A stretch of DNA of 63,323 bases, from contig JBBQLI010000003.1 of the NCBI GenBank assembly GCA_038327765.1, positions 1-63,323 of the forward strand, in the 5' to 3' direction. Origin of the DNA: Candidatus Limnocylindrales bacterium (GTDB lineage Bacteria; Chloroflexota; Limnocylindria; Limnocylindrales; CSP1-4). The first letter of the stretch is position 1; the number at the start of each line of letters is the position of its first letter. Shown here one piece after another: positions 1-63,323 of the stretch. The position numbers were made by a program, and so were the translations under genes. The notes beneath the pieces are model-generated. The model searched no databases. It saw only the letters and a program-made list of their open reading frames with translations, and had not been told where the DNA came from.

Positions 1-35
1 ACGTCGGATCTCGATGACTGGCCTACCCACGTCGG

Positions 36-764
36 TCAGCCGACTGGAACTCGGCCGGGCGCGAGACTCCCGTCCGGTGCTCGTTCGTCGCGCCACACGA
101 GGACTACCACGGCGAAGGCCCACAGCGTGACCAAGAGCGACGTGGCGAAGAACAAGGTCTCAGCAGCCTGGACCTCCCCGGTATTCGCGATCTGTAGCAG
201 GGCCACGACCGCCGAACCGACGCCCGAGGCGACCGCGACCCAGCCGAGCCACGCCGGGAACTGCCCGCTGGCGACAACGGCTCCGCCGAAGCAGGCGAAG
301 GCCACACCGAACAGGACCAGGATGGCCATGCTCCAGATCGCGAAACCGGCCACCTGAACGGCCCCTGCGAGTGCAAGCACAGTGGCCGCATCCGATGTCG
401 ACGCGGCGGCCCACTGGAGGGCAAGGGGCTTGAGCGCGAAGCCGTCGATCGAGGTGCTGACGCTGGCGAGGGCACCCCCGACCAGCGCGGCTGCGATCCC
501 GATGCGCGCGAGCGGCCCGCCGGGTCCGTCATCGAGCAGTCTGGCCAGACCGACGAGACCCCCGACCACGAGCAGGATCGCCACGAGGATCGTCAGGTGG
601 ATAGCCACCCAGGCCTCGTTTCCGGCTATCGCCTGGAGCTTCGAGGTCATGGACACCGCGACATGCGGATGGAGCGCGTTCCCGACGGCGCCGATCACGG
701 CGCCAGCCATGAGCAGGACGGCCGTGAGGCGCTGGGAGTTGCGCTGGACCGACGGCGACGACAT
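36..764 (-). CDS. Hypothetical polytopic membrane protein
   Basis: 242-aa ORF made almost entirely of Ala/Val/Leu/Gly-rich hydrophobic segments (LTAVLLMAGAVIGAVGNALHP, WVAIHLTILVAILLVVGGLVGLA). Strong G/C at codon position 3. Divergent from a MarR gene. No family recognised by eye. Confidence 0.6.
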   Translation of the reverse strand: MSSPSVQRNSQRLTAVLLMAGAVIGAVGNALHPHVAVSMTSKLQAIAGNEAWVAIHLTILVAILLVVGGLVGLARLLDDGPGGPLARIGIAAALVGGALASVSTSIDGFALKPLALQWAAASTSDAATVLALAGAVQVAGFAIWSMAILVLFGVAFACFGGAVVASGQFPAWLGWVAVASGVGSAVVALLQIANTGEVQAAETLFFATSLLVTLWAFAVVVLVWRDERAPDGSLAPGRVPVG

Positions 765-841
765 TCGACGATCTCCTCGACTTCATGCGTTCCAACTTCG
801 TTAGGTTACCGAAGCTTAGGCGACCTTACTATACTGTTTGC

Positions 842-1336
842 ATGAACACAAGCCAACAACGCCTCCCGGTCGGCCAGCTGCTGGGGTTGATGCTGCGTCG
901 CTTCCGGGCCGATCTCTTCGACTGGGGCCAGGAGGCCGGCTACGCGAACCTCCGGCATACCCACCTCCAGGTGTTCGGAAACATCGACTGGACGGGTACC
1001 CGCTTGACCGATCTGGCTGCGCGCGCCGGGATGACCCGGCCGTCGATGCTCGAGCTCGTTGATGAGCTCGTGAAGGCCGGCTATCTCGAGCGGCGCCCTG
1101 ACGAACGTGACGGTCGCGCAAAGCTGATCTGCCTGACCCGAGAAGGCCGGCGCGTCGTTGCGCAGGCGCTCCGGGCCGTGCGTGAGATCGAGCGGGTCTA
1201 TGCGGAGGAGGTCGGGGCGGCCCGCTTCGAGGAGGCGTGCATGACCCTTCAGCAACTGCTTCGGCTCCGATCGACCTCTTTGCCGGGCGATCCGGCGTCA
1301 TCGAGTCGGCACGTGGCCCACACCGAAGACCCCTGA
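842..1336 (+). CDS. MarR-family transcriptional regulator
   Basis: Winged-helix MarR pattern: TRLTDLAARAGMTRPSMLELVDELVKAGYLERRPDERDGRAKLICLTREGRRV. The ATG at 842 (MNTSQQRL) is preferred to the ORF-track start at 785 because it follows an unusually AT-rich stretch with a TATACT box. The start remains uncertain. Confidence 0.82.
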   Translation: MNTSQQRLPVGQLLGLMLRRFRADLFDWGQEAGYANLRHTHLQVFGNIDWTGTRLTDLAARAGMTRPSMLELVDELVKAGYLERRPDERDGRAKLICLTREGRRVVAQALRAVREIERVYAEEVGAARFEEACMTLQQLLRLRSTSLPGDPASSSRHVAHTEDP

Positions 1337-1492
1337 TATCGAGCGCAGAGCTGCCTCAAAGCGCAAGGATTCGCTCAGCCATCACTTCCGGCCGAGCTCG
1401 CGCCCGCTATCCCCATCGCACGCGAGACAGCGAAGTCGCGATACGGCCAGGAGCGGACTGATGAAGCGCATCGGTTTCCGCGACGTCGGCGC

Positions 1493-1532
1493 GCGGGAAG
1501 CCGGCGCGACAGTCGGCGCGCCGGCTTCCCGC
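1493..1532. terminator. Perfect 16-bp inverted repeat (hairpin) between convergent genes; candidate bidirectional terminator
   Basis: GCGGGAAGCCGGCGCG (1493-1508), an 8-nt loop, then CGCGCCGGCTTCCCGC (1517-1532). It lies between the MarR stop (1336) and the anti-sigma stop (1548). No U-tract is present, which is common in high-GC genomes. Confidence 0.45.
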
Positions 1533-1547
1533 AAGTCGCCAGGGCCG

Positions 1548-2585
1548 CTACGGCGAGGCGGTCACCTTGATCGATGCCACCATCTGATGGAGCGCCACCT
1601 GGTCTGCCGCGTGGCGGGTCGGGTTCGGAGCGACGCCACCCAACTCGTAGGGCGATGTCTCGGGGAAGTCCGTCGTCCGGATGACAAGGAGCGTCCCGTT
1701 GACATCGAGGATCCTGAATTGGACCTTGTACGCCGTCTTGTCCGTAGAGGCGGAGTAGGCGAGTGGGTAGGCATCGACGACCCCGGACTGCTTCGTCGTC
1801 CAGATAGTTGCACCCGGGCAATGGGCCAACGTGACGCTTGACGTCAGCTCGACCAGCTGACCGCTGTAGCCGCTGACCACGATCGGCGTGGGCGCCGCGA
1901 CCCTGAAACCGGGCCACGCACGCATGGCGTTCACGAGCCCGTCGACCGTCGATGTAGTCACAGGATCAAGGGTCCCCTTCTTTGGATCGCACGGATCCTT
2001 GGAGACGGCACCGACCGTCATGAACATCAGACCCCAGCCGGAGCCGGACGCGGCGTCCGGGCGGTCGACGAGCACGCCCTCGAAGTCGCTCGCCGGCTCC
2101 CATTGGGACCAACCAGCCGGCACCTCCAGCGTGATCTGGCCGGGCCAGACCGACGAACTCAAGCCGTACCTACCAGGCTTGAGACACTGCGCCGTATCGA
2201 GGGGGCAGGTCACCACGGGCGCGCTACTCAGGGAGGCCAGCGAGGGCGTTGGTGTGGGCTCGGGTGTAGGCGTCGGCGTCGGCGTCGGCGATGCCGTTGC
2301 CGGGACCGAGCCGACCACCGGACTGACGCGTCCGTTGTTGACGAATGCCGCGCCGACGACGACGGCAGCCACCACGACGGCAGCCACCAATCCCCATCGA
2401 GCGCGAGTCGAAGCTCGTGTGATCATGTCAAGCATCCTTTCCGTCGACCGGGCAGGACGAACCTGTCCGGTCCGAGGCAGGCTGGCATGGATCGCGTCGA
2501 TGACGCGATCGGGGAGCGGCGTCACTCCGTCGAACGATTCGAGGTAGTCCTCCAATCGACCGATGAAGTCGTCGTCCTTGTTCAT
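1548..2585 (-). CDS. Membrane-anchored putative anti-sigma factor with a Pro/Thr linker and an extracytoplasmic domain
   Basis: Its ATG overlaps the stop of the upstream ECF sigma gene (ATGA at 2582-2585). It has a short cytoplasmic N-terminus, one TM segment (WGLVAAVVVAAVVVGAAFV), a PTPTPTPTPEPTPTP linker and a ~230-aa C-terminal domain. There is no zinc-finger HxxxCxxC motif. Confidence 0.65.
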   Translation of the reverse strand: MNKDDDFIGRLEDYLESFDGVTPLPDRVIDAIHASLPRTGQVRPARSTERMLDMITRASTRARWGLVAAVVVAAVVVGAAFVNNGRVSPVVGSVPATASPTPTPTPTPEPTPTPSLASLSSAPVVTCPLDTAQCLKPGRYGLSSSVWPGQITLEVPAGWSQWEPASDFEGVLVDRPDAASGSGWGLMFMTVGAVSKDPCDPKKGTLDPVTTSTVDGLVNAMRAWPGFRVAAPTPIVVSGYSGQLVELTSSVTLAHCPGATIWTTKQSGVVDAYPLAYSASTDKTAYKVQFRILDVNGTLLVIRTTDFPETSPYELGGVAPNPTRHAADQVALHQMVASIKVTASP

Positions 2586-3130
2586 GCCGTGCCCGCGTTC
2601 CTTTCCAGACGCGCTTCGGCCTCGAAGGCCTCGCGCAGGTATTTCAGTGCGTAGTGCAGGCGGGAGCGGACCGTGCCGATGGGCGTCCCCATCGCGGCGG
2701 CCGCTTCCGCTGGAGAGAGTCCGACGTAGTGAACGAGGACGACCACGGTCCGGTGCTCGACGCCGAGCCGCCGGAAGGCCTGATCGAGCAGCTGGCGCGT
2801 CGACACGCCCGCCGTCGGATCCGAGTCACCCGGTGCATCGAATTCGAGCAGCCGGAGGTTGCCGCGATGACGTCGCTCACGGCGCGCTTCGGCGTGACAC
2901 GCATTCACGAGAAGCCGGTAGGCCCACGCTTCGAACCGGTCCGGGTCCTTGAGCCGGGGCAGGCCCTGCCATGCGTCGAGCAATGCCCGTTGCGTGGCGT
3001 CCTCGGCCAGGTACGGGTCGCGCAGGATCCGACGCGCGACCGAATGGAGGTGGTCGCCCACGCGTTCGACCAAGGCGTCGAACGCCGCCTCATCGCCGTG
3101 CATCGCTTGCTCGACGAGGATCCGCTCCAT
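2582..3130 (-). CDS. ECF (sigma-70 family group 4) RNA polymerase sigma factor
   Basis: Region 2 pattern: DEAAFDALVERVGDHLHSVARRILRDPYLAEDATQRALLDAWQGLPRLKDPDRFEAWAYRLLVNAC. Region 4 HTH: VVVLVHYVGLSPAEAAAAMGTPIGTVRSRLHYALKYLR. Confidence 0.9.
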   Translation of the reverse strand: MERILVEQAMHGDEAAFDALVERVGDHLHSVARRILRDPYLAEDATQRALLDAWQGLPRLKDPDRFEAWAYRLLVNACHAEARRERRHRGNLRLLEFDAPGDSDPTAGVSTRQLLDQAFRRLGVEHRTVVVLVHYVGLSPAEAAAAMGTPIGTVRSRLHYALKYLREAFEAEARLERNAGTA

Positions 3131-3572
3131 CTCTCACCCCTGGCCCGACCTGTCCGTTTGGCCGGTTCGCCGAGTATGAGTCGGCGTTCATCGGAATCAT
3201 TCAATCTGCGATCACCGAGATCGGCGCGTTCGGGCTCCGGTGAGAGGGCGAGCGACCGTCTCGCCAGTGGGTCCTCCGAGAGGTTCGCCTCGATGATCAC
3301 CGGCCCACGTGCCTCAAGCGGCACGAATCCTGGGGCGGTCGCCTCGGCATGGTGAAGCTCGTCCTCCGGCGGACCCGCTGATGGTCCGGCTCCTAATGCA
3401 TTCGGCCGTCTGGCTTGATCGACAGGCCCTTGGTGCATCGCTGCGCCACATCAAGGCGGCGGCACCCTTTGCATCGCCCGGAGGGCGTCGTATCGTCCAC
3501 GGTATCGCGATGGTTCCAGTCGGGCCGCCATGGGGTTCCCCGAGCCCGGCGCACACGGTGGAGGCACGGACG

Positions 3573-4418
3573 ATGCATGCTCCAATCCGCCCGCGCAGCT
3601 CGCGCACGGCCCTCGCCGCACTCCTGGCGGCGGTCGCCCTGCTCGTCGCGACCGTGGGTCCGGCGGCAGCGCTCCCACCCGGCCCGCCCGTCGTCCCGGC
3701 GCTGACAGGGTTCGTCACCGACGCCTGCACCGGGCGGCCGATCCTCAGCGGCCTCGACGTGTCGGTCGTTGGTCCCGACGGCGGGATCCTGAAGCCGCCC
3801 AACCCGAACCGGCGTGGCCTGTTCAGCTTCCCGTCACTCGCGCCCGGTGCCTACCAGCTCCTCGTGTCCGCCCCCGGTTACGGCGCCCTCGGCGGCGACC
3901 CTGTCACCGGCGGCTCGCCCGGGGTCATGGTCACCCAGCCACCCGGCCCGCCCACCCTGCCGGCTGGCCAGAGTCTCTCGATCGGTCTGGTCCTCCGCAT
4001 CGGGCTGGCCCCGCTGGTCACCCCTGGCACCTGCAAGCCGCCCAACCCGAACCTGCCGTCCTTCGCCGGGCGGGGCGTCGACGCCGCTACCGGGCGCGGC
4101 CTGGCCGGGCTTGTCGTCGAGATGGCCCCCCTCGTCATCGACCCGACGACCGGAGCGCTACCCCCAGGTCCGCCGATCCTGCCGGCCTTCAGTCCGCTGT
4201 TCGGGTTCTTCGTCTTTCCGGACCTGGCGCCAGGCGACTACCTGTTCAGCGCATCGTCGCTCCGCCACACCAGCCTCGGTGCCGACCCGACCAAGCCACC
4301 AAACCCGAACGGCCCCGGGATCCTGGTGACCCTGCCCCCAGGTCCGCCGACCCTGCCGGCCGGCCAGAGCGTCAACGAAGGGCTGGTCATCTCCGTCTCC
4401 CTGCCCGCGGTGCAGTAG
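3573..4418 (+). CDS. Secreted repeat protein with carboxypeptidase-regulatory-like beta-sandwich repeats
   Basis: The ATG at 3573 lies 8 nt after GGAGG (3560-3564). Signal peptide: MHAPIRPRSSRTALAALLAAVALLVATVGPAAA. Internal repeats: KPPNPN three times, PPGPPTLPAGQS twice, and G(F/R)V(T/D)DA(C/A)TGR-type strands. Confidence 0.72.
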   Translation: MHAPIRPRSSRTALAALLAAVALLVATVGPAAALPPGPPVVPALTGFVTDACTGRPILSGLDVSVVGPDGGILKPPNPNRRGLFSFPSLAPGAYQLLVSAPGYGALGGDPVTGGSPGVMVTQPPGPPTLPAGQSLSIGLVLRIGLAPLVTPGTCKPPNPNLPSFAGRGVDAATGRGLAGLVVEMAPLVIDPTTGALPPGPPILPAFSPLFGFFVFPDLAPGDYLFSASSLRHTSLGADPTKPPNPNGPGILVTLPPGPPTLPAGQSVNEGLVISVSLPAVQ

Positions 4419-4764
4419 AGGGCCGGCGGGGATGGCAGGATCGGCGAACGCCAGCCAGGCCGGGACTGTCACGCTGGCCATTCCTGCCCGGCCTGCTCGG
4501 TGGATGGGTCGTGGATGGCTACCCCTCCCACGCCGACTGATCTGTCGAACCGGAGCGGGGCAGGTCTCATCCCCTCAACGGTGAGTGCCGTCCTCCTCGA
4601 GGCGGGGACACGCGAGGCTCATCCTCGACGCCCTCACGATTGACTCTCGCAAAGTGCCAGCGTAGGCTGCCGCCAATCGGTGAGGTCAACGACGGCGGCG
4701 GCGGAGCGCCGAGCCAGGACCATCGACATGACCTGGACCTGCTCCTCGAAGGAGAGGGCTGCAC

Positions 4765-7700
4765 ATGTGGGTCTGGGGGCGGTTCCCGGTCGGCGTGGCG
4801 TCTATCGTCGTCATCGTCGCCCTGCTTCTCGCCGCCTGCAGCCCGACTCCCGCCCCCACACCTAGCCCAAGCCGTGGCCCGAGCACCCCGCCAGCCTCGC
4901 CCTCGCCCTCGCCGTCGGCCTCGACCCCAGCCCCGGCTTCGGGAGATCTGGCCCTCGAGGCCTGCGATGTCACCGGCTACGTTCCCTGCGAGCACCAGGC
5001 AGTCCGGCTTTCCCTGCCGATCGCCGGTACTGGTGCGGCCCTGACCTATTCGAGCGAATGGGCCGCCGGTCGCAAGGATCGCCAGGGCTGGGATGCCTCG
5101 GCCATCGGTCTTGGGGGCTGGTCGCTGGATATCCTGCAGCGATACGATCCGAAGGCCGGGGTGCTGCTCTCCGGCGACGGGTCGTGGCGGTTCGCGAAGG
5201 GCGTGACCCTGCCCTCGGGCGAGCACGCGGTGCCGACCTACGACGGCCTGATGGCCTACGTGTTCGACTCGAATGGGCGCCACGTGCGCACCGTCGATGC
5301 ACTCCTTGGTGTGACCCTGATCACGTTCTCCTACGACGCGGCCGGCCGGCTCTCCGGGGCAGACGGGACGCTGGCGAGCGCGCCGATCCACCTCGTCGTC
5401 GAGCGCGAGGCTGACGGGACGCTCGCCGGCCTCGTCGGGCTCGACGGGGCCCGGACGTCGCTCTTCCTCGGCAGCGACGGCCTTCTCGGCGGGATCCAGG
5501 ATCCGGCGGGCCGCACTACCGTCCTCGAATACGGGTCCGGCGGCCTTGTCACCAACTACGACGACGCGACAGGAGGTGTGACGGCGTACGGGTATGACGA
5601 CGCCGGTCGTCTGGTCTCCGCGAAGGACCCCGACGGCGTCACGGTGACGACGACCCGCACCACGACCGCCGATATGACCGAGGTCAAGTCGACCACGACC
5701 CTCGGCCGCTCGGTCGCCTACCGTGCGGAGCGAACGGGCGCCGGAGTGATCCGATCCTATGTGGCGCCCGATGGAACCCGGACGACCGTGTCCTCCGATC
5801 CATCTGGGCGGTACGCGGTCGCGCTTCCCGATGGGACGACGATCGCGCTAGGTTCGCAGGCCGACCCGCGCTGGGGGATGGACGCTCCGATCGCGACGCC
5901 GGTGGACCAGACGCGGCCGGATGGCGTCGTCCGGCACACGACCACCGCCATCACTGCGACGACCTCGGCCACCGACCCGCTCGCCGTCAGCGCCTGGTCC
6001 CGTACCGACATCATCGCTGGCGGGACATGGAACCAGATGGTGGACCCCGCCACGCGAACGATCACGTGGGCCGACCCTGCCAGCCGGAAGACCACCCAGA
6101 CGTACGACGCGTCCGGTCGGATGGTCTCGCAGACCAGGCCGGGACAGCCCAGCCTTGCGTTCGTCTACGACGGACACGGCCGGCTTGCCACGAGAACCTT
6201 GGGGAGCGGCGCTGCCACCGCCACGACCACCTTCACCTACGGAACAGACGGCACCCTGACCATCACGGGTCCCGACCAGCTCGTCCAGCATCTGACGGCC
6301 GACTCCGTCGGACAGATCGTCCGCCGGACAGCTGCGGACGGCTCGACGGTCCTGTCCGCGTATGACGGGCTTGGGCGGCTCGTGCGCGTGGCACCCGCTG
6401 GCCAGCCATCCACCACCATCGGCTATAGCGCCGCCGGACGGCAGACCGGGTTCCTGCCTCCGACCATCGGCGCCGATGGCTCCTACGAGGTGCGAACGTA
6501 CGACACGGACGGGAGGTTGGCGGCCATCGCGGGACCTGGTCAGCGCTCGATCGCGTATACGCGCGACGCGGCTGGCCGCATCACCGGCTGGACCTTCGAC
6601 CAGGGCACGGCCACGGCCGTCTACGATCCGACCACAGGACTTGTCGTGAAGACCGCTGCGCCTGGTGGGATCGACACGCTGGTCTCGTACGTGGGCGGGA
6701 TCCGGGTCGGTCGCAACGTGTCCGGCCCGGTCGTCGGCGCGGTGGCCGTGAGCCTCGACCCGTTCGGCCGGATGGCCGGCGTGTCGGTCGATGGGGCGCC
6801 GCCGATCGGCTACACGTACGACACGGTCGGCTACCTCACGAGCGTGGGGGACGTCTCCCTGCAACGCGACCCGGCGAGCGGTCAAGTCGCGGGAGCATCC
6901 CTTGGCACTGGGCGGACCACACGCGAGTACGACGCCCAGGGGCGACCGACGCACATCGTCACAGCCGCGAACGGTTCGTCGGCCATGCTCGACGCTCGCT
7001 ATGCGTACGACCTGCGCGGGCGCGTCACGAGCGTGACCGAGGTGCGCGGCGGCGGCAAACCGACGAACACGACCTACGCATACGACGATGCGGGGCGTCT
7101 GGCCGAGGTCTCCGTGAACGGGATCTCTGTCGAGCGCGACGGCTACGACGCGGCCGGTAACCGCGTTTCCGTGAAGACCTCCTCCGGTACGCTCAAGGCC
7201 ACGTACGACGACCGCGACCGGTTGCTCTCCTGGGGGGCGGCCAGGTACGTCTCTCGGCCGGACGGGCAGCTCGCGAGCGTGGCCGCCGGGGACGCCAACA
7301 CCCGCTTCACGTTCGACGACTTCGGAGTCCTGCGAGCGGTAGCCCTCCCGGACGGGCGGCGGATCGAGTACTTCGTTGACGCGGGGGGCGCGCGGATCGG
7401 GAAGAGGATCGACGGCACGCTCGTGGCGGGCTATCTCTACCGGCCCGACGGTGCCCTTGCGGCGCAGACCGACGGCAGCGGCGCCGTGGTCGCGCGCTTC
7501 GGCTATGACGATGCCGGGCGGCTCACGCTCGTCGAGCGCGGGGGCACGCGCTACCAGGTGGTCACCGATCGCCTCAGCAGTCCGCTCCTCGTCATCGACG
7601 CGGGTACTGGCGCCGTGGCTGAGGCCATCACCTACGATGCTTGGGGCCAAGTCACCTCCGATACGAACCCGGGCTTCATCCCGATCGGTTTCGCCGGCGG

Positions 7701-9576
7701 GCTGCGCGATGCGGATACGGGTCTGGTCAGGTTCGGGGCGCGCGAATACGACCCGCGAACCGGCCGCTGGACCGGGCCCGACCCGATTCAGTACGCCGGC
7801 GCAGACTCGGTCCTCTACCGATACGTGGCGAATGATCCGGTCAACGGGACTGACCCGACGGGTCTCGCCTCATACGCGCACCAGCCGCCGGAATTCACGC
7901 CACCTCCGAGGGACGGAGGTCGATCGCATTTTCCGAGGTTGGGTAGCAAGGATCCCGAGGGCTCGAACCCGACACCGACCGGCGGCGAATGCTCGAACGA
8001 CGGCTCCGGCTGCAACCGCGGCGCTCATGCGCAGCCGCCGGATGATCCCGGCCCTGGGACCGGCCCCGGCCTCCCGCCACCGCCACGTGGCAGTGCACCC
8101 TTCACGTGCTTCGGGGTATGCAAGATGCCGGACGGCACAACCTGCTACGGGTACTGCCACAGCGGCGAACCACACGAACGGTCCGGTGACGGCGTCCCAT
8201 TCGAGTTCCAGGCGGCCGGCGAGTTCCAGATGGTCGCCTCGCCAGACCGGAGTGTCGTCATCCAGGCCCGCCTGGAACCGTACGGCACCTCGAACCGCGT
8301 GACGCTTGGCACCGCGGTCGCGGCTTCGGTGGCCGGCGATCGCGTGGCGGTCTATGCGAGCGACAAGGTGCCGCTTGCGATCGCGGGCAAGCCGGATACC
8401 CGACCCGATCTCTCGGTGCGCCTGCCGCATGGTGGGATCGTGGAGCGCCATGGCCCGGTCGTCACGATCTCATGGCCCGGCGGCAGCCAGCTCACCGTCT
8501 CGCGTGCCGGAAGCCACCTTGACTTCTCATTCGACCCGGATGCAGCAACAGCGCCGACACTCCGCGGCCTGCTCGGCAGTGCTGACGGCAACCCGACGAA
8601 CGATTTCACGACACGTGACGGCACCGTGATCGCCCACGACGATCCGGCGTTCGCCACGAAGGTCTATGACCTGTTCGGGGCAAGCTGGCGGATCACGCAG
8701 TCCGAGTCGCTCTTCGACTACGGGCCGGGCCAGAGCACGGCCACGTACACCAAGCCGGCGATCCCCACGGCACCGGCGACGATCGATGCGCTCGATACGA
8801 CGGCGCGCGGCAACGCGGAGACGCTCTGCCGCGCGATGGGCGTGAGCCTCGAACCCGTCCTGACCGACTGCATCCTTGATGTGGGGCTCACGGGCGACTC
8901 GTCATATGCGGCGTCCGCCGCCGCGGTCCAGGTGTCCACCACACGGGCCGCCGCCGAGCCCCCGGGCGCGGCAGCCGGGGCGTCCACGTTCGACCAGAAG
9001 GTCAGCGGCACGATCACGAAGCCTTCGCAGGTCGACAAGACGACCTTCACCGCGAAGGCCGGCGATGTGGTCTACCTCCGCGCCCAGGGAGTCTGCGTGC
9101 CGGGTCTGCAGTGGCAGCTCGTCGCTCCGTCCGGCACCCACCTCGGCCTCGACTACCTCTGCCGCGACCTGGGCCGCTTCGTGCTCCCGGACGCGGGCAC
9201 GTACACGGTCGAGGTCAACTGGGACCAGACGACGACCGGAGGGTATGCGTTCGAGATCATCGGTGCGCCCGTCGAGCGCATCGCGGCCTACAGGGTCGGC
9301 CAGACCATCAGCGATACGACGACCCGGATCGGCGAGTGGCACCGCTACACGTTCACGGCAAAGGCCGGCGATGTCGTGGTCCTCGACGGCCTGGGCGCCT
9401 GCGTCGACGGGCTGCTGTGGCGGCTCGTCGGCCCAGCTGGCAACATCATCCTGGGCCACTCGTGCGACGACCTGGGCCGGGTCGTGCTCCCCGACGGGGG
9501 CACCTACGGGGTCGAGGTCTATTCCGACGGCACCGCTACAGGGGCCTACGCATTCCAGGTCCGCGCCGGCCCGTGA
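4765..9576 (+). CDS. Lipoprotein-anchored RHS/YD-repeat protein with a vWD-like plus 2x PPC-like C-terminal region
   Basis: Lipobox VALLLAAC followed by a Pro/Thr/Ser linker. There are dozens of YD repeats (YDAAGRL, YDDAGRLV, YDASGRM, YDGHGRL, YDTDGRL and others). RHS core: RFGAREYDPRTGRWTGPDPIQY...NDPVNGTDPTGL, ending at aa 1034 (nt 7866). This is followed by 569 aa containing GEPH (aa 1134-1137, vWD GDPH-like) and two ~70-aa repeats (TFTAKAGDVV...GGYAFEI / GAYAFQV). Confidence 0.9.
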   Translation: MWVWGRFPVGVASIVVIVALLLAACSPTPAPTPSPSRGPSTPPASPSPSPSASTPAPASGDLALEACDVTGYVPCEHQAVRLSLPIAGTGAALTYSSEWAAGRKDRQGWDASAIGLGGWSLDILQRYDPKAGVLLSGDGSWRFAKGVTLPSGEHAVPTYDGLMAYVFDSNGRHVRTVDALLGVTLITFSYDAAGRLSGADGTLASAPIHLVVEREADGTLAGLVGLDGARTSLFLGSDGLLGGIQDPAGRTTVLEYGSGGLVTNYDDATGGVTAYGYDDAGRLVSAKDPDGVTVTTTRTTTADMTEVKSTTTLGRSVAYRAERTGAGVIRSYVAPDGTRTTVSSDPSGRYAVALPDGTTIALGSQADPRWGMDAPIATPVDQTRPDGVVRHTTTAITATTSATDPLAVSAWSRTDIIAGGTWNQMVDPATRTITWADPASRKTTQTYDASGRMVSQTRPGQPSLAFVYDGHGRLATRTLGSGAATATTTFTYGTDGTLTITGPDQLVQHLTADSVGQIVRRTAADGSTVLSAYDGLGRLVRVAPAGQPSTTIGYSAAGRQTGFLPPTIGADGSYEVRTYDTDGRLAAIAGPGQRSIAYTRDAAGRITGWTFDQGTATAVYDPTTGLVVKTAAPGGIDTLVSYVGGIRVGRNVSGPVVGAVAVSLDPFGRMAGVSVDGAPPIGYTYDTVGYLTSVGDVSLQRDPASGQVAGASLGTGRTTREYDAQGRPTHIVTAANGSSAMLDARYAYDLRGRVTSVTEVRGGGKPTNTTYAYDDAGRLAEVSVNGISVERDGYDAAGNRVSVKTSSGTLKATYDDRDRLLSWGAARYVSRPDGQLASVAAGDANTRFTFDDFGVLRAVALPDGRRIEYFVDAGGARIGKRIDGTLVAGYLYRPDGALAAQTDGSGAVVARFGYDDAGRLTLVERGGTRYQVVTDRLSSPLLVIDAGTGAVAEAITYDAWGQVTSDTNPGFIPIGFAGGLRDADTGLVRFGAREYDPRTGRWTGPDPIQYAGADSVLYRYVANDPVNGTDPTGLASYAHQPPEFTPPPRDGGRSHFPRLGSKDPEGSNPTPTGGECSNDGSGCNRGAHAQPPDDPGPGTGPGLPPPPRGSAPFTCFGVCKMPDGTTCYGYCHSGEPHERSGDGVPFEFQAAGEFQMVASPDRSVVIQARLEPYGTSNRVTLGTAVAASVAGDRVAVYASDKVPLAIAGKPDTRPDLSVRLPHGGIVERHGPVVTISWPGGSQLTVSRAGSHLDFSFDPDAATAPTLRGLLGSADGNPTNDFTTRDGTVIAHDDPAFATKVYDLFGASWRITQSESLFDYGPGQSTATYTKPAIPTAPATIDALDTTARGNAETLCRAMGVSLEPVLTDCILDVGLTGDSSYAASAAAVQVSTTRAAAEPPGAAAGASTFDQKVSGTITKPSQVDKTTFTAKAGDVVYLRAQGVCVPGLQWQLVAPSGTHLGLDYLCRDLGRFVLPDAGTYTVEVNWDQTTTGGYAFEIIGAPVERIAAYRVGQTISDTTTRIGEWHRYTFTAKAGDVVVLDGLGACVDGLLWRLVGPAGNIILGHSCDDLGRVVLPDGGTYGVEVYSDGTATGAYAFQVRAGP

Positions 9577-9620
9577 GCTGACCGACCGAGCGCGACGGCC
9601 GTTGCCGAGAAGGACCGGGA

Positions 9621-10253
9621 TCAGAGGCGAGCCAGGATCGCCTTCGCTAGGTCGATCACGCTCTGCTGTAGAACACCCGCGTCGAGCGTGTCCTTGTTCT
9701 TCACGCCGATCGTCAGCATCCCCCCGGGAACCTGGACGTGGAACGTACCCAGGCTGGCCGCGTAATAGGCCTCGGCACCGAGGCCATCCACCTGTGTGAC
9801 GGCGTCGCCGATCGACGCCTTGATCGCTGCATACGTGACGTACTTGGCATCGAAGAACACGCGGATGCCCACCGGGCTGTCGCCCGGGCCGCCCGCCTTG
9901 ACCTTGCCAGACACGTCGAACGTACACACCCCGTATTGCCCCGCCTGGCCGTCCGTGGACGAGCCGCCGAAGGCGGCTTCAACGTCGGCCTTCGTCGCCA
10001 CCGAGCACGAGTCCGCTGGGTTTCCGGCCGTGTTTGAGGATGCGCCTGCGCTCGACGGGGCCTTCGATGGCGCCGCGCTCGTTGCGGCGCCCGTGGACGC
10101 GGCACTGGAGGCAGCAGGCGCGGGAACGCTCCCGCCGGTACAGGCCGCGAGAACGGTCACGAGGACCAGTGCGCCGGCGAGTCCGCGGCGCCCGGTCAGG
10201 CCGGCGAATGGAGCGCCGCCTGGATCGGAGCTTTTCAGCGAAAGCAGACGCAT
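9621..10253 (-). CDS. Secreted lipoprotein, function unknown
   Basis: Lipobox LVTVLAAC followed by an Ala/Ser/Pro linker and a ~130-aa globular domain. It is convergent with the RHS gene, with a 44-bp gap. Confidence 0.72.
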   Translation of the reverse strand: MRLLSLKSSDPGGAPFAGLTGRRGLAGALVLVTVLAACTGGSVPAPAASSAASTGAATSAAPSKAPSSAGASSNTAGNPADSCSVATKADVEAAFGGSSTDGQAGQYGVCTFDVSGKVKAGGPGDSPVGIRVFFDAKYVTYAAIKASIGDAVTQVDGLGAEAYYAASLGTFHVQVPGGMLTIGVKNKDTLDAGVLQQSVIDLAKAILARL

Positions 10254-10439
10254 GACGGTCCCCCTGAGAGTGCGGATGGCCGGAATGGGACCCGAGCATA
10301 TACCCCGCTCATCGCTCTGGTGGGGCCCGATGTGATCGTCCTGGGCGCGTCGATCGCCGCTCCTTCTTGACCACGGAGCGCATGCTGCGTCTCGTCCGGC
10401 CGACCGAGTCCGGCGGCCGCGGAGAACCTGGAGGGACGC

Positions 10440-10637
10440 GTGTCATACGGAGGACCGCCGGGTCCGCTTGGACCGGAATTCGAGGCTCTGGCCGAGCAGA
10501 AGGAACGTGAGCGCGACGCCGAGCGCACGAAGGTCGCGCTCGAAGCCCAGCGGCACGCTGCATCGACCGGCGTCGTGACGCGGTTCGGTCGGATGCTTCG
10601 ACAGTGGCTCGGCATCGGACGCGATCGCACGCAGTGA
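10440..10637 (+). CDS. Small hypothetical protein (65 codons) translationally coupled to the ABC ATPase
   Basis: GTG start 4 nt after GGAGGG (10430-10435). Its TGA stop overlaps the in-frame GTG at 10634 of the ABC ATPase gene (GTGA). Codon position 3 is mostly G/C. The sequence is charged and helical-looking (EFEALAEQKERERDAERTKVALEAQRH). No family recognised. Confidence 0.45.
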   Translation: MSYGGPPGPLGPEFEALAEQKERERDAERTKVALEAQRHAASTGVVTRFGRMLRQWLGIGRDRTQ

Positions 10638-11584
10638 CGCTGCCGCGCTCGGCGCTCTCGGTCAGCCACCTGTCCAAGCGTTTTGGTGATCGCCTGGCGT
10701 TCGACGATGTCTCATTCGAGGTTGGATCCGGCGAAGTCTTCGGGTTCCTTGGCCCCAATGGCGCCGGCAAGACGACCATGGTCCGGACGCTCGGGACACT
10801 GCTGGCACCATCGGCCGGTTCTGCGCGGGTGGCCGGCCTGGACCTCAGTCCAGCCAACGGCGTGGCGATCCGTCAGCGGATCTCGATCATGCCCGAAGCC
10901 CCCGGCCTCTACCTCCGTCTCAGCGTGACCGAGAACCTCGAGTGCTTCGCAGGTCTGTACGAGCTGGCCGATGTCGACGGGCGGATCTCGCGTGCGCTGG
11001 CCGCCGTGAATCTCAGCGCTCGCGCCAAGGACGCGTGCGGCACGTTGTCGAAGGGCCTCCGGCAGCGTGTCAGCCTCGCAAGGGCCCTCCTCAACGACCC
11101 CGAAGTCCTGTTTCTCGATGAGCCGACCGCGGGCCTCGATCCGGTCGCCGCGCGCGACGTCCACGAGCTGATCGATGTCCTCCGCCAGCGCGGGGTCACC
11201 GTCTTCCTGACGACCCATCGTCTCGAGGAGGCGGAACGGCTGTGCGACCGGGTCGCGCTGCTGAACACGACGCTCCGGGCGATCGGCCGGCCCGAGGACC
11301 TCCGCCAGAAGCTCTTCCCGAACGGTCTGACGGTGAGAACGATCGCCCCGCTCGGCGATCCTGACCGGGTCTTCGGACATCTCCCGGGAGTCGAAAGCTG
11401 GCGGCTCGACCCTGCCGGCACCTACGTCCTCACGGTCTCCGACGCAGCTGTCGCCGCGCCCGCGGTCACCAGGGCGCTGGTGGCTGCGAAGGCTGATGTC
11501 CTCTCGATCGGCGAGGCACAGCACACGCTCGAGGATGTGTACCTGGAGCTGATCGACGAAGACGTGGAGGCTCGTCCGACGTGA
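10634..11584 (+). CDS. ABC transporter ATP-binding protein (ABC-2 exporter type)
   Basis: Walker A GPNGAGKTT, signature LSKGLRQRV, Walker B VLFLDEPTAGLD and H-loop TTHRLEE. The start is placed at the GTG at 10634 because of the GTGA overlap with the upstream small ORF. The ORF-track start is 10604. Confidence 0.9.
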   Translation: MTLPRSALSVSHLSKRFGDRLAFDDVSFEVGSGEVFGFLGPNGAGKTTMVRTLGTLLAPSAGSARVAGLDLSPANGVAIRQRISIMPEAPGLYLRLSVTENLECFAGLYELADVDGRISRALAAVNLSARAKDACGTLSKGLRQRVSLARALLNDPEVLFLDEPTAGLDPVAARDVHELIDVLRQRGVTVFLTTHRLEEAERLCDRVALLNTTLRAIGRPEDLRQKLFPNGLTVRTIAPLGDPDRVFGHLPGVESWRLDPAGTYVLTVSDAAVAAPAVTRALVAAKADVLSIGEAQHTLEDVYLELIDEDVEARPT

Positions 11585-12303
11585 GACTGAGCACGACGCG
11601 TACCCGGGCCATGTTCGTCAAGGAGCTTCGCGAGTACCGGAGCAACCGATCGATCATCGCGACGATGGCGGTGATCCCGCTGGTCTTCGTGATCAACCCG
11701 CTGATCCAGATCTTCGCCCTGCCCGAGTCGGCGTCCGGCGGTCTGTCCCATGTGCATGTCCTCGTCTACATGCTGGGTATCCCCGCGGTGGTTCCGGCGA
11801 TCGTCGCCGCATACTCGGTCGTCGGCGAACGGTCGCAAGGCAGCCTCGAGCCAGTGCTCATCACCCCGATCCCGCGCGACGAGCTGCTCCTGGCCAAGGC
11901 CCTGGCCGCGCTCGTCCCCTCGCTTGCCGTCTCATACGTGATGTTCGGCGCGGTCGTCGCGAGTGTCGATCTGTTCGCCGCGCCAGGTATCGCGGCCGCC
12001 ATCGCACGTGGTCCGGACCTCCTTGCCCAGGTGATCTTCACGCCACTGATCGCGGGTTGGTCGATCTGGGTCGGGATCGCCATCTCGACACGGGCGAGCG
12101 AGGTCCGCGTCGCCCAGCAGCTGGGGACGCTGGCCAGCGTCCCGTCCGCGATCGTTGCTGCGCTCGTCGCCTACGACGTGATCCACGCGACATTCGGTCT
12201 GGCGTTGGGCTTCGCAGCCCTGTTGGTCATCCTCAATGTGGCGGGCTGGCGGGTCACCTCAGCCCTGTTCGATCGCGAGAGGCTCGTCTCCGGGGCCAGG
12301 TGA
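11581..12303 (+). CDS. ABC-2 type transporter permease
   Basis: GTGA overlap with the ATPase stop. About six hydrophobic helices, with a typical ABC-2 N-terminus (FVKELREYRSNRSIIATMAVIPLVFV). Confidence 0.82.
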   Translation: MRLSTTRTRAMFVKELREYRSNRSIIATMAVIPLVFVINPLIQIFALPESASGGLSHVHVLVYMLGIPAVVPAIVAAYSVVGERSQGSLEPVLITPIPRDELLLAKALAALVPSLAVSYVMFGAVVASVDLFAAPGIAAAIARGPDLLAQVIFTPLIAGWSIWVGIAISTRASEVRVAQQLGTLASVPSAIVAALVAYDVIHATFGLALGFAALLVILNVAGWRVTSALFDRERLVSGAR

Positions 12304-12423
12304 TGCCGCTCGGTCTCGGGGCCGGAGTAGGGGACGTCATGGATCGTCACCGCGCTTGCGGGATGGCGCATGTGGGATCCGGCGAAGCGCCGATATTCAA
12401 GCGTCGGCCCGAGCATGCCGGGA

Positions 12424-14454
12424 TCAAGCCTCCGGCGCAGCCGCCGCGATGCGTGCGGAGAGCAATGCTTCGAGTGCTTCACGGGCGCTGGGAGCTGAGA
12501 ACACCGTGAGGCGGTCCCCACTCCTGAGGATGACATCGCCCCGCGGGACGATCAGGCGGTCGCCACGACCGATCGCCACGAGGACCGTATCCCTCGGCCA
12601 CTCGGCGTCCGCGACCGAGGCGCCAGCGAGTCTGGATGCCGGACCGATCTCCGCCTCAAGCAACGTGCCGCTCGAACCGATGGAGCGGACCTGACGGACG
12701 TCGGCCGCAAGCGCACGGCGATATGCGGCCGTGATGTCGCGGATGGACAGGATGCCTGCCAGGCGGCCATCGGCCACGACGGGCGCCCACGAACGATGAC
12801 CATCGCCCAGGGCCGCCAGGGCGTCATCGAGGGCGTCGTCCGCCGAAACGACGAGCGGATCGAGGTCCAGATCGCCGACGAGCAAGCCCTGATCCGCATC
12901 GACAAGGGACGCCAGGTCGACACTGCCGCGAACGGATCCGTCCATGGCCACCACGGGCCCGCCCGGAACATCGCGGGCCACGAGTCTTGAGCGCGCCTCG
13001 GCGACACGGTCGCCGGGCGAGATGATCACGCGTGGCACTCGTGCCGCATCGCCGGCCGGGATCGCGGCCATGAGCGGAAGCGCGAATCGAAACCGCTGCG
13101 CGGGCGATTCGGCGCGGCTCCGGATCTGCGCGGTATAGATCGACCGATCGCCGACGACCAGTGTGGCCAGGCCGATCGCGAGCATCGCCGGGCCCAGCAT
13201 CGACAGGCTGTCGGTCATCTCGGCCACCATCAGCATCACAGCCAACGGCGCGTGCGCCACGCTTCCGAACAGCGCCATCATCGCGACGATCACGAACGGC
13301 GACGGATCGACGGGCATGGCCGGTGCGATGGGTTCAAGGAGACGCCAGATCCCGGCGCCCAGCAGACCGCCGATGACCATGCCCGGACCGAAGATGCCCC
13401 CTGAGCCCCCGGAACCGATCGACAGGGATGTTGCGAGGATCTTCGCGAACGGGAGGACGAGGACCACCCAGAGCGGCAGGCCGAGCAGCGTGGTTCGATC
13501 GAGACCTGCCTGGACCCATCCATATCCCGTCCCCAGGACACCCGGCAGGGCAAGACCGAGACAACCGACCGCGAGTCCGGCGATCGCCGGATGCACGACG
13601 CGCGGGAGCGGCCAGCGGCCGATCCAGGCAGTGAAGCCGTAGAACGAGCCGATGTAGAGCCGACCGACGATGCCAGCGGCGAGACCGATCAGGGCGTAGT
13701 AGACGAGTTGGCGCGCGTCAGTGAAACCCGCGCTGGCGACGCGTCCGAAGATCGGGGCGAACCCGACGATGGCGCCGAAGATCGAAAACGCCACGATCGA
13801 CGCCACGAATGCCGGAACGAGCGCTTCGGACTCGACGTCCTCCCGGTAGGGGATCTCGGCAGCGAGGACTGCCCCGCCGAGAGGAGCGCGAAAGATCGCC
13901 CCGATCCCGGCGCCCATCCCGCAGGCGACGGCGATGCGCGCGTCGCGCGCGTCCAGATCGAGAAGCCTTGCCAGGAACGACCCGAATCCGGCTCCGATCT
14001 GGGCCGTCGGGCCCTCGCGGCCGCCTGAGCCGCCCGATCCGATGGTGATCGCCGACGCGACGAGCTTGACCAGCGGGATCCGCGCCCGGATCCGGCGCGC
14101 GCCATGGTGATAGGCGGCGATGGCCGCGTCGGTGCCGTGACCTTCGGCCTCCGGTGCAAGTCGGAAGACGATGATCCCCGAGATGAGCCCCCCGAGTCCG
14201 ACGACGAGCGGGATCACCCACGGTCGAGCCGCGTCGGTGATCGGCTGTGCGCCCTCGCCCATGGGCGACGCTGGGGTGAAACCGGCGAGGACGCCAAGGA
14301 AGGTCCGTGTCGCCAGGTCGAGAGCCACGAAGAAGAGGGCCGCTCCCAGTCCGCTGATCAATCCGATGGCCGCGCCGAGTACGACCCATTTGCGCAAGTA
14401 CGCCGACGTTCGGATCCGCTGGCGGACGGCGCGCAGGAGTGAGTCCGGACTCAC
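12424..14454 (-). CDS. ClC-family chloride channel/antiporter with C-terminal CBS pair and RCK_C (TrkA-C) domain
   Basis: ClC motifs GSGGSGGREGPTAQIG and GSGGSGGIFGPGM. The C-terminus has CBS-like repeats and a TrkA-C-like segment (LEAEIGPASRLAGASVADAEWPRDTVLVAIGRGDRLIVPRGDVILRSGDRLTVF). The GTG start overlaps the MarR stop (GTGA). Confidence 0.9.
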   Translation of the reverse strand: MSPDSLLRAVRQRIRTSAYLRKWVVLGAAIGLISGLGAALFFVALDLATRTFLGVLAGFTPASPMGEGAQPITDAARPWVIPLVVGLGGLISGIIVFRLAPEAEGHGTDAAIAAYHHGARRIRARIPLVKLVASAITIGSGGSGGREGPTAQIGAGFGSFLARLLDLDARDARIAVACGMGAGIGAIFRAPLGGAVLAAEIPYREDVESEALVPAFVASIVAFSIFGAIVGFAPIFGRVASAGFTDARQLVYYALIGLAAGIVGRLYIGSFYGFTAWIGRWPLPRVVHPAIAGLAVGCLGLALPGVLGTGYGWVQAGLDRTTLLGLPLWVVLVLPFAKILATSLSIGSGGSGGIFGPGMVIGGLLGAGIWRLLEPIAPAMPVDPSPFVIVAMMALFGSVAHAPLAVMLMVAEMTDSLSMLGPAMLAIGLATLVVGDRSIYTAQIRSRAESPAQRFRFALPLMAAIPAGDAARVPRVIISPGDRVAEARSRLVARDVPGGPVVAMDGSVRGSVDLASLVDADQGLLVGDLDLDPLVVSADDALDDALAALGDGHRSWAPVVADGRLAGILSIRDITAAYRRALAADVRQVRSIGSSGTLLEAEIGPASRLAGASVADAEWPRDTVLVAIGRGDRLIVPRGDVILRSGDRLTVFSAPSAREALEALLSARIAAAAPEA

Positions 14455-14876
14455 GAGACGGCCTCGAACGATCGTGCCAGTCTCTCGATCACCCTGACTT
14501 CGTCCGTCGCGAGTGATGCCGTGCCAAGGACTCGAGCCAGCTCGCGCGATCGGTGCTCCAGCACGCGACCGCGGAGTGCACGACCCGACGCGCTCAGTCG
14601 AATGTGGCTGACTCTGCCATCAACGGTGTCCTTTGTCGTTTCGACCAGTCCACGGCCACGTAGTCGTGAAACGACCCGACTCGCGGGCGACGCGTTCGAT
14701 CCCATGCGAGACGCGATATCCCCGACCGTGGCCCCCTCATCGCGCTCCCCGAGCAGCATGAGGACCCGCCACTGAACGAACGTGAGGTCCGCACCGGCGT
14801 TCGTGATCGCGCGTTGCGTGATCGCCACCGCACCAAGGACCACGCGCTCCAAGGCATCGATGTGCGGTTGGGTCAC
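14451..14876 (-). CDS. MarR-family transcriptional regulator, first gene of the MarR-ClC operon
   Basis: MarR winged helix: QWRVLMLLGERDEGATVGDIASRMGSNASPASRVVSRLRGRGLVETTKDTVDGRVSHIRLSASGRAL. Confidence 0.85.
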   Translation of the reverse strand: MTQPHIDALERVVLGAVAITQRAITNAGADLTFVQWRVLMLLGERDEGATVGDIASRMGSNASPASRVVSRLRGRGLVETTKDTVDGRVSHIRLSASGRALRGRVLEHRSRELARVLGTASLATDEVRVIERLARSFEAVS

Positions 14877-14887
14877 CGGTGCATCGT

Positions 14888-14940
14888 ACCAGAATCATGT
14901 TCCAGTCAGAACATGTGTGCGCGTCGGGTGAACTTCTGGT
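14888..14940. promoter_or_regulatory. Nested inverted repeats in the divergent MarR/MarR intergenic region; candidate MarR operator
   Basis: Outer arms: ACCAGAA (14888-14894) and TTCTGGT (14934-14940). Inner perfect palindrome: CATGTTC (14896-14902), 6 nt, GAACATG (14909-14915). The site lies between the two divergent MarR genes. Confidence 0.35.
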
Positions 14941-15049
14941 CACCTGAGGCATTCGCGCAACGGGCGGTGCCGGGCGATACCATCGGCAGCGTCCATCTAG
15001 ACGGGTGTGCGGCCGACCGTCGATCGTCAAGCTGCGGGGAGAGCGTCTC

Positions 15050-15532
15050 GTGCACGGTCGCAACCAGGTGATCCCGACGCGTGGTCTGTCCACGCCGGAC
15101 CTCGAGGTCGCCGCCCTCGATGCCCTCGAATCGCTGGCATTCGGGATGGTCGCCATCACCTCTCGGGCGATCGAGGCAGGGACCAAGCGTGGCGAGCTCA
15201 CTTTCCAGCAGTGGCGTGTCCTGGTCGTGCTGGGCGCGGCGGGAGAAGGGATGCGCGTCAGGGATCTCGCTGCCCGCATCGCCGCCTCGGGACCTTCCAC
15301 GAGCCGCATCGTCCGACGACTCCAGACACGCTCTCTGCTCGAGACGACGGTCGACCCTGGGGACGGGCGAGCCGTCCTGGTCCGGCTGTCGGGAGGAGGC
15401 GCTTCGTTGCGGGAGCGGATCGTCCAGCGTCGCCGCGCATTGATCCAGGAGACCATCGCGAGCCACGAGACATCGCCAGCGGCGATCAGCGAACTGAGCG
15501 AACTTGCCGCACTGCTCGCCCGCTGGATCTGA
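15050..15532 (+). CDS. MarR-family transcriptional regulator
   Basis: MarR pattern: FQQWRVLVVLGAAGEGMRVRDLAARIAASGPSTSRIVRRLQTRSLLETTVDPGDGRAVLVRLSGGG. The GTG at 15050 follows GGGGAGAG (15036-15043). The alternative start is the ORF-track 15005. Confidence 0.8.
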   Translation: MHGRNQVIPTRGLSTPDLEVAALDALESLAFGMVAITSRAIEAGTKRGELTFQQWRVLVVLGAAGEGMRVRDLAARIAASGPSTSRIVRRLQTRSLLETTVDPGDGRAVLVRLSGGGASLRERIVQRRRALIQETIASHETSPAAISELSELAALLARWI

Positions 15533-15537
15533 TCCGA

Positions 15538-15864
15538 TCAGGGTTTCGGCGTTTTCTTCGGTTTCGGCGTCTTCGTAGGCTTCGGCGAGGCTGTCGGCTT
15601 CGGCGAGGCTGTCGGCGTCGGTCGAGCGGTCGGCGTCGGTCGAGCGGTCGGACCCGCGCCACCGGAGAGGCCACTCAGCGTGTCGGACACGTTGCTGAGC
15701 GCGTTCGTGATCGCACCGCCGGCAACCAGCAGGCCGCCGATCGCCATGGTGGCGATGAGCGCCAGGATGATCGCGTATTCAGCGAGGGACTGGCCGACCG
15801 GCCCGCAGCCACGTCTCGACGAGGTGCGGGTACCAGATAGATGTTGCATGACATGTATCTTCAT
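15538..15864 (-). CDS. Flp/Fap-type pilin-like protein with a ~40-aa Pro/Thr/Lys-rich C-terminal extension
   Basis: Only the last 108 codons of the 449-aa ORF-track entry look real. They contain the Flp motif G/QSLAEYAIILALIATMAIGGLLV, then TARPTPTARPTPTASPKPTASPKPTKTPKPKKTPKP. The ATG at 15864 is preceded by a G-rich box. The rest of the long ORF is antisense to the lipoprotein gene at 16000-16893. Confidence 0.6.
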   Translation of the reverse strand: MKIHVMQHLSGTRTSSRRGCGPVGQSLAEYAIILALIATMAIGGLLVAGGAITNALSNVSDTLSGLSGGAGPTARPTPTARPTPTASPKPTASPKPTKTPKPKKTPKP

Positions 15865-15999
15865 ATTCGCCCCAAACCTCTCGCCATAGCCCGAAGGTCC
15901 TGGCCCGCTGGCTGCCGTACGCGCGTCTGTCCGCCCGTGGCCGACATTGCAATCACCGATGCCGCATGTGACGATGCGGCCACTCCCAGAGGATCCGAC

Positions 16000-16893
16000 A
16001 TGCAGCGTCGCTCCAGTTCGCCGCGGGTACCGCACGGGTCGCGGCTCGTCCTCGCGATCCTCTTCTGCACTGTCGTCGCGGCCTGCAATGCTTCGTCGGG
16101 GCCGACCACTTCCGGCCAGCCCGCGACCGGGGCGGCGACGGACGACCTGACCGACTCCGCGGCCCCCTCGAGCAGCGCCACTCCCAGCGTCTGGCATGGA
16201 ACGATCACGTTCCATGCCGTCATCGACCAGTCGAAGGACGACTCGTCGACCAGTGGTCAGGGCACCTTCCAGGAGACCACGGTCTCGCACGCGGTGACCA
16301 AGACCGACGTGACCGATACGTTCACGGTCGGCGGCCACGATCCCGATGACATCACGTTCGGCATCGGATCCGTGACACTCTCGGGCACGGTCGCCAATCA
16401 GGGGACGACGCTCGAGCGAGCGGTCTTCGACACGGACAAGCACAACGCGCTCGGCTGCCACTTCACGGACGAGGTCGGGACCGAGACCAGCGGTTCCTGG
16501 TCGGGCGCCGCGACCGCGCCGGGCGAGATCAGGTTCGCGGACGACGGCACGTACACGATCACGATCGCGGCCGGTGGCGACGCGGTCACCGGAGAGGCCC
16601 CTGCGTCGCCGCTGCTGCCGAAGCGGCTGTGGGAAACGACGACCATCATCGCGGGGGCAGCCCGCGACTGCCCCGGGCCGGGCACGGAGCAGAACGCCAC
16701 AGACGGCCCGATCGTCCAGTGGGCATCGAGCATGCTCGGCGGCTCCGACTCGATCCAGGGCACGCTGGACCTCAGCAACCCGGGCTCGGTGCTGGACGGC
16801 TCGGCGACGTTCCACCCGACCCTTCCAGATGGCACGGTCACGGTGACCTGGCATCTCGTCCACGACGGGGCCATCGTCCTGCCGCACAGCTGA
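16000..16893 (+). CDS. Secreted lipoprotein, function unknown
   Basis: The ATG at 16000 lies 7 nt after AGAGGA. Lipobox ILFCTVVAAC. Thr/Ser/Asp-rich, beta-strand-looking sequence. Confidence 0.72.
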   Translation: MQRRSSSPRVPHGSRLVLAILFCTVVAACNASSGPTTSGQPATGAATDDLTDSAAPSSSATPSVWHGTITFHAVIDQSKDDSSTSGQGTFQETTVSHAVTKTDVTDTFTVGGHDPDDITFGIGSVTLSGTVANQGTTLERAVFDTDKHNALGCHFTDEVGTETSGSWSGAATAPGEIRFADDGTYTITIAAGGDAVTGEAPASPLLPKRLWETTTIIAGAARDCPGPGTEQNATDGPIVQWASSMLGGSDSIQGTLDLSNPGSVLDGSATFHPTLPDGTVTVTWHLVHDGAIVLPHS

Positions 16894-16988
16894 CCTGGCG
16901 GTCCGCCCCGAAGCCTTCGGGACCTTCGGCCCTTGCCGTCAGCGAGCCCGCCACGCAGCCTTGGGCCGAACCCGCAAGGAGTCCCTTG

Positions 16989-17522
16989 ATGCGCGCACTC
17001 GTCGTCTACGAATCCATGTATGGCAATACCCACACCATCGCCGACAGCATCGCGACCGGTCTACGGTCCGCGGGTGAGGTCCGGGTGATCCCCGTCGCTG
17101 AGGCGACCGCTGAGCTGATGGCCTGGGCCGACCTGGTGGTCGTCGGAGGCCCGACCCACGTCCATGGCATGACCCGAGCGACGTCTCGTCGCGGCGCTGT
17201 CGAAGCCGCGGCCAAGCCTGACAGCAGAGTGACGCTCGACCCGGATGCGCAGGGGGCCGGACTCCGGGACTGGCTCGCGGCGCTCGGTCAGGCCAAGGGC
17301 AAGGAGGCCGCCGCGTTCGACACCCGAGTCAGCGGCCCGGCGCTCCTTACCGGGCGGGCGTCGAGCGGCATCGCCTCGGAGCTGCGTCACCACGGCTTTA
17401 CGCTTGTGGTCGAGCCGGAGAGCTTCCTGGTCGACCGGGACAACGCGCTTGTCGTCGATGAGCCGGATCGAGCCATCCGCTGGGGCGAACGAGTCGCCGC
17501 ACGTCTGACCGTGGCCGTCTGA
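16989..17522 (+). CDS. Flavodoxin-like domain protein
   Basis: The ATG at 16989 lies 7 nt after AAGGAG (16976-16981). Flavodoxin-type N-terminus: MRALVVYESMYGNTHTIADSIATGL...DLVVVGGPTH. Confidence 0.8.
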   Translation: MRALVVYESMYGNTHTIADSIATGLRSAGEVRVIPVAEATAELMAWADLVVVGGPTHVHGMTRATSRRGAVEAAAKPDSRVTLDPDAQGAGLRDWLAALGQAKGKEAAAFDTRVSGPALLTGRASSGIASELRHHGFTLVVEPESFLVDRDNALVVDEPDRAIRWGERVAARLTVAV

Positions 17523-17531
17523 CCGTCCCTG

Positions 17532-18281
17532 CTACGGGGCGGTCACCTGCGTTCCATGCGGATCGAGCAGCTGGTCGATCCGGCCCTGGACGAGGTCCAC
17601 GGTCGCGATCCATTCCGTGCTGTCGACATCGAGCGGCACCTGCGCCCACGTCTGGCTGATCTGCGCGTGGACACCCGTCGCCGGGTCCACCGTTTCGGCG
17701 GTGACGAAGACGGGCGTGATCCGGCCGATCGTCGCGCCACGGCCCAGGAGGGCGCTCGTCCGCGGGTCGGCCTTGACCAGCGTGATCGCCTTCGCGCTGA
17801 GCTCGGCTGAGAGCTGTGGCCCCTGGTAGACCTTCGTGACCGCCCGATTCCGAAGATCGACGTTGACCGTCACCGCCTGTCCATGGGTACCGGTGACGAC
17901 CACGGTCGCCACGTCGTCCACGACGCTCGTGACTGTCGCGATGGAGACGTCTCCGCGCAGGATCGCCGTCACCTGCGGGTCGTTGCGTGCCAGGTCCGCC
18001 GCCTGTGTCGTACTCAGCTGGCCGGGCAGCACGGTCTGGACGACCACGACGGCGACGAGCGCCAGCGTCACGGCGGCCGCAACGACGAACGCGGGCCGAG
18101 CCCGCCCTCGCCGCGCCGTCGAGCCGGCCGGCAGCCGCTGCCCGCGGGTCGCCACCTCGGCGCTGATCCGGGGCCACAGGTCGGTGGTCTCGGGGATGGC
18201 CTGGACCGCGATGGTCGCGAGCGTCTGACCAAGGATCTGCTCATGCATGTCGGTGGCTCCTGGCTTCGAATCCATCGTCAT
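17532..18281 (-). CDS. Membrane-anchored putative anti-sigma factor
   Basis: The ATG at 18281 overlaps the stop of the ECF sigma gene (ATGA). It has a single TM segment (PAFVVAAAVTLALVAVVVVQTV) followed by an extracytoplasmic domain. Confidence 0.68.
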   Translation of the reverse strand: MTMDSKPGATDMHEQILGQTLATIAVQAIPETTDLWPRISAEVATRGQRLPAGSTARRGRARPAFVVAAAVTLALVAVVVVQTVLPGQLSTTQAADLARNDPQVTAILRGDVSIATVTSVVDDVATVVVTGTHGQAVTVNVDLRNRAVTKVYQGPQLSAELSAKAITLVKADPRTSALLGRGATIGRITPVFVTAETVDPATGVHAQISQTWAQVPLDVDSTEWIATVDLVQGRIDQLLDPHGTQVTAP

Positions 18282-18835
18282 TCCGCCTGGGCACCGAGCC
18301 ATGCCCGGAGCTTGGCCCGTGCCGCAAAGAGCCGCCAGCGCACGGTCGCCGACGGCGTGTCGAGCTTGTCTGCGATCTCTGCGTCGCTCAAGCCCACGAA
18401 ATAGCGCAGGACCACGGCCGCCCGTTGCCGGGCGGGCAACCGACCGAGCATCGCCCACACGGCCGTCGCGTCTTCGGCCTGCTCGAACAGTGCTTCGGGT
18501 CCGGCCGCGGGGTCGATGAGGATCGTCGCCGGGCCGCCCTCTTCGACGTCGCGGTCGAGCGAGTCCGTTCGCCGGCCACGCTGGACGGCCTTGATCGCGT
18601 CGTTGGCGACACTCCGCAGGAACCACGGCCCGAAGGCCGCGTTCGAGTCGAACTGGGCGACTCTCTCATACGCCCGGATGAATGCCGACTGGGTGATGTC
18701 CTCGGCAAGGGCTCGGTCGCGGACGATGAGGTAGGCCGTCCGGATCGCCTGGAGCTGATAGGCGTCGACCAGGGCCGCAAGGCCGCCGATGTCGCCGTCC
18801 TTCAGTCTCGCGATCGAAGCGCGTTCGACGCTCAC
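18278..18835 (-). CDS. ECF RNA polymerase sigma factor
   Basis: Region 2: LAALVDAYQLQAIRTAYLIVRDRALAEDITQSAFIRAYERVAQFDSNAAFGPWFLRSVANDAI. Region 4: AVVLRYFVGLSDAEIADKLDTPSATVRWRLFAARAKLR. Confidence 0.9.
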   Translation of the reverse strand: MSVERASIARLKDGDIGGLAALVDAYQLQAIRTAYLIVRDRALAEDITQSAFIRAYERVAQFDSNAAFGPWFLRSVANDAIKAVQRGRRTDSLDRDVEEGGPATILIDPAAGPEALFEQAEDATAVWAMLGRLPARQRAAVVLRYFVGLSDAEIADKLDTPSATVRWRLFAARAKLRAWLGAQAE

Positions 18836-18947
18836 CGGACCTCCATGGATGTGGCGCTCGTGCCGGGCGCCTACCCGTACTATCCGCGAGGGAGGCAGGA
18901 TGTTTGATGGACGTCCCCGCCCGACGCGAGGACGCTAGGATGCCGCC

Positions 18948-19460
18948 ATGCGCATCCGTATCGCCTTTGCCACGCTCTTTGTCGTCCTCGTCGCCGCATG
19001 CAGCGGTGGGCCTGGAGCCACCCCGAACCCATCCCTCGCCGGCGCGGCCGTGACCCCGAAGCCTGCCGCGAGCGGCGCGCCGGCCGGCGGCGCAGTCGAT
19101 TGTGTCGCGATCAAGGCCGCCGCGGTGAAACTGCTGGATATCCAGCTTCTTGCCCAGCTGACCACGCCGGACGCCGTCGCATCCATCAAGGCGAAGTCGA
19201 CCGGCAACCTGGACCCCGACACGTTCCTCGGGGCGATGCACACGCTGCACGCGCTAGACCGTTATGCCGGGCCGCTGGGCGATCCCAAGGCCGCCATCGA
19301 CTTCTACGAGACGGCCGGCCAGGCCGCGAAGGTGTTGTTCGCCACCGATCCGATGACCCAGGCGGCGATCGATACCTACAACAAGAACGTCGGCCCGATC
19401 AGCGACTTCCTCGGCCACCAGGTCGCGATCTCCGGAGGGATGAGCTCGGCCGGCTGCTGA
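18948..19460 (+). CDS. Secreted lipoprotein, function unknown
   Basis: Lipobox FVVLVAAC followed by a helical-looking ~140-aa domain. Confidence 0.72.
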   Translation: MRIRIAFATLFVVLVAACSGGPGATPNPSLAGAAVTPKPAASGAPAGGAVDCVAIKAAAVKLLDIQLLAQLTTPDAVASIKAKSTGNLDPDTFLGAMHTLHALDRYAGPLGDPKAAIDFYETAGQAAKVLFATDPMTQAAIDTYNKNVGPISDFLGHQVAISGGMSSAGC

Positions 19461-19550
19461 GGGACCGCGCTGGCGAATGTCCAGCAAGAACGGACCCGGC
19501 GCGAATGGACGCGTCCGGCCGGCCGAATGTCGCGTTGCGACGATCAGCTT

Positions 19551-19979
19551 TCAGAGCCTCGGATTCACATCCGGATGCTGGATGGCCACGAGATCGAGGC
19601 CATCGATGCCCGTGAAGTCGTCTGGGTTGCAGGTGAACAGGGGCAGATCGTTGGCGATGGCGATCGCCGCGATCATCGCATCGAACGCCCGGGCCGACGT
19701 CTTGCGACCCGCACGCCGGAGCGAAGCGGCCACCTGACCGAACGCCCGGGCCGCATCCGCGTCGAAGGGCAATGGGTCGAAGTCGGCCTCGGCTTGCTGG
19801 AGATGGGCGAGTCGAGCTGCACGTTCGACATCGGTCGTGGCGACGAGCGGTCCGACCGACAGTTCGGCGAGGGTGACCGCCGAGATGAACGGCGCGTCCG
19901 GCAGCGCATCAGGGTCGTGCAGGCGCGGCAGCAGCAGGATCGTGCTCGTGTCGAGCAGGCCGGTGGCTCGTGCCGTCAC
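19551..19979 (-). CDS. vapC: PIN-domain ribonuclease toxin VapC
   Basis: PIN acidic residues in context (GLLDTSTIL..., ...FDAMIAAIAIANDLPLFTCNPDDF). The GTG start overlaps the antitoxin stop (GTGA). Confidence 0.88.
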   Translation of the reverse strand: MTARATGLLDTSTILLLPRLHDPDALPDAPFISAVTLAELSVGPLVATTDVERAARLAHLQQAEADFDPLPFDADAARAFGQVAASLRRAGRKTSARAFDAMIAAIAIANDLPLFTCNPDDFTGIDGLDLVAIQHPDVNPRL

Positions 19980-20212
19980 AGATGCGGGTCGACGACGTCG
20001 TCGATGTCTCGACGAAGTCGTTCAGCATCGATGATCGGGAGTCGCCGCCAGCGTCGCAGGAGGACCGCCGCGCTGAGCGGGGCGGATGGATAGGGACGCA
20101 GGTCTGCCACTGGCCGGCCGTCGCGCGTCACTGTCAGACGTTCGCCAGCCGCGACACGATCCACCACCTGGCCCCCGTGATTGCGCAACTCCCGGATCGT
20201 CACCTCACGCAT
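19976..20212 (-). CDS. vapB: Phd/YefM-type antitoxin (VapB)
   Basis: MREVTIRELRNHGGQVVDRVAAGERLTVTRDGRPVADLRP is the typical Phd/YefM N-terminus. It lies immediately upstream of, and overlaps, vapC. Confidence 0.85.
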   Translation of the reverse strand: MREVTIRELRNHGGQVVDRVAAGERLTVTRDGRPVADLRPYPSAPLSAAVLLRRWRRLPIIDAERLRRDIDDVVDPHL

Positions 20213-20253
20213 GGCATCACCGTATCACGCGTGATACATGGATGTCGAGACCA

Positions 20254-21216
20254 TCACAGGTGGATCGTGGTCCCGCAGGTGGCATCGCCAGCCACGTGGA
20301 CCGTCTTCACTGTCTCGCCAGCCTTCGGCGCGTCGCTGACGTCGCCGGCGACCGTGACGCCGCCGGCGGTCAGCGTGGCGACACCGGCTCCCTTGGCCGT
20401 GTAGAAGACGCCCTCCGCGGCGATCTCCACCGCCAGCTGCAGCGATCCGCTCGATGCGGTCACGAAGACCAGGACCGGCGTCGAGCCGGCCATGCCGAGG
20501 CCGTTGACGCCGACGAACGTCCCCGAGCTCGTGATCGTGCAGGTGACCTTGACATCCGTGAGCGGTCCGGCGAGCGGCCCATACGGCGAGGTGCCGGTGA
20601 GCACGATGGTCGACGTGCCCTGCGTCTGGTCGCCGCAATCGATCGTGCCGGAGATGGCGCTGACCGCCCCGAGATCGCCGACGACGGAGCCAGCTGCCGT
20701 CGTCTCCTTGACCGGGGAGTCGAGCGTGGCGCCGGTGGCACCATCGAAGCCGCTGACCCCGGTGCCGCTGAAGGTTCGCAGATGCAGCGTCGTGCCCGAC
20801 GACGAAGCGAGCCGAACCTCCACGAAGTCCGCGCGCAGGAAGGCCACGACCTGCGTTCCGTTCGTGGCTGCATGGCCGAGAAAGAAGATCTGGGGGCCAT
20901 CGAGGGACGGTCGACCGCAGATGATCTCCGTGGTGGTGACGGCGCCGGTCACGCCGCCCGTGCCGACCAGCGCGAACGTGGCCGTCGCCGGGCCTTTGCT
21001 CCGGGCCGGGGTGGCGGCCGGGGACGCCGTGGGCACGACGCTCGCTGAGCTCGTCGGGGTGGGGGTGTCGGATCCCGCAGATGCCGCGGCCGCCGACGGA
21101 GTCTGGGTCGAGGTGGTCGTGCCTGATCCACCACACGCGGCGACCAGCAGGCCGACCACGATCACGGCGGACCACCGGGCCAGGTGGCCGATCGGACCAG
21201 GACGAGCCGGATGCAT
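20254..21216 (-). CDS. Secreted lipoprotein with Ser/Thr/Pro linker and a Gly/Thr-rich beta domain
   Basis: The C-terminal 320 codons of the 665-aa ORF-track entry. Signal/lipobox: WSAVIVVGLLVAAC. The upstream part of the long ORF is antisense to the gene at 21358-22473. The start could instead be at 21243. Confidence 0.68.
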   Translation of the reverse strand: MHPARPGPIGHLARWSAVIVVGLLVAACGGSGTTTSTQTPSAAAASAGSDTPTPTSSASVVPTASPAATPARSKGPATATFALVGTGGVTGAVTTTEIICGRPSLDGPQIFFLGHAATNGTQVVAFLRADFVEVRLASSSGTTLHLRTFSGTGVSGFDGATGATLDSPVKETTAAGSVVGDLGAVSAISGTIDCGDQTQGTSTIVLTGTSPYGPLAGPLTDVKVTCTITSSGTFVGVNGLGMAGSTPVLVFVTASSGSLQLAVEIAAEGVFYTAKGAGVATLTAGGVTVAGDVSDAPKAGETVKTVHVAGDATCGTTIHL

Positions 21217-21357
21217 GCTTGAACTCCTTCGGGTGATCCTCATCGTCTCCGCGAGGGTGCGCAGCGCATCGTGCGCCATCGGCATCAAACCAGCCACGCC
21301 CCATTCCTCGGACTCGATGCTTTCGACCGGGTCGAGATCCGCGCACACTAGACCCCG

Positions 21358-22473
21358 ATGGAGGGGTTGCGAGGATCTCTGAGCGGTCCGGGCTGGCGGA
21401 TGGTGCGCGATCTCGTGCTGCCGATCGTCGCCCTTCGGCTGGTCATGCTGGCGTTCGGCTGGCTGGCGGTCACGGTCTTCGCCCCGGGGACGGCGGGGCA
21501 GGGGTTCCTCGGGATCTGGGACCACTGGGACGGTCCGCACTTCCTCGAAGTCGCCGCGACCGGGTACGGACCACCGACCGACCCGGCTCGCATCGTCCTG
21601 TTCCCGCTCTACCCACTGGCGATCCGACTCGGCAGCTTCGTGTTCGAGCCGCTGGTGGCCGCGATGGCGATCTCCCTGGCGTCGACGGTCGCGGCGGCGA
21701 TCGGGCTCTACCGTCTCGTTCGGCTCGACGGACCGGAGCGTCTGGCCCGGATGTCGGTGGTCGCGATGGTCGCGTTCCCGACGGCCTATGCGTTCGTGGC
21801 CCCGTACTCCGAGGCGATCTTCCTGGCCCTGACGGTGTGGGCGTTCGTCGCGATGCGCCGAGGTGACCCGCGACTCGCGGGCATCCTTGCCGGCCTCGCG
21901 GCTCTCTCGCGCATCCAGGGCGTCTTCCTGCTCCCCGCGCTCGGGGTCGAATACCTGCTGCTGCGCCGCCGGCTCGATCGCGACGCGCTCTGGCTCCTGC
22001 TGCCGGGGGTCGGGTTCGCGATCTACCTCGCGATCAACCAGGTCACGTTCGGTGACCCGTTCGCGTTCGTCGCGGCCCAGGAGAAGTGGTTCCACGTCCA
22101 CAACACGTTCCCGTGGGTCGCGCTGTCGCCGCTGATCGGCAAGACCGTGGCCGGTCCGTTCAGTGAATCGTGGGTGACCGTCTATCTGGCACCGCTCGTG
22201 GGGCTCGTCCTGCTGGCCCTGGTGACGGGTTGGACGATCCTCAGCAAGCACGCCCGGCCGTCGTATGCGGTCTACACCGCCATCAGCCTGATCGCATTCG
22301 CATCGCTCAACTGGCCGATCAGCGTGCCGCGCTACGTGCTGGGTGTCTTCCCGATGTTCATCGCCCTCGGATCGTCATTCAGGTCGCCCCTTGGGCAGGT
22401 CGCCCTGATGGCGAGCGTGCTGCTGCTGGCCGTCTTCACCACGCTATTTGTCATGGGCCACTGGGCGTTCTGA
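21358..22473 (+). CDS. Polytopic membrane protein, GT-C-fold glycosyl/mannosyltransferase-like (PIG-V/DUF2029-like)
   Basis: At least 9 hydrophobic helices. N-terminal loop motif WDHWDGPHFLEVAATGY followed by FPLYPL, as seen in PIG-V-type mannosyltransferases. Family assignment is from memory only. Confidence 0.62.
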   Translation: MEGLRGSLSGPGWRMVRDLVLPIVALRLVMLAFGWLAVTVFAPGTAGQGFLGIWDHWDGPHFLEVAATGYGPPTDPARIVLFPLYPLAIRLGSFVFEPLVAAMAISLASTVAAAIGLYRLVRLDGPERLARMSVVAMVAFPTAYAFVAPYSEAIFLALTVWAFVAMRRGDPRLAGILAGLAALSRIQGVFLLPALGVEYLLLRRRLDRDALWLLLPGVGFAIYLAINQVTFGDPFAFVAAQEKWFHVHNTFPWVALSPLIGKTVAGPFSESWVTVYLAPLVGLVLLALVTGWTILSKHARPSYAVYTAISLIAFASLNWPISVPRYVLGVFPMFIALGSSFRSPLGQVALMASVLLLAVFTTLFVMGHWAF

Positions 22474-22543
22474 ACTCGAAACAGGCCCGCTCCTCGCACG
22501 CCTCTAACCAACGGCGCGGGCGCACGGGATTACGCTCGGCAGC

Positions 22544-23839
22544 ATGTCCGACAACGGGAGGTCCGCGAGTGACGGATCACCATCCGTCGATGCGGCCGAC
22601 TCGCTGGACGCCGACCCGCAGGACGCGATGGGACGGCCTTCGCATCTCCCGCGGTCCTCGCGTCTCGCGCGGTCCGACCTGGCATTCAGCCTCGTTGTCT
22701 TCTTCGGCTACGCGCTGATCCCATTCCTCGCGATCGTCACGAGGCACACGGGTGCGGACCGGATGATGGTCCTCGCCCAGCAGGTGCTCCAGGGTCACCT
22801 CGACTCCCCGACGTTCGCGGGCACGGTCGACTCGGTCGAACGCTCCGGGCGGTACTACATCGCGGTCGGGCCGCTCCAGGTCGCGCCATATCTGCCGTTC
22901 GCCCTGGTCCATCTGTTCCAGAACCTGGCGCGCTACCTCGTGTCATTCCTGCCCGGCGTCGCGGCCGCCCTCCTGGCCCTCCCGCTGGCTCGGGCATATG
23001 GGGCTCGTGGCGCGGCCGCGTATTGGGTGGCGGCATTCAGCGCGTTCGGGACGTTGCTTCTCTTCGTCCCGGTGTTCGGGAACTTCTACTGGCTCGCCCA
23101 CGCAGAATCGTTCCTCGCCCTCACCGTGATGCTGCTCGAATGGGCGGGGCGCCGGCGGCCGCCCGTCCTCGGGATCCTGTTCGGACTCTCGTTCCTGGCA
23201 CGGCCGACGACGATCCTCGCAGCGCTGCCGTTCGCCGTCGCCCTGGCGTGGCGCAAACGGGACGCCCTTCGTCGGCTCGTGGCGCTGGGCGTGCCGATCG
23301 GGGTCGCGGGACTCATCTATGCGGCGTTCGACTGGGCACGCTTCGGCAGCCCGATCGAGAGTGGCTATGCCATCTCGCTGCTCCACAACCCGTCACTCAT
23401 CGCTCGCCGGGCCGGTGGCATCTTCTCGATCGGCCAGATCGCGGAGAACATCCGGCTGGCATTCGTCCAGCTGCCGACCATCCGCCGGGCGTTTCCCTTC
23501 GTCATCCCGAGTGCGTATGGCCAGTCGATGCTCCTGGTGTCGCCCGGGCTCCTGATCAGCCTTCGGGCTGGCTTCCGCGACCCCGCCGCGCGGATGTTGT
23601 GGGCGGCGGCGGGCCTGGTCGCGATCCCGATCTTCCTCTACTACGGAGGCGGCTACGTCCAGTACGGCTTCCGCTACTCGCTCGACTTCACGCCGTTCCT
23701 GGTCGCCCTGACGGCCATGGCGACGAGGCAGCGATTCGGGCGGCTTGAGCGCACGCTGTTCGCGCTGAGCATCCTGTTCGTGGCCGTCGGCGTCATCTGG
23801 TATGGCGCCGCGCATCTGGCGCAGTCAGGCGCCGGATGA
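22544..23839 (+). CDS. Polytopic membrane protein, GT-C-fold (ArnT/PMT-like) glycosyltransferase candidate
   Basis: 431 aa with at least 10 hydrophobic helices and periplasmic-loop Arg/Asp residues. Adjacent to, and on the same strand as, the previous GT-C-like gene. Family not firmly recognisable. Confidence 0.55.
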   Translation: MSDNGRSASDGSPSVDAADSLDADPQDAMGRPSHLPRSSRLARSDLAFSLVVFFGYALIPFLAIVTRHTGADRMMVLAQQVLQGHLDSPTFAGTVDSVERSGRYYIAVGPLQVAPYLPFALVHLFQNLARYLVSFLPGVAAALLALPLARAYGARGAAAYWVAAFSAFGTLLLFVPVFGNFYWLAHAESFLALTVMLLEWAGRRRPPVLGILFGLSFLARPTTILAALPFAVALAWRKRDALRRLVALGVPIGVAGLIYAAFDWARFGSPIESGYAISLLHNPSLIARRAGGIFSIGQIAENIRLAFVQLPTIRRAFPFVIPSAYGQSMLLVSPGLLISLRAGFRDPAARMLWAAAGLVAIPIFLYYGGGYVQYGFRYSLDFTPFLVALTAMATRQRFGRLERTLFALSILFVAVGVIWYGAAHLAQSGAG

Positions 23840-24490
23840 GCTCGGCAGCAGGTAGAGCAGGACCAGGCCGATGATCACGGCAAGCCCGAAGATCGGGTTC
23901 ACCAGCGCGAGCACGAACGCCAGCAGGTAGCCGGGCGGTCCCAGGCGGTAGCTGCGGGTGATCGAAGCGATGGCCGCCGGGTCCGCGTCGGCGCGCAGGA
24001 GCTGGCCTCCGTGTCGACGGGCCACGAACCACAGGGCGTTGAAGCCGAGGGCGATCGCGACGAAGGTGGCGCAGTAGACGAGGACGCCGATCTGCTCCGT
24101 CGGTCCGCCAAGGGTCCCGGCGAGGAGTGCCGTCGGAAACGGCACGAACCCCACCACGACCAGGAGCGCGAGGTTCCCGATGATCAGCCCGTGGTCGACC
24201 GCCGCGACGTAGCGCATCAGGTTGTGGTGGTTGGCCCACATGATCCCGACCGTCACGAAGCTCAGGAGATAGCCGAGATAACTCGGCCACAGCTGGCCGA
24301 GTGCCCGTACCAACGCGTCCGGCGTCGCGACCTCTGGCCCCGACGGTACCCGGATATCCAGCACGAGGAGGGTGATCGCGATCGCGAACACCCCGTCGCT
24401 GAAGGCCTCCAGTCGTTCTGGCGACCGGCTTCGCCGGGCGCGCCGTTGCTCGGCTGCAGAGCTGGGACTCTCGTGCGTCGTCACGACCAT
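23825..24490 (-). CDS. TMEM175-family (DUF1211) potassium channel homologue
   Basis: Signature RLEAFSDGVFAIAITLLVLDI at the start of helix 1; six TM helices. Confidence 0.85.
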   Translation of the reverse strand: MVVTTHESPSSAAEQRRARRSRSPERLEAFSDGVFAIAITLLVLDIRVPSGPEVATPDALVRALGQLWPSYLGYLLSFVTVGIMWANHHNLMRYVAAVDHGLIIGNLALLVVVGFVPFPTALLAGTLGGPTEQIGVLVYCATFVAIALGFNALWFVARRHGGQLLRADADPAAIASITRSYRLGPPGYLLAFVLALVNPIFGLAVIIGLVLLYLLPSSSGA

Positions 24491-24522
24491 CGCCGGATTA
24501 TCGCGCGCGGCGGCCGAGATCC

Positions 24523-26268
24523 GTGACGCGGAACGGGTATCGTGCCCATATGGGGAAGGGGCAGCACCTCAGGACGGGCGCACCGCCATCACGCTGGCAG
24601 GCGACGCCGCTGCACGGAGCGCCACCGCCGACCCGATCGCGTCGACCGTGGGTCGCCGTCGCGGCCGTCGGCGTGATCGTGGTGGTCTCGGCGATCGCGT
24701 TGTCGATCTTCGGCTTGCCCGTCGGGACCCACGAAGGTCCGAGCCCCAGCCCGCTGGCGGTCGCCTCGCCATCCGTCGCGGCGTCCGGCACCGGGGCCAG
24801 CCCGTCGGTCTCCGGCAGCGGCGCGCCCTCGGCGTCGGCCGCGCCGTCGGCCATCGTGATCGGCGCGGTACCGATCGTGCCGGTCGCGGACTATCGCTCG
24901 GCGATCATCTCCACGAGTTCGAAGCAGGTGGCGGCCGTGGTCCACGGAACGGACCGTCACTGGGTCGCACTCGAACTCGTGGCCAGCGAGGTGGACCCGA
25001 TCCTGAAGACCCTGGGCACCACGCGCGCGACGGTCGGGAAGCGTCTGATCGTCGCGCCCGACGCAGCCACGCTCATGGCCGACCTCGCGAAGCACCGCGA
25101 CCGTCTGGCCTTCCTCCGCGCCGACGCGATGGGTCCCGGCGTTCGCGCGCTCGGGTGGGGAACCAAGGCCCTGTTCGGTGCCCATCGGCTCAAGGCGCTG
25201 TCCGCCTGGCCACTTGCGGCGCAACTCCCGATGCCGGCCGCCGCCGCCTACGACCCGAAGACCACGTGGACGCTCTTCGCGGGCGGTGACCTCGGACTGG
25301 ATCGCTCGTATGCGGCCGTGGTCAAGCTCCAGCACAAGGGCATCGACTACCCGTTCGACGGCGGGACCGCGCGCGTGGCGGGCCTGACCTGCTGCTCGCC
25401 GTTCGGCTGGAAGGTCCCGACGATCGTCTCCACCGGTCACAAGGGCGCGATGCGGGACCTGATCACCTCGGCCGACCTGGCGCTGGCGAACATGGAGGAA
25501 TCGGCGCCGAACAAGTTCACCTTCCATGAGCACGGGACGGTCTTCACCGGCGATCCGGCGCTCCTGGCCGGGATCGCCCGAGCCGGGATCGACGTGGCGT
25601 CGGTCGCCTCCACCCATATCGGTGACGGCGGCAAGGCCGGCATCCTGCAGACCATGGCCAGCCTCAAGAAGGCCGGGATCGTGCCGTTCGGTGCCGGGAA
25701 GGACCTGGCGGCCGCGCGCCAGCCGGCGGTCTTCACCGAGGGCGGCGTCAAGGTGGCGATCCTCGGGTATGACGGGATCTCGTATCGGTACTACGGGGCG
25801 ACACCCACCACCATCGGCGATGCGCCGCTGAAGTCGGCGTACTTCAAGGCCGACATCAAGGCGGCCCGTGCAGCCGGGGCCGACGTCGTGATCGTCTTCC
25901 CGCACTGGGGGATCGAGTACACGAGTGGCCCCTCGGCGCTCCAGCAGCGTCTGGGCCGCGCGATGATCGATGCCGGTGCCGACATGGTGATCGGCAACCA
26001 TCCGCACTGGGCGCAGGCGATGGAGGTCTACAAAGGCAGGCCGATCTGGTACTCGCTGGGCAACTTCACCTTCGACCAGAGCTGGTCGGAGCCCACCCTC
26101 GAGGGGATCACCCTGGAGCTCACGTTCCGCGGCAAGAGCCTGGTCCAGGCGTGGATGAACCCGCACATCCTCATCAAGGCGGTGCAGCCCAACCTGATGG
26201 ACATCGCCGGCGACGGTCAGCGGGTCCTCCGCCCGATCTACACGGCGTCGAAGCTGCTTCCCTGGTAA
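24523..26268 (+). CDS. CapA-family (PGA_cap, metallophosphatase-fold) protein with an N-terminal TM anchor
   Basis: TM segment WVAVAAVGVIVVVSAIALSIF followed by a Ser/Pro linker. CapA motifs: FAGGDLGLDR, ANMEESAP, PHWGIEYT and GNHPHWAQAMEVYKGRPIWYSLGNF. Confidence 0.85.
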   Translation: MTRNGYRAHMGKGQHLRTGAPPSRWQATPLHGAPPPTRSRRPWVAVAAVGVIVVVSAIALSIFGLPVGTHEGPSPSPLAVASPSVAASGTGASPSVSGSGAPSASAAPSAIVIGAVPIVPVADYRSAIISTSSKQVAAVVHGTDRHWVALELVASEVDPILKTLGTTRATVGKRLIVAPDAATLMADLAKHRDRLAFLRADAMGPGVRALGWGTKALFGAHRLKALSAWPLAAQLPMPAAAAYDPKTTWTLFAGGDLGLDRSYAAVVKLQHKGIDYPFDGGTARVAGLTCCSPFGWKVPTIVSTGHKGAMRDLITSADLALANMEESAPNKFTFHEHGTVFTGDPALLAGIARAGIDVASVASTHIGDGGKAGILQTMASLKKAGIVPFGAGKDLAAARQPAVFTEGGVKVAILGYDGISYRYYGATPTTIGDAPLKSAYFKADIKAARAAGADVVIVFPHWGIEYTSGPSALQQRLGRAMIDAGADMVIGNHPHWAQAMEVYKGRPIWYSLGNFTFDQSWSEPTLEGITLELTFRGKSLVQAWMNPHILIKAVQPNLMDIAGDGQRVLRPIYTASKLLPW

Positions 26269-26299
26269 GGCCCCTGGGCGAGGCGAGTGGCCGCCGTCC

Positions 26300-28183
26300 T
26301 CAGCGCGGGCGTTCGAGGCGGACGGGGAGCTGCTGACCGCGAATCCGCGTCCCGCGCAGCGCATCGGCCACGGCGCCTGCGACCGCTGCCTGGACATCGA
26401 CGAGGGCGAAGTCGTCGAAGATCTGGATCGCGCCGACCACCGAACCTGGCACGCCCGCCTCGTTCGCGATCGCCCCGACGAGATCGCTGGGTCGGATCCC
26501 GGCACGCCGTCCGCCGCCCACCCACAGCTGGACCCAGCCGCCGTCCGGCACCGACGGGTGGGGCGGCCCGGGCTGTCGAGGACCCTGCGGGAACGGCGGC
26601 GCTGGGGCACGACCCGGGCTGGCCGCGTTGCCGCCCGGGCCGAACGGTCGCCCAGCCGGACCCGCGCCCTGGCTGAAGCCCGCCCTGCCGGGAGGTCCGG
26701 CAGCGGGACGTCCCCGGATCGTCGGCCCGCCTCGAGGGCCGGGCTGGGTCCGCGGCACGTTCGACGGCTCGTTGAGGAACGCAGGCGCCAGTTCCACCTG
26801 ATCCTGTTCGCTGACCTGGGCGCCCTCGATGAGGGAGACCGCCGCCAGGGCGATGTCCACGAGGTCGAACTCCTCGGTCAGCGGCTCGACTACGCCACGC
26901 ATATCGTCGTGGCCGCCGGCCAGGAGGGCCTCGCGAAGGTTGGCACGCAGGATCTCCACCCGCCGCTCGCGCAGGTCGGCGACGGTCGGGAGCCGTTCGA
27001 TGCGCAGTTTCGTGTGCATCGCCGCCTCGATATTGCGCAGGAGGCGGTGCTCGCGCGGCTCGACCAGCGTGATCGCCACGCCTTCGCGACCCGCCCGGCC
27101 CGTGCGCCCGATCCGGTGGACGTACTGGTCGGGGTCCGACGGGACGTCGTAGTTGACGACGTGGCTCACGTGGTCGATATCGAGACCGCGTGCGGCGACA
27201 TCGGTGGCCACGAGGACGTCCAGCGAACCATCGCGGAATCGTCCCATCATCCGGTCGCGGGCCTCCTGGATCAGGCCGCCGTGCAGCGCGCCGGCATCGT
27301 GGCCGCGACCGCTCAGGGCTTCGGCGAGGTCGTCGACCTCACCACGCGTCCGGGCGAAGATCAGGGCGGAGGTCGGGTCCTCGACGTCCAGGATCCGGCA
27401 GAGTGCCGCGAGCTTGTCCGGGCGACGCACGACATACGCCGTTTGGCGGACACGCGCCACGCCATCGCGCGTCTCACGTTCGGCGTGGACCTGCACCTTG
27501 GCCGGTTCACGCAGGTGCCGCTTCGCGATCTTCGCGATCGATGGCGAGATCGTGGCCGAGAACAGCGCTGTCTGGCGCGTGGTCGGCGTGGCGGCAAGGA
27601 TCGCGTCGAGGTCTTCGGCGAAGCCCATGTCCAGCATCTCGTCAGCCTCGTCGAGGACGACCACGCCGACGTCGGAGAGATCGAGCGTGCCGCGCTTGAG
27701 GTGGTCCACGGCACGTCCCGGGGTCGCGACCACCACGTCCACCCCGCGACTCAGCCCGCGCAGTTGCTGGTGGATCGGCTGGCCTCCATAGACCGGGACC
27801 ACCCGAACCCCGAGCGCCTTGCCGTACGTATGGAACGCCTCCGCGACCTGAATCGCGAGCTCCCGTGTCGGCACCACCACCAGCGCGGAGGGCCGGTTCG
27901 GGCCGGCGCGCCCGCCGTCGAGGTGGGCGAGGATCGGGAGAGCGAATGCGGCGGTCTTGCCGGTCCCCGTGGGGGCCTCGGCAAGCACGTCGCGTCCGGC
28001 GAGGAGCAGCGGGATCGCCTCGCGCTGGATAGGCGTCGGCTCCTCGTAGCCGAGTGCGGCGAGGGTCGTCAGCAGCGGCTCGCCGACGCCGAGACCCGCG
28101 AACCCGTCCGCCTGCGGCACAGGTTCGGGCATCGCTTCGTGGTTCGCGGCGACCTCTGGCGGCGGAGCTGTCTTTTTGGCCAT
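26300..28183 (-). CDS. DEAD-box ATP-dependent RNA helicase with a C-terminal DbpA-type RNA-binding domain
   Basis: Q motif (GYEEPTPIQ), motif I AEAPTGTGKT, motif II VLDEADEM, SAT, and motif VI HRIGRTGRAG. The C-terminus WVQLWVGGGRRAGIRPSDLVGAIANEAGV... is DbpA-like. Confidence 0.92.
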   Translation of the reverse strand: MAKKTAPPPEVAANHEAMPEPVPQADGFAGLGVGEPLLTTLAALGYEEPTPIQREAIPLLLAGRDVLAEAPTGTGKTAAFALPILAHLDGGRAGPNRPSALVVVPTRELAIQVAEAFHTYGKALGVRVVPVYGGQPIHQQLRGLSRGVDVVVATPGRAVDHLKRGTLDLSDVGVVVLDEADEMLDMGFAEDLDAILAATPTTRQTALFSATISPSIAKIAKRHLREPAKVQVHAERETRDGVARVRQTAYVVRRPDKLAALCRILDVEDPTSALIFARTRGEVDDLAEALSGRGHDAGALHGGLIQEARDRMMGRFRDGSLDVLVATDVAARGLDIDHVSHVVNYDVPSDPDQYVHRIGRTGRAGREGVAITLVEPREHRLLRNIEAAMHTKLRIERLPTVADLRERRVEILRANLREALLAGGHDDMRGVVEPLTEEFDLVDIALAAVSLIEGAQVSEQDQVELAPAFLNEPSNVPRTQPGPRGGPTIRGRPAAGPPGRAGFSQGAGPAGRPFGPGGNAASPGRAPAPPFPQGPRQPGPPHPSVPDGGWVQLWVGGGRRAGIRPSDLVGAIANEAGVPGSVVGAIQIFDDFALVDVQAAVAGAVADALRGTRIRGQQLPVRLERPR

Positions 28184-28227
28184 GTCGATAGTGTGACCGC
28201 GTCGGGCGTTTGCCTCCCGACGTTCGT

Positions 28228-28818
28228 CTACAGCTTGCCCACCGCGATGGCGCCGAGCTTCGCCATGATGACCTTCGAGGTGTCATCCACCGGATCCAGC
28301 GACAGGACGAACGTTCGACCGCCGAGGTCCACCCACAGCGACTGCAGGCCGGAGGCCGGGTTCCAGTACGCGGCCTTGCCGCCGACGGTCAGTTCGTCGC
28401 CGCCGGCGAACGTGCCTTTGATCGTGTCGAGCGACGCGTCCTGGATCGCAGCGATCAGCTGGCCCTTGCCGTCGTTCACCTTCGCGCCGCCGACGCGCCA
28501 GGTGCACTGACCATAGTCGTCGGGCACGCCCTCGCCATAGGCAGCGCCCGTCTCGCTGGTGAGGACGGCCGCCGTGAAGAGCTTGCACAAGTCCGCGCCG
28601 GTCAGCGTCGACCCGGCGCTCGCCGGCGCGGAGGGGCTGGGAGCGGCGCTCGGGGATGCGCTGGCCGCGGAGCCATCACTGGCGGCCGCGGTGGACGCTG
28701 CGGGCGTCGCCGGCGTCGTGCTCGTGACGGCGCCAGTCGCGGGCGCGGCCGTGCCACTGCAGCCGACGAGCGCGAACAGGGCGATGGCCGCCAGGGCGGT
28801 CAGTCTCGGGGTGGGCAC
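28228..28818 (-). CDS. Secreted lipoprotein (DUF3558-like), function unknown
   Basis: The GTG at 28818 follows GAAAGG. Signal/lipobox: PTPRLTALAAIALFALVGC, then an Ala/Ser/Thr linker. The ORF-track start at 29031 is unlikely because there is no signal peptide there. Confidence 0.68.
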   Translation of the reverse strand: MPTPRLTALAAIALFALVGCSGTAAPATGAVTSTTPATPAASTAAASDGSAASASPSAAPSPSAPASAGSTLTGADLCKLFTAAVLTSETGAAYGEGVPDDYGQCTWRVGGAKVNDGKGQLIAAIQDASLDTIKGTFAGGDELTVGGKAAYWNPASGLQSLWVDLGGRTFVLSLDPVDDTSKVIMAKLGAIAVGKL

Positions 28819-28947
28819 GGACAACACCTTTCGGGTCGACCGGGCGGTGGGCTGTCCGGTCGGTTCGAGGACGCTGCTGGCGTCGTAGCCGCGAGGGTAG
28901 CAGCCGCCTGTCAGTCCATCGGCGTGCGGATGGGTGACTGAGGTCCC

Positions 28948-29346
28948 ATGGACGGTGTCGGTATGGGGGCTGATGCTCCGGGTATGCGCACTCCCGCACC
29001 CAAGGGATCGATGGCGCGTCCCGTCGTTCATGCGATCCCAACCCGCTTTGCCGCGATCCTTGCGATCGTCACTGCGGCCCAGCTTCTGGACCTCGCGACG
29101 TTCATCCCGGCCGTGGCACGTGTCGGGATCGGCGCGGAGAGCAACCCGCTCGCGCGCACGCTCTACCTGTCGGCCGGCCCGATCGGTCCGGCGGCGCTCA
29201 AGGCCGCCACCATCGCGATCCTGCTGCTAGCCCTCCTGCGCGTGGTCCGACGCTTCCCGAGCTACGCGATCCCATCCGGTGCGTTCATGGCGGGGATCGC
29301 CCTCTTCGGGGCCGCGTCGAACCTGCTGTTCGGGGTCTTCCGTTAG
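28948..29346 (+). CDS. Small membrane protein (3-4 TM helices), function unknown
   Basis: Hydrophobic helices: FAAILAIVTAAQLLDLATFI, AALKAATIAILLLALL, AFMAGIALFGAASNLLFGVF. Alternative starts at 28984 and 29011. The 3' end overlaps the convergent flp gene by 4 nt. Confidence 0.55.
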   Translation: MDGVGMGADAPGMRTPAPKGSMARPVVHAIPTRFAAILAIVTAAQLLDLATFIPAVARVGIGAESNPLARTLYLSAGPIGPAALKAATIAILLLALLRVVRRFPSYAIPSGAFMAGIALFGAASNLLFGVFR

Positions 29347-29507
29347 ATCGAGTCGCCCACCGTGCTCAGGATGGTGCTGACCTGGCCACCCAGGTACAGC
29401 AGGCTGAGGATGGCGACGATGGCGATCAGGGCGAGGATCAGCGCGTACTCGGCGAGGCCCTGGCCGTCGTCGTCGCGAAGCAGCAGCTTCGTCAGGATCT
29501 GAAGCAT
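29343..29507 (-). CDS. flp: Flp-family type IVb pilin
   Basis: 54 aa: MLQILTKLLLRDDDG/QGLAEYALILALIAIVAILSLLYLGGQVSTILSTVGDSI. This has the canonical Flp G/xxxxEY processing motif and hydrophobic core. AAGGA lies 9 nt upstream of the ATG at 29507. Confidence 0.8.
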   Translation of the reverse strand: MLQILTKLLLRDDDGQGLAEYALILALIAIVAILSLLYLGGQVSTILSTVGDSI

Positions 29508-29665
29508 GAGATAAGTCCTTCTGCCCGGCCTCGTGCCGTTCGATCGGACGATGATCGGCGCTCCCACAAGGCATGGGCCAGAAGTACTACCACACGCCAG
29601 TCGGAATACCTAGGCCCCGCGTGCCCGCACGCACCGCTTTGGGCCCGAAGGCCGGGGCTCCCTGA

Positions 29666-30838
29666 TCAGTGCCCGGTCCCACGACGGCGGTCGCTGACGC
29701 CATGCATGCGTGCGGTGAAGGTCGGCAGGCCGGGGCTGAGCGCCTCGCTGACGGGGTCGCGCACGTCGTCGTGCCAGCCGATCCGGACCACCCGCAGGTC
29801 GAACCGACGGGCAGTCGTCTGGACGATGCCACGCACGATCCCTCGGGCAGTCGTATAGCCCGCCCGCTGCACCAGCGAGATCAGGGTGGCATCGAATCCG
29901 CCGCCGACATAGGCCATCGAATCCGGCGCGACGCCCACGTGGGCCGCGATGATTCCGCGGACCCGGGTGATCTCGCTCCACATCACCGCGGACGAGGCTG
30001 GTGCGTGGCCACGGATGCCGGCCAGCTGGACGTGATGCACGTCGTGGGCGCCGATCCCGTTGCCGGCGCGGGCCAGCTGCACGACCTGGGGCCACGTGAT
30101 GGACCCCGAGCGGATGGCGTCGAGCGTCAGGTAGAACTCGGCGACCATCCCACGAGCCTGGAGCGCCGGCAGGACCGTCCGTGCCCATGAACTCGATCCG
30201 TCGTCGAACGTGAGGATCACGGGGCGGGCCGGCAGGGGCGTGCCGTGGTCCCAGTGCGCCGCAAGATCGCCCGGGAGGATCGTGCTGTAGCCGTGGCTCG
30301 CCAGCCAGTCCAACTGCGCGCTGAAGGCGGCCGGCAGGTCGTCGTAGGTCAGGAAGGCGCGCTGGCGCTGCTTCGTCCACGTCGCGAAGTCATGCGGGAC
30401 GGCCTGGACCCGATGGAAATACAGGATCGGGATGGCGCCGGATGGGATCCTGGGCAGCGTGGCGGCCGGGGTGCCGGGCGGCGCGGTCGGCGTCACGGTC
30501 GGCGGCGCAGTCGGCATCACGGTCGGCGGACCGGGGATGAGGCTCGGGATCGCGGCTGCGATGATCCGCGGCGATGCACTCGGCGAGGCGGGACGGGCGA
30601 CCGACCGGTGCTGGATGGGGATCGTCGCGGCGGCGCCGGCCTGGCCAGACGACGCACACCCGGCAACGCAGGCGACAACGGCGACGATGGCGAGCAGCCT
30701 GGTCGAGACGCACTGACGCGATCGGATCGTGGTGGCCTTCCTGTGGCAGGAGTCGCTCTTGTCGGGAGGGTTCAGCGCCTGACGACGCTCGGCACCCCTC
30801 GTGGGTTCGACGCTCGGCGCCACCGCCCTGCGACGCAT
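29666..30838 (-). CDS. Polysaccharide deacetylase (NodB/CE4-like) lipoprotein
   Basis: Lipobox VVACVAGC followed by a Pro/Thr linker. CE4-like motifs: VILTFDDGSSS and IGAHDVHHVQL. Confidence 0.82.
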   Translation of the reverse strand: MRRRAVAPSVEPTRGAERRQALNPPDKSDSCHRKATTIRSRQCVSTRLLAIVAVVACVAGCASSGQAGAAATIPIQHRSVARPASPSASPRIIAAAIPSLIPGPPTVMPTAPPTVTPTAPPGTPAATLPRIPSGAIPILYFHRVQAVPHDFATWTKQRQRAFLTYDDLPAAFSAQLDWLASHGYSTILPGDLAAHWDHGTPLPARPVILTFDDGSSSWARTVLPALQARGMVAEFYLTLDAIRSGSITWPQVVQLARAGNGIGAHDVHHVQLAGIRGHAPASSAVMWSEITRVRGIIAAHVGVAPDSMAYVGGGFDATLISLVQRAGYTTARGIVRGIVQTTARRFDLRVVRIGWHDDVRDPVSEALSPGLPTFTARMHGVSDRRRGTGH

Positions 30839-30936
30839 CCTGCGCGCCGCAGATCATCGGGGTATGTGCGGACGGTGCACGTCAGCACCGCACCACCCCG
30901 CTCTCGAGCACTCCAGGCGGGGATACCCTAGCGGCG

Positions 30937-31839
30937 ATGGCAGCCCCGGCGTTCACGACCTTGGGTATCCCGATCGACTCGGTGGGGTTGGGTCGTGCCG
31001 ATCGGCACGGCACCGAGCTCTCGCCAGGCGCATTGCGCGTGGCCGGACTCGGCCGGCTTGGCTGGGCCGACGCTGGCGACCTCGACGTCCGGATCCCGGA
31101 CCACGAGCGCGACCCGGTCACCGGTCTGATCGGCATCGACGGGGTCCTCTCGACCACCAGCGCGGTCCGGACCGCCACCTCCGATCTGATCGGGCGCGGC
31201 GAGCGACCGTTCTTGCTGGGTGGGTGCTGCACGCTGCTCAGCGGTGCGCTGGCCGGGGCGCGCGACGCCCTCGGCTCGGTGAGTCTCGTCTATGTCGACG
31301 GCCATCTCGACTTCTACGACGGTCGGACGTCGCCGACGGGTGAGGCCGCGGACATGCCGATCGCCGTCATCCTCGGTGATGGACCCTCGCCCTGGGTCGA
31401 CCGGGTCGCGCCGGTCCCGGTGACACCGGCGGCCGGCATCGCGATCCTCGGGTACCACGACCCCGAGGAACTGGCGGATCTCGCCGAGGCGCTGGCCAGG
31501 AACCGGGGCGCGGGCCTGTTCGATGCCGATGTGGGCGCCATCCGCCGGTCAGGACCGGCGGCGGTCGGTGCCGCCGCACTCGCGCACGTCCGCCGGACGT
31601 CGAACGACGTGTGGCTCCACATCGACCTCGATGTCCTCGACCAGGATGTCTTTCCGGCCACGGACTACCTGATGTCGGGCGGCCTCGGCTGGGATGAGCT
31701 CGTCGACATGCTCAGCCCGGTCGCGGCGTCCGAACAGCTCGTCGGCTGGTCGCTCTCTTGCTACAACCCCGAGAAGGATCCGGGTGGTACGGACGCGCTC
31801 GCCATCCTCAGCGCGATGGAGCGGCTGTTCCCCAGCTGA
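30937..31839 (+). CDS. Arginase/agmatinase/formiminoglutamase-family metallohydrolase
   Basis: Ureohydrolase motifs: VYVDGHLDFYD, LHIDLDVLD and SLSCYNPEKD. The ATG at 30937 is chosen as the first Met before the conserved core. Confidence 0.82.
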   Translation: MAAPAFTTLGIPIDSVGLGRADRHGTELSPGALRVAGLGRLGWADAGDLDVRIPDHERDPVTGLIGIDGVLSTTSAVRTATSDLIGRGERPFLLGGCCTLLSGALAGARDALGSVSLVYVDGHLDFYDGRTSPTGEAADMPIAVILGDGPSPWVDRVAPVPVTPAAGIAILGYHDPEELADLAEALARNRGAGLFDADVGAIRRSGPAAVGAAALAHVRRTSNDVWLHIDLDVLDQDVFPATDYLMSGGLGWDELVDMLSPVAASEQLVGWSLSCYNPEKDPGGTDALAILSAMERLFPS

Positions 31840-31848
31840 GCTCCCGGC

Positions 31849-32886
31849 TCAGCCGGGGTTGTCGATCGTGATCCAGTCGATCTGGATGTCCTCGCTCCCG
31901 GACGTTCCGGATGGGCACGAGGACTGGCACTCCTGCTGGAGCACGACCCGCTTGAACGTGTCGGGCAGCGTGCTCGAGGATCCGTTGTAGGTCCAGACCG
32001 GGGTATCCATGTTGTCGATATAGGCCTTGGCGACGTGGTTCAGTCGCTGGAACCGGATCGTGTGCCACTGCGAGAGGTCCACGCCGAGGCGGTGGTCGAT
32101 CTGCCTGTTGGACGACGAGTAGTGCAGGAACGTGTAGCAGCTACTGGTCGAATCGGACTCGCACCAGTCTTCCTCGCCGCCGCTCGGCCACGAGGTGGTG
32201 GTGGGCCAGCGCATCGGGATGATGAAATGGCTGGCCGCGCCACTGCGGACGACGCGGAACCGGACCGTGACGCGCTGGTCGACCCCGCCATACGCGTTGT
32301 TCACCATCAGGCCGCCCGAGTACCAGCCCGTGCCGCAGTGCGAGCTGTCGTGGCTGAGCTTGAGGTGGAGGATCCCGCCGCTGACGATATCGTGCGACGG
32401 GATGGCGCAGTTCTTCGGCCCCGAGCCGTACGGCCCGTTGTAGCGGAACCAGTGGTTGAGGTCGCTGCTGGAGCTGAAGTCGTCGTTCAGGATGTTCCGC
32501 CAGCCCGCCGTCGGCTTGGGCGTGGGATGCGGCGTCGGCTTGGGGGTCGGCTTGGGGGTCGGCTTGGGCGTGGGATGCGGCGTGGGCTTGGGGGTCGGCC
32601 GCGTGGTCGGATGCGGCGTCGGGCCTGCCACCGGGCGAGGCGTCGTCGCCGGCTTCGTCTTCACGCTTGACTTCACGTTCGACTGCGGCTTCTTGGTGGG
32701 CCTGGGTGTGTGCGACGGCCCGGGCAGCCCAGTCGCCGTCGACGGATCCGGTGGCGACGACGTCGGACTCGCCTGCAAGAGCGCGATCGGCTTCCCGGAG
32801 GGGTCGATGGGCGTGCGCGCGTTCATGCACCCGCTGAGGATCGTCGGGACCAACACCGCCAGGACGGCTGCTCGCTGCCAGCGCAT
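31849..32886 (-). CDS. Secreted GH16-like (concanavalin-fold glycan hydrolase) lipoprotein with a PTPKP linker
   Basis: Lipobox PTILSGC followed by a (PTPKP/PTPHP)n linker. GH16-like active-site context: [11 protein letters not shown] (ExDxxE). It is a paralogue of the adjacent gene. Confidence 0.7.
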
Positions 32887-32889
32887 CGT

Positions 32890-33780
32890 CTACCTCCGAT
32901 CGTCGATCGTGAGCCAGGCGATCTGGATGTCTTCGGTGCCGCTCGTGCCTGACGGGCAGGAGGATTGGCACTCCTGCTGCAGGACCACACGCTTGAACGT
33001 GTCGGGCAGCGTCGCGGACGAACCGCGATAGACCCAGACGGGCCTCGTCATGTTGTCGACGAAGACCTTGACCACGTGGCTATAGCGCTGGACACGGATC
33101 GTGTGCCACGCCGCAAGGTTGTAGGCGTGCGCCTTGTAGACCTGCTTGTTCGACGATCCGTAATGGAGGAACGAGTAGCAGTTGCGGAGCGTGTCGGTCT
33201 CGCAGTAGTCCTCCTCGCCGCCCTTCGGCCAGGACGTCGTGGTGGGCCAGCGCATCGGGATGATGAAGTGGCTCGCCGCTCCGTGGCGGACCACCCGGAA
33301 GCGGATCGTGATCCGCTGATCGACGGCACCGTACTTCGGGCCGATCATCACACCGCCCGTGTACCAGCCAGCGCCGCAGCGACCGCTGGAGCGGTAGCGC
33401 ATCACCAGATGGAGCGAACCGCCGCTCGCGTACACATTCGCGGGCGAGGCGCAGTTGTGCGGCCCCGACCCATACGGACCGTCATAGCGCCCCCAATGAC
33501 CGGGGACCACGTTGCTGTTGAAATTGTCGGCGATCACGCGACGCCAGACCGATGGGCGCTTCCTGACGGCCGCAGTCGAGCTGCTGGTGGGATGCGCGAC
33601 CACGAGGCTCGTCATGGTGGTCCGGCCGATCGCCGCGCCGACCGGTGCGCCGCCGACGATCGCGCTGATGGACCGGGCGACCACAGGACCTGGGTCGCTC
33701 GCCATCGCCGGGAACGGGCTCGTCAAGACGGCCGCAACGACGGCCAGGAGGGTGGCCGCGAACTTCCATCGCATGGGCAT
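32890..33780 (-). CDS. Secreted GH16-like protein, tandem paralogue
   Basis: Signal peptide MPMRWKFAATLLAVVAAVLTSPFPAMA. WPKGGEEDYCE motif. The C-terminus [27 protein letters not shown] is nearly identical to that of the neighbour. Confidence 0.7.
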   Translation of the reverse strand: MPMRWKFAATLLAVVAAVLTSPFPAMASDPGPVVARSISAIVGGAPVGAAIGRTTMTSLVVAHPTSSSTAAVRKRPSVWRRVIADNFNSNVVPGHWGRYDGPYGSGPHNCASPANVYASGGSLHLVMRYRSSGRCGAGWYTGGVMIGPKYGAVDQRITIRFRVVRHGAASHFIIPMRWPTTTSWPKGGEEDYCETDTLRNCYSFLHYGSSNKQVYKAHAYNLAAWHTIRVQRYSHVVKVFVDNMTRPVWVYRGSSATLPDTFKRVVLQQECQSSCPSGTSGTEDIQIAWLTIDDRR

Positions 33781-34256
33781 CTCCTTTCAGGGAGGAGCCA
33801 TGGACCCATTGAGACCTGACGGATGCCGGATCCCGAGACCATCGCGTGCGGGCGGACCCGCGGTGTGCTGGGATATCGATCGTGGCGGAACGACCACCGG
33901 GCGACCATGGCCCGGAGGTCTTGGGGGAAGCCGGGAATGAGTCCCGGGTCCGACACGAACGAGGTGCGCCCGGACAGGACCCTGAGGCGGACGAGGTATG
34001 CCCGATCCGGGGTCGCGAGCCGCGCGCTCTGACGGCGCCATGGTCGCATACGAAGGACAGAACGGTGCGGTCTGGTGTGCTTCGGGAGGGTTGCGATGCG
34101 GTAGCGTCGGGCCTGTTTATCCACATTCCGACTGGTTCCGTTGACGCCGCGCACCACCGGTCCGACGCACCAAGGTACGGGCGCCGTCGGGACGAGCGAG
34201 GCAATGACCCCGGCGACACCAGCAGCGACCATACCCAGACGCTGGAGGATCCCGTC

Positions 34257-35891
34257 ATCCGTCGCTTCGTCGATCGTGCGCTGTTGGCGCTGCTGGCCAC
34301 CGGGCTCCTGCTCGTCCCGGCAGCCCCGGTCCGCGCCGCGGACCCGCTCCCCGCCGTGCCCGCCGCATGGCCGTCCGACCACCTCGCTCTCGGTCTGGCC
34401 GACGCGCCCGGGGGAGCCGCGGCGCTGGCGTCCTCAGGCGCGTTCACCTTCCGCTACCAGTACCTGGCCGGCGGCGTGAACACGGGCAATGGCTGGTCGA
34501 CGTGGAATGCGAACGGCCAATTCGTCTCGTCCTACATCGCGGATTCGGCGGCCCACGGGCTCACGCCGGTCTTCCCCTATTACATGCTGCTGCAGTCGAC
34601 CCCTTCGGCTGGTGCGTCGGAGGCGACGCGAGACCTCTCGAACCTCCGGAACACCGCGACGATGGCGGCCTGGTATGCCGACCTGAAGCTGTTCTTCCAG
34701 CGCGCAGCGGGCAGCACGACGGTGGTCCTCCACGTGGAGCCCGACCTGTGGGGCTACATCGAGCAGGCGGCCGGGAGCGGCAACGACGCGGGTTCGATCG
34801 CGGCGTCCGTGGCGAGCTCCGGCGTGGCAGCCCTGGCGGGCCTGCCGGACACTGCGGCCGGGTTCGCGCGCGCCATCGTGCGACTGCGTGACCAGAACGC
34901 CCCCAATGTCCTCCTCGCCTACCACCTGTCCGGCTGGGGGACCAACGTTGACATCGGCCTGGCGAACACACCCGATCCTCAGGTCGACGCGCTGGCGGCG
35001 CGGGCCGCGGCGTTCTACGCGTCACTGGGCGCCGGCTTCGATCTCACCTTCACGGACATCGCTGATCGCGATGCGGCCTTCAAGCAGGCGATCTACGGCG
35101 ATGGCGGCGCTTCGTGGTGGGACGACGCGGATTTCGTCCGCTACGCGCGTTTCATCAAGGGCTACGTCGCGGCCAGCGCTCAGCGTGTGGTGGTGTGGCA
35201 GGTCCCCCTCGGCAACACGAAGATGCGGGCCATGGACGACACCTGGGGTCACTACCAGGACGACCGGGTCCAATGGTTCCTCGACGATCCGGGCGGCACG
35301 CACCTTGCGCTGTGGCGCGACGCCGGTGTGATCGCCCTGTTGTTCGGTGGCGGTGCCGGCGGCACGACGTGCGCCTGCGACGCGATCGGTGATGGCATCA
35401 CGGACCCTCCCGCGATCAACGGGAATAGCCAGGCGTCCCTGTCCGCCGATGACGACGGCGGATTCTTCCGCGACCGCGCCGCCGCCTATCACGATGGCGG
35501 CGGCCTGGATCTCGGTGGTGGCGCGCCACCGCCCTACACCCCGCCCCCGACGGTGGCCCCGTTGTCCTGGGCGCGCTCCGCGACGGTCACGCCAGCGTCC
35601 ACGTCGCGCCGCCACACGGTGACGATCAAGGCGCACATCCGGGCATCGAAGACGACCAGGGCGATCGCCGATATCCGCGTCTACGACCGGAACGGGACAC
35701 GCGTCCTGTGGAAGCGCTACCCGGCGTCCACGTTCAGGGCCGGAGTGAGCCGGCTGTTCCGGCCGACGCTGGCGATCGGCACCGGCCGCCGACTGGGCAG
35801 GTACAAGGTGGTCATCCGCATCTACAGCGCGGATGGCAGGCGTCTGCTCTCGATCATGAACCCGGCTACCTGGTTCCACGTCACGAGCTGA
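34257..35891 (+). CDS. Secreted hypothetical protein (possible glycan-active enzyme), probable non-canonical ATC start
   Basis: A clear signal peptide (I)[29 protein letters not shown] has no in-frame ATG/GTG/TTG within ~180 nt upstream (the nearest, a GTG near 34077, is far upstream). An ATC at 34257 lies 7 nt after a perfect GGAGGA (34244-34249). The catalytic family is not recognisable by eye. Confidence 0.6.
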
Positions 35892-35992
35892 GCCAGCGCC
35901 CGAAACGCGGGACCGGGGAAGATGTCCCGGCCCCACGTGATGAGGCGCGACAGCCCGTCGGCCCCGGGGCCGCGCTGCTAGCATCGCCCGAC

Positions 35993-37654
35993 ATGAGCGA
36001 CCCCCGATACGACACCATCGTCGTCGGCGGCGGTTCGGCCGGATCCGCCCTCGCCAACCGCCTTTCGGCAGTGCCATCGAACCGGGTCCTGGTCCTGGAA
36101 GCCGGTCGATCAGACTGGCGCCTCGACCCGTTCATCCACATGCCGGCCGCGCTGACCTTCCCGATCGGCAGCCGCTTCTATGACTGGAAATACGAATCCG
36201 AGCCCGAGCCGTTCATGAACGACCGGCGCATCTACCACGCACGCGGCAAGGTCCTGGGCGGATCATCCAGCATCAACGGGCAGATCTTCCAGCGCGGCAA
36301 TCCGCTTGACTACGAGCGCTGGGCCGCCGATCCCGGGATGGCGTCGTGGGACTACGCGCATTGCCTGCCGTACTTCAAGAAGATGGAGACGTGTCTCGCC
36401 GCAGCCGCGGATGACCCGTGGCGCGGCCACTCGGGTCCGCTCGTCCTCGAACGCGGCCCGGCGACGAACCCGCTCTTTCGCGCATTCTTCGCCGCGGCCC
36501 AGCAGGCCGGCTACCACCTGACCGACGACGTGAACGGCTACCGTCAGGAGGGCTTCGCGCCGTTCGACCGGAACATCCATCGTGGTCGGAGGTTGAGCGC
36601 GGCCCGTGCGTACCTCCACCCGGTGATGGGGCGCCAGAATCTGACGGTGCGGACCCGGACGTTCGTCACGGGGATCGTGTTCGAGGGTGGCCGGGCGGTC
36701 GGCGTGGAGGTCGCGAAGGGTCGCGGCGCTGTGGAGCGGATCCTGGCCGGCGAGGTGATCCTGGCCGGCGGCGCGATCAACTCCCCGCAGCTGCTGCAAC
36801 TCTCCGGGGTCGGAAAGGCCGCGGACCTGCGGGCCCTTGGCATCCCCGTTGTGCGCGATCTGCCCGGCGTCGGCGATCACCTGCAGGACCACCTCGAGGT
36901 CTATATCCAGTACAAGAGCCTGCAGCCGGTCTCGATGCAGCCGACCGCGGTGCAGAAATGGCGACGGCCGTTCATCGGTGCGCAATGGTTGTTCCTGCGC
37001 AGCGGCCCCGGCGCGACGAACCATTTCGAAGGCGGCGGGTTCGCCCGCAGCAACGATGACGTCGCCTACCCGAACCTCATGTTCCACTTCCTGCCGCTGG
37101 CCATCCGGTATGACGGCACCGCTGGCGCCCCAGGGCATGGCTACCAGGTGCACATCGGGCCGATGTATTCCGACTCGCGCGGGTCGATCCGCCTGACCAG
37201 CACCGATCCTCGGATCCACCCTGCGCTGCGCTTCAACTACCTCTCGACCGACCAGGACCGGCGCGAATGGGTGGAGGCGATCAGGGTTGCGCGGACCATC
37301 CTGGGCCAGGCGGCGTTCGGGCCGTACAACGGCGGCGAAACCTCCCCGGGCCTGTCGGTCGAGACCGATGAGGAGATCCTCGATTGGGTGCGGCGAGACG
37401 CCGAGACCGCGCTCCATCCGTCGTGCACGGCCCGGATGGGGATCGACGACGGCTCCGTCATCGATCCGTTGACGATGCGTGTCCACGGGCTGGACGGGCT
37501 TCGCGTGGTGGATGCCTCCGCGATGCCCTACGTCACGAACGGCAACATCTACGCGCCCGTCATGATGCTCGCCGAGAAGGCCGCCGACCTGATCCTCGGG
37601 AACACGCCGCTCCCCGCGGAGTCCATCCCGTTCTACCGGCACCAGCCGGGCTGA
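35993..37654 (+). CDS. GMC-family FAD oxidoreductase (choline dehydrogenase-like)
   Basis: N-terminus [20 protein letters not shown] (FAD GxGxxG). GMC signatures: [18 protein letters not shown] and [16 protein letters not shown]-terminal HPSCTARMG active-site region. Confidence 0.9.
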
Positions 37655-37706
37655 GCGGGGTTCGAGGGCACTCAGGCCCGGCGACCCCGGCGCGCATGGT
37701 GGCAGC

Positions 37707-39239
37707 CTATCGCGGCCGAGCGAGCGGTTCGCATCCGCCCGCTTCGCGAGGCGTCACCCGCATGACCGTCCGGGTGACGGTCGCCGTCGGCCCGCCGAAG
37801 GCGACGCGCACATCGAGGAATGGCTCGACCGTGAAGGCGGCACGAGTCGCCTCCAGCGCCGAGTCCCTGAGCCGCAGGATGAAGACCGGCCGTTCGCAGA
37901 TCAGCGCCTTGATCCGACGCTCTCGCGTGCCCCAGCCCTCGAAGACGACATTCGTGTCGTCGACGACGAGGATGTCAGGCCGCTGACCAAGGATGAGCTG
38001 GGCATGCCACAAGGGCGTCGAGACGTCCCACTCGGTCAGGACGGCAGCATCCACCGGCAGCGCTGCGAACATCGCCGCGATATACGCCTCGGCTCCGCGG
38101 TCGAGGCTCCGATCCGCCGCGTGCCAGTTGACCCCCCAGAGCCCCGCGGCCATGACCAGCGCGATGCCCGGGACCAGGAGCTGCGCGACCCGTGGCCGGC
38201 GCAGGCCGGGGAGACACGCCAGCCCGCAGGCCAGCCGCTCGAGCGCGAACCCCGCACCGATCGCGAGGATCAGCCAGGGCACCAGCAGGTAGTGGTCGAG
38301 GCGCAGGTAGTTCGCCCACACGTACAGCCCGGTCGACAGGATGGCCACCGCCATCACGCCGAATGCCGGTCGCCGCCAGACGAGCAGCGCGAGACCGACC
38401 AGGCCAAGGAGCGGCATGACCACGGTCGCCTGCGTCACGAGGAGTGTCCAGAGAGCGGGCAGCGACGCGACGAGTTCGCCGGGTCCCGCGGACGTGAAGA
38501 AGTCGAACTGGCCCCGGAACTGAGTCCCGCTGACCAGCCACCACCACGACTCGGCCGTGACCGGATGGTTGTAGGCGAGCGGCGGCGCGTGCGAAGCCGC
38601 GATAGGGATGTAAACGTAGACGGTCAGGCCGAGCAGGACCGCGCCGACGGTCGCCAGGACGACCCTCGGCATCGCCATGATCTGGCGGCGGCCGGTCCAG
38701 GCGACGAACAGGACGATGAACGGAGCCGCGAACAGGATAAGCAGGTGGTTGCCGAGCGCCAGCCCGAGGAGCAGACCACCAAGGACAAGGTCGATCGGGG
38801 CCTTGCGGGTCTCCCAGATCAGCGCGCGATGGATCAGCAGGGAGACCGCCAGGAGGTGGAGAGCGTTGACTTCGGCGACGGTGGCCGACGACCACACCGT
38901 CCCGACCGCTCCCAGCGCGAGCGATGTGGCGAGCGCGAGCGTCGCTCGGACGCCGAGGCGCGTCAGGATCGCGCAGGTCACCGCCACGCTGAGGGCGACG
39001 AAGATCGCGGAGAGCAGGTTCGCCCGGAACGCGAGCGATCCCACCGTGACGAACTGCGCCGCCCATGCCATCAGGATGTACGAGGGATACCCCGTCGGGT
39101 GGGCCACACCGAGGACGTACGGGACGGTCTGCATCTCACCGGAGTCGCCGAACGCGATCCCGGGCAGCAAGGTGATGAGGTATGCCGCGAATGAGGCAAG
39201 ACCGGCGATCACCGGTAGCAGGCGTCCAGGCCATCGCAT
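37707..39239 (-). CDS. DUF2723/TMEM260-like GT-C-fold membrane glycosyltransferase candidate
   Basis: N-terminal motif FGDSGEMQTVPYVLGVAHPTGYPSY is typical of DUF2723. At least 10 TM helices followed by a soluble C-terminal domain. The ATG at 39239 (MRWPGRLLPV) is preferred; the ORF-track start is 39293. Confidence 0.72.
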   Translation of the reverse strand: MRWPGRLLPVIAGLASFAAYLITLLPGIAFGDSGEMQTVPYVLGVAHPTGYPSYILMAWAAQFVTVGSLAFRANLLSAIFVALSVAVTCAILTRLGVRATLALATSLALGAVGTVWSSATVAEVNALHLLAVSLLIHRALIWETRKAPIDLVLGGLLLGLALGNHLLILFAAPFIVLFVAWTGRRQIMAMPRVVLATVGAVLLGLTVYVYIPIAASHAPPLAYNHPVTAESWWWLVSGTQFRGQFDFFTSAGPGELVASLPALWTLLVTQATVVMPLLGLVGLALLVWRRPAFGVMAVAILSTGLYVWANYLRLDHYLLVPWLILAIGAGFALERLACGLACLPGLRRPRVAQLLVPGIALVMAAGLWGVNWHAADRSLDRGAEAYIAAMFAALPVDAAVLTEWDVSTPLWHAQLILGQRPDILVVDDTNVVFEGWGTRERRIKALICERPVFILRLRDSALEATRAAFTVEPFLDVRVAFGGPTATVTRTVMRVTPREAGGCEPLARPR

Positions 39240-39331
39240 GGAGCGCGCGTGGTCAGGGTACGTCGTCACGCTCCACTGACCGGGCAGGCACACGTCACGC
39301 GCCTGTCACCGGTCTCCGCTACCGTGAGCAG

Positions 39332-40891
39332 GTGGTCCCAACGACGACCCTTCCGGCTCGAGGGGGAGGGGACGATCCACTGGTCGCGAGGGCGGGAGGA
39401 CCCTCCCGTCCGCATCCGGACTGGCCGCTGTCCCTCGCCATCACCGTCGGCGTGCTCGCGACGTACTGGACTGCCATCCTGCTGGTCGGACGGGTGGATG
39501 CACTGCAGGCGCCCCCATACGATCTCGCGTTCTTCCAGCAGATCGTCTGGAACGTCGGGCGCGATGGGCGCTGGGTCTCGGACTTTCATCAGGGGTCCTT
39601 CCTGGGACTGCACTTCTCGCTGATCCTCGTGGTCCCAGCGCTGATCGAGCGGCTGCTCTGGTCGGATGTCCGCGTCCTGAGTCTTATCCATGCTGCGACC
39701 GTCGGCGCGTTCGTGCCCGCGACCTTCCTGTTCCTTCGCGCCGGCTTGCGACCGAGCCGCGCGGCCGGACCGATCGCCGCGGCGCTGGCGGTGGGTCTTC
39801 CAGTCTGGGGGGCGATGCAGGATCTGATCCGCTCGGACTTCCACCCCGAGGTCACAGGCGTCGTCCTGGCGCTCTTCGCGGGCTGGGCCGGTCTCACCGG
39901 ACGCCCGCGGGCATGCTGGGCGTTCGCCGTGGTGGCTCTCCTGACCCGCGAGGATCTGGCCTTCGGCATGCTGGTGATCGGGCTGGTGATCGCCATCCGC
40001 GCTCCCCGCCGGATGCGACTGCATGGGCGGGCACTTGTCGGCGTCGCGAGCGCGTGGGGCGTCATCGTCTTCGGTCTCCTCATGCCCCTGCTGCGTGCCG
40101 GCGCTGCAAACGAGACGTCGTCGTACTACGCGTGGCTCGGGGGCGGGCTGAACGTCCTTGCGGCCCCGTTCACCATGACCGGCGCCGTGTTCGCCGCCTT
40201 GACCCGTCCGGCGCCGTGGTTCGTGTTTGCCGGGATGGTCGCGTCACTGGCCGGGCTGCCGCTCCTTCGGCCGCGCTGGGCCGCCGTGGTCATCCCGCCG
40301 CTGGTCGCGCTCCTGTTGTCGCGGAATTCGTTCCAGGCTGCGCTGCTCCTCCAGTACCCCGTGATCCTGATCGTGCCCTTGCTGACCGCGACCCTCTTCG
40401 GCGGCCGGCGAGCCCTGTGGTTCGTTCTGTGGGCGCGACGGAGACGCCGCCGCCGCGCTCACCCCCATCTCCGTCCGGCGATCGTCGCCCTGGTCGGGCT
40501 GTTGGCGATCCCGGCGATCGCGGGCGCCTGGATCCAGGGCTCCCTGCCGCCGTTCGATGGAAGCGATCCAGCGTTTCGAGCCGCCCCTGGCGCCATCGAA
40601 CGGCTCAGGGCCGTGGCCGGGGCCGTGCCCGGATCGGCGATCCTCGTGACGGATGAGGGGCTGGTCGCCCCGCTGGCCGGACGGATCGCGATCCGCAGCC
40701 TGGCATCCGTGCTGGACCCGTCGCCGGATGCGTTCGTGCTGCTCGACCGAAACGCCTGGTCGCCGACCGTTCCCGTCGCTCTCCTCCACGACCGAGTCGA
40801 CAGCAAACTGGCGTCCGGCCTTCGCCCGGTCCTGGCCGACGACGGCCGGTTCGTCCTGTGGGGACCGGAACCAGGTGGTCGGGCACCCTGA
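39332..40891 (+). CDS. DUF2079-like polytopic membrane protein
   Basis: The motif APPYDLAFFQQIVWNVGRDGRWVSDFHQGSFLGLHFSLILV matches my memory of DUF2079. At least 10 TM helices. The GTG at 39332 is tentative; it was chosen to avoid overlap with the divergent gene. Confidence 0.65.
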   Translation: MVPTTTLPARGGGDDPLVARAGGPSRPHPDWPLSLAITVGVLATYWTAILLVGRVDALQAPPYDLAFFQQIVWNVGRDGRWVSDFHQGSFLGLHFSLILVVPALIERLLWSDVRVLSLIHAATVGAFVPATFLFLRAGLRPSRAAGPIAAALAVGLPVWGAMQDLIRSDFHPEVTGVVLALFAGWAGLTGRPRACWAFAVVALLTREDLAFGMLVIGLVIAIRAPRRMRLHGRALVGVASAWGVIVFGLLMPLLRAGAANETSSYYAWLGGGLNVLAAPFTMTGAVFAALTRPAPWFVFAGMVASLAGLPLLRPRWAAVVIPPLVALLLSRNSFQAALLLQYPVILIVPLLTATLFGGRRALWFVLWARRRRRRRAHPHLRPAIVALVGLLAIPAIAGAWIQGSLPPFDGSDPAFRAAPGAIERLRAVAGAVPGSAILVTDEGLVAPLAGRIAIRSLASVLDPSPDAFVLLDRNAWSPTVPVALLHDRVDSKLASGLRPVLADDGRFVLWGPEPGGRAP

Positions 40892-40894
40892 TGG

Positions 40895-42373
40895 TCATCG
40901 ATCGGATGCGCGTTCCTCGGCAGCCGCGGGCGCCAGGTCTTCGCGGAGGATGGCGTCATGATCCGCGAGCCAGGCCGTGAGGTGCGGGGCATAGCGGCCG
41001 TCACTCGCGAGGTCGGTGGCCATGACACGCAGGTCGCCGATGGTGTCGAGGTCCGTCCAGGACGCCAGGTTGGTGACCGTCCAGCCGGCTGAGGCAAGGG
41101 CCCCTTTCGTCGCGAGGAACACCGTCGAGCTGCCCATCGAGACACCGAACGCCGCCCGAAGGCGCCGGGCAAGGTGTGCGCGACGCCGCCGACGGATCGC
41201 TCTCGGCCACCATCGGCCAGCCCCGCGCCAGCGGAGGGCGACCAGGTGGTACCCGCCATCGTCGCTCGGACCCAGAACGGCGCTCGCGCTCTGCCGCGAC
41301 AGGTGGTCAAGGGCTGCCAGGAGATAGGCGGGTGGCAGGGACGGCACATCGCCGGCCACGGCGATGGCGCGATCGGCGCCGCGATCGCAGGCTTCGAGGA
41401 AGACCTCCTCAAGCGCAGCAGCCAGACCCTGCTGGCGTTGGACGACCGGTGCCCAGCGCTCACCGATGATCGCGCTGACCGGGGTCCGGTCGGACGACTC
41501 GGCCAGCATGACGACCGGATCCATCCGGCCGATGGTGGCCGCCTCCAGCAGGTTGGTCGACGAATCCCTGAGGCAGGCCGCCCAGAATCCCGATGTCAGA
41601 TCGGCACCCAGATCCGCCTCCAGACGCGTCTTCGCGTGACCGCTGCGTGGCGCCTTGGCCATCAGGGCGACCACCGGGCGAGGGCGCGTGGCCTGGAGCG
41701 CGACGCGGATCATGGCGTAGGCGGCAAGGATCGAGGCGCGCGGGGAGCCCGACACCTTGCTGGTGCCCCCATGCCGACGCCGAAAGCCGACCGGGACCTC
41801 CCGAACACGCAGCCGGCGATCGGACAGGGCACGAGCGACAAGCTGGACCGTCCAGCCATAGCCGGCCTCGTCGAGCCCGAGCCGCACCAGTGCCTCTGCC
41901 CGGAGCGCCTTGGCGGGTGGAAGGTCGTGCACCCGACGCCCGGTCCGGAGCGACAGGATGAGCGCCACCAATCGGTTGCCCCATCGAGCGTGCCACGGCA
42001 TCGCGCCGCCTTCGACCAGACTGGCGAGTCGGCGGCCCAGGGCCACATCGGCGCCCGCCAGTGAATCCACGAGCGATCTGATCGAGCCCGCGTCGCACGA
42101 GCCGTCTCCATCCAGGAAGGCGACGATGGCGTGTGGGTGGGGGAGCGGATCGACGGCCAGGGCACCGCCCGTCAGACAGGCACGGCCGTATCCGCGGCGT
42201 GGCTCGTCGATGACGATCGCCCCGGCCATGGCCGCTTCAGCGGGTGTCCCATCCGCCGAACCCCCGTCCACGACGAAGACACAGCAGGCTCCAGCTTCAC
42301 GGAGTCCCCGGACGAGCGCTCCGACCGCCTCACGCTCATCGATCACCGGGATGACAGCGGCAAAGGACATCAA
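40895..42373 (-). CDS. Fusion protein: N-terminal GT2 glycosyltransferase plus C-terminal DUF2064 (CofC-like nucleotidyltransferase fold) domain
   Basis: GT2 N-terminus: AAVIPVIDEREAVGALV...VFVVDGGSADGT...DGDGS. The second half, VALMAKAPRSGHAKTRLEADLG...AACLRD...IAVAGDVPSLP, is DUF2064-like. Confidence 0.78.
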   Translation of the reverse strand: MMSFAAVIPVIDEREAVGALVRGLREAGACCVFVVDGGSADGTPAEAAMAGAIVIDEPRRGYGRACLTGGALAVDPLPHPHAIVAFLDGDGSCDAGSIRSLVDSLAGADVALGRRLASLVEGGAMPWHARWGNRLVALILSLRTGRRVHDLPPAKALRAEALVRLGLDEAGYGWTVQLVARALSDRRLRVREVPVGFRRRHGGTSKVSGSPRASILAAYAMIRVALQATRPRPVVALMAKAPRSGHAKTRLEADLGADLTSGFWAACLRDSSTNLLEAATIGRMDPVVMLAESSDRTPVSAIIGERWAPVVQRQQGLAAALEEVFLEACDRGADRAIAVAGDVPSLPPAYLLAALDHLSRQSASAVLGPSDDGGYHLVALRWRGAGRWWPRAIRRRRRAHLARRLRAAFGVSMGSSTVFLATKGALASAGWTVTNLASWTDLDTIGDLRVMATDLASDGRYAPHLTAWLADHDAILREDLAPAAAEERASDR

Positions 42374-42380
42374 CGGACGA

Positions 42381-43421
42381 TCACTGGATCGCGGCTTGTC
42401 CGGCGCGCCGCTCGATCGAGGTCAGCAAGGGCCGGTCGCCGGCACGGTAGCGGGCGGCCATGCCGCGGGCGGCGTCACGGATGGCGTCCTCCGCCGGCAT
42501 GGCGGGGGCCCACCCGAGACCTCGCATCGCACTCGTGTCGAAATCGACCAGGGCGGTATCACCGGGCCACCCGCCACCAGATGGCCCCTGGGAGCGAAAC
42601 GCGAAGTCCACGGACCCGGCCTCGAAGCCGAGCGCATCGACCACGACCTCGGCGACCCGACGGACGCTGACCGTCCCTTCGGGCCCGACGTTGAGGATGG
42701 TCTGACCGGGCTCCGTGACGACGGATGCCGCATGACGCATGCCGGTCACGAGATCGGCCACCGCGACATAGGGCTTTGCCGGCGTCCCGTCGCCAAGGAT
42801 CTCCAGGCGGGCCGGGTCGCGAGCCAGCTTGACCACGAAGTCATGGACGACGCCGTGGTTGGAGCGTGGGCCCACGGTATTGCCGAATCGGAAGGCGAAG
42901 GTGCGCCACCCGTAGAGCTGGGCGAACCCGGACACGATGGCTTCGCCAGCCAGCTTGGCGGCCGCGTAGTGGGATCCAGGGAACAGTGGACCGTCGCCCT
43001 CGGCCACGGGGACCCTTGCCTGTCGGCCATAGACGACGCCTGATGACGCGTACCAGAGCTCCCTCACGGCCAACCGATGCATCGCCTCGCACACGACCTC
43101 GGTCGCCACGATCCCATTGCGAAAGTCCAGGCCAGGGCGATCGAAACCCCCGGCGATGTCCGTTCCCGACGCGAGGTGGATCACTCGATCATGCCCGGCC
43201 ATGGCCCTCCTGACGGTATCCGGATCAGCGCAATCGCCCTCGATGAAGGTCAGCCCGCCCGCCTCGGCGAACCGCTCCGCCCAGTCTGGTTCGGCCGTCG
43301 AGAGGTCATCGAGGACGGTGACCCCGCCCCCGCCGCGCCGCTGGGTGTCAACGAGCTCCCCGCCGATGATGCCGGCGCCACCGGTGACCAGGGTCCGGGC
43401 GGGCGGGAGGGCGACCCTCAT
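42381..43421 (-). CDS. NAD-dependent sugar epimerase/dehydratase (extended SDR)
   Basis: Rossmann motif TLVTGGAGIIGGELV and catalytic YAAAK. The ATG at 43421 overlaps the DoxX stop (ATGA). Confidence 0.88.
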   Translation of the reverse strand: MRVALPPARTLVTGGAGIIGGELVDTQRRGGGGVTVLDDLSTAEPDWAERFAEAGGLTFIEGDCADPDTVRRAMAGHDRVIHLASGTDIAGGFDRPGLDFRNGIVATEVVCEAMHRLAVRELWYASSGVVYGRQARVPVAEGDGPLFPGSHYAAAKLAGEAIVSGFAQLYGWRTFAFRFGNTVGPRSNHGVVHDFVVKLARDPARLEILGDGTPAKPYVAVADLVTGMRHAASVVTEPGQTILNVGPEGTVSVRRVAEVVVDALGFEAGSVDFAFRSQGPSGGGWPGDTALVDFDTSAMRGLGWAPAMPAEDAIRDAARGMAARYRAGDRPLLTSIERRAGQAAIQ

Positions 43422-43975
43422 CCCGGCCAGCGCGCGCGCCTTGCCGCGAACCGGGCATCCAGGCCGTGCCAACGCCCGGCCCGGAATGCCGCGAGACACA
43501 AGAGCGGCAGCCACTCGACCGAATATTCATAGACCCACTTGTCGTTCCAGAGGGTGGCGAACTGGAGGTGGAGGACCATCGCGGCCGCGATGAGCGCGGC
43601 GATCGGTGTCAGGAATCCGATGATCAGCAGGATCCCGACCAGCGTCTCGGTCGCCCCGACGGCGAACCCGAAGGCCCCGAAATTCGGCAGGATGACGTTC
43701 TCGACCAGGGCGCGGTACGGGGCGATCGGGTGATGCTGGGTGACGACCTCGTAGCGCAGGATCGACTCGGCGCTTCGATTCCCGACCGCGTTGATGACGA
43801 ACCCGATCGGGGTATCGGGCCACAGGTTCGGGACGGCCGGCAACACCTTGGCGAGGCCGTTGTGGAGGAAGACGATCCCGAAGAACGCACGCAGTGCGAC
43901 CATCGCCCGTCCGAACCATGGACCCTGGGCGATCGACGTCACGTCGGTCAGCGGTGGTCCCGTCATCGTGCTCAT
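43418..43975 (-). CDS. DoxX-family membrane protein
   Basis: Four TM helices with a DoxX-like pattern (ALRAFFGIVFLHNGLAKV...GATETLVGILLIIGFLTPIAALIAAAMVL). Confidence 0.78.
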   Translation of the reverse strand: MSTMTGPPLTDVTSIAQGPWFGRAMVALRAFFGIVFLHNGLAKVLPAVPNLWPDTPIGFVINAVGNRSAESILRYEVVTQHHPIAPYRALVENVILPNFGAFGFAVGATETLVGILLIIGFLTPIAALIAAAMVLHLQFATLWNDKWVYEYSVEWLPLLCLAAFRAGRWHGLDARFAARRARWPG

Positions 43976-44127
43976 GGAGGGGCCCCTTTTGTTGTTGGCG
44001 CGCCTGCTGCCTGGATGTTGCTTGGTTGTGACCCTAGCGGCGGCCGGTGACGGCGGGATGACACGTCGTCATCGGAATGTCATCGGCATACTGCGCGCAA
44101 CCGTCATCCTGCGGTTCGCGGGATCCG

Positions 44128-44802
44128 ATGATGCGGAGGGCTATGGAGCCGATGGAGACGCACCCGTCCAGCAACGAATGGGACTGGATCTACGCGACAC
44201 GCGAGATGGACGCGGTGGGCTGGTATGAGCCAGACCCGGTGACGTCGCGTGAACTCGTGGCCGAGGCCATGGCACAGGGCAGGCGGAGCATCATCGATAT
44301 CGGTGGCGGCGCCTCGCGACTCGTGGATCACCTCGTCGACCTCGACCTCGACCGGATCGCGGTCCTCGATATCTCCGAAGCCGGGCTGGCGTTCTCGCGG
44401 CATCGGCTGGGCACTCGCGAGCAGGGTGTCGAGTGGATCGTGGGCGATGTTTCGACCGTGGACGACGTCGGGGTGTTCGACATCTGGCACGACCGTGCGG
44501 CGTTCCACTTCCTCCTCGACGAGGCCTCCCGACGACGCTACGTCCGGCTGGCCGAACGAACCGTCCGGGTCGGTGGCGTGGCGATCGTGGCGACGTTCGC
44601 CGACGATGGGCCCGAGCGCTGCAGCGGGATGCCGGTGCTGCGATACACCCCAGGGGAGCTGGCTGCGGAGTGTGGCGATGGGTTCCGGCTGATGGGCAGT
44701 CGACGGTATCTCCATCACACCCCGGCTGGCGTCCCGCAGCGGTTCCAGTACTCCATCCTCGAACGAGTCATGCCAGACGCAGGACCGAGTGCCGGCTCCT
44801 AG
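44128..44802 (+). CDS. Class I SAM-dependent methyltransferase
   Basis: Motif I IIDIGGGASRLVDHL, the post-I acidic residue VLDIS, and motif II/III VFDIWHDRAAFHFL...GGVAIVATF. The start is uncertain (44077 to 44152). Confidence 0.8.
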   Translation: MMRRAMEPMETHPSSNEWDWIYATREMDAVGWYEPDPVTSRELVAEAMAQGRRSIIDIGGGASRLVDHLVDLDLDRIAVLDISEAGLAFSRHRLGTREQGVEWIVGDVSTVDDVGVFDIWHDRAAFHFLLDEASRRRYVRLAERTVRVGGVAIVATFADDGPERCSGMPVLRYTPGELAAECGDGFRLMGSRRYLHHTPAGVPQRFQYSILERVMPDAGPSAGS

Positions 44803-45943
44803 CGCCGCGACCAACTATGGCGGCAGCCGCGCGCTGCCGGTCCATGCCGATGTGGAAGACCCGCAGGCCGACCTTGAGTCAGGGTTGCTGATCCGGATCC
44901 ATCTCGCGCTGCTGGATCTGACGGAAGGCCAGATCCTTCGGGTTTCGAGCCCGGTGCCTGCGGTCGCCGATCAGCTTCGATCGTTCGAAGGGGCAAGCGG
45001 ACACGCGATCCTCTCGGTCATCCCGGATGCCGAGCGGTCCGGGTGGACCTCCTTCTACCTGCGCAAGGGTCGCGCCAGGACCGACTGGTCGGACGCGGCG
45101 AGCGACGACCGCCCGCCCGCCGAGGCCTCCGGCCCCAGCGATGGTCCGTCCATCGAGGCGTTGATGCCGACGCGCCTGTGGATGTACACGAACTACGACT
45201 GCAACCTGGCCTGCGACTACTGCTGCGTCGTCTCGGGTCCGCGCGCCGACCCGCGCCGGCTGCCCGTCGGACGGATCCGCTCGCTGGTCGATGAAGCCGT
45301 GGCATCGGGCATGCGCGAGGTGTTCCTGACGGGCGGTGAACCCACCCTCCGCCCAGACCTCCCCGACCTCATCGAATACGTGACGGACCGCCTCCCGATG
45401 ACCCTCCTGACGAATGCGATGCTGCTGCGTGGCCCGCGCTGGGAACGCCTTCGGCCGCTGGTCGAGGCGGGTCGACCGGTCGCATTCCAGGTCAGCCTCG
45501 ATTCGGCATCGCCCGAGCGTCACGATGCGCACCGCGGGCGTGGCGCGCACGCTGGAGCCCTGGCGGGGATCCGCACGCTCGTGGAGGCCGGGGCACGGGT
45601 TCGTCTGGCCGCTTCCTTGCCGGAGGCGGCCCTGGCCGAGATCCCGGACCTCCATCGCCTGGCCGACACCTTCGCGATCCGCGCCGAGGACCGCATCTTC
45701 CGGCCGATCGCCCTGCGCGGCGCCGCATCGGAGGGCGAGCCGATCCGACCCCAGGATGTCGCGCCCGAACTGACCTGCGACGCGCAGGGCTGGTTCTGGC
45801 ACCCGCTATCGAACGACGCGGACATGCGCCTTGATCTTCCGCCGGACGCGTCGATGGCCGAGGCGCTCGTCGCGGTGCGTCACCGGTTGAGCGAGATGCT
45901 CTCGACGCGATCCGCCAGGCTCGATCGATTCGTCTGCGGCTGA
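44789..45943 (+). CDS. Radical SAM enzyme with an N-terminal Cys-less TusA/SirA-like domain
   Basis: CNLACDYCC (CxxxCxxC) cluster motif and GGEPTL SAM-binding motif. The N-terminal ~100 aa (LLIRIHLALLDLTEGQILRVSSPVPAVADQLRSFEGASGHAILSV...SFYLRKG) resembles TusA but lacks the CPxP cysteine. It overlaps the upstream methyltransferase by 14 nt. Confidence 0.78.
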   Translation: MPAPSAATNYGGSRALPVHADVEDPQADLESGLLIRIHLALLDLTEGQILRVSSPVPAVADQLRSFEGASGHAILSVIPDAERSGWTSFYLRKGRARTDWSDAASDDRPPAEASGPSDGPSIEALMPTRLWMYTNYDCNLACDYCCVVSGPRADPRRLPVGRIRSLVDEAVASGMREVFLTGGEPTLRPDLPDLIEYVTDRLPMTLLTNAMLLRGPRWERLRPLVEAGRPVAFQVSLDSASPERHDAHRGRGAHAGALAGIRTLVEAGARVRLAASLPEAALAEIPDLHRLADTFAIRAEDRIFRPIALRGAASEGEPIRPQDVAPELTCDAQGWFWHPLSNDADMRLDLPPDASMAEALVAVRHRLSEMLSTRSARLDRFVCG

Positions 45944-45981
45944 TGACGTCCGTGGGTGGAGCTGGACTCTCCGGCTGACCG

Positions 45982-47763
45982 TTACGGATCCTGTGACAGG
46001 ATGACCACGCTGTACGGCCCCACCGCGAGGAGTGCGCTCTGCGCCTGGCCATCGAGAGGTTCGCCGTCGGCTTCGGTGTCGAGCGCCTCGTGATCGCCGA
46101 AGTCGGACGCGTAGACCGGGGCATCGCTGTTGAGCCGGACCCGCCAGCGACCGCCAGCCGGGAGACCGATGCGCAGGTCGTCGATCGTCCGATCCGCAAG
46201 ATTCACGATCACGACTACGTCGTCGCCAGGCCCGCCCTCGTGCCAGCGATGGAAGACGAGGATCTTCGCCTCGTCGTCGGCGCGGAGGATGGCCAGACCC
46301 TCGCCGCGCAGACCCCGGCTCAGGCCGTCACCGCCACGACGGAGCGCGATCAAGTCGCGATGCAGGCGGAGGATCCCCTTGTGGGTGCTTGCCTTCGACC
46401 AGTCGAGCGCGACCGTGTCATCGAACCAGCGGTCCTCGAGCAGCTCCTGACCCTGGAAGAGCATCGGGATGCCGGGTGACGTGAGCACGAGCGCGCTCCC
46501 CAGCGTGGCCCGCTTCTTCGCCCACCAGCTGTCGGCGTCACCCGGGGTGATCGCCTCGGGGACGCGGGTGTCGCCGTTGGCGACGTCGTCATGCGACTCG
46601 GTGTAGATGACCCGCGTGAAGGCAGGTCCGCGACCTTCGCCGGAGATCGCGATCACCATCTCGCCGATATCCCGGCCCGCGTCATCGGCTGCGGTGATGG
46701 CCGCGCGCACCCGGTAGATGAACCCGGGATCCCATTGCGCCCCGAACCCGGCGCCGCCGTCTGCGGTCGGCGTGGCGATCGCACCGTCCTCGCGCATGTC
46801 CTCGGCGATGGTCAACTTCCACGGCTGTCGGGCGTGGATCTCGTCGTTCATCCAGGCCATGAGCGACCAGCCATCGGGAAGGGCCTCGGCCATGTTCGAG
46901 GTGTCCCCGTCCGTGGTCCGGATGTAGACCGTGGCATCGAACCGAAGCCCGTCACACCGGAACTCCTCGAGCCAGGTGAGCGCGCTGTCGCGCAGGAACG
47001 TGCGGACCTCGCCGCGACCGTAGTCGGGACGGGTGGCCCCCCACGGGGTCATCGCCCGGTCATCGTTGTAGACGTAAATCCCGCCGCCATCGCCTTCGCT
47101 CCAGCCATCGAACCGCCACAGGTCCAGGTCCGACGGGCCGAGGTGGTTGTAGACGACGTCCACGATGACGGCGATGCCCAGCGCGTGGGCGGCCGTGATG
47201 AACCGTTTGAACGCGTCCGGCCCGCCATAGCCGGACTCGACCGCGAAGAGGTGCGCCGGGTTGTAGCCCCACGAGATGTCGCCCGCGAATTCGAACGGCG
47301 GCATGACCTGGACCGCGCTGATGCCCAGGTCGTGCAGGTACGGCAGCTGGCGGATGGCCCGATCGAAATCGCCGCGACGGTCGCCTTTGGCCGCGAACGT
47401 CCCGACATGGAGTTCGTAGATCACGAGGTCGTCCCAGGACGGCATCTCGAACGACTCGTCGCCCCAGTCGAAGGCGGCGGGATCGTAGACGACTGCGTTG
47501 CCGACCGAGTTGGTCACCTGGCGGGCGTACGGGTCCAGGCGCGACAGGTCGCCCTCCGTCGTTCGGATCGTGTATCGGTACTCCGCTCCCGGCTCCACGT
47601 CGGCGATGTCCGCGGACCACGTGCCATGCGACCCGTCGCCGTCCGGGGCCAGCTCATGCCGGTCGCCGGCCCAGTCGTCGAACGATCCGGTCACGAAGAC
47701 GGCCGTGGCGTGCGGAGCCCAGACCCGGAACGTCGTCCCGCCGCGATACGGCAGGGCGCCCAT
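45982..47763 (-). CDS. GH13 alpha-glucan branching enzyme-like protein (CBM48 + alpha-amylase catalytic domain)
   Basis: CBM48-like N-terminus TTFRVWAPHATAVFVTGSFDDW. GH13 regions VIVDVVYNHLGP, GLRFDAT, IAEDM and YTESHDD. The ATG at 47763 avoids overlap with the upstream gene. Confidence 0.86.
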   Translation of the reverse strand: MGALPYRGGTTFRVWAPHATAVFVTGSFDDWAGDRHELAPDGDGSHGTWSADIADVEPGAEYRYTIRTTEGDLSRLDPYARQVTNSVGNAVVYDPAAFDWGDESFEMPSWDDLVIYELHVGTFAAKGDRRGDFDRAIRQLPYLHDLGISAVQVMPPFEFAGDISWGYNPAHLFAVESGYGGPDAFKRFITAAHALGIAVIVDVVYNHLGPSDLDLWRFDGWSEGDGGGIYVYNDDRAMTPWGATRPDYGRGEVRTFLRDSALTWLEEFRCDGLRFDATVYIRTTDGDTSNMAEALPDGWSLMAWMNDEIHARQPWKLTIAEDMREDGAIATPTADGGAGFGAQWDPGFIYRVRAAITAADDAGRDIGEMVIAISGEGRGPAFTRVIYTESHDDVANGDTRVPEAITPGDADSWWAKKRATLGSALVLTSPGIPMLFQGQELLEDRWFDDTVALDWSKASTHKGILRLHRDLIALRRGGDGLSRGLRGEGLAILRADDEAKILVFHRWHEGGPGDDVVVIVNLADRTIDDLRIGLPAGGRWRVRLNSDAPVYASDFGDHEALDTEADGEPLDGQAQSALLAVGPYSVVILSQDP

Positions 47764-47792
47764 CCCCGCCTGTGCCGACGGAGCCCGGACGG

Positions 47793-48158
47793 TCACTTCG
47801 CAGGCAGGGCGCTGGTGTGTGCGATGGCCCGCCGGATCCACTGGTCGAGTGCCAGGTCATCGTCGACAACGATGGGTGGCAGCACGGCGTAGCCACTCAT
47901 CGGCCGACCAGGCATCGGCTCGAACCGGCCTGCATCCGGAAGCAGCAGCGCCTCGGCCAGGTCTGCGGGCGCCAGCCGGATCACCCACCGATCGGAGAAC
48001 AGGCTGGTCGTGAGGTTCCCGCCGACGAACAGCGCGGGATAGCCGAACATCTGGCGGCGGATTGCCTCCGGGTAGCGCGTCGCCACCTCGTCGAAGCGGG
48101 CGATCAGGGCCACGGGCGATCTGGGCATCGGCGGCATGGGCTGGACTCCTGGCGGCAT
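47793..48158 (-). CDS. TfoX N-terminal-domain-like small protein
   Basis: RQMFGYPALFVGGNLTTSLFSDRWVIRL resembles the TfoX_N core. Start uncertain (48128 to 48158). Confidence 0.55.
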   Translation of the reverse strand: MPPGVQPMPPMPRSPVALIARFDEVATRYPEAIRRQMFGYPALFVGGNLTTSLFSDRWVIRLAPADLAEALLLPDAGRFEPMPGRPMSGYAVLPPIVVDDDLALDQWIRRAIAHTSALPAK

Positions 48159-48226
48159 CGTGTTCGCGGTCGTCGTCGGCTGGCGTAGGCTTCGGGACCA
48201 GCATCCAGCACGGAGGATACCCACGC

Positions 48227-49147
48227 ATGCAGGTCGGGGTCGTCTTGCCCATCTCGCACAAGGACGGGATGACCGATTCCGTGCCCACCTACCCGGAGAT
48301 CCGTGAGGTTGCACTCGCGTCCGAGGCCGCCGGCTTCGATTCCGTGTGGGTCTTCGACCACCTGCTGTTCCGTTTCGACGGCGAGACGACGGGGATCCAC
48401 GAGGCGTGGACGATCCTGACCGCGATCGCCGAAGCGACCCGGCGGGTGAAGCTCGGTTCGATCGTCATGTGCACGGAGTTCCGCAATCCGGGGTTGCTGG
48501 CGAAGATGGCCGCCACGCTCGATCACGTGAGCGATGGGCGGCTCATCCTGGGTCTCGGATGCGGCTGGCACGACCCCGAATACGACGCCTTCGGCTACCC
48601 GACCGATCACAAGGTGGGGCGGTTCGAGGACTCGGTCACGATCATCCACGAGCTTCTGCGGACTGGCCGATCCGACCATCACGGCCCGTTCCATGAGGTC
48701 AGCGATGCCGTCCTGGTCCCGCCGGCTCGGCCCGACATCCCGATCCTGATCGCCGCCAAGCGGCCCCGGATGCTCGAACTTGCGGCCCGCTATGCGGATG
48801 CCTGGAACCTTGCCTGGTTCGGACGGCCGGACGATCGTTTCGCGCGCGTCCGCGGCGAGCTGGAGGACGCGTGCCGGTCCGCCGGTCGCGAACCGGCCTC
48901 GATGGAGATCACGATCGGGGTCACCGTCCGCTACCCGGACCTGGCGCCGCCGCCGGATGCGGGGAGGTCGCAGCCCCAGGACCCGCCGACACCGGCCCTG
49001 ACCGGCAGCGCGCAGGAGGTGGCCGACGGTCTGGCCGCCCATGCGGCCGTCGGCGTGGGGCACGTGATCGCGGTCGTCGAACCATGCACCCCGGCGGCGG
49101 TGGAGCGGTTCGGCGAGGCACTGGCGCTGTTTCGCGCCGGCTCGTGA
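48227..49147 (+). CDS. Luciferase-like (LLM class) flavin/F420-dependent oxidoreductase
   Basis: The ATG lies 9 nt after GGAGGA (48212-48217). LLM pattern: GFDSVWVFDHLLF...LGSIVMCTEFRNPGLLAKMAATLDHVSDGRLILGLGCGW. Confidence 0.86.
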   Translation: MQVGVVLPISHKDGMTDSVPTYPEIREVALASEAAGFDSVWVFDHLLFRFDGETTGIHEAWTILTAIAEATRRVKLGSIVMCTEFRNPGLLAKMAATLDHVSDGRLILGLGCGWHDPEYDAFGYPTDHKVGRFEDSVTIIHELLRTGRSDHHGPFHEVSDAVLVPPARPDIPILIAAKRPRMLELAARYADAWNLAWFGRPDDRFARVRGELEDACRSAGREPASMEITIGVTVRYPDLAPPPDAGRSQPQDPPTPALTGSAQEVADGLAAHAAVGVGHVIAVVEPCTPAAVERFGEALALFRAGS

Positions 49148-49176
49148 CCCGCGCCGGCTTGTGACCCGCGCCGCGG

Positions 49177-50145
49177 TCAGGTGCCTTCGATGCGGCGAGG
49201 CGTGAGCCGCGGACCATAGCGTGGGGCGCGGATGCCGCTCGTCTCCAGCAAGCGGACGACCCGCGCCCGCTCGCCACGCCACGGCTCCAGGAGCTCGAGC
49301 ATCCGGGCGTCGTCAGCACGCGGCTCGCCGGCCAGCGCGTAGGCGACCAGGTTCGGCAGGTGGAAGTCGCCGACGCTCACCGCGTCCGGGTCACCGAACG
49401 CCCTCACGGCGACCTCAGCTGCGGTCCAGGGCCCGATCCCGGGGAGTGCCGTCAATCGAGCGTAGGCCTCGGGCAGTGGCAGCGAGACGGTCTCCTCGAA
49501 CCAGGACGCCCGCATGGCGACCCGCCGGATCAGGTCCGCCCGGCGCTGTTCCACCCCGAACGGATGCCAGACGTAGTAGGGGAGGCGGGCGAGGGCGGCT
49601 GGTTCGGGCGAGAGGCGCAGACGGAACTCCGCGGGTCCGGGCGCGATCGCGCCATGTGCGCGGATGACCGCTCGCCACGCGCGCCGCGCCTCGTCTCCGG
49701 TCACCTTCTGCTCGAGGATGGCGGGCACGAGCGACTCGAGGACGGCCTCCGTGCGGAGTAGCCGGAGACCTGGCGAACGGCGCGCCAGTCCCGTGACCAG
49801 CGGGTGGTGATCGCCGAGGACGAATGGTCCCGCGCCCAGGCCCAGCATCCTCGGGAGGTCGGCCAGGGCCTGATCCGCGCCGGGCCCCCACGCCTCCGCC
49901 TCGATCGACGCGGTGCGCTGCACGATGGCGAGCGTCGCCGGACCATCGAGCGTCCGCGTGGTCCGCCACGCACGGCGATCCGCGAGCCGGAGGGTCGGGT
50001 CCCCGGTCCCGCGAGCGAGCGGCCGGAGCGTCGCGATGAGGTCGAACGGGGCGTCAAGGGTGATCGTCCGGCTGGGCACGGAACGCAGTCTGTCAGGCGG
50101 TTGCAAGGTCGGCACGCATGGCGTGCGAGGGCAGGTCCTGCCCAT
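49177..50145 (-). CDS. HhH-GPD DNA glycosylase (AlkA / 3-methyladenine glycosylase II-like)
   Basis: LPGIGPWTAAEVAVRAFGDPDAVSVGDFHL is the helix-hairpin-helix plus catalytic Asp. The start is either the ATG at 50145 or the GTG at 50079. Confidence 0.78.
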   Translation of the reverse strand: MGRTCPRTPCVPTLQPPDRLRSVPSRTITLDAPFDLIATLRPLARGTGDPTLRLADRRAWRTTRTLDGPATLAIVQRTASIEAEAWGPGADQALADLPRMLGLGAGPFVLGDHHPLVTGLARRSPGLRLLRTEAVLESLVPAILEQKVTGDEARRAWRAVIRAHGAIAPGPAEFRLRLSPEPAALARLPYYVWHPFGVEQRRADLIRRVAMRASWFEETVSLPLPEAYARLTALPGIGPWTAAEVAVRAFGDPDAVSVGDFHLPNLVAYALAGEPRADDARMLELLEPWRGERARVVRLLETSGIRAPRYGPRLTPRRIEGT

Positions 50146-50167
50146 CGATGGTACGTTGGTACCAGAC

Positions 50168-50773
50168 GTGCGACACCTGCGGGTCGTCGCGAACGCGGCG
50201 CTCATCGTCGTGTTCGCCTTGGTCGCCGTCCCTGCTCCGGTCGGTTCACGGGTCCTCAGCCCGTCTGGATCGACGGATGCGGATCCCCTCCAGCTGGCGG
50301 GGATCGCGGCTGCCGTCCGCGGGACGCCGATGACGATCGACCCCCTCGATCCGGGGGCCCGGGCAGCCGGGATCCTGGATCCGGCTTCGACGATGTTCGA
50401 GCCCTCCTCGCGAACTGAGCCTCCCCAGGCTCGGCCGCGCGCTGCCCTGCCGGTGGCTGCGCCCAAGGCCGTCGCGCGGAACCCGTGGCGGTTGGACAGG
50501 AACGTGTCCTGGTACGGGCCCGGGCTGTACGGCAACGGGACCGCTTGCGGTCAGACGCTCACCAAGGGCCTGGTCGGTGTCGCCCACCGGACCTTGCCGT
50601 GCGGCACCCGCCTCCAGTTCCGGAACCCGAAGAATGGTCGGGTCGTGAGCGCGGTCGTCATCGATCGCGGACCGTTCGTGTCCGGCCGCACCTGGGACCT
50701 GTCACACGGCCTGTGCGACAAGCTCGGGCACTGCTTCACCGGTGCGATCCAGTGGCGCTACGCGCCAGGTTGA
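50168..50773 (+). CDS. RlpA-like double-psi beta-barrel (DPBB) lytic transglycosylase-like protein
   Basis: The GTG at 50168 gives a TM/signal segment (HLRVVANAALIVVFALVAVPA). C-terminal DPBB: VSWYGPGLYGNGTACGQTL...GVAHRTLPCGTRLQFRN...VVIDRGPF. Confidence 0.7.
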   Translation: MRHLRVVANAALIVVFALVAVPAPVGSRVLSPSGSTDADPLQLAGIAAAVRGTPMTIDPLDPGARAAGILDPASTMFEPSSRTEPPQARPRAALPVAAPKAVARNPWRLDRNVSWYGPGLYGNGTACGQTLTKGLVGVAHRTLPCGTRLQFRNPKNGRVVSAVVIDRGPFVSGRTWDLSHGLCDKLGHCFTGAIQWRYAPG

Positions 50774-50797
50774 TCCGGCACCATGAACCGGACGGCG

Positions 50798-51940
50798 TCA
50801 GACAGCGGTCCAGCGGACCTCATGGTGGATCGCGTCGGCAGCCACGAAGCGAACCAGGCGTTCGGCCTCCTCGGTGAGTTCGGTCTTGGCCGCGGCTGGC
50901 ACCGGCCCCACGGGGCTCAGCGTCAGCACGGCCTCGCCACGGATCGTCTCGACGGCCCAGGATCCGGCCACGAATCCATCGACCGTGAACATCGGCAGGA
51001 AGTCGCCATTGGCGATGCGGACGACGCGCCCGAAGTGTTCGTCAGCCAGGATCCGCTCGCGCTTGTCGTAGCCGATCACGATGCTGTCCCAGCGTGACAG
51101 GAAGCGGCCAGGGGCGTGTTCCTCGCCGGTCGCCGTCGGCAGGCCGTGGAGGTCGACCAGCTCTCGACCGTCCTGGCCGAGGTACCTGCGGAGGCGGTCA
51201 CCGAACGTCGCGACTGCGGCCCGGACCGACGTGATCCTGGTAGGCCCGAACCACTTGACGATGTCCGCGATCGACGCCGGGCCATACGCCGTCAGGTACC
51301 GCTCGACCGCGAGGCGCAGACCGGCGTCCGGCTCGGGCGCGACCGATCCGGGGAGCCACATGCCCAGGTCGATGTAGCGCGGCTTCGCGAAGGACCCCCA
51401 CGTCCCCGATGGCGGCACGTGGACGAGCCGGCCGGGCGAACTGGCGACCCGGAACGCAACGCCACGGACACCGCCCGGGGCGGATGCGGCAAGACGGTCG
51501 GTGCCGGGGATCGCCGCGAGGAACGTCTCCATCTCCGCGACGGTCCGCGGCTCCGCGGTGAATGCGAGCAGCCGTCGGTGCAGGTCGGCGATGTCGACGC
51601 CGGCGCGACGCGCCGTCGGCTGCCAGTTCGCTGCCCGACCCTGGGACAGCGCGGCATCGAACGCCGGCACGTCTTCGGACGCGACGAGATGCAGCGTTGC
51701 GCGCATGACCGTGCCCTTGATCACCGTGCGGTCTCGGAGGGCGTTCTCGAGTGACCCGATGGTGAAGCCGGCGACGCGCGACCACAGCGCCACGTAGGGA
51801 GCGTTCGGGTGCTGGGCCTGCAGTCCGGCGAGATCACGGACCGCTTCGGCCGTCGAACCCGTCCTGCGTTCGATGAGCGACTGACGAAGCAGCGTGGTCC
51901 GGTTGAGTTGGCGGAGGGTGAGCGTCGGTCCCGCGGTCAT
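50798..51940 (-). CDS. Winged-helix DNA glycosylase, YcaQ/AlkZ (DUF1006/HTH_42) family
   Basis: LRQLNRTTLLRQSLIERR...AVRDLAGLQAQHPNAPYVALWSRV is typical of the family. The ATG at 51940 overlaps the stop of the upstream cupin gene (ATGA). Confidence 0.78.
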   Translation of the reverse strand: MTAGPTLTLRQLNRTTLLRQSLIERRTGSTAEAVRDLAGLQAQHPNAPYVALWSRVAGFTIGSLENALRDRTVIKGTVMRATLHLVASEDVPAFDAALSQGRAANWQPTARRAGVDIADLHRRLLAFTAEPRTVAEMETFLAAIPGTDRLAASAPGGVRGVAFRVASSPGRLVHVPPSGTWGSFAKPRYIDLGMWLPGSVAPEPDAGLRLAVERYLTAYGPASIADIVKWFGPTRITSVRAAVATFGDRLRRYLGQDGRELVDLHGLPTATGEEHAPGRFLSRWDSIVIGYDKRERILADEHFGRVVRIANGDFLPMFTVDGFVAGSWAVETIRGEAVLTLSPVGPVPAAAKTELTEEAERLVRFVAADAIHHEVRWTAV

Positions 51941-52377
51941 CCGGGCGGTGCCTCGGGCGGCTCCCACGCTGGGGGCGCGAGTTCGAACCCGGTGAAGTCG
52001 AAGGCAGGAGCCACGATGCAACCGACCAGCGTCCAGGTACCGAGCGGCCGGGCCGCCTGCCATGCACCAGCCGGCACGACGACCTGCGGGATGTCACCGC
52101 CGACCACGTCTGTCCCAAGCCGGTGGCGCTGCACGGGCCTGTCGCCCTCCATCCAGACCGAGAGCTCGAGCGCCTCTCCGGCCGCGAACTGCCAGACCTC
52201 GGCGGCATCCACGCGGTGCCAGTGCGACCGGTCGCCCGCCGCCAGCAGGTACAGGATCGCGCTGCCCGAGGGGCGCTCATGGTCGAGCACCGGGGCGCGC
52301 CAGGTCTCACGGAACCAGCCTCCCTCGGGGTGGGCGCGGAGACCCAGCGCGGAGATCACCTCACGGGCGTCGCTCAT
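51937..52377 (-). CDS. Cupin-superfamily protein (DUF985-like)
   Basis: L(R/Q)AHPEGGWFRETWR...ILYLLAAGDRSHWHRV...EVWQF is the DUF985 pattern. This is the last 146 codons of a 500-aa ORF-track entry. Confidence 0.78.
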   Translation of the reverse strand: MSDAREVISALGLRAHPEGGWFRETWRAPVLDHERPSGSAILYLLAAGDRSHWHRVDAAEVWQFAAGEALELSVWMEGDRPVQRHRLGTDVVGGDIPQVVVPAGAWQAARPLGTWTLVGCIVAPAFDFTGFELAPPAWEPPEAPPG

Positions 52378-52413
52378 CGGGCGAGGATAGCGCCGGCGGC
52401 GTACGGTATCGGC

Positions 52414-52662
52414 ATGTGCCGCAGCATCAAGACCCTGCGTCGTCCAGGCGAAGACACGACGACCGGTGAACTGGAGGCCGCCGCCCGCCAGTACGTCCGG
52501 AAGATCAGCGGCTTCCGCGAGCCGAGCGTTCGCAACCGCGAGTCGTTCGAGGCCGCCATCGCGGAGATCGCGGCGGCGTCGGCTCATCTGCTCGAACACA
52601 TCGGTGTGGAGATCGAGGAAGGCCCGAACCGCTGGAAGCCGTCTCCGACGGTGCGAACCTAG
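52414..52662 (+). CDS. DUF2277-family small protein
   Basis: MCRSIKTLRRPGEDTTTGELEAAARQYVRKISGF matches the conserved DUF2277 N-terminus as I remember it. Confidence 0.72.
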   Translation: MCRSIKTLRRPGEDTTTGELEAAARQYVRKISGFREPSVRNRESFEAAIAEIAAASAHLLEHIGVEIEEGPNRWKPSPTVRT

Positions 52663-53111
52663 GGTTCGATCGCGCCCCAGGTCGAGATGCGATCCACGGT
52701 GATCGCGATCATCGGACGGGCGTCCAGCGCGTGGCTGGAGTACTGCGCGTATTTCGCACGAAGGGCGTTGACGGCTGGGGCGTGGCCGGCGGCCCTTGGG
52801 GCCACCAGCGCCGCAGTCCCGTGGATCCGCAGCCAGCCGAGCCGGGTCCAGTCCTCCTCCCAGCGGTCGATCAGGACCGAGACAGCCGGTCGCTCGAGGA
52901 TGTCGCGGACACGCGCGAGCGCCAGCGGGTCCCCGACGGCCTTCGGCTTCTCGTCGAGCGGCGACCAGAGCACCGGCCCGTCCGGATCCAGCACGAAGCA
53001 GATCGGCACGAGTCGCGGTCGCCCGGTCGGATCGACCGTTGCCAGCGTGGCTCGCCGCGCATCCGCGATGAATGCCCGCGCCGCCGAACCCAGGATCTCC
53101 CCGCCGTTCAT
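52659..53111 (-). CDS. PPOX-class (pyridoxamine 5'-phosphate oxidase fold) probable F420-dependent enzyme
   Basis: ARRATLATVDPTGRPRLVPICFVLD...WEEDWTRLGWLRIHGTA is the PPOX split-barrel pattern. This is the last 150 codons of a 444-aa ORF-track entry. Confidence 0.72.
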   Translation of the reverse strand: MNGGEILGSAARAFIADARRATLATVDPTGRPRLVPICFVLDPDGPVLWSPLDEKPKAVGDPLALARVRDILERPAVSVLIDRWEEDWTRLGWLRIHGTAALVAPRAAGHAPAVNALRAKYAQYSSHALDARPMIAITVDRISTWGAIEP

Positions 53112-53172
53112 GTCGCCATGATGCCGTGACGCATCGACCTCGTACACTCGGGCGCATGGTCGATGAACGCGC

Positions 53173-54045
53173 ATGCCGGACCTGAACCGCGAGATCGCGC
53201 CGCCGACGAGGCACGTGACGAATCGGCGGATCCTCGCGGTCCGTGGCGATTCCCTCGAGGTGCGTGATGACCGGATCGTCGGCGAGGCGCCGCTGGAGAT
53301 CCGCGCCGCGGGGCCACACCAGCACCCGGTGGCAGTCGCAGTCACGATGCGGACGCCCGGCCACGAGGACGAGCTGGCGGTCGGCTTCCTCTGCACAGAG
53401 GGCCTGATCGACGGGGCCGCGGTGGTCTCCACCAGGCACGGCGACCCGTCAGCGCTCAGCCAGCCCGACGACACGATCGTGGTCAGGCTGTCACGCGCCT
53501 TCGACGATTCGAAGGTGGCCGAACGCCATTTCATCGCGACCGCCTCGTGCGGGATCTGCGGCAAGGCCTCGATCGATGAGGTCGCGTTGCGCATCGACCC
53601 GATCCCCGACGGCCCGGTGGTGAGTCGATCGGTGATCCTGGCCCTGCCCGACCTCCTGCGTACCGCCCAGAAGGCGTTCGACGAGACCGGCGGTCTCCAT
53701 GCGGCCGGTCTGTTCGCTCCCAACGGCGAACTCGTGGTCCTGCGCGAAGACGTCGGGCGACACAACGCGCTCGACAAGGTCATCGGTTCGCAGGTGCTCG
53801 CCGGTGCACTCCCCCTCCACGAACGGATCCTGATGGTGTCTGGCCGGGTCAGCTTCGAGCTCGTGCAGAAGGCCGCCGCGGCCGGGATCCCGATCGTGTG
53901 CGCTGTGTCGGCGCCCTCGGACCTCGCGATCGAGACCGCCGAGCGACTCAACGTGACCCTGGTCGGCTTCCTGCGCGGCACGGGGTTCAACATCTATGCG
54001 CATGACGCCCGGATCGACTTGCGCGACCTTTCCGGCTGGGGCTGA
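53173..54045 (+). CDS. fdhD: Formate dehydrogenase accessory sulfurtransferase FdhD
   Basis: FdhD motifs: EDELAVGFLCTEGLI, the catalytic-loop ASCGICGK, and GRHNALDKVIG. Confidence 0.9.
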   Translation: MPDLNREIAPPTRHVTNRRILAVRGDSLEVRDDRIVGEAPLEIRAAGPHQHPVAVAVTMRTPGHEDELAVGFLCTEGLIDGAAVVSTRHGDPSALSQPDDTIVVRLSRAFDDSKVAERHFIATASCGICGKASIDEVALRIDPIPDGPVVSRSVILALPDLLRTAQKAFDETGGLHAAGLFAPNGELVVLREDVGRHNALDKVIGSQVLAGALPLHERILMVSGRVSFELVQKAAAAGIPIVCAVSAPSDLAIETAERLNVTLVGFLRGTGFNIYAHDARIDLRDLSGWG

Positions 54046-54070
54046 GCGCGGCGGACGCGCGGCCGCCGCG

Positions 54071-54172
54071 CCGCCGCGTGGGGGACTCACGGCGGACGCG
54101 TGGGGGACTCGCGGGGGGGGGACCTCGCGAGAGACGACCCCGGTTCGTCGTATGCGGAGTCCAAGGAGTCCC
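54071..54172. ncRNA. Candidate structured RNA or terminator cluster in a 345-bp non-coding gap (repeat-rich, G5/C5 loops)
   Basis: CGCGTGGGGGACTC occurs twice (54075-54088 and 54097-54110). GGAGTCC, its partial reverse complement, occurs twice (54156-54162 and 54165-54171). This allows nested helices around a hairpin, ACGAC (54134-54138) / GTCGT (54147-54151). The local hairpin at 54071-54095 has a C.A mismatch on + but a G.U pair on -. Confidence 0.25.
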
Positions 54173-54390
54173 GCTGACGCCGAGATCACCGATCCGTGCG
54201 CGGTCTGCCGACGCTCGCTGACCGCTTCGGGCGGTATCGAAGGACATCGCTCGGATACCACGACCCTCTGTCGTGGCTCGCACGATCCTGGTCGCCGCGA
54301 GCCGACGTGGCGACCACGCGCTTGCTCGGCCGCGGACCTAGCTGTGGTCTCCACCCGCGTTGTTTACAACGGCCGAGGGTGAGAGCCCAC

Positions 54391-54978
54391 CTAGCCGCCG
54401 ATGAGGTGGAGCCCCTCGGCGATGAGGATCGCCCCGAAGATCACGAACGTGACCGCGGCGCCGTAACGGATCGCCCGCTCGGGCAGGCGTGAGCCGAGCA
54501 GCTTGCCGACCGCGATCGCGATCCCGTCCGCGACCACCATCCCCGCCGTCGAGCCCAGCCATGTCGGGAACGCGGCCTCGCGCGTCGCCAGGGTGATCGT
54601 GGCCAGCATCGTCTTGTCGCCAAGCTCCGCGAGGAAGAACGCGGTACCGACCGCCAGGATGATCGACCCCTGCGTCTGGGTCGGCTTGCCGGCCTCGTCC
54701 TCGTCGAGCGAATCGCCGTGTAGCGTCCACGCCGCGAACACGAAGAACGCGATGCCCGCCACGATCGCGATCGCGTCGCGCGGCAGGGTCACGGCCACCG
54801 TCGCGCCCACGATCACCGAACCCAGGTGGACCAGCGCGGTCGCGACGGAGATCCCGATCAGCACATCGAGCGCGCGATACCGCGTCGCGAAGGCAAGAGC
54901 CATGAGCTGGCTCTTGTCGCCGAGCTCGGCGACGAAGATCACCCCGAAACTGAGCAGGAACGCATCCATGGCGGGCAA
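54391..54978 (-). CDS. UPF0016 / GDT1 (TMEM165) family cation transporter
   Basis: Two copies of the E-x-G-D-(K/R)-(T/S) signature (AELGDKSQL and AELGDKTML); six TM helices. Confidence 0.88.
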   Translation of the reverse strand: MPAMDAFLLSFGVIFVAELGDKSQLMALAFATRYRALDVLIGISVATALVHLGSVIVGATVAVTLPRDAIAIVAGIAFFVFAAWTLHGDSLDEDEAGKPTQTQGSIILAVGTAFFLAELGDKTMLATITLATREAAFPTWLGSTAGMVVADGIAIAVGKLLGSRLPERAIRYGAAVTFVIFGAILIAEGLHLIGG

Positions 54979-54993
54979 GCCGATCGTTTCGCC

Positions 54994-55350
54994 TCAGAAG
55001 AGGCGGCCACCATCCGGGACGGGCCGCTCGGGGCGGACCAGCACCACGGCGCCGTCCGCGTCTGGGAACCCCAGCGTCAGCACCTCGGAGATGACCGTGG
55101 CGATCTGGCGCGGCGGAAAGTTGATCACGGCCGCGACCTGTCGGCCGATGAGCGCGTCGGGCGAGTAGTGGACGGTGATCTGCGCCGAACTGCGCTTCAC
55201 CCCAAGCTCCGGGCCGAAATCGATCTCGAGACGGATCGCCGGCCTGCGCGCCCCCTTGAGCGGTTCGGCCGCCACGATCGTCCCCACCCGGATATCGACA
55301 CGTTCGAAGTCGTCGATCCCGATCACGGGTCGACCGCCCGCGTCGCTCAT
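54994..55350 (-). CDS. csaA: tRNA-binding (EMAP/Trbp111-fold) protein CsaA
   Basis: FERVDIRVGTIVAAEPL...LEIDFGPELGVKRSSAQIT...LIGRQVAAVINFPPRQI is the CsaA pattern. The ATG at 55350 overlaps the upstream stop (ATGA). Confidence 0.84.
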   Translation of the reverse strand: MSDAGGRPVIGIDDFERVDIRVGTIVAAEPLKGARRPAIRLEIDFGPELGVKRSSAQITVHYSPDALIGRQVAAVINFPPRQIATVISEVLTLGFPDADGAVVLVRPERPVPDGGRLF

Positions 55351-56408
55351 CGGCGTGGCTTCGGTGGTCGCTCGTTGACGAATTCGAAGCCGAAGCGCCC
55401 CTTGATGCAGAGATGGCCTTCGGTCACGGATGAGTCGAGTGGCGATGTGACCTTGAGGATCTTCTCGTCCTGGACGTGAAGCTCCACGGCGCAGCCCACA
55501 CCGCAATACGGGCAGATGGTCTCGGTCACCGTCTGCTGGGACGGATCCCACGTGCCGGCGGCGCGCATGTCGTACTCGGGCTTGGCCATCAGGGCACCCG
55601 TCGGACAGACCCCGATGCAGTTGCCGCAGTAGACGCAGGCACTCTCCGGCAGCGGGACGGCCTGTTCGGTGGAGATCCGGGCGTCGAACCCGCGCCCCGC
55701 GACCGCGATCGCGAAGGTGTTCTGGGCGTCCTCACCGCAGGCTTCGACGCACTTGTAGCAGAGGATGCAGCGCGAGTAGTCGCGGACGTAGAGGTTGTTG
55801 TCGACCTTGGTCGGCTGGGCGACGGTGGCCGCCGCCGCATCGCCACCGGGTGCGTGATGGTGACCCGCCTCGTTCGCATCCCGTTCGCCGGCCGCTGCCG
55901 GCTGAGCCGGCGGTCCGTAGCGTGTCGGATCGGCGCCGTAGCGCTGGGCGTATGCCGCCACGGAACCATCCGGCACTGCCGCACCCGCGAGCGAGATGTC
56001 CACCGACGAACCGAGGAATTCCAGGACCATCTTGCGCGACGTCCGAACGCGCTCCGAATCGGCCTGGACGTCCATCCCTGCTTCCACGGGCCGCGAGCAG
56101 GCCGGGACCAGGACACGCGATCCCGTGACTTCCACCACGCACACGCGGCAGACGTTCACTGGCGTCAGGTTCTCGGCGTAGCACAGGGTCGGGGTGTCGA
56201 TGCCCTGCTGTCGGCATGCACCGAGGATCGTCGTCCCTGCGGGGACGGTCACGGTCTCGCCGTCGATGGTGAGGGCGATCTGGGGTGGCGCCTCGACGAC
56301 CGGCGCGGCTGGCGCTCGCGATGCCCGTGCCGGCGGATCAAGCAGGATCGACGAGAGCGGCGGCGACACGGTCTCGTCGAATCGCGCGGGGCCAGGATCG
56401 TGGGTCAC
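55347..56408 (-). CDS. Formate dehydrogenase alpha, N-terminal Fe-S half only (2Fe-2S, 2x 4Fe-4S and Mo-bisPGD-type 4Fe-4S domains)
   Basis: LTIDGETVTVPAGTTILGACRQQGIDTPTLCY...CRVCVVEV (2Fe-2S). CILCYKCVEAC and CVYCGNCIGVCP (4Fe-4S). ICPYCGVGCAVEL...GHLCIKGRFGFEFV (MopB N-terminal cluster). It then stops after NERPPKPRR. The GTG at 56408 overlaps the NuoEF-like stop (GTGA). Confidence 0.85.
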   Translation of the reverse strand: MTHDPGPARFDETVSPPLSSILLDPPARASRAPAAPVVEAPPQIALTIDGETVTVPAGTTILGACRQQGIDTPTLCYAENLTPVNVCRVCVVEVTGSRVLVPACSRPVEAGMDVQADSERVRTSRKMVLEFLGSSVDISLAGAAVPDGSVAAYAQRYGADPTRYGPPAQPAAAGERDANEAGHHHAPGGDAAAATVAQPTKVDNNLYVRDYSRCILCYKCVEACGEDAQNTFAIAVAGRGFDARISTEQAVPLPESACVYCGNCIGVCPTGALMAKPEYDMRAAGTWDPSQQTVTETICPYCGVGCAVELHVQDEKILKVTSPLDSSVTEGHLCIKGRFGFEFVNERPPKPRR

Positions 56409-58255
56409 AGGGTCACCAGCTCGGGCTGTCGGAGCGCGGATTCGATGGCCGACGAGGCCGTCTGGCCCAGACCGCAGATCGAGGCGTCGCGCATCACCTG
56501 GCCGATCTCCCGGAGGAGCGCCAATTCCTCGTCCCGCGGCCGGACGCGTGAACCTGCCGCCATGCGTGCCATCAGTTCTTCCTGGCGGACCGTCCCCACC
56601 CGGCACGGGACGCACTGCCCGCAGGACTCATCGCGGAAGAACTGCGCGATCCGGCGCAAGGTCCCGACCAGATCCGCGGTCTCGTCGAAGACCATGATCA
56701 CGCCCGAACCGAGGGTCGCGCCGGTCGCACGGGTCGCTTCCATCGTGAGCGGCATGTCGAGCGCATCCGGTCCGACGAACACGCCCGCGGCACCACCGAG
56801 CAGCACGGCCTTGAGGGCACGGCCACCCGCGATGCCGCCGGCCATCTCGATCAGCTCGCCCAGAGTGGCACCGAAATCCACCTCGTACGTGCCCGGTCGT
56901 TCGACATTGCCGGACAGGCAGAAGAGTTTCGGCCCCGTCGAACCCTCGGTACCGATCCGGGCGAAGGCGTCGCCACCCATCGTCATCAGCAACGGCACGT
57001 TGACCAGCGTTTCGATGTTGTTGACGACGGTCGGCTTGCCGAACAGCCCCTTCTCGACCGGGAATGGCGGCTTGTTGCGCGGCTCGCCGCGCTTGCCCTC
57101 GATCGACTCGAAGAGCGCCGTCTCCTCGCCGCAGATATAGGCGCCCGCCCCGCGGCGAAGCTCGATATCGAAGGCGAAGTCCGAACCGGCGATGGCTGGG
57201 CCGAGCATCCCGGTCGCGCGGGCTGCAACCAGCGCCGCGGTGATGCGCATCTCGGCCTCGGGGTACTCGCCGCGCAGGTAGATGAACCCCATCGAGGATC
57301 CTGTCGCAAACGCGGCGATCGTCATCGCTTCGACGATGGCGAACGGGTCGCCCTCGATCAGGACCCGATCCTTGAAGGTCCCGGGCTCGGATTCGTCGGC
57401 GTTGCAGATGACGTAATGCGGCTGCGCGGTCTGGGCCGCGACGGCCGCCCACTTGCGACCCGTCGGGAAGGCCGCTCCGCCACGGCCCTGCAGCTTCGAC
57501 GCGCTGACTTCAGCGAGGACTGCCTCCGGGCCGATCTCGAGGGCACGGGTCAAGCCTGCGTAGCCGCCATGCGCGCGGTACTCGTCGATCGAGCCCGGGT
57601 CGACGACGCCGATGCGACCCAGCAGGCGCAGGCCCGCTTGCCGTTGCTGGCGGATCGGCTCGGAGGCTCGTGGCACGCCGCCGCCGCTCTCGAGTCGCGC
57701 CACGACCCCGGCTGCATCGACCGGCGCGATGGTCACGGTCGTTGGCCGCTCCCCGGCCGACGTGATCATCGCGGCCGGCGCCAGCTCGCACAGGCCCAGG
57801 CAGGGAGAGCGCAGCCAGGTCGTTCGGCCTTCTCCATCGGGCGTCCCAGCGATACCGCGGGCGCGTTCGAGGTCCTCGCAGATACGCTCCGCGCCAGCGA
57901 GCCGGCAGGCGATGTCGTCGCAGACGTGCGCGACGACCGGTGGTCGTGGCTTCGTTGCGTACAGGGCATAGAACGTGGCCACGCCATACGCCTCGGCAGG
58001 TGGCACGGCCAGGCGCTTGGAGATGTAGTTGAGTGCCGGCTGGCTGATCCAGCCGATCCGGGACTGGACCGCATGCAGCGCGGGCAGCAGCTGCGAGCGT
58101 CGTGCCCGGATGGCGTGCCCACCCTCGGCGGCGTGCCCATCGGTAGCGCTATCGCGTCGACCGCCGACCCAGCCGGACTCGGGCTGACCGAGGACCGCGT
58201 CCACCGCGGCCCGTTCGGCCGTTGATGCAAGCGGCCCGATGACGTGCAGATCCAT
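56405..58255 (-). CDS. NuoE-NuoF-like fusion: NAD(H)-binding FMN/Fe-S diaphorase subunit of formate dehydrogenase
   Basis: NuoE-like 2Fe-2S: VCDDIACRL...SPCLGLCELAP. NuoF motifs: GRGGAAFPTGRKW, ICNADESEPGTFKDR and ESCGQCVPCRVG. The start is the ATG at 58255 or the GTG at 58294. Confidence 0.88.
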   Translation of the reverse strand: MDLHVIGPLASTAERAAVDAVLGQPESGWVGGRRDSATDGHAAEGGHAIRARRSQLLPALHAVQSRIGWISQPALNYISKRLAVPPAEAYGVATFYALYATKPRPPVVAHVCDDIACRLAGAERICEDLERARGIAGTPDGEGRTTWLRSPCLGLCELAPAAMITSAGERPTTVTIAPVDAAGVVARLESGGGVPRASEPIRQQRQAGLRLLGRIGVVDPGSIDEYRAHGGYAGLTRALEIGPEAVLAEVSASKLQGRGGAAFPTGRKWAAVAAQTAQPHYVICNADESEPGTFKDRVLIEGDPFAIVEAMTIAAFATGSSMGFIYLRGEYPEAEMRITAALVAARATGMLGPAIAGSDFAFDIELRRGAGAYICGEETALFESIEGKRGEPRNKPPFPVEKGLFGKPTVVNNIETLVNVPLLMTMGGDAFARIGTEGSTGPKLFCLSGNVERPGTYEVDFGATLGELIEMAGGIAGGRALKAVLLGGAAGVFVGPDALDMPLTMEATRATGATLGSGVIMVFDETADLVGTLRRIAQFFRDESCGQCVPCRVGTVRQEELMARMAAGSRVRPRDEELALLREIGQVMRDASICGLGQTASSAIESALRQPELVTL

Positions 58256-58320
58256 GGTCACCGAGTGTAGCGACGCGGTGACCGAGCCGGGCACATCGTC
58301 CCGGGGCGGCGCGGTGGAAG

Positions 58321-58340
58321 CGTGTGCTACCGTGTGCTAC
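58321..58340 (+). promoter_or_regulatory. Perfect tandem 10-bp direct repeat abutting the vapB start; candidate antitoxin operator
   Basis: CGTGTGCTAC CGTGTGCTAC lies immediately 5' of the ATG at 58341, in the divergent region between the diaphorase gene and vapB. Confidence 0.3.
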
Positions 58341-58649
58341 ATGAGCGAAATGGCGCACCGGCCGGCGCGCGTCGGGGTACGCGAGCTACGCCAGAACCTC
58401 AGCGTCTACCTGGAGCGCGTCAAGGCGGGTGAGACGCTCGAGGTGACCGACCACGGGCAGCCCGTCGCGCGCCTGGATCCGATCCCTGTGGAACCGATGT
58501 CGATCATCGACCAGATGATCGCGGATGGTCGCGCGACGGCAGCCACCTTCGACCACCGGCTCATCCCGCCGCCGCTGCCGAACCCTGACCCCGACGGGCC
58601 TACGCTCACCGAGATCCTGCTCCAGATGCGCGACGAGGATGACCGGTGA
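58341..58649 (+). CDS. vapB: Phd/YefM-type antitoxin (VapB)
   Basis: RVGVRELRQNLSVYLERVKAGETLEVTDHGQPVARLDP is the typical antitoxin N-terminus. Its stop overlaps the vapC GTG (GTGA). Confidence 0.8.
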   Translation: MSEMAHRPARVGVRELRQNLSVYLERVKAGETLEVTDHGQPVARLDPIPVEPMSIIDQMIADGRATAATFDHRLIPPPLPNPDPDGPTLTEILLQMRDEDDR

Positions 58650-59035
58650 AACTGGCCTACGTCGATTCGTCGGCGCTCGCGAAACTCATCCTTGACGAAG
58701 CCGATGCCAGCGCGATGCGTCGCTGGTATGTCGAGGCAGAGCAGGTCGCGTGCAGCGTCGTGGGCACCATCGAAACCCGGCGAGCGGTCGCCCGAAAGGT
58801 CGACGCTCCTGATCGTGTGGATCTGATCCTTCGTTCGGTGATCCGGCTCGACATCGACGCCGGCATCGCCAGGGTCGCGGCTGCGCTGCCGCCGTTGGCT
58901 CTGCGGACGCTTGATGCGATCCATCTCGCGTCGGCGCTTACATTGATCAGCGAACTCGACGCATTCGTGACCTATGACGACCGGCTCGCTGCCGCGGCGC
59001 GAACCGTCGGTCTCCCGGTCATCCGGCCGGCCTGA
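58646..59035 (+). CDS. vapC: PIN-domain toxin VapC
   Basis: MKLAYVDSSALAKLIL...TLDAIHLASAL...DAFVTYDDRL contains the PIN acidic residues. Confidence 0.85.
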   Translation: MKLAYVDSSALAKLILDEADASAMRRWYVEAEQVACSVVGTIETRRAVARKVDAPDRVDLILRSVIRLDIDAGIARVAAALPPLALRTLDAIHLASALTLISELDAFVTYDDRLAAAARTVGLPVIRPA

Positions 59036-59037
59036 CC

Positions 59038-59445
59038 ATGCCGACCGATGCCGAGCGAGCGATCGAGCTGTTCGAGATCGCGGGCGATCACGATTCGGCC
59101 GGCCGCGAGACCGATGCCGAAGGCCCGTATCGGGAGGCGATCGCACTCGGGCTGCCGCCGGACCTTGACGTGCGCGCCCATATCCAGCTCGCCAGCACGC
59201 TGCGCAATCTCGAACGGTTCGACGAGGCGGTCGCGATCCTGCGCGAGGTCACGGCGGCTCACCCGGAGCACCGCGCCGCACGGATGTTCCTCTCGCTGGC
59301 GCTGGTCAGCGACGGGCAGGGCGCCGCGGCCGTGCACGAATTGCTTGACGTGCTTCTGACGAACCCCGGACCGCCCGAGCGCTATGCGCGGTCCCTGCGC
59401 TGGTACGCCGACGACCTCGTCGGCAAGGTGTCGGGGGAGGACTAG
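59038..59445 (+). CDS. Small tetratricopeptide-repeat protein
   Basis: TPR-like helices: AERAIELFEIAGDHDSAGRETDAEGPYREAIALG and ASTLRNLERFDEAVAILREVTAAHPEH. Confidence 0.62.
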   Translation: MPTDAERAIELFEIAGDHDSAGRETDAEGPYREAIALGLPPDLDVRAHIQLASTLRNLERFDEAVAILREVTAAHPEHRAARMFLSLALVSDGQGAAAVHELLDVLLTNPGPPERYARSLRWYADDLVGKVSGED

Positions 59446-59762
59446 GCGCCGGGCGCCCGATAGGTCGGGTGCAGCTTGACTGCGTCGTCGATGTCCTCGG
59501 CCGTCAGGAGCACGACCGTACTGATCGAGACGCTCCCAGCGGCGCCGGTGGTGGCCGCGAGGGCTGCCGCAGCCGCCTGGCTCGGCAGGTCCGCGAGGAC
59601 GTAGAAATCGTCCGTGCCGAACGCCCAGTACATCTCGTCGACGTGCCCACCAAGGCTCTTGGCGAGCGCATCGACCGCCTTGCGTCGACCGGTGCCGCCG
59701 TCCTTCAGGACGCCCTGGATACCGGCCTGGGTATACGAACCGTGGAACAGGTACTTCGCCAT
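59442..59762 (-). CDS. GYD-domain protein
   Basis: MAKYLFHGSYTQAGIQGVLKDGGTGRRKAVDALAKSLGGHVDEMYWAFGTDDFYVLADLP is the GYD-family pattern. Confidence 0.8.
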   Translation of the reverse strand: MAKYLFHGSYTQAGIQGVLKDGGTGRRKAVDALAKSLGGHVDEMYWAFGTDDFYVLADLPSQAAAAALAATTGAAGSVSISTVVLLTAEDIDDAVKLHPTYRAPGA

Positions 59763-59858
59763 CGCGCGCGCCTCCAATGGGTGTCGGGATCGACCGCTGG
59801 CACGCATCGTGGCACTGACCTGCGCCGCCGACAAGGACGTTGCGGAACTGACATCGGG

Positions 59859-61772
59859 TCAGGTCGTGAGGGGCTCCCCGAGCTTCTCGATACGGATGGC
59901 CGTGGCTTTGAATTCGGCCGTGCCGGACTTCGGGTCGGTGGCGTCGATCGTGAGCAGATTGACGGCCACCTCGTCCTGGAAGTGCATCGTCATGAAGGTC
60001 AATCCGGGCCGCAGTGACGGATCGGTCCGGACCCCGACCTCCACCTGCCCGCGCCGCGACACGACCCGGACGACCTCGCCCTCGGCCAGAGCGAACCGCG
60101 CGACATCCTCGGGCGACATGTCCAGCGACTCGCCGCGGCGCAGCGGGGAGGTGTAGCCGGCGGTCTGGACGCCCGTGTTGTACGAGTCGAGCCGACGGCC
60201 CGTGGTGAGCCGGATCGGGAAGTCCGCATCGAGCTTGTCGACGGGCGGGTCGTGGTCGACCGGCACGAACGGCACACGGTTGCCGGGCAGCGGGTCTTCC
60301 CACAGCCGGCTGTGCAGGTACAGCTCGCCCGGGTGGGTCTCGTCCCAGCATGGCCACTGGAGACCGCCCTCGTTCGCGAGGCGCGCGTAGCTCATCCCGG
60401 CATGGACCGGGGACAGGCGCCGGACCTCGTTCCAGACCGTCTCCGGATCCGGCTCGCCCCACGCCCCGCCCATCCGGTTGGCCAGCTCGAAGATGATCGC
60501 GAGATCGTCGCGGGCGCCGTCCGGCGGAGCGACGGCCTTGCGGACGCGTTGGACCCGTCGCTCTGAGTTGGTGACGGTGCCCTCGCTCTCGGCCCAGGCC
60601 GCCGTGGCCGGGAAGACGACGTCGGCGAGCTCCGCGGTCTTCGTCAGGAACAGATCCTGGACCACCAGGAAGTCGAGGCCCTGCAGCAGGTGGATCGCCT
60701 TCTTCTGGTCCGCCTCCGACTGGACCGGGTTCTCGCCGATGCAATAGACCGCGGTCAGGTCGCCGCGCTCCATCGCCTCGAACATCCCGGATAGGTGCCA
60801 GCCGCGCTTGGGCGGGACGGTCACACCCCATTCAGCATCGAAGCGGGCGCGGATCGCATCGTTCTCGACGTGCTGGAACCCGACGAGCCGATCGGGGAGG
60901 GCGCCCATGTCGCCGCCACCCTGGACGTTGTTCTGGCCCCGGAGCGGATTGACGCCACTCCCATAGCGACCGATATGTCCGGTGAGCAGGACCAGCGAGA
61001 TGAGCGCCAGGACGTTGTCGACCGCGTTGTGGTGCTCGGTGATGCCAAGGGTCCAGCAGATCATCGCGCGCGGAGCTGTCGCGAACGCATGGGCGAGGTC
61101 GCGGATCGCCGCGGCGGGCACCCCGGTCTCGCGCTCCGCGTATTCGAGGGTGTACGACTCGACCTTGGTCTTGTACGCCTCGAACCCCTCGGTCGAGTGC
61201 TCGATGAATGCCTTGTGGTGGAGGTCGGCCGCGATGATCTCGCGCGCCATCGCGTTGGCCAGGGCGATGTCGGAGCCGACATCGAGACCCAGCCAGCCAT
61301 CGGCCCATTCCGCGGACGAGGTCCGGCGCGGGTCGATCGCGTAGAGCTTCGCGCCCTTGTTGACGGCCTTGAGGACGCGATGGAAGAAGATCGGATGTGT
61401 CTCACGGGCATTGCTGCCCCAGAGGACGATCAGATCGGTGTCCTCGACCTCACGGTATGAACTTGTGCCACCACCGGCACCGAACACGGTCGCCAGACCG
61501 GCGACACTCGGGGCGTGTCAGGTGCGGTTGCAGCTGTCGATGTTGTTGCTGCCCAGGATCGTCCGGCTGAACTTCTGTGCCGCGAAGTTGACCTCGTTGG
61601 TCGCCTTGCTGCAGCTGAAGGTGCCGAAGGTCGTCGGGCCGTGGGCGGCCTTCGCCGCCCGGAACCCGGCGACCGTTCGATCGAGCGCCTCGTCCCAGGT
61701 CGCGGGACGCAGCTCGCCGTCCTTCGTGTCGCGCACGAGAGGCTGGGTCAGTCGCATGTAGGGTTTCGCCAC
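59859..61772 (-). CDS. fdhA: Formate dehydrogenase alpha, catalytic Mo/W-bisPGD half, selenocysteine-containing (TGA at 61518-61520 read as Sec)
   Basis: ORFs 61518-61772 and 59859-61487 are in the same frame. The joined product reads ...GSNNIDSCNRT-U-HAPSVAGLATVFGAGGG..., parallel to E. coli FdhF ...CCARV-U-HGPSVAGL. Other MopB motifs are present (NPLRGQNNVQGGGDMGALP; GENPVQSEAD). It has its own GTG start at 61772, 7 nt after AGGAGG (61780-61785). Confidence 0.85.
61489..61505 (-). other. Bacterial SECIS-like hairpin downstream of the fdhA UGA
   Basis: On the minus strand: UGA, 12 nt, then GUCGCC-GGUCU-GGCGAC (6-bp stem). GGU CUG occupies codons +7/+8 after UGA, the same offset as the GGUCUG apical loop of the E. 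coli fdhF SECIS. Confidence 0.6.
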
Positions 61773-61829
61773 TCGATGGCCTCCTGCGAAAGCGATGACC
61801 CGTCGAGTGTACCGCTCCCTAGCGTCGCC

Positions 61830-62954
61830 CTAGCGCACGGCCTCGCGGACTGCGTCGATGACCTGGTCGAGCTGGTCCTCGAGTCCCAGCCACAGGGGCA
61901 GCCGGACGAGCCGCTCGCTCAGGTCGTCGGTCCGCGCCATGTCGCCGACCGCCCGGCCGGCCGATCGCCCGAACGGCGACGAATGGAGCGGCACGTAATG
62001 GAACACCGGATGGATGTCGCGCGCCTTGAGGCGCTCGATGAACGCGCTCCGCGCCTCGAGGCTCTCGAGCAACAGGTAGTAGAGATGGCCGTTGTGGACG
62101 ACGTCGTCGGGGATGATCGGCCGCCGGACGCGCCCGGTCGCCTCGAGGTCGGCGAACGCGGCGTGGTACCGCTCCCACATCTCGAGCCGCCGGCGCGTGA
62201 TGGCCTCCGCCTGCTCGAGCTGGGCCCACAGGAACGCCGCCACGACCTCGCCCGGCAGGTACGACGACCCGAGGTCGACCCACGTGTACTTGTCGACCTG
62301 GCCGCGGAAGAACTGGCTGCGGTTCGTGCCCTTCTCCCAGATGATCTCGGCGCGCTCGACGAAGCGCGGGTCGTCGAGCAGCAGCGCGCCGCCCTCACCG
62401 GAGATGATGTTCTTCGTCTCGTGGAACGACAGGGCGGCCATGTGCCCGATGCCGCCGAGCGGCCGACCGCGATAGGTCGACATGAGGCCCTGCGCCGCAT
62501 CCTCGATGACGAGGAGCTCGTGGCGCGCGGCGAGGTCCATGATCGTGTCCATCTCGGACGCGACACCGGCGTAGTGGACGGGCACGATCGCCCGGGTCCG
62601 TGGCGTGATGGCCGCCTCGAGCCGCGTCTCGTCGATGTTCAGGGTGTCCGGACGGATGTCGACGAAGACGGGCGTCGCGCCGCGCAACGCAAAGGCGTTC
62701 GCCGTCGACACGAACGTGAACGAGGGCATGATGACCTCGTCGCCCGGTCCGACGCCGCTGAGGATGGCCGCGATCTCGAGCGCGCCGGTGCACGAGTGCG
62801 TGAGCAGGGCCTTGTCGATCCCGAGGCGCGCCTCGAGCCAGGCACAGCACGCCTTCGAGAACTGACCGTTGCCCGCGAGATGGCCGTTGGCATGTGCCTG
62901 TTCGATGTACCCGAGCTCGTTGCCGGTGAGGTACGGCTTGTTGAACGGGATCAC
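61830..62954 (-). CDS. DegT/DnrJ/EryC1/WecE-type PLP-dependent sugar aminotransferase (dTDP-4-amino-4,6-dideoxyhexose type)
   Basis: IPFNKPYLTGNELGYIEQA..., SCTGALEIAA, PSFTFVSTANAF and the FHETKNI lysine motif. The GTG at 62954 overlaps the upstream stop (GTGA). The ORF-track N-terminal extension is Arg/Pro-rich and implausible. Confidence 0.86.
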   Translation of the reverse strand: MIPFNKPYLTGNELGYIEQAHANGHLAGNGQFSKACCAWLEARLGIDKALLTHSCTGALEIAAILSGVGPGDEVIMPSFTFVSTANAFALRGATPVFVDIRPDTLNIDETRLEAAITPRTRAIVPVHYAGVASEMDTIMDLAARHELLVIEDAAQGLMSTYRGRPLGGIGHMAALSFHETKNIISGEGGALLLDDPRFVERAEIIWEKGTNRSQFFRGQVDKYTWVDLGSSYLPGEVVAAFLWAQLEQAEAITRRRLEMWERYHAAFADLEATGRVRRPIIPDDVVHNGHLYYLLLESLEARSAFIERLKARDIHPVFHYVPLHSSPFGRSAGRAVGDMARTDDLSERLVRLPLWLGLEDQLDQVIDAVREAVR

Positions 62955-63323
62955 GTGTCGGCCTCGGCGGGTTCGCGCTTGCGGCCGACCAGCAGGCGCG
63001 AGCCGCCGGCAGGCAGGGACACCCCGCGCTCGATCAGCCGGCGCTCCAGGCCCATGACGGCGCCGAGCACGGCATTCACCGCACGGGGCTGCCGGAGGTC
63101 GGCGATCGCGTCGAACGTGGCGTCGTCCTCGCGGCCGCGCATCCGCAGGCGCGAGGCGACCAGCATCGGCAGGAGCAGCGACACGAACGAGGTCGTGCGC
63201 AGGATCTCGAAGCCGGCCGCCTCGACCCGGGAGACCAGACCGCGGGCCGTGTACCGACGGACATGGTGCGCGTGCGTGTCCTGGGCACTCCACAGGGAGG
63301 GATGCTGCGGCACGCTCACGAGC
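62951..63323 (-). CDS. C-terminal part of a SAM-dependent methyltransferase-like protein (5' end outside the window)
   Basis: The open frame runs to the window edge. HVRRYTARGLVSRVEAAGFEILRTTSF resembles the C-terminal part of class I methyltransferases found in sugar-modification clusters. Confidence 0.6.
   Translation of the reverse strand, partial: LVSVPQHPSLWSAQDTHAHHVRRYTARGLVSRVEAAGFEILRTTSFVSLLLPMLVASRLRMRGREDDATFDAIADLRQPRAVNAVLGAVMGLERRLIERGVSLPAGGSRLLVGRKREPAEADT

Follow-up and report, generated by a model that had tools for sequence, protein, structure and literature searches.

The window, a 63,323-nt stretch of contig JBBQLI010000003.1 of Candidatus Limnocylindrales bacterium, carries a cluster of formate dehydrogenase (FDH) genes, the catalytic gene of which contains an in-frame UGA followed by a putative SECIS hairpin (Table 1).

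Table 1 Features of the formate dehydrogenase locus, with positions in the window.
Feature	Position	Strand	Basis and remarks
FDH Mo/W-bis-pterin catalytic subunit gene, C-terminal part of the split alpha subunit	59859..61772	-	637 codons plus terminal TGA; probable Sec codon 85
In-frame UGA, very probably read as Sec, the catalytic Mo/W ligand, followed by His	61518..61520	-	Frame, homology, conservation
Putative SECIS core hairpin	61489..61505	-	5′ stem GUCGCC (61505-61500), loop GGUCU (61499-61495), 3′ stem GGCGAC (61494-61489)
Possible lower stem extending the SECIS, CCGAG (61511-61507) with UUCGG (61484-61480)	61480..61511	-	Alignment
GYD-domain protein gene, directly 3′ of the catalytic gene	59442..59834	-	Pfam GYD, E = 3.8e-23
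NuoE-NuoF fusion, diaphorase module (2Fe-2S, FMN/NAD(H) site, 4Fe-4S)	56405..58294	-	Pfam, NCBIfam
NuoG-like Fe-S subunit (2Fe-2S, 4Fe-4S), N-terminal part of the split alpha subunit	55347..56615	-	Maximal ORF
FdhD, sulfurtransferase for FDH cofactor maturation	53167..54045	+	Pfam FdhD-NarQ, E = 2e-65

On the minus strand, the site reads AAC CGC ACC TGA CAC GCC CCG AGT GTC GCC GGT CTG GCG ACC GTG, with the TGA at 61520-61518. ORF 61518-61772 ends at this TGA and, according to the ORF list and the translation, has the same frame as ORF 59859-61487. The latter is listed from the first GTG (61487), 10 codons past the TGA, and the stop-to-stop frames are contiguous. An earlier note on this DNA had described two same-frame ORFs separated only by TGA; this is true for the reading frame, with the listed start of the second ORF located 10 codons further on. 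Translation reproduced the read-through peptide NIDSCNRT-*-HAPSVAGLATVFGAGGG as it had been written there, and the predicted tryptic peptide across the UGA is T-U-HAPSVAGLATVFGAGGGTSSYR. The gene starts at GTG 61772, 7 nt past an AGGAGG sequence (61785-61780), and a stop codon lies directly 5′ of the homologous GTG in two relatives (L009 and L010). The terminal stop of the catalytic gene is also TGA and has no SECIS-like hairpin. TGA was the commonest ordinary stop among the high-GC3 ORFs of the window, the catalytic gene's own stop included. Therefore, a reassignment of UGA in the genetic code was rejected.

The product of the catalytic gene matched the Pfam domains Molybdopterin (E = 7e-70) and Molydop_binding (E = 6.6e-25), and FDH-type homology runs through its full length, with both domains included. 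Comparisons with solved FdhF-type FDH structures gave E-values of 1e-132 to 1e-138. The TIGR01591 Fdh-alpha profile aligned over positions 52-672 with 629.6 bits, a score that does not reach the cut-off of 666.25. In the structural alignments, the UGA falls on the catalytic Cys of 7qv7_S and 7bkb_D and on the X (Sec) of 9t1s_L, in agreement with the earlier placement of this codon at the catalytic position of FdhF-type enzymes (the Sec140 site of Escherichia coli FdhF). The translation contains the U85-H86 dipeptide and, in PLRGQNNVQG, the Arg, both of which aligned to the same residues of solved FDHs. The active-site motif of class I enzymes is C/UH...RGQ (PMC8808070), and by this alignment the catalytic subunit carries it. 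Homology thus identifies the gene as encoding an FdhF/FdsA-type formate dehydrogenase Mo/W-pterin catalytic subunit.

The catalytic domain is encoded together with NuoE-, NuoF- and NuoG-like Fe-S modules. For comparison, 80 species-level loci were kept among at least 594 matching species-level genomes, and the operon was kept in 65-72 of these 80 loci. The NuoE-NuoF fusion gene, which comes after the catalytic gene in 72 of them, showed the Pfam domains 2Fe-2S_thioredx, Complex1_51K, SLBB and NADH_4Fe-4S as well as the NCBIfam regions nuoF_fam and nuoE_fam. The presence of the FMN/NADH-binding NuoF module suggests NAD(P)-linked activity, and the enzyme is probably a soluble, NAD(P)-linked formate dehydrogenase. 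The gene for the NuoG-like Fe-S subunit was found in 65 loci; its true start is probably near 56400. This subunit contains Fer2_4, Fer4 and, at its C-terminal end (residues 366-418), Molybdop_Fe4S4 (FS0), and was aligned with residues 5-304 of FdsA (6tg9_A). FdhD scored 271.8 bits with NCBIfam NF001943 (cut-off 269) and occurred in 37 of the 80 loci. The GYD gene was present in just seven loci and is accessory rather than family-wide.

In other FDHs, the FS0 [4Fe-4S] domain forms the N-terminus of the catalytic subunit. At this locus, residues 370-420 of the Fe-S subunit correspond to TIGR01591 positions 1-51 (54.5 bits), which are absent from the catalytic subunit, and the scores of the two proteins sum to about 684 bits. 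Judged from these alignments, the alpha subunit is split and its FS0 domain is carried by another protein; the operon is conserved, and its gene order is permuted. The earlier note had missed that the catalytic subunit is without the N-terminal Fe4S4 domain of FdhF and that this domain resides on a separate protein.

The modules of the window operon (the NuoG-like Fe-S region, the FDH Mo/W domain, and the NuoE-like and NuoF-like parts) are the same as those of the NAD-linked FdsABG(D) of Rhodobacter capsulatus and Cupriavidus necator and of MeFDH1 (Fdh1AB) of Methylorubrum extorquens. The window operon encodes NuoE and NuoF as one fused protein, and a fusion of similar type makes up the MeFDH1 beta subunit. 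The Fe-S and catalytic proteins of the window jointly cover FdsA residues 5-304 and 308-932, and FdhD is encoded nearby. However, FdsABG(D) and MeFDH1 have an alpha subunit made of one polypeptide, and the diaphorase genes are not preceded by the catalytic domain as they are in the window. Their catalytic residue is Cys, not Sec (PMC13397495), and the enzymes of the NuoEF-linked FDH class listed in two reviews are unsplit and of the Cys type only (PMC13397495, PMC8808070). No described split FdsA was found in a limited literature search, and such an absence is not proof of novelty. The resemblance to E. coli FdhF (Sec140) concerns the catalytic site, where both have UGA at the metal-ligand position followed by His, as well as the whole length of the window protein (1aa6_A, E = 2.7e-132). 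Unlike the window protein, which begins at about FdhF residue 61, E. coli FdhF has its own N-terminal Fe4S4 domain, and its partner is the hydrogenase-3 complex instead of NuoEF-like and NuoG-like proteins.

All 80 kept relatives have TGA at the catalytic codon, between NRT and HAPSV. They include members of Chloroflexota/Limnocylindria, Methylomirabilota, Acidobacteriota, Planctomycetota and Gaiellales. The upstream ORF is at least 83 codons long in every locus that is not cut by a contig end (L035 begins within the gene), and the downstream ORF measures about 548-566 codons in all but four loci (L013, L018, L037 and L075), which are contig-cut or apparently disrupted. The window copy of the gene is intact, UGA and hairpin included, and agrees with the relatives' consensus. 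Eight of the 10 codons from the UGA to the GTG (HAPSVAGLAT) are invariant, and the other two vary only between A and V and among T, A and M. Codons +2 to +4 past the UGA, which precede the first downstream start codon, show only synonymous variation, which indicates that the stretch between the UGA and the GTG is translated. A representative search with the exact post-UGA translation as query uncovered a Cys-type homologue (P0137, locus L081), which is 65% identical, has the same type of split and carries TGT (Cys) at the UGA position, with a frame continuous through the site. It was the sole Cys case found, and its SECIS-equivalent hairpin is degraded. Alignment with Cys- and Sec-type FdhA homologues, which the earlier note had proposed as a check, thus bore out its reading with Cys in this homologue, Cys or Sec in the structures and TGA throughout the relatives. 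Its expectation that gene callers would split the gene was likewise borne out, as the closest 120 proteins in the public collections searched are all fragments of 540-551 aa beginning past the UGA (about 542 aa), without the active-site residue.

The sequence GTCGCC-GGTCT-GGCGAC occurs once in the window and begins 12 nt past the TGA, exactly where the earlier note had claimed a hairpin. Its stem pairs in 100% of 81 sequences, the sole changes being one-sided, to G.U, and the hairpin was recovered independently by RNAalifold; no compensatory double-sided covariation in the stem was detected in this 81-sequence alignment. Third-position entropy was 0, 0, 0.33, 0 and 0 bits at codons +5 to +9 compared with 1.2-1.9 bits at flanking four-fold sites. 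Since synonymous change is suppressed within the hairpin alone, the flanking sites being variable, the alignment indicates that the hairpin is under purifying selection at the RNA level. Both G residues of the loop (GG, then U) are invariant in the 81 sequences. The V-A-G-L codons of the peptide U-H-(G/A)-P-S-V-A-G-L, which is shared with E. coli FdhF, make up the top of the hairpin. A check of the E. coli segment used for comparison, TGACACGGCCCATCGGTTGCAGGTCTGCACC, in 5,419 E. coli genomes placed it within fdhF. In both genes GGUCUG sits at codons +7/+8, so that the offset from the UGA is, as the earlier note had stated, the same as that of the E. coli fdhF SECIS loop. The stems differ (GUCGCC/GGCGAC in the window, GGUUGCA/UGCACC in E. 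coli fdhF), and the window hairpin has a predicted loop of 5 nt without a bulged stem U, whereas the E. coli loop is 4 nt long.

Folding of the 29-nt element alone gave a minimum free energy (MFE) of -11.6 kcal/mol (z = -1.73), and eight of 200 shuffled sequences folded as well. In 47-60-nt contexts of the single sequence, a competing fold won and the z-scores were not significant. In the same shuffle test, the genuine E. coli fdhF SECIS scored only z = -0.94, indicating that a single-sequence fold test has little power. A hairpin beyond chance is suggested weakly by the single sequence and strongly by the comparison of relatives. The competing helix of the 47- and 60-nt MFE structures was paired in only 82.7% of alignment cells, and several of its pairs cannot form in 24-58 of 79 sequences; it was rejected because of this poor conservation. 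A lower stem, CCGAG/UUCGG, may extend the hairpin. Its two outer C-G pairs are invariant, and 22-47 of 79 sequences are mismatched at the three inner ones; with just the two outer pairs universal, this stem appears lineage-specific at best. The bSECIS consensus specifies a loop of 3-9 nt and an upper stem of 4-16 bp (PMC13188914, Fig. 2A), a G at loop position 1 or 2, usually followed by G or U, and an MFE of -7.5 kcal/mol or lower (PMC13188914). With a 5-nt loop and a 6-bp stem, a loop starting with GG, an 18-nt spacing between UGA and loop (a 12-nt spacer plus the 6-nt 5′ stem) and -11.6 kcal/mol, the window hairpin falls within all four constraints of that work (PMC13188914). A SelB-dependent SECIS function of the hairpin is putative and supported indirectly, by the RNA-level purifying selection and by the relaxation in the one Cys homologue.

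No Rfam match at the gathering threshold was found in the whole window. When positions 61420-61560 (141 nt) were searched with an E-value threshold, the best match was SECIS_3 (RF01989), which scored 14.7 bits (gathering score 63, E = 0.76). This alignment spans 61523-61467 and the full model (1-59) and keeps both the UGA and the GUCUGGC of the apex in register. As the score is below the gathering score, the element is not filed in Rfam SECIS_3. The consensus translation of that model (V-U-H-G-P-T-V-A-S-L-A-P-T-F-G-R-G-A-M) suggests an FDH-N-like origin, and SECIS_3 appears to have been built on a different, FDH-N-like gene group. Matches to CPEB3, PYLIS_2 and Sernc389 in the same 141 nt were regarded as noise. 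The covariance-model check proposed in the earlier note thus went against its reading with the curated Rfam model. The note had also paired a SECIS model score below threshold with a genuine truncation in close relatives as a ground for refutation; the low score was obtained, and the truncation was not, all 80 relatives keeping TGA with coding sequence on both flanks.

The tRNA scan found no tRNA-Sec, and no tRNA at all, in the 63-kb window, and a motif scan and tblastn found no selA, selB or selD there, with only one spurious 47-aa match. The window reaches just 1.5 kb upstream of the catalytic gene. Sequence past its end was sought by looking up the exact protein and by matching 64 nt exactly to JGI metagenome contigs, and neither gave a match. 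Within 10 kb upstream of the gene in the relatives, tRNA-Sec was present in about 36, and tblastn detected selA in 27, selB in 25 and selD in 37 loci; selA, selB and selD exceeded the NCBIfam cut-offs in L009 and L015. In these relatives, selB, selA and tRNA-Sec lie on one strand and selD on the other, leading towards fdhA. The four genes are located 2-9 kb from the catalytic gene and, in several relatives such as L001, more than 7 kb upstream. The search for sel genes suggested in the earlier note was therefore successful in the relatives and negative in the window. With 103 sequences, FdhA exceeds every other selenoprotein family in the survey table of Zhang et al. (2006, PMC1794560), and fdhA often adjoins the sel operon (PMC1794560). 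The relatives resemble such fdhA genes flanking selA-selB-selC. The window differs from them in its upstream neighbour: synteny breaks upstream of 61815, where a gene for a DegT-family aminotransferase replaces the other genes of the relatives. The genome of this organism presumably encodes selABCD.

The UGA might result from mutation or misreading of a TGC/TGT Cys codon, leaving a broken gene. The lack of visible sel genes in the window and the database entries, which are 542-aa fragments only, would fit such a pseudogene or sequencing error. However, it is effectively refuted by the finding of TGA at this codon in all 80 species-level genomes, each assembled independently. Neither flank is damaged, both are conserved in amino acid sequence, and the RNA hairpin downstream is under selection; we give this explanation practically no credence. 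A second route to the fragments in the databases would be termination at the UGA and re-initiation at GTG 61487, producing proteins of 84 aa and 542 aa without a Cys or Sec ligand. Gene callers choose this in-frame GTG 10 codons downstream, and this family already copes with an alpha subunit that is divided once. Nevertheless, the strong amino acid conservation of HAPSVAGLAT, with only synonymous changes at codons +2 to +4, indicates that the 10 codons from the UGA to the GTG are translated. The catalytic His comes right after the UGA, re-initiation would deprive the enzyme of its metal ligand, and the Cys-type homologue is continuous through the site. Re-initiation is accordingly highly improbable.

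It is also conceivable that the UGA was recoded in the lineage and that the Sec machinery has since been lost here, leaving the gene silent or dependent on weak read-through by a near-cognate (Trp or Cys) tRNA. The absence of sel genes from the window is compatible with this, as is the break in synteny just upstream, where the relatives keep selD, tRNA-Sec, selA and selB (2-9 kb). On the other hand, gene, UGA and hairpin show no damage at all and follow the relatives' consensus, the operon is complete and undamaged, as is fdhD, and the sel genes of several relatives lie beyond the 1.5 kb covered by the window. We see only a small chance of such a loss. Instead, the TGA at 61520-61518 is very likely a Sec codon in one intact gene running from 61772 to 59859. 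This reading, first put forward in the earlier note, has on its side the TGA in every kept relative, the Cys homologue, the conserved hairpin and the agreement with the bSECIS constraints.

By analogy with E. coli fdhF, the mRNA just past the UGA would fold into GUCGCC-GGUCU-GGCGAC during translation, and the GG(U) loop of this hairpin, 18 nt past the UGA, would bind SelB-GTP-Sec-tRNA(Sec). The hairpin-bound SelB complex would then hand Sec-tRNA(Sec) to the UGA in the A site. We infer SelB binding and Se incorporation from this analogy. Sec would become residue 85 beside His86 and ligate the metal. The enzyme would be built from three products of the conserved operon: the Sec subunit, the NuoE-NuoF fusion and the NuoG-like Fe-S protein bearing FS0. 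Assembly of the split subunit is likewise presumed.

Sec recoding itself is ordinary and a textbook phenomenon, and gene callers routinely miss it. Reading the UGA as Sec regains a complete catalytic subunit from the database fragments of about 542 aa, and points to selenium use in the formate metabolism of Limnocylindria-like Chloroflexota and of several other soil phyla. The more interesting point is the architecture, that is, a Sec-dependent NuoEF-linked FDH with its alpha subunit split exactly after the FS0 domain. With at least 594 species-level genomes matched, and the 80 kept loci distributed over several soil and sediment phyla, we tentatively raise the possibility, with rather less than even confidence, that these genes form an undescribed and very widespread family of soluble, NuoEF-linked Sec-FDHs. 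Such a family would be characterized by a clean split between FS0 and the Mo domain, by a permuted gene order that opens with the Mo part and closes with the Fe-S part, by Sec in nearly all members and by a near-invariant 17-nt SECIS across phyla. In an unsplit FdsA-type alpha subunit of about 900 aa, the UGA would lie at about codon 350-390; the split brings it to codon 85 of a short gene, a shift that might be adaptive in view of what inefficient Sec insertion costs. If the three proteins assemble, they would represent a natural case of an Fe-S domain given in trans to a molybdo- or tungsto-enzyme, and a compact Sec-FDH module of possible interest for CO2 reduction.

Two ORFs listed separately in the window join into one formate dehydrogenase (FDH) gene of 637 residues when the TGA between them is read through (table below). 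The TGA, its frame and the read-through peptide NIDSCNRT-*-HAPSVAGLATVFGAGGG were all present as an earlier note had described them from the sequence. Around the TGA, the minus strand reads AGC TGC AAC CGC ACC, then TGA, CAC GCC CCG AGT, the hairpin codons GTC GCC GGT CTG GCG ACC, and GTG TTC GGT. This GTG, the first one and 10 codons past the TGA, is where the second listed ORF begins, and the stop-to-stop frames adjoin without a gap. The complete gene runs from a GTG at 61772, with AGGAGG just upstream (61785-61780), to a TGA at 59861-59859. We consider the in-frame TGA very probably read as selenocysteine (Sec); the observation is real and the interpretation in the earlier note is correct.

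Features in the window around the FDH locus and elsewhere
Feature	Position	Strand	Remarks
RHS-repeat / YD-shell protein	4732-9576	plus	1,614 aa; candidate polymorphic toxin or cell-surface protein
FdhD gene	53167-54045		
NuoG-like Fe-S protein	55347-56615	minus	Pfam Fer2_4, Fer4, Molybdop_Fe4S4 at residues 366-418
NuoE-NuoF fusion gene	56405-58294	minus	between catalytic and Fe-S genes
Phd/YefM antitoxin and PIN-domain toxin pair, and TPR gene	58188-59035, 58978-59445	plus	between catalytic and NuoEF genes
GYD-domain gene	59442-59858	minus	abuts stop of Sec-type FDH gene
Catalytic FDH gene, TGA read through	59859-61772	minus	637-residue product
SECIS hairpin GTCGCC-GGTCT-GGCGAC	61505-61489	minus	17-nt inverted repeat, begins 12 nt past TGA
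In-frame TGA	61520-61518	minus	stop of listed ORF 61518-61772, same frame as ORF 59859-61487
DegT/DnrJ/EryC1 aminotransferase gene	61830 to ~62960	minus	where synteny breaks (region 61815-63323)

The catalytic product carries the Pfam domains Molybdopterin and Molydop_binding. Among solved structures, it is most similar to cytoplasmic FdhF-type FDHs, namely 7qv7_S (E 1e-137), 7bkb_D (E 2e-137), E. coli FDH-H (1aa6_A, E 2.7e-132) and 9t1s_L. The NAD-linked alpha subunits of FdsA (6tg9_A residues 308-932) and MeFDH1 (7vw6_A residues 372-978) also align with it, over their C-terminal two thirds. Aligned with the solved structures, the TGA falls on the catalytic Cys (X, for Sec, in 9t1s_L), and the catalytic His comes next, which bears out the claim that the UGA occupies the catalytic position. 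The Arg of PLRGQNNVQG is present, and the product bears the 'C/UH...RGQ' signature of class I FDHs (PMC8808070). The gene belongs to FdhA, the largest bacterial selenoprotein family (PMC1794560).

With lengths of 540-551 aa, the 120 closest database proteins (83-91% identity) all span only the part after the TGA. Therefore, gene callers cut each of them at the same place, as had been predicted. Scanning one genome per species uncovered at least 594 relatives, of which 80 were kept for comparison, from Chloroflexota/Limnocylindria, Methylomirabilota, Acidobacteriota, Planctomycetota, Gaiellales and others. All 80 have TGA at this codon between invariant NRT and HAPSV. The open frame upstream of the TGA is at least 83 codons in every kept locus but one cut by a contig end (L035), and the downstream frame is about 548-566 codons except in L013, L018, L037 and L075, which run off the contig or are apparently disrupted. 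From the TGA to the first downstream start, the amino acids (H, A, P, S...) are invariant and the third positions freely variable, indicating that the segment is translated. A translated, conserved segment past the TGA rules out a sequencing error, a nonsense mutation of recent origin and the synthesis of two separate polypeptides. UGA is not reassigned in the genetic code either, since TGA ends the catalytic gene itself and is the commonest stop among the high-GC3 ORFs of the window.

The hairpin claimed 12 nt after the UGA was located there as an inverted repeat that occurs once in the window. When pairing was scored on the alignment of the window and 80 relatives, the six pairs GUCGCC/GGCGAC showed standard pairing in 100% of aligned sequences, the only changes being 20 one-sided switches to G.U from A-to-V, T-to-A and T-to-M replacements. 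RNAalifold independently predicted the same helix. No double-sided covariation was found in the stem in this alignment, as is to be expected where the peptide hardly varies. The synonymous sites, judged from the alignment, give a stronger signal for the hairpin than the pairing does. Third-position entropies at codons +5 to +9 from the UGA (V, A/V, G, L, A) were 0, 0, 0.33, 0 and 0 bits, compared with 1.2-1.9 bits at four-fold sites on either side whose residues are just as invariant (-2, -1, +2, +3, +4, +10, +11, +13 and +15 to +18). The third positions are frozen only in the hairpin codons, so the constraint on the RNA has exactly the extent of the hairpin.

With a 5-nt loop opening with GG, a 6-bp stem, a UGA-to-loop distance of 18 nt and an MFE of -11.6 kcal/mol, the hairpin fits the published general model of the bacterial SECIS in each of its four constraints (loop 3-9 nt, stem 4-16 bp, UGA-to-loop 16-37 nt, MFE at most -7.5 kcal/mol; PMC13188914, Fig. 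2A). Of 79 distinct sequences, 75 have GGUCU as the loop, which varies at alignment column 39 (window position 61497). It reads GGGCU in L040, L041 and L049, all three from Methylomirabilota/Rokubacteria, and GGACU in L056, from Planctomycetia; these variants may reflect lineage-specific SelB preferences. A lower stem, CCGAG/UUCGG, is present in the window and not universal among relatives. The equal offset claimed for E. coli fdhF, whose segment was confirmed in 5,419 genomes, was recovered: GGUCUG lies at codons +7/+8 in both, and the predicted fdhF loop begins at the same nucleotide. Recoding in the window works like that of E. coli fdhF.

No Rfam family reached its threshold. The best local match on the hairpin stretch was SECIS_3, with UGA and loop in register, at 14.7 bits against a threshold of 63, and membership in that family is rejected. 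The earlier note had named a sub-threshold SECIS model score together with a genuine truncation in close relatives as evidence against recoding; the former was obtained with SECIS_3, and the relatives keep the TGA in 80/80, with open frames on both sides in all but a few. Single-sequence thermodynamics of the hairpin are unremarkable, and folding of 47-60-nt contexts favours another fold. That competing fold is poorly conserved (82.7% of cells paired, several pairs broken in 24-58 of 79 sequences) and was rejected. Run on the genuine SECIS of E. coli, this folding test gives an equally unremarkable result (z = -0.94).

Among the hits of a representative search was P0137, a 65%-identical homologue that belongs to the same split family, is likewise short at the N-terminus and reads SCNRT-C-HAPSVAGL. 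Its gene (locus L081) has TGT at the codon aligned with TGA, a classic Sec/Cys pairing. In L081 (3770-3890), three substitutions (GCC->GCG, GGT->GGC, GCG->TCG) fall at hairpin sites invariant in the 79 Sec-type sequences, leaving four of six stem pairs. This decay is a natural control from the single Cys-type homologue examined (n=1). The C-terminal part of the called L081 protein looks frameshifted.

Neither tRNA genes of any kind nor homologues of SelA, SelB and SelD were found in the window, which reaches only 1.5 kb upstream of the catalytic gene. Among the relatives, about 36 loci have a tRNA-Sec (anticodon TCA) that ARAGORN places no more than 10 kb upstream of the FDH gene, and tblastn found SelA in 27 loci, SelB in 25 and SelD in 37. 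ORFs near the FDH gene in two relatives (L009 and L015) exceed NCBIfam equivalog cut-offs, with best scores of 441 bits for selA (cut-off 268), 286 for selB (242) and 341 for selD (125). In relatives, selB, selA and tRNA-Sec lie on one strand and selD on the opposite strand, leading towards fdhA, which echoes the described fdhA-sel linkage (PMC1794560). In L009, C-terminal residues ~599 to 787 of the selB ORF (3847-6219, minus; 790 aa) match MobA, a molybdenum cofactor guanylyltransferase; the ORF either encodes a SelB-MobA fusion or merges two genes through misassembly of a long-read MAG. In the window, synteny with the relatives is kept downstream of the catalytic gene and lost at ~61815, ~40 nt upstream of its start, by the DegT gene, which has no homologue in the 80 relative loci.

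Aligned with FdhF, the catalytic protein begins near residue 61, and aligned with FdsA near residue 308; it lacks the Molybdop_Fe4S4 [4Fe-4S] domain (FS0). It scored 629.6 bits against TIGR01591 Fdh-alpha (cut-off 666.25), matching only from profile position 52 (52-672). The missing piece is the C-terminus of the separate NuoG-like protein, whose residues 370-420 match TIGR01591 positions 1-51 and which aligns with FdsA residues 5-304. The alpha subunit is thus split exactly at the FS0/Mo domain boundary (FdsA residues 5-304 and 308-932). No Fe4S4 domain was found in the upstream ORFs of the 80 loci. The permuted order, Mo part, NuoE-NuoF, Fe-S part, is kept in 65-72 of 80 relatives from several phyla. 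The three genes are contiguous in distant phyla; the clade of the window has further genes inserted among them, for a GYD-domain protein, a Phd/PIN toxin-antitoxin pair and a TPR protein. Near fdh, 13 related loci have the toxin-antitoxin pair and two have the TPR gene; the GYD-domain gene occurs in only 7 of 80 and is therefore not a core subunit. In the representative search, the nearest clusters at 50% identity were Sec-type fragments, and matches at or below 46% identity were unsplit proteins of about 680-700 or 890-910 aa.

On domain content alone, the products would form a three-subunit soluble formate:NAD(P)+ oxidoreductase with FS0 supplied in trans. A limited literature search returned no description of a split, permuted, Sec-type FdsA-like architecture; the NAD-linked FDHs found there were only unsplit and Cys-type. 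That the family is undescribed is possible, if somewhat doubtful. Sec recoding is itself biologically ordinary, and its value here lies in annotation; the architecture of the enzyme is moderately interesting.
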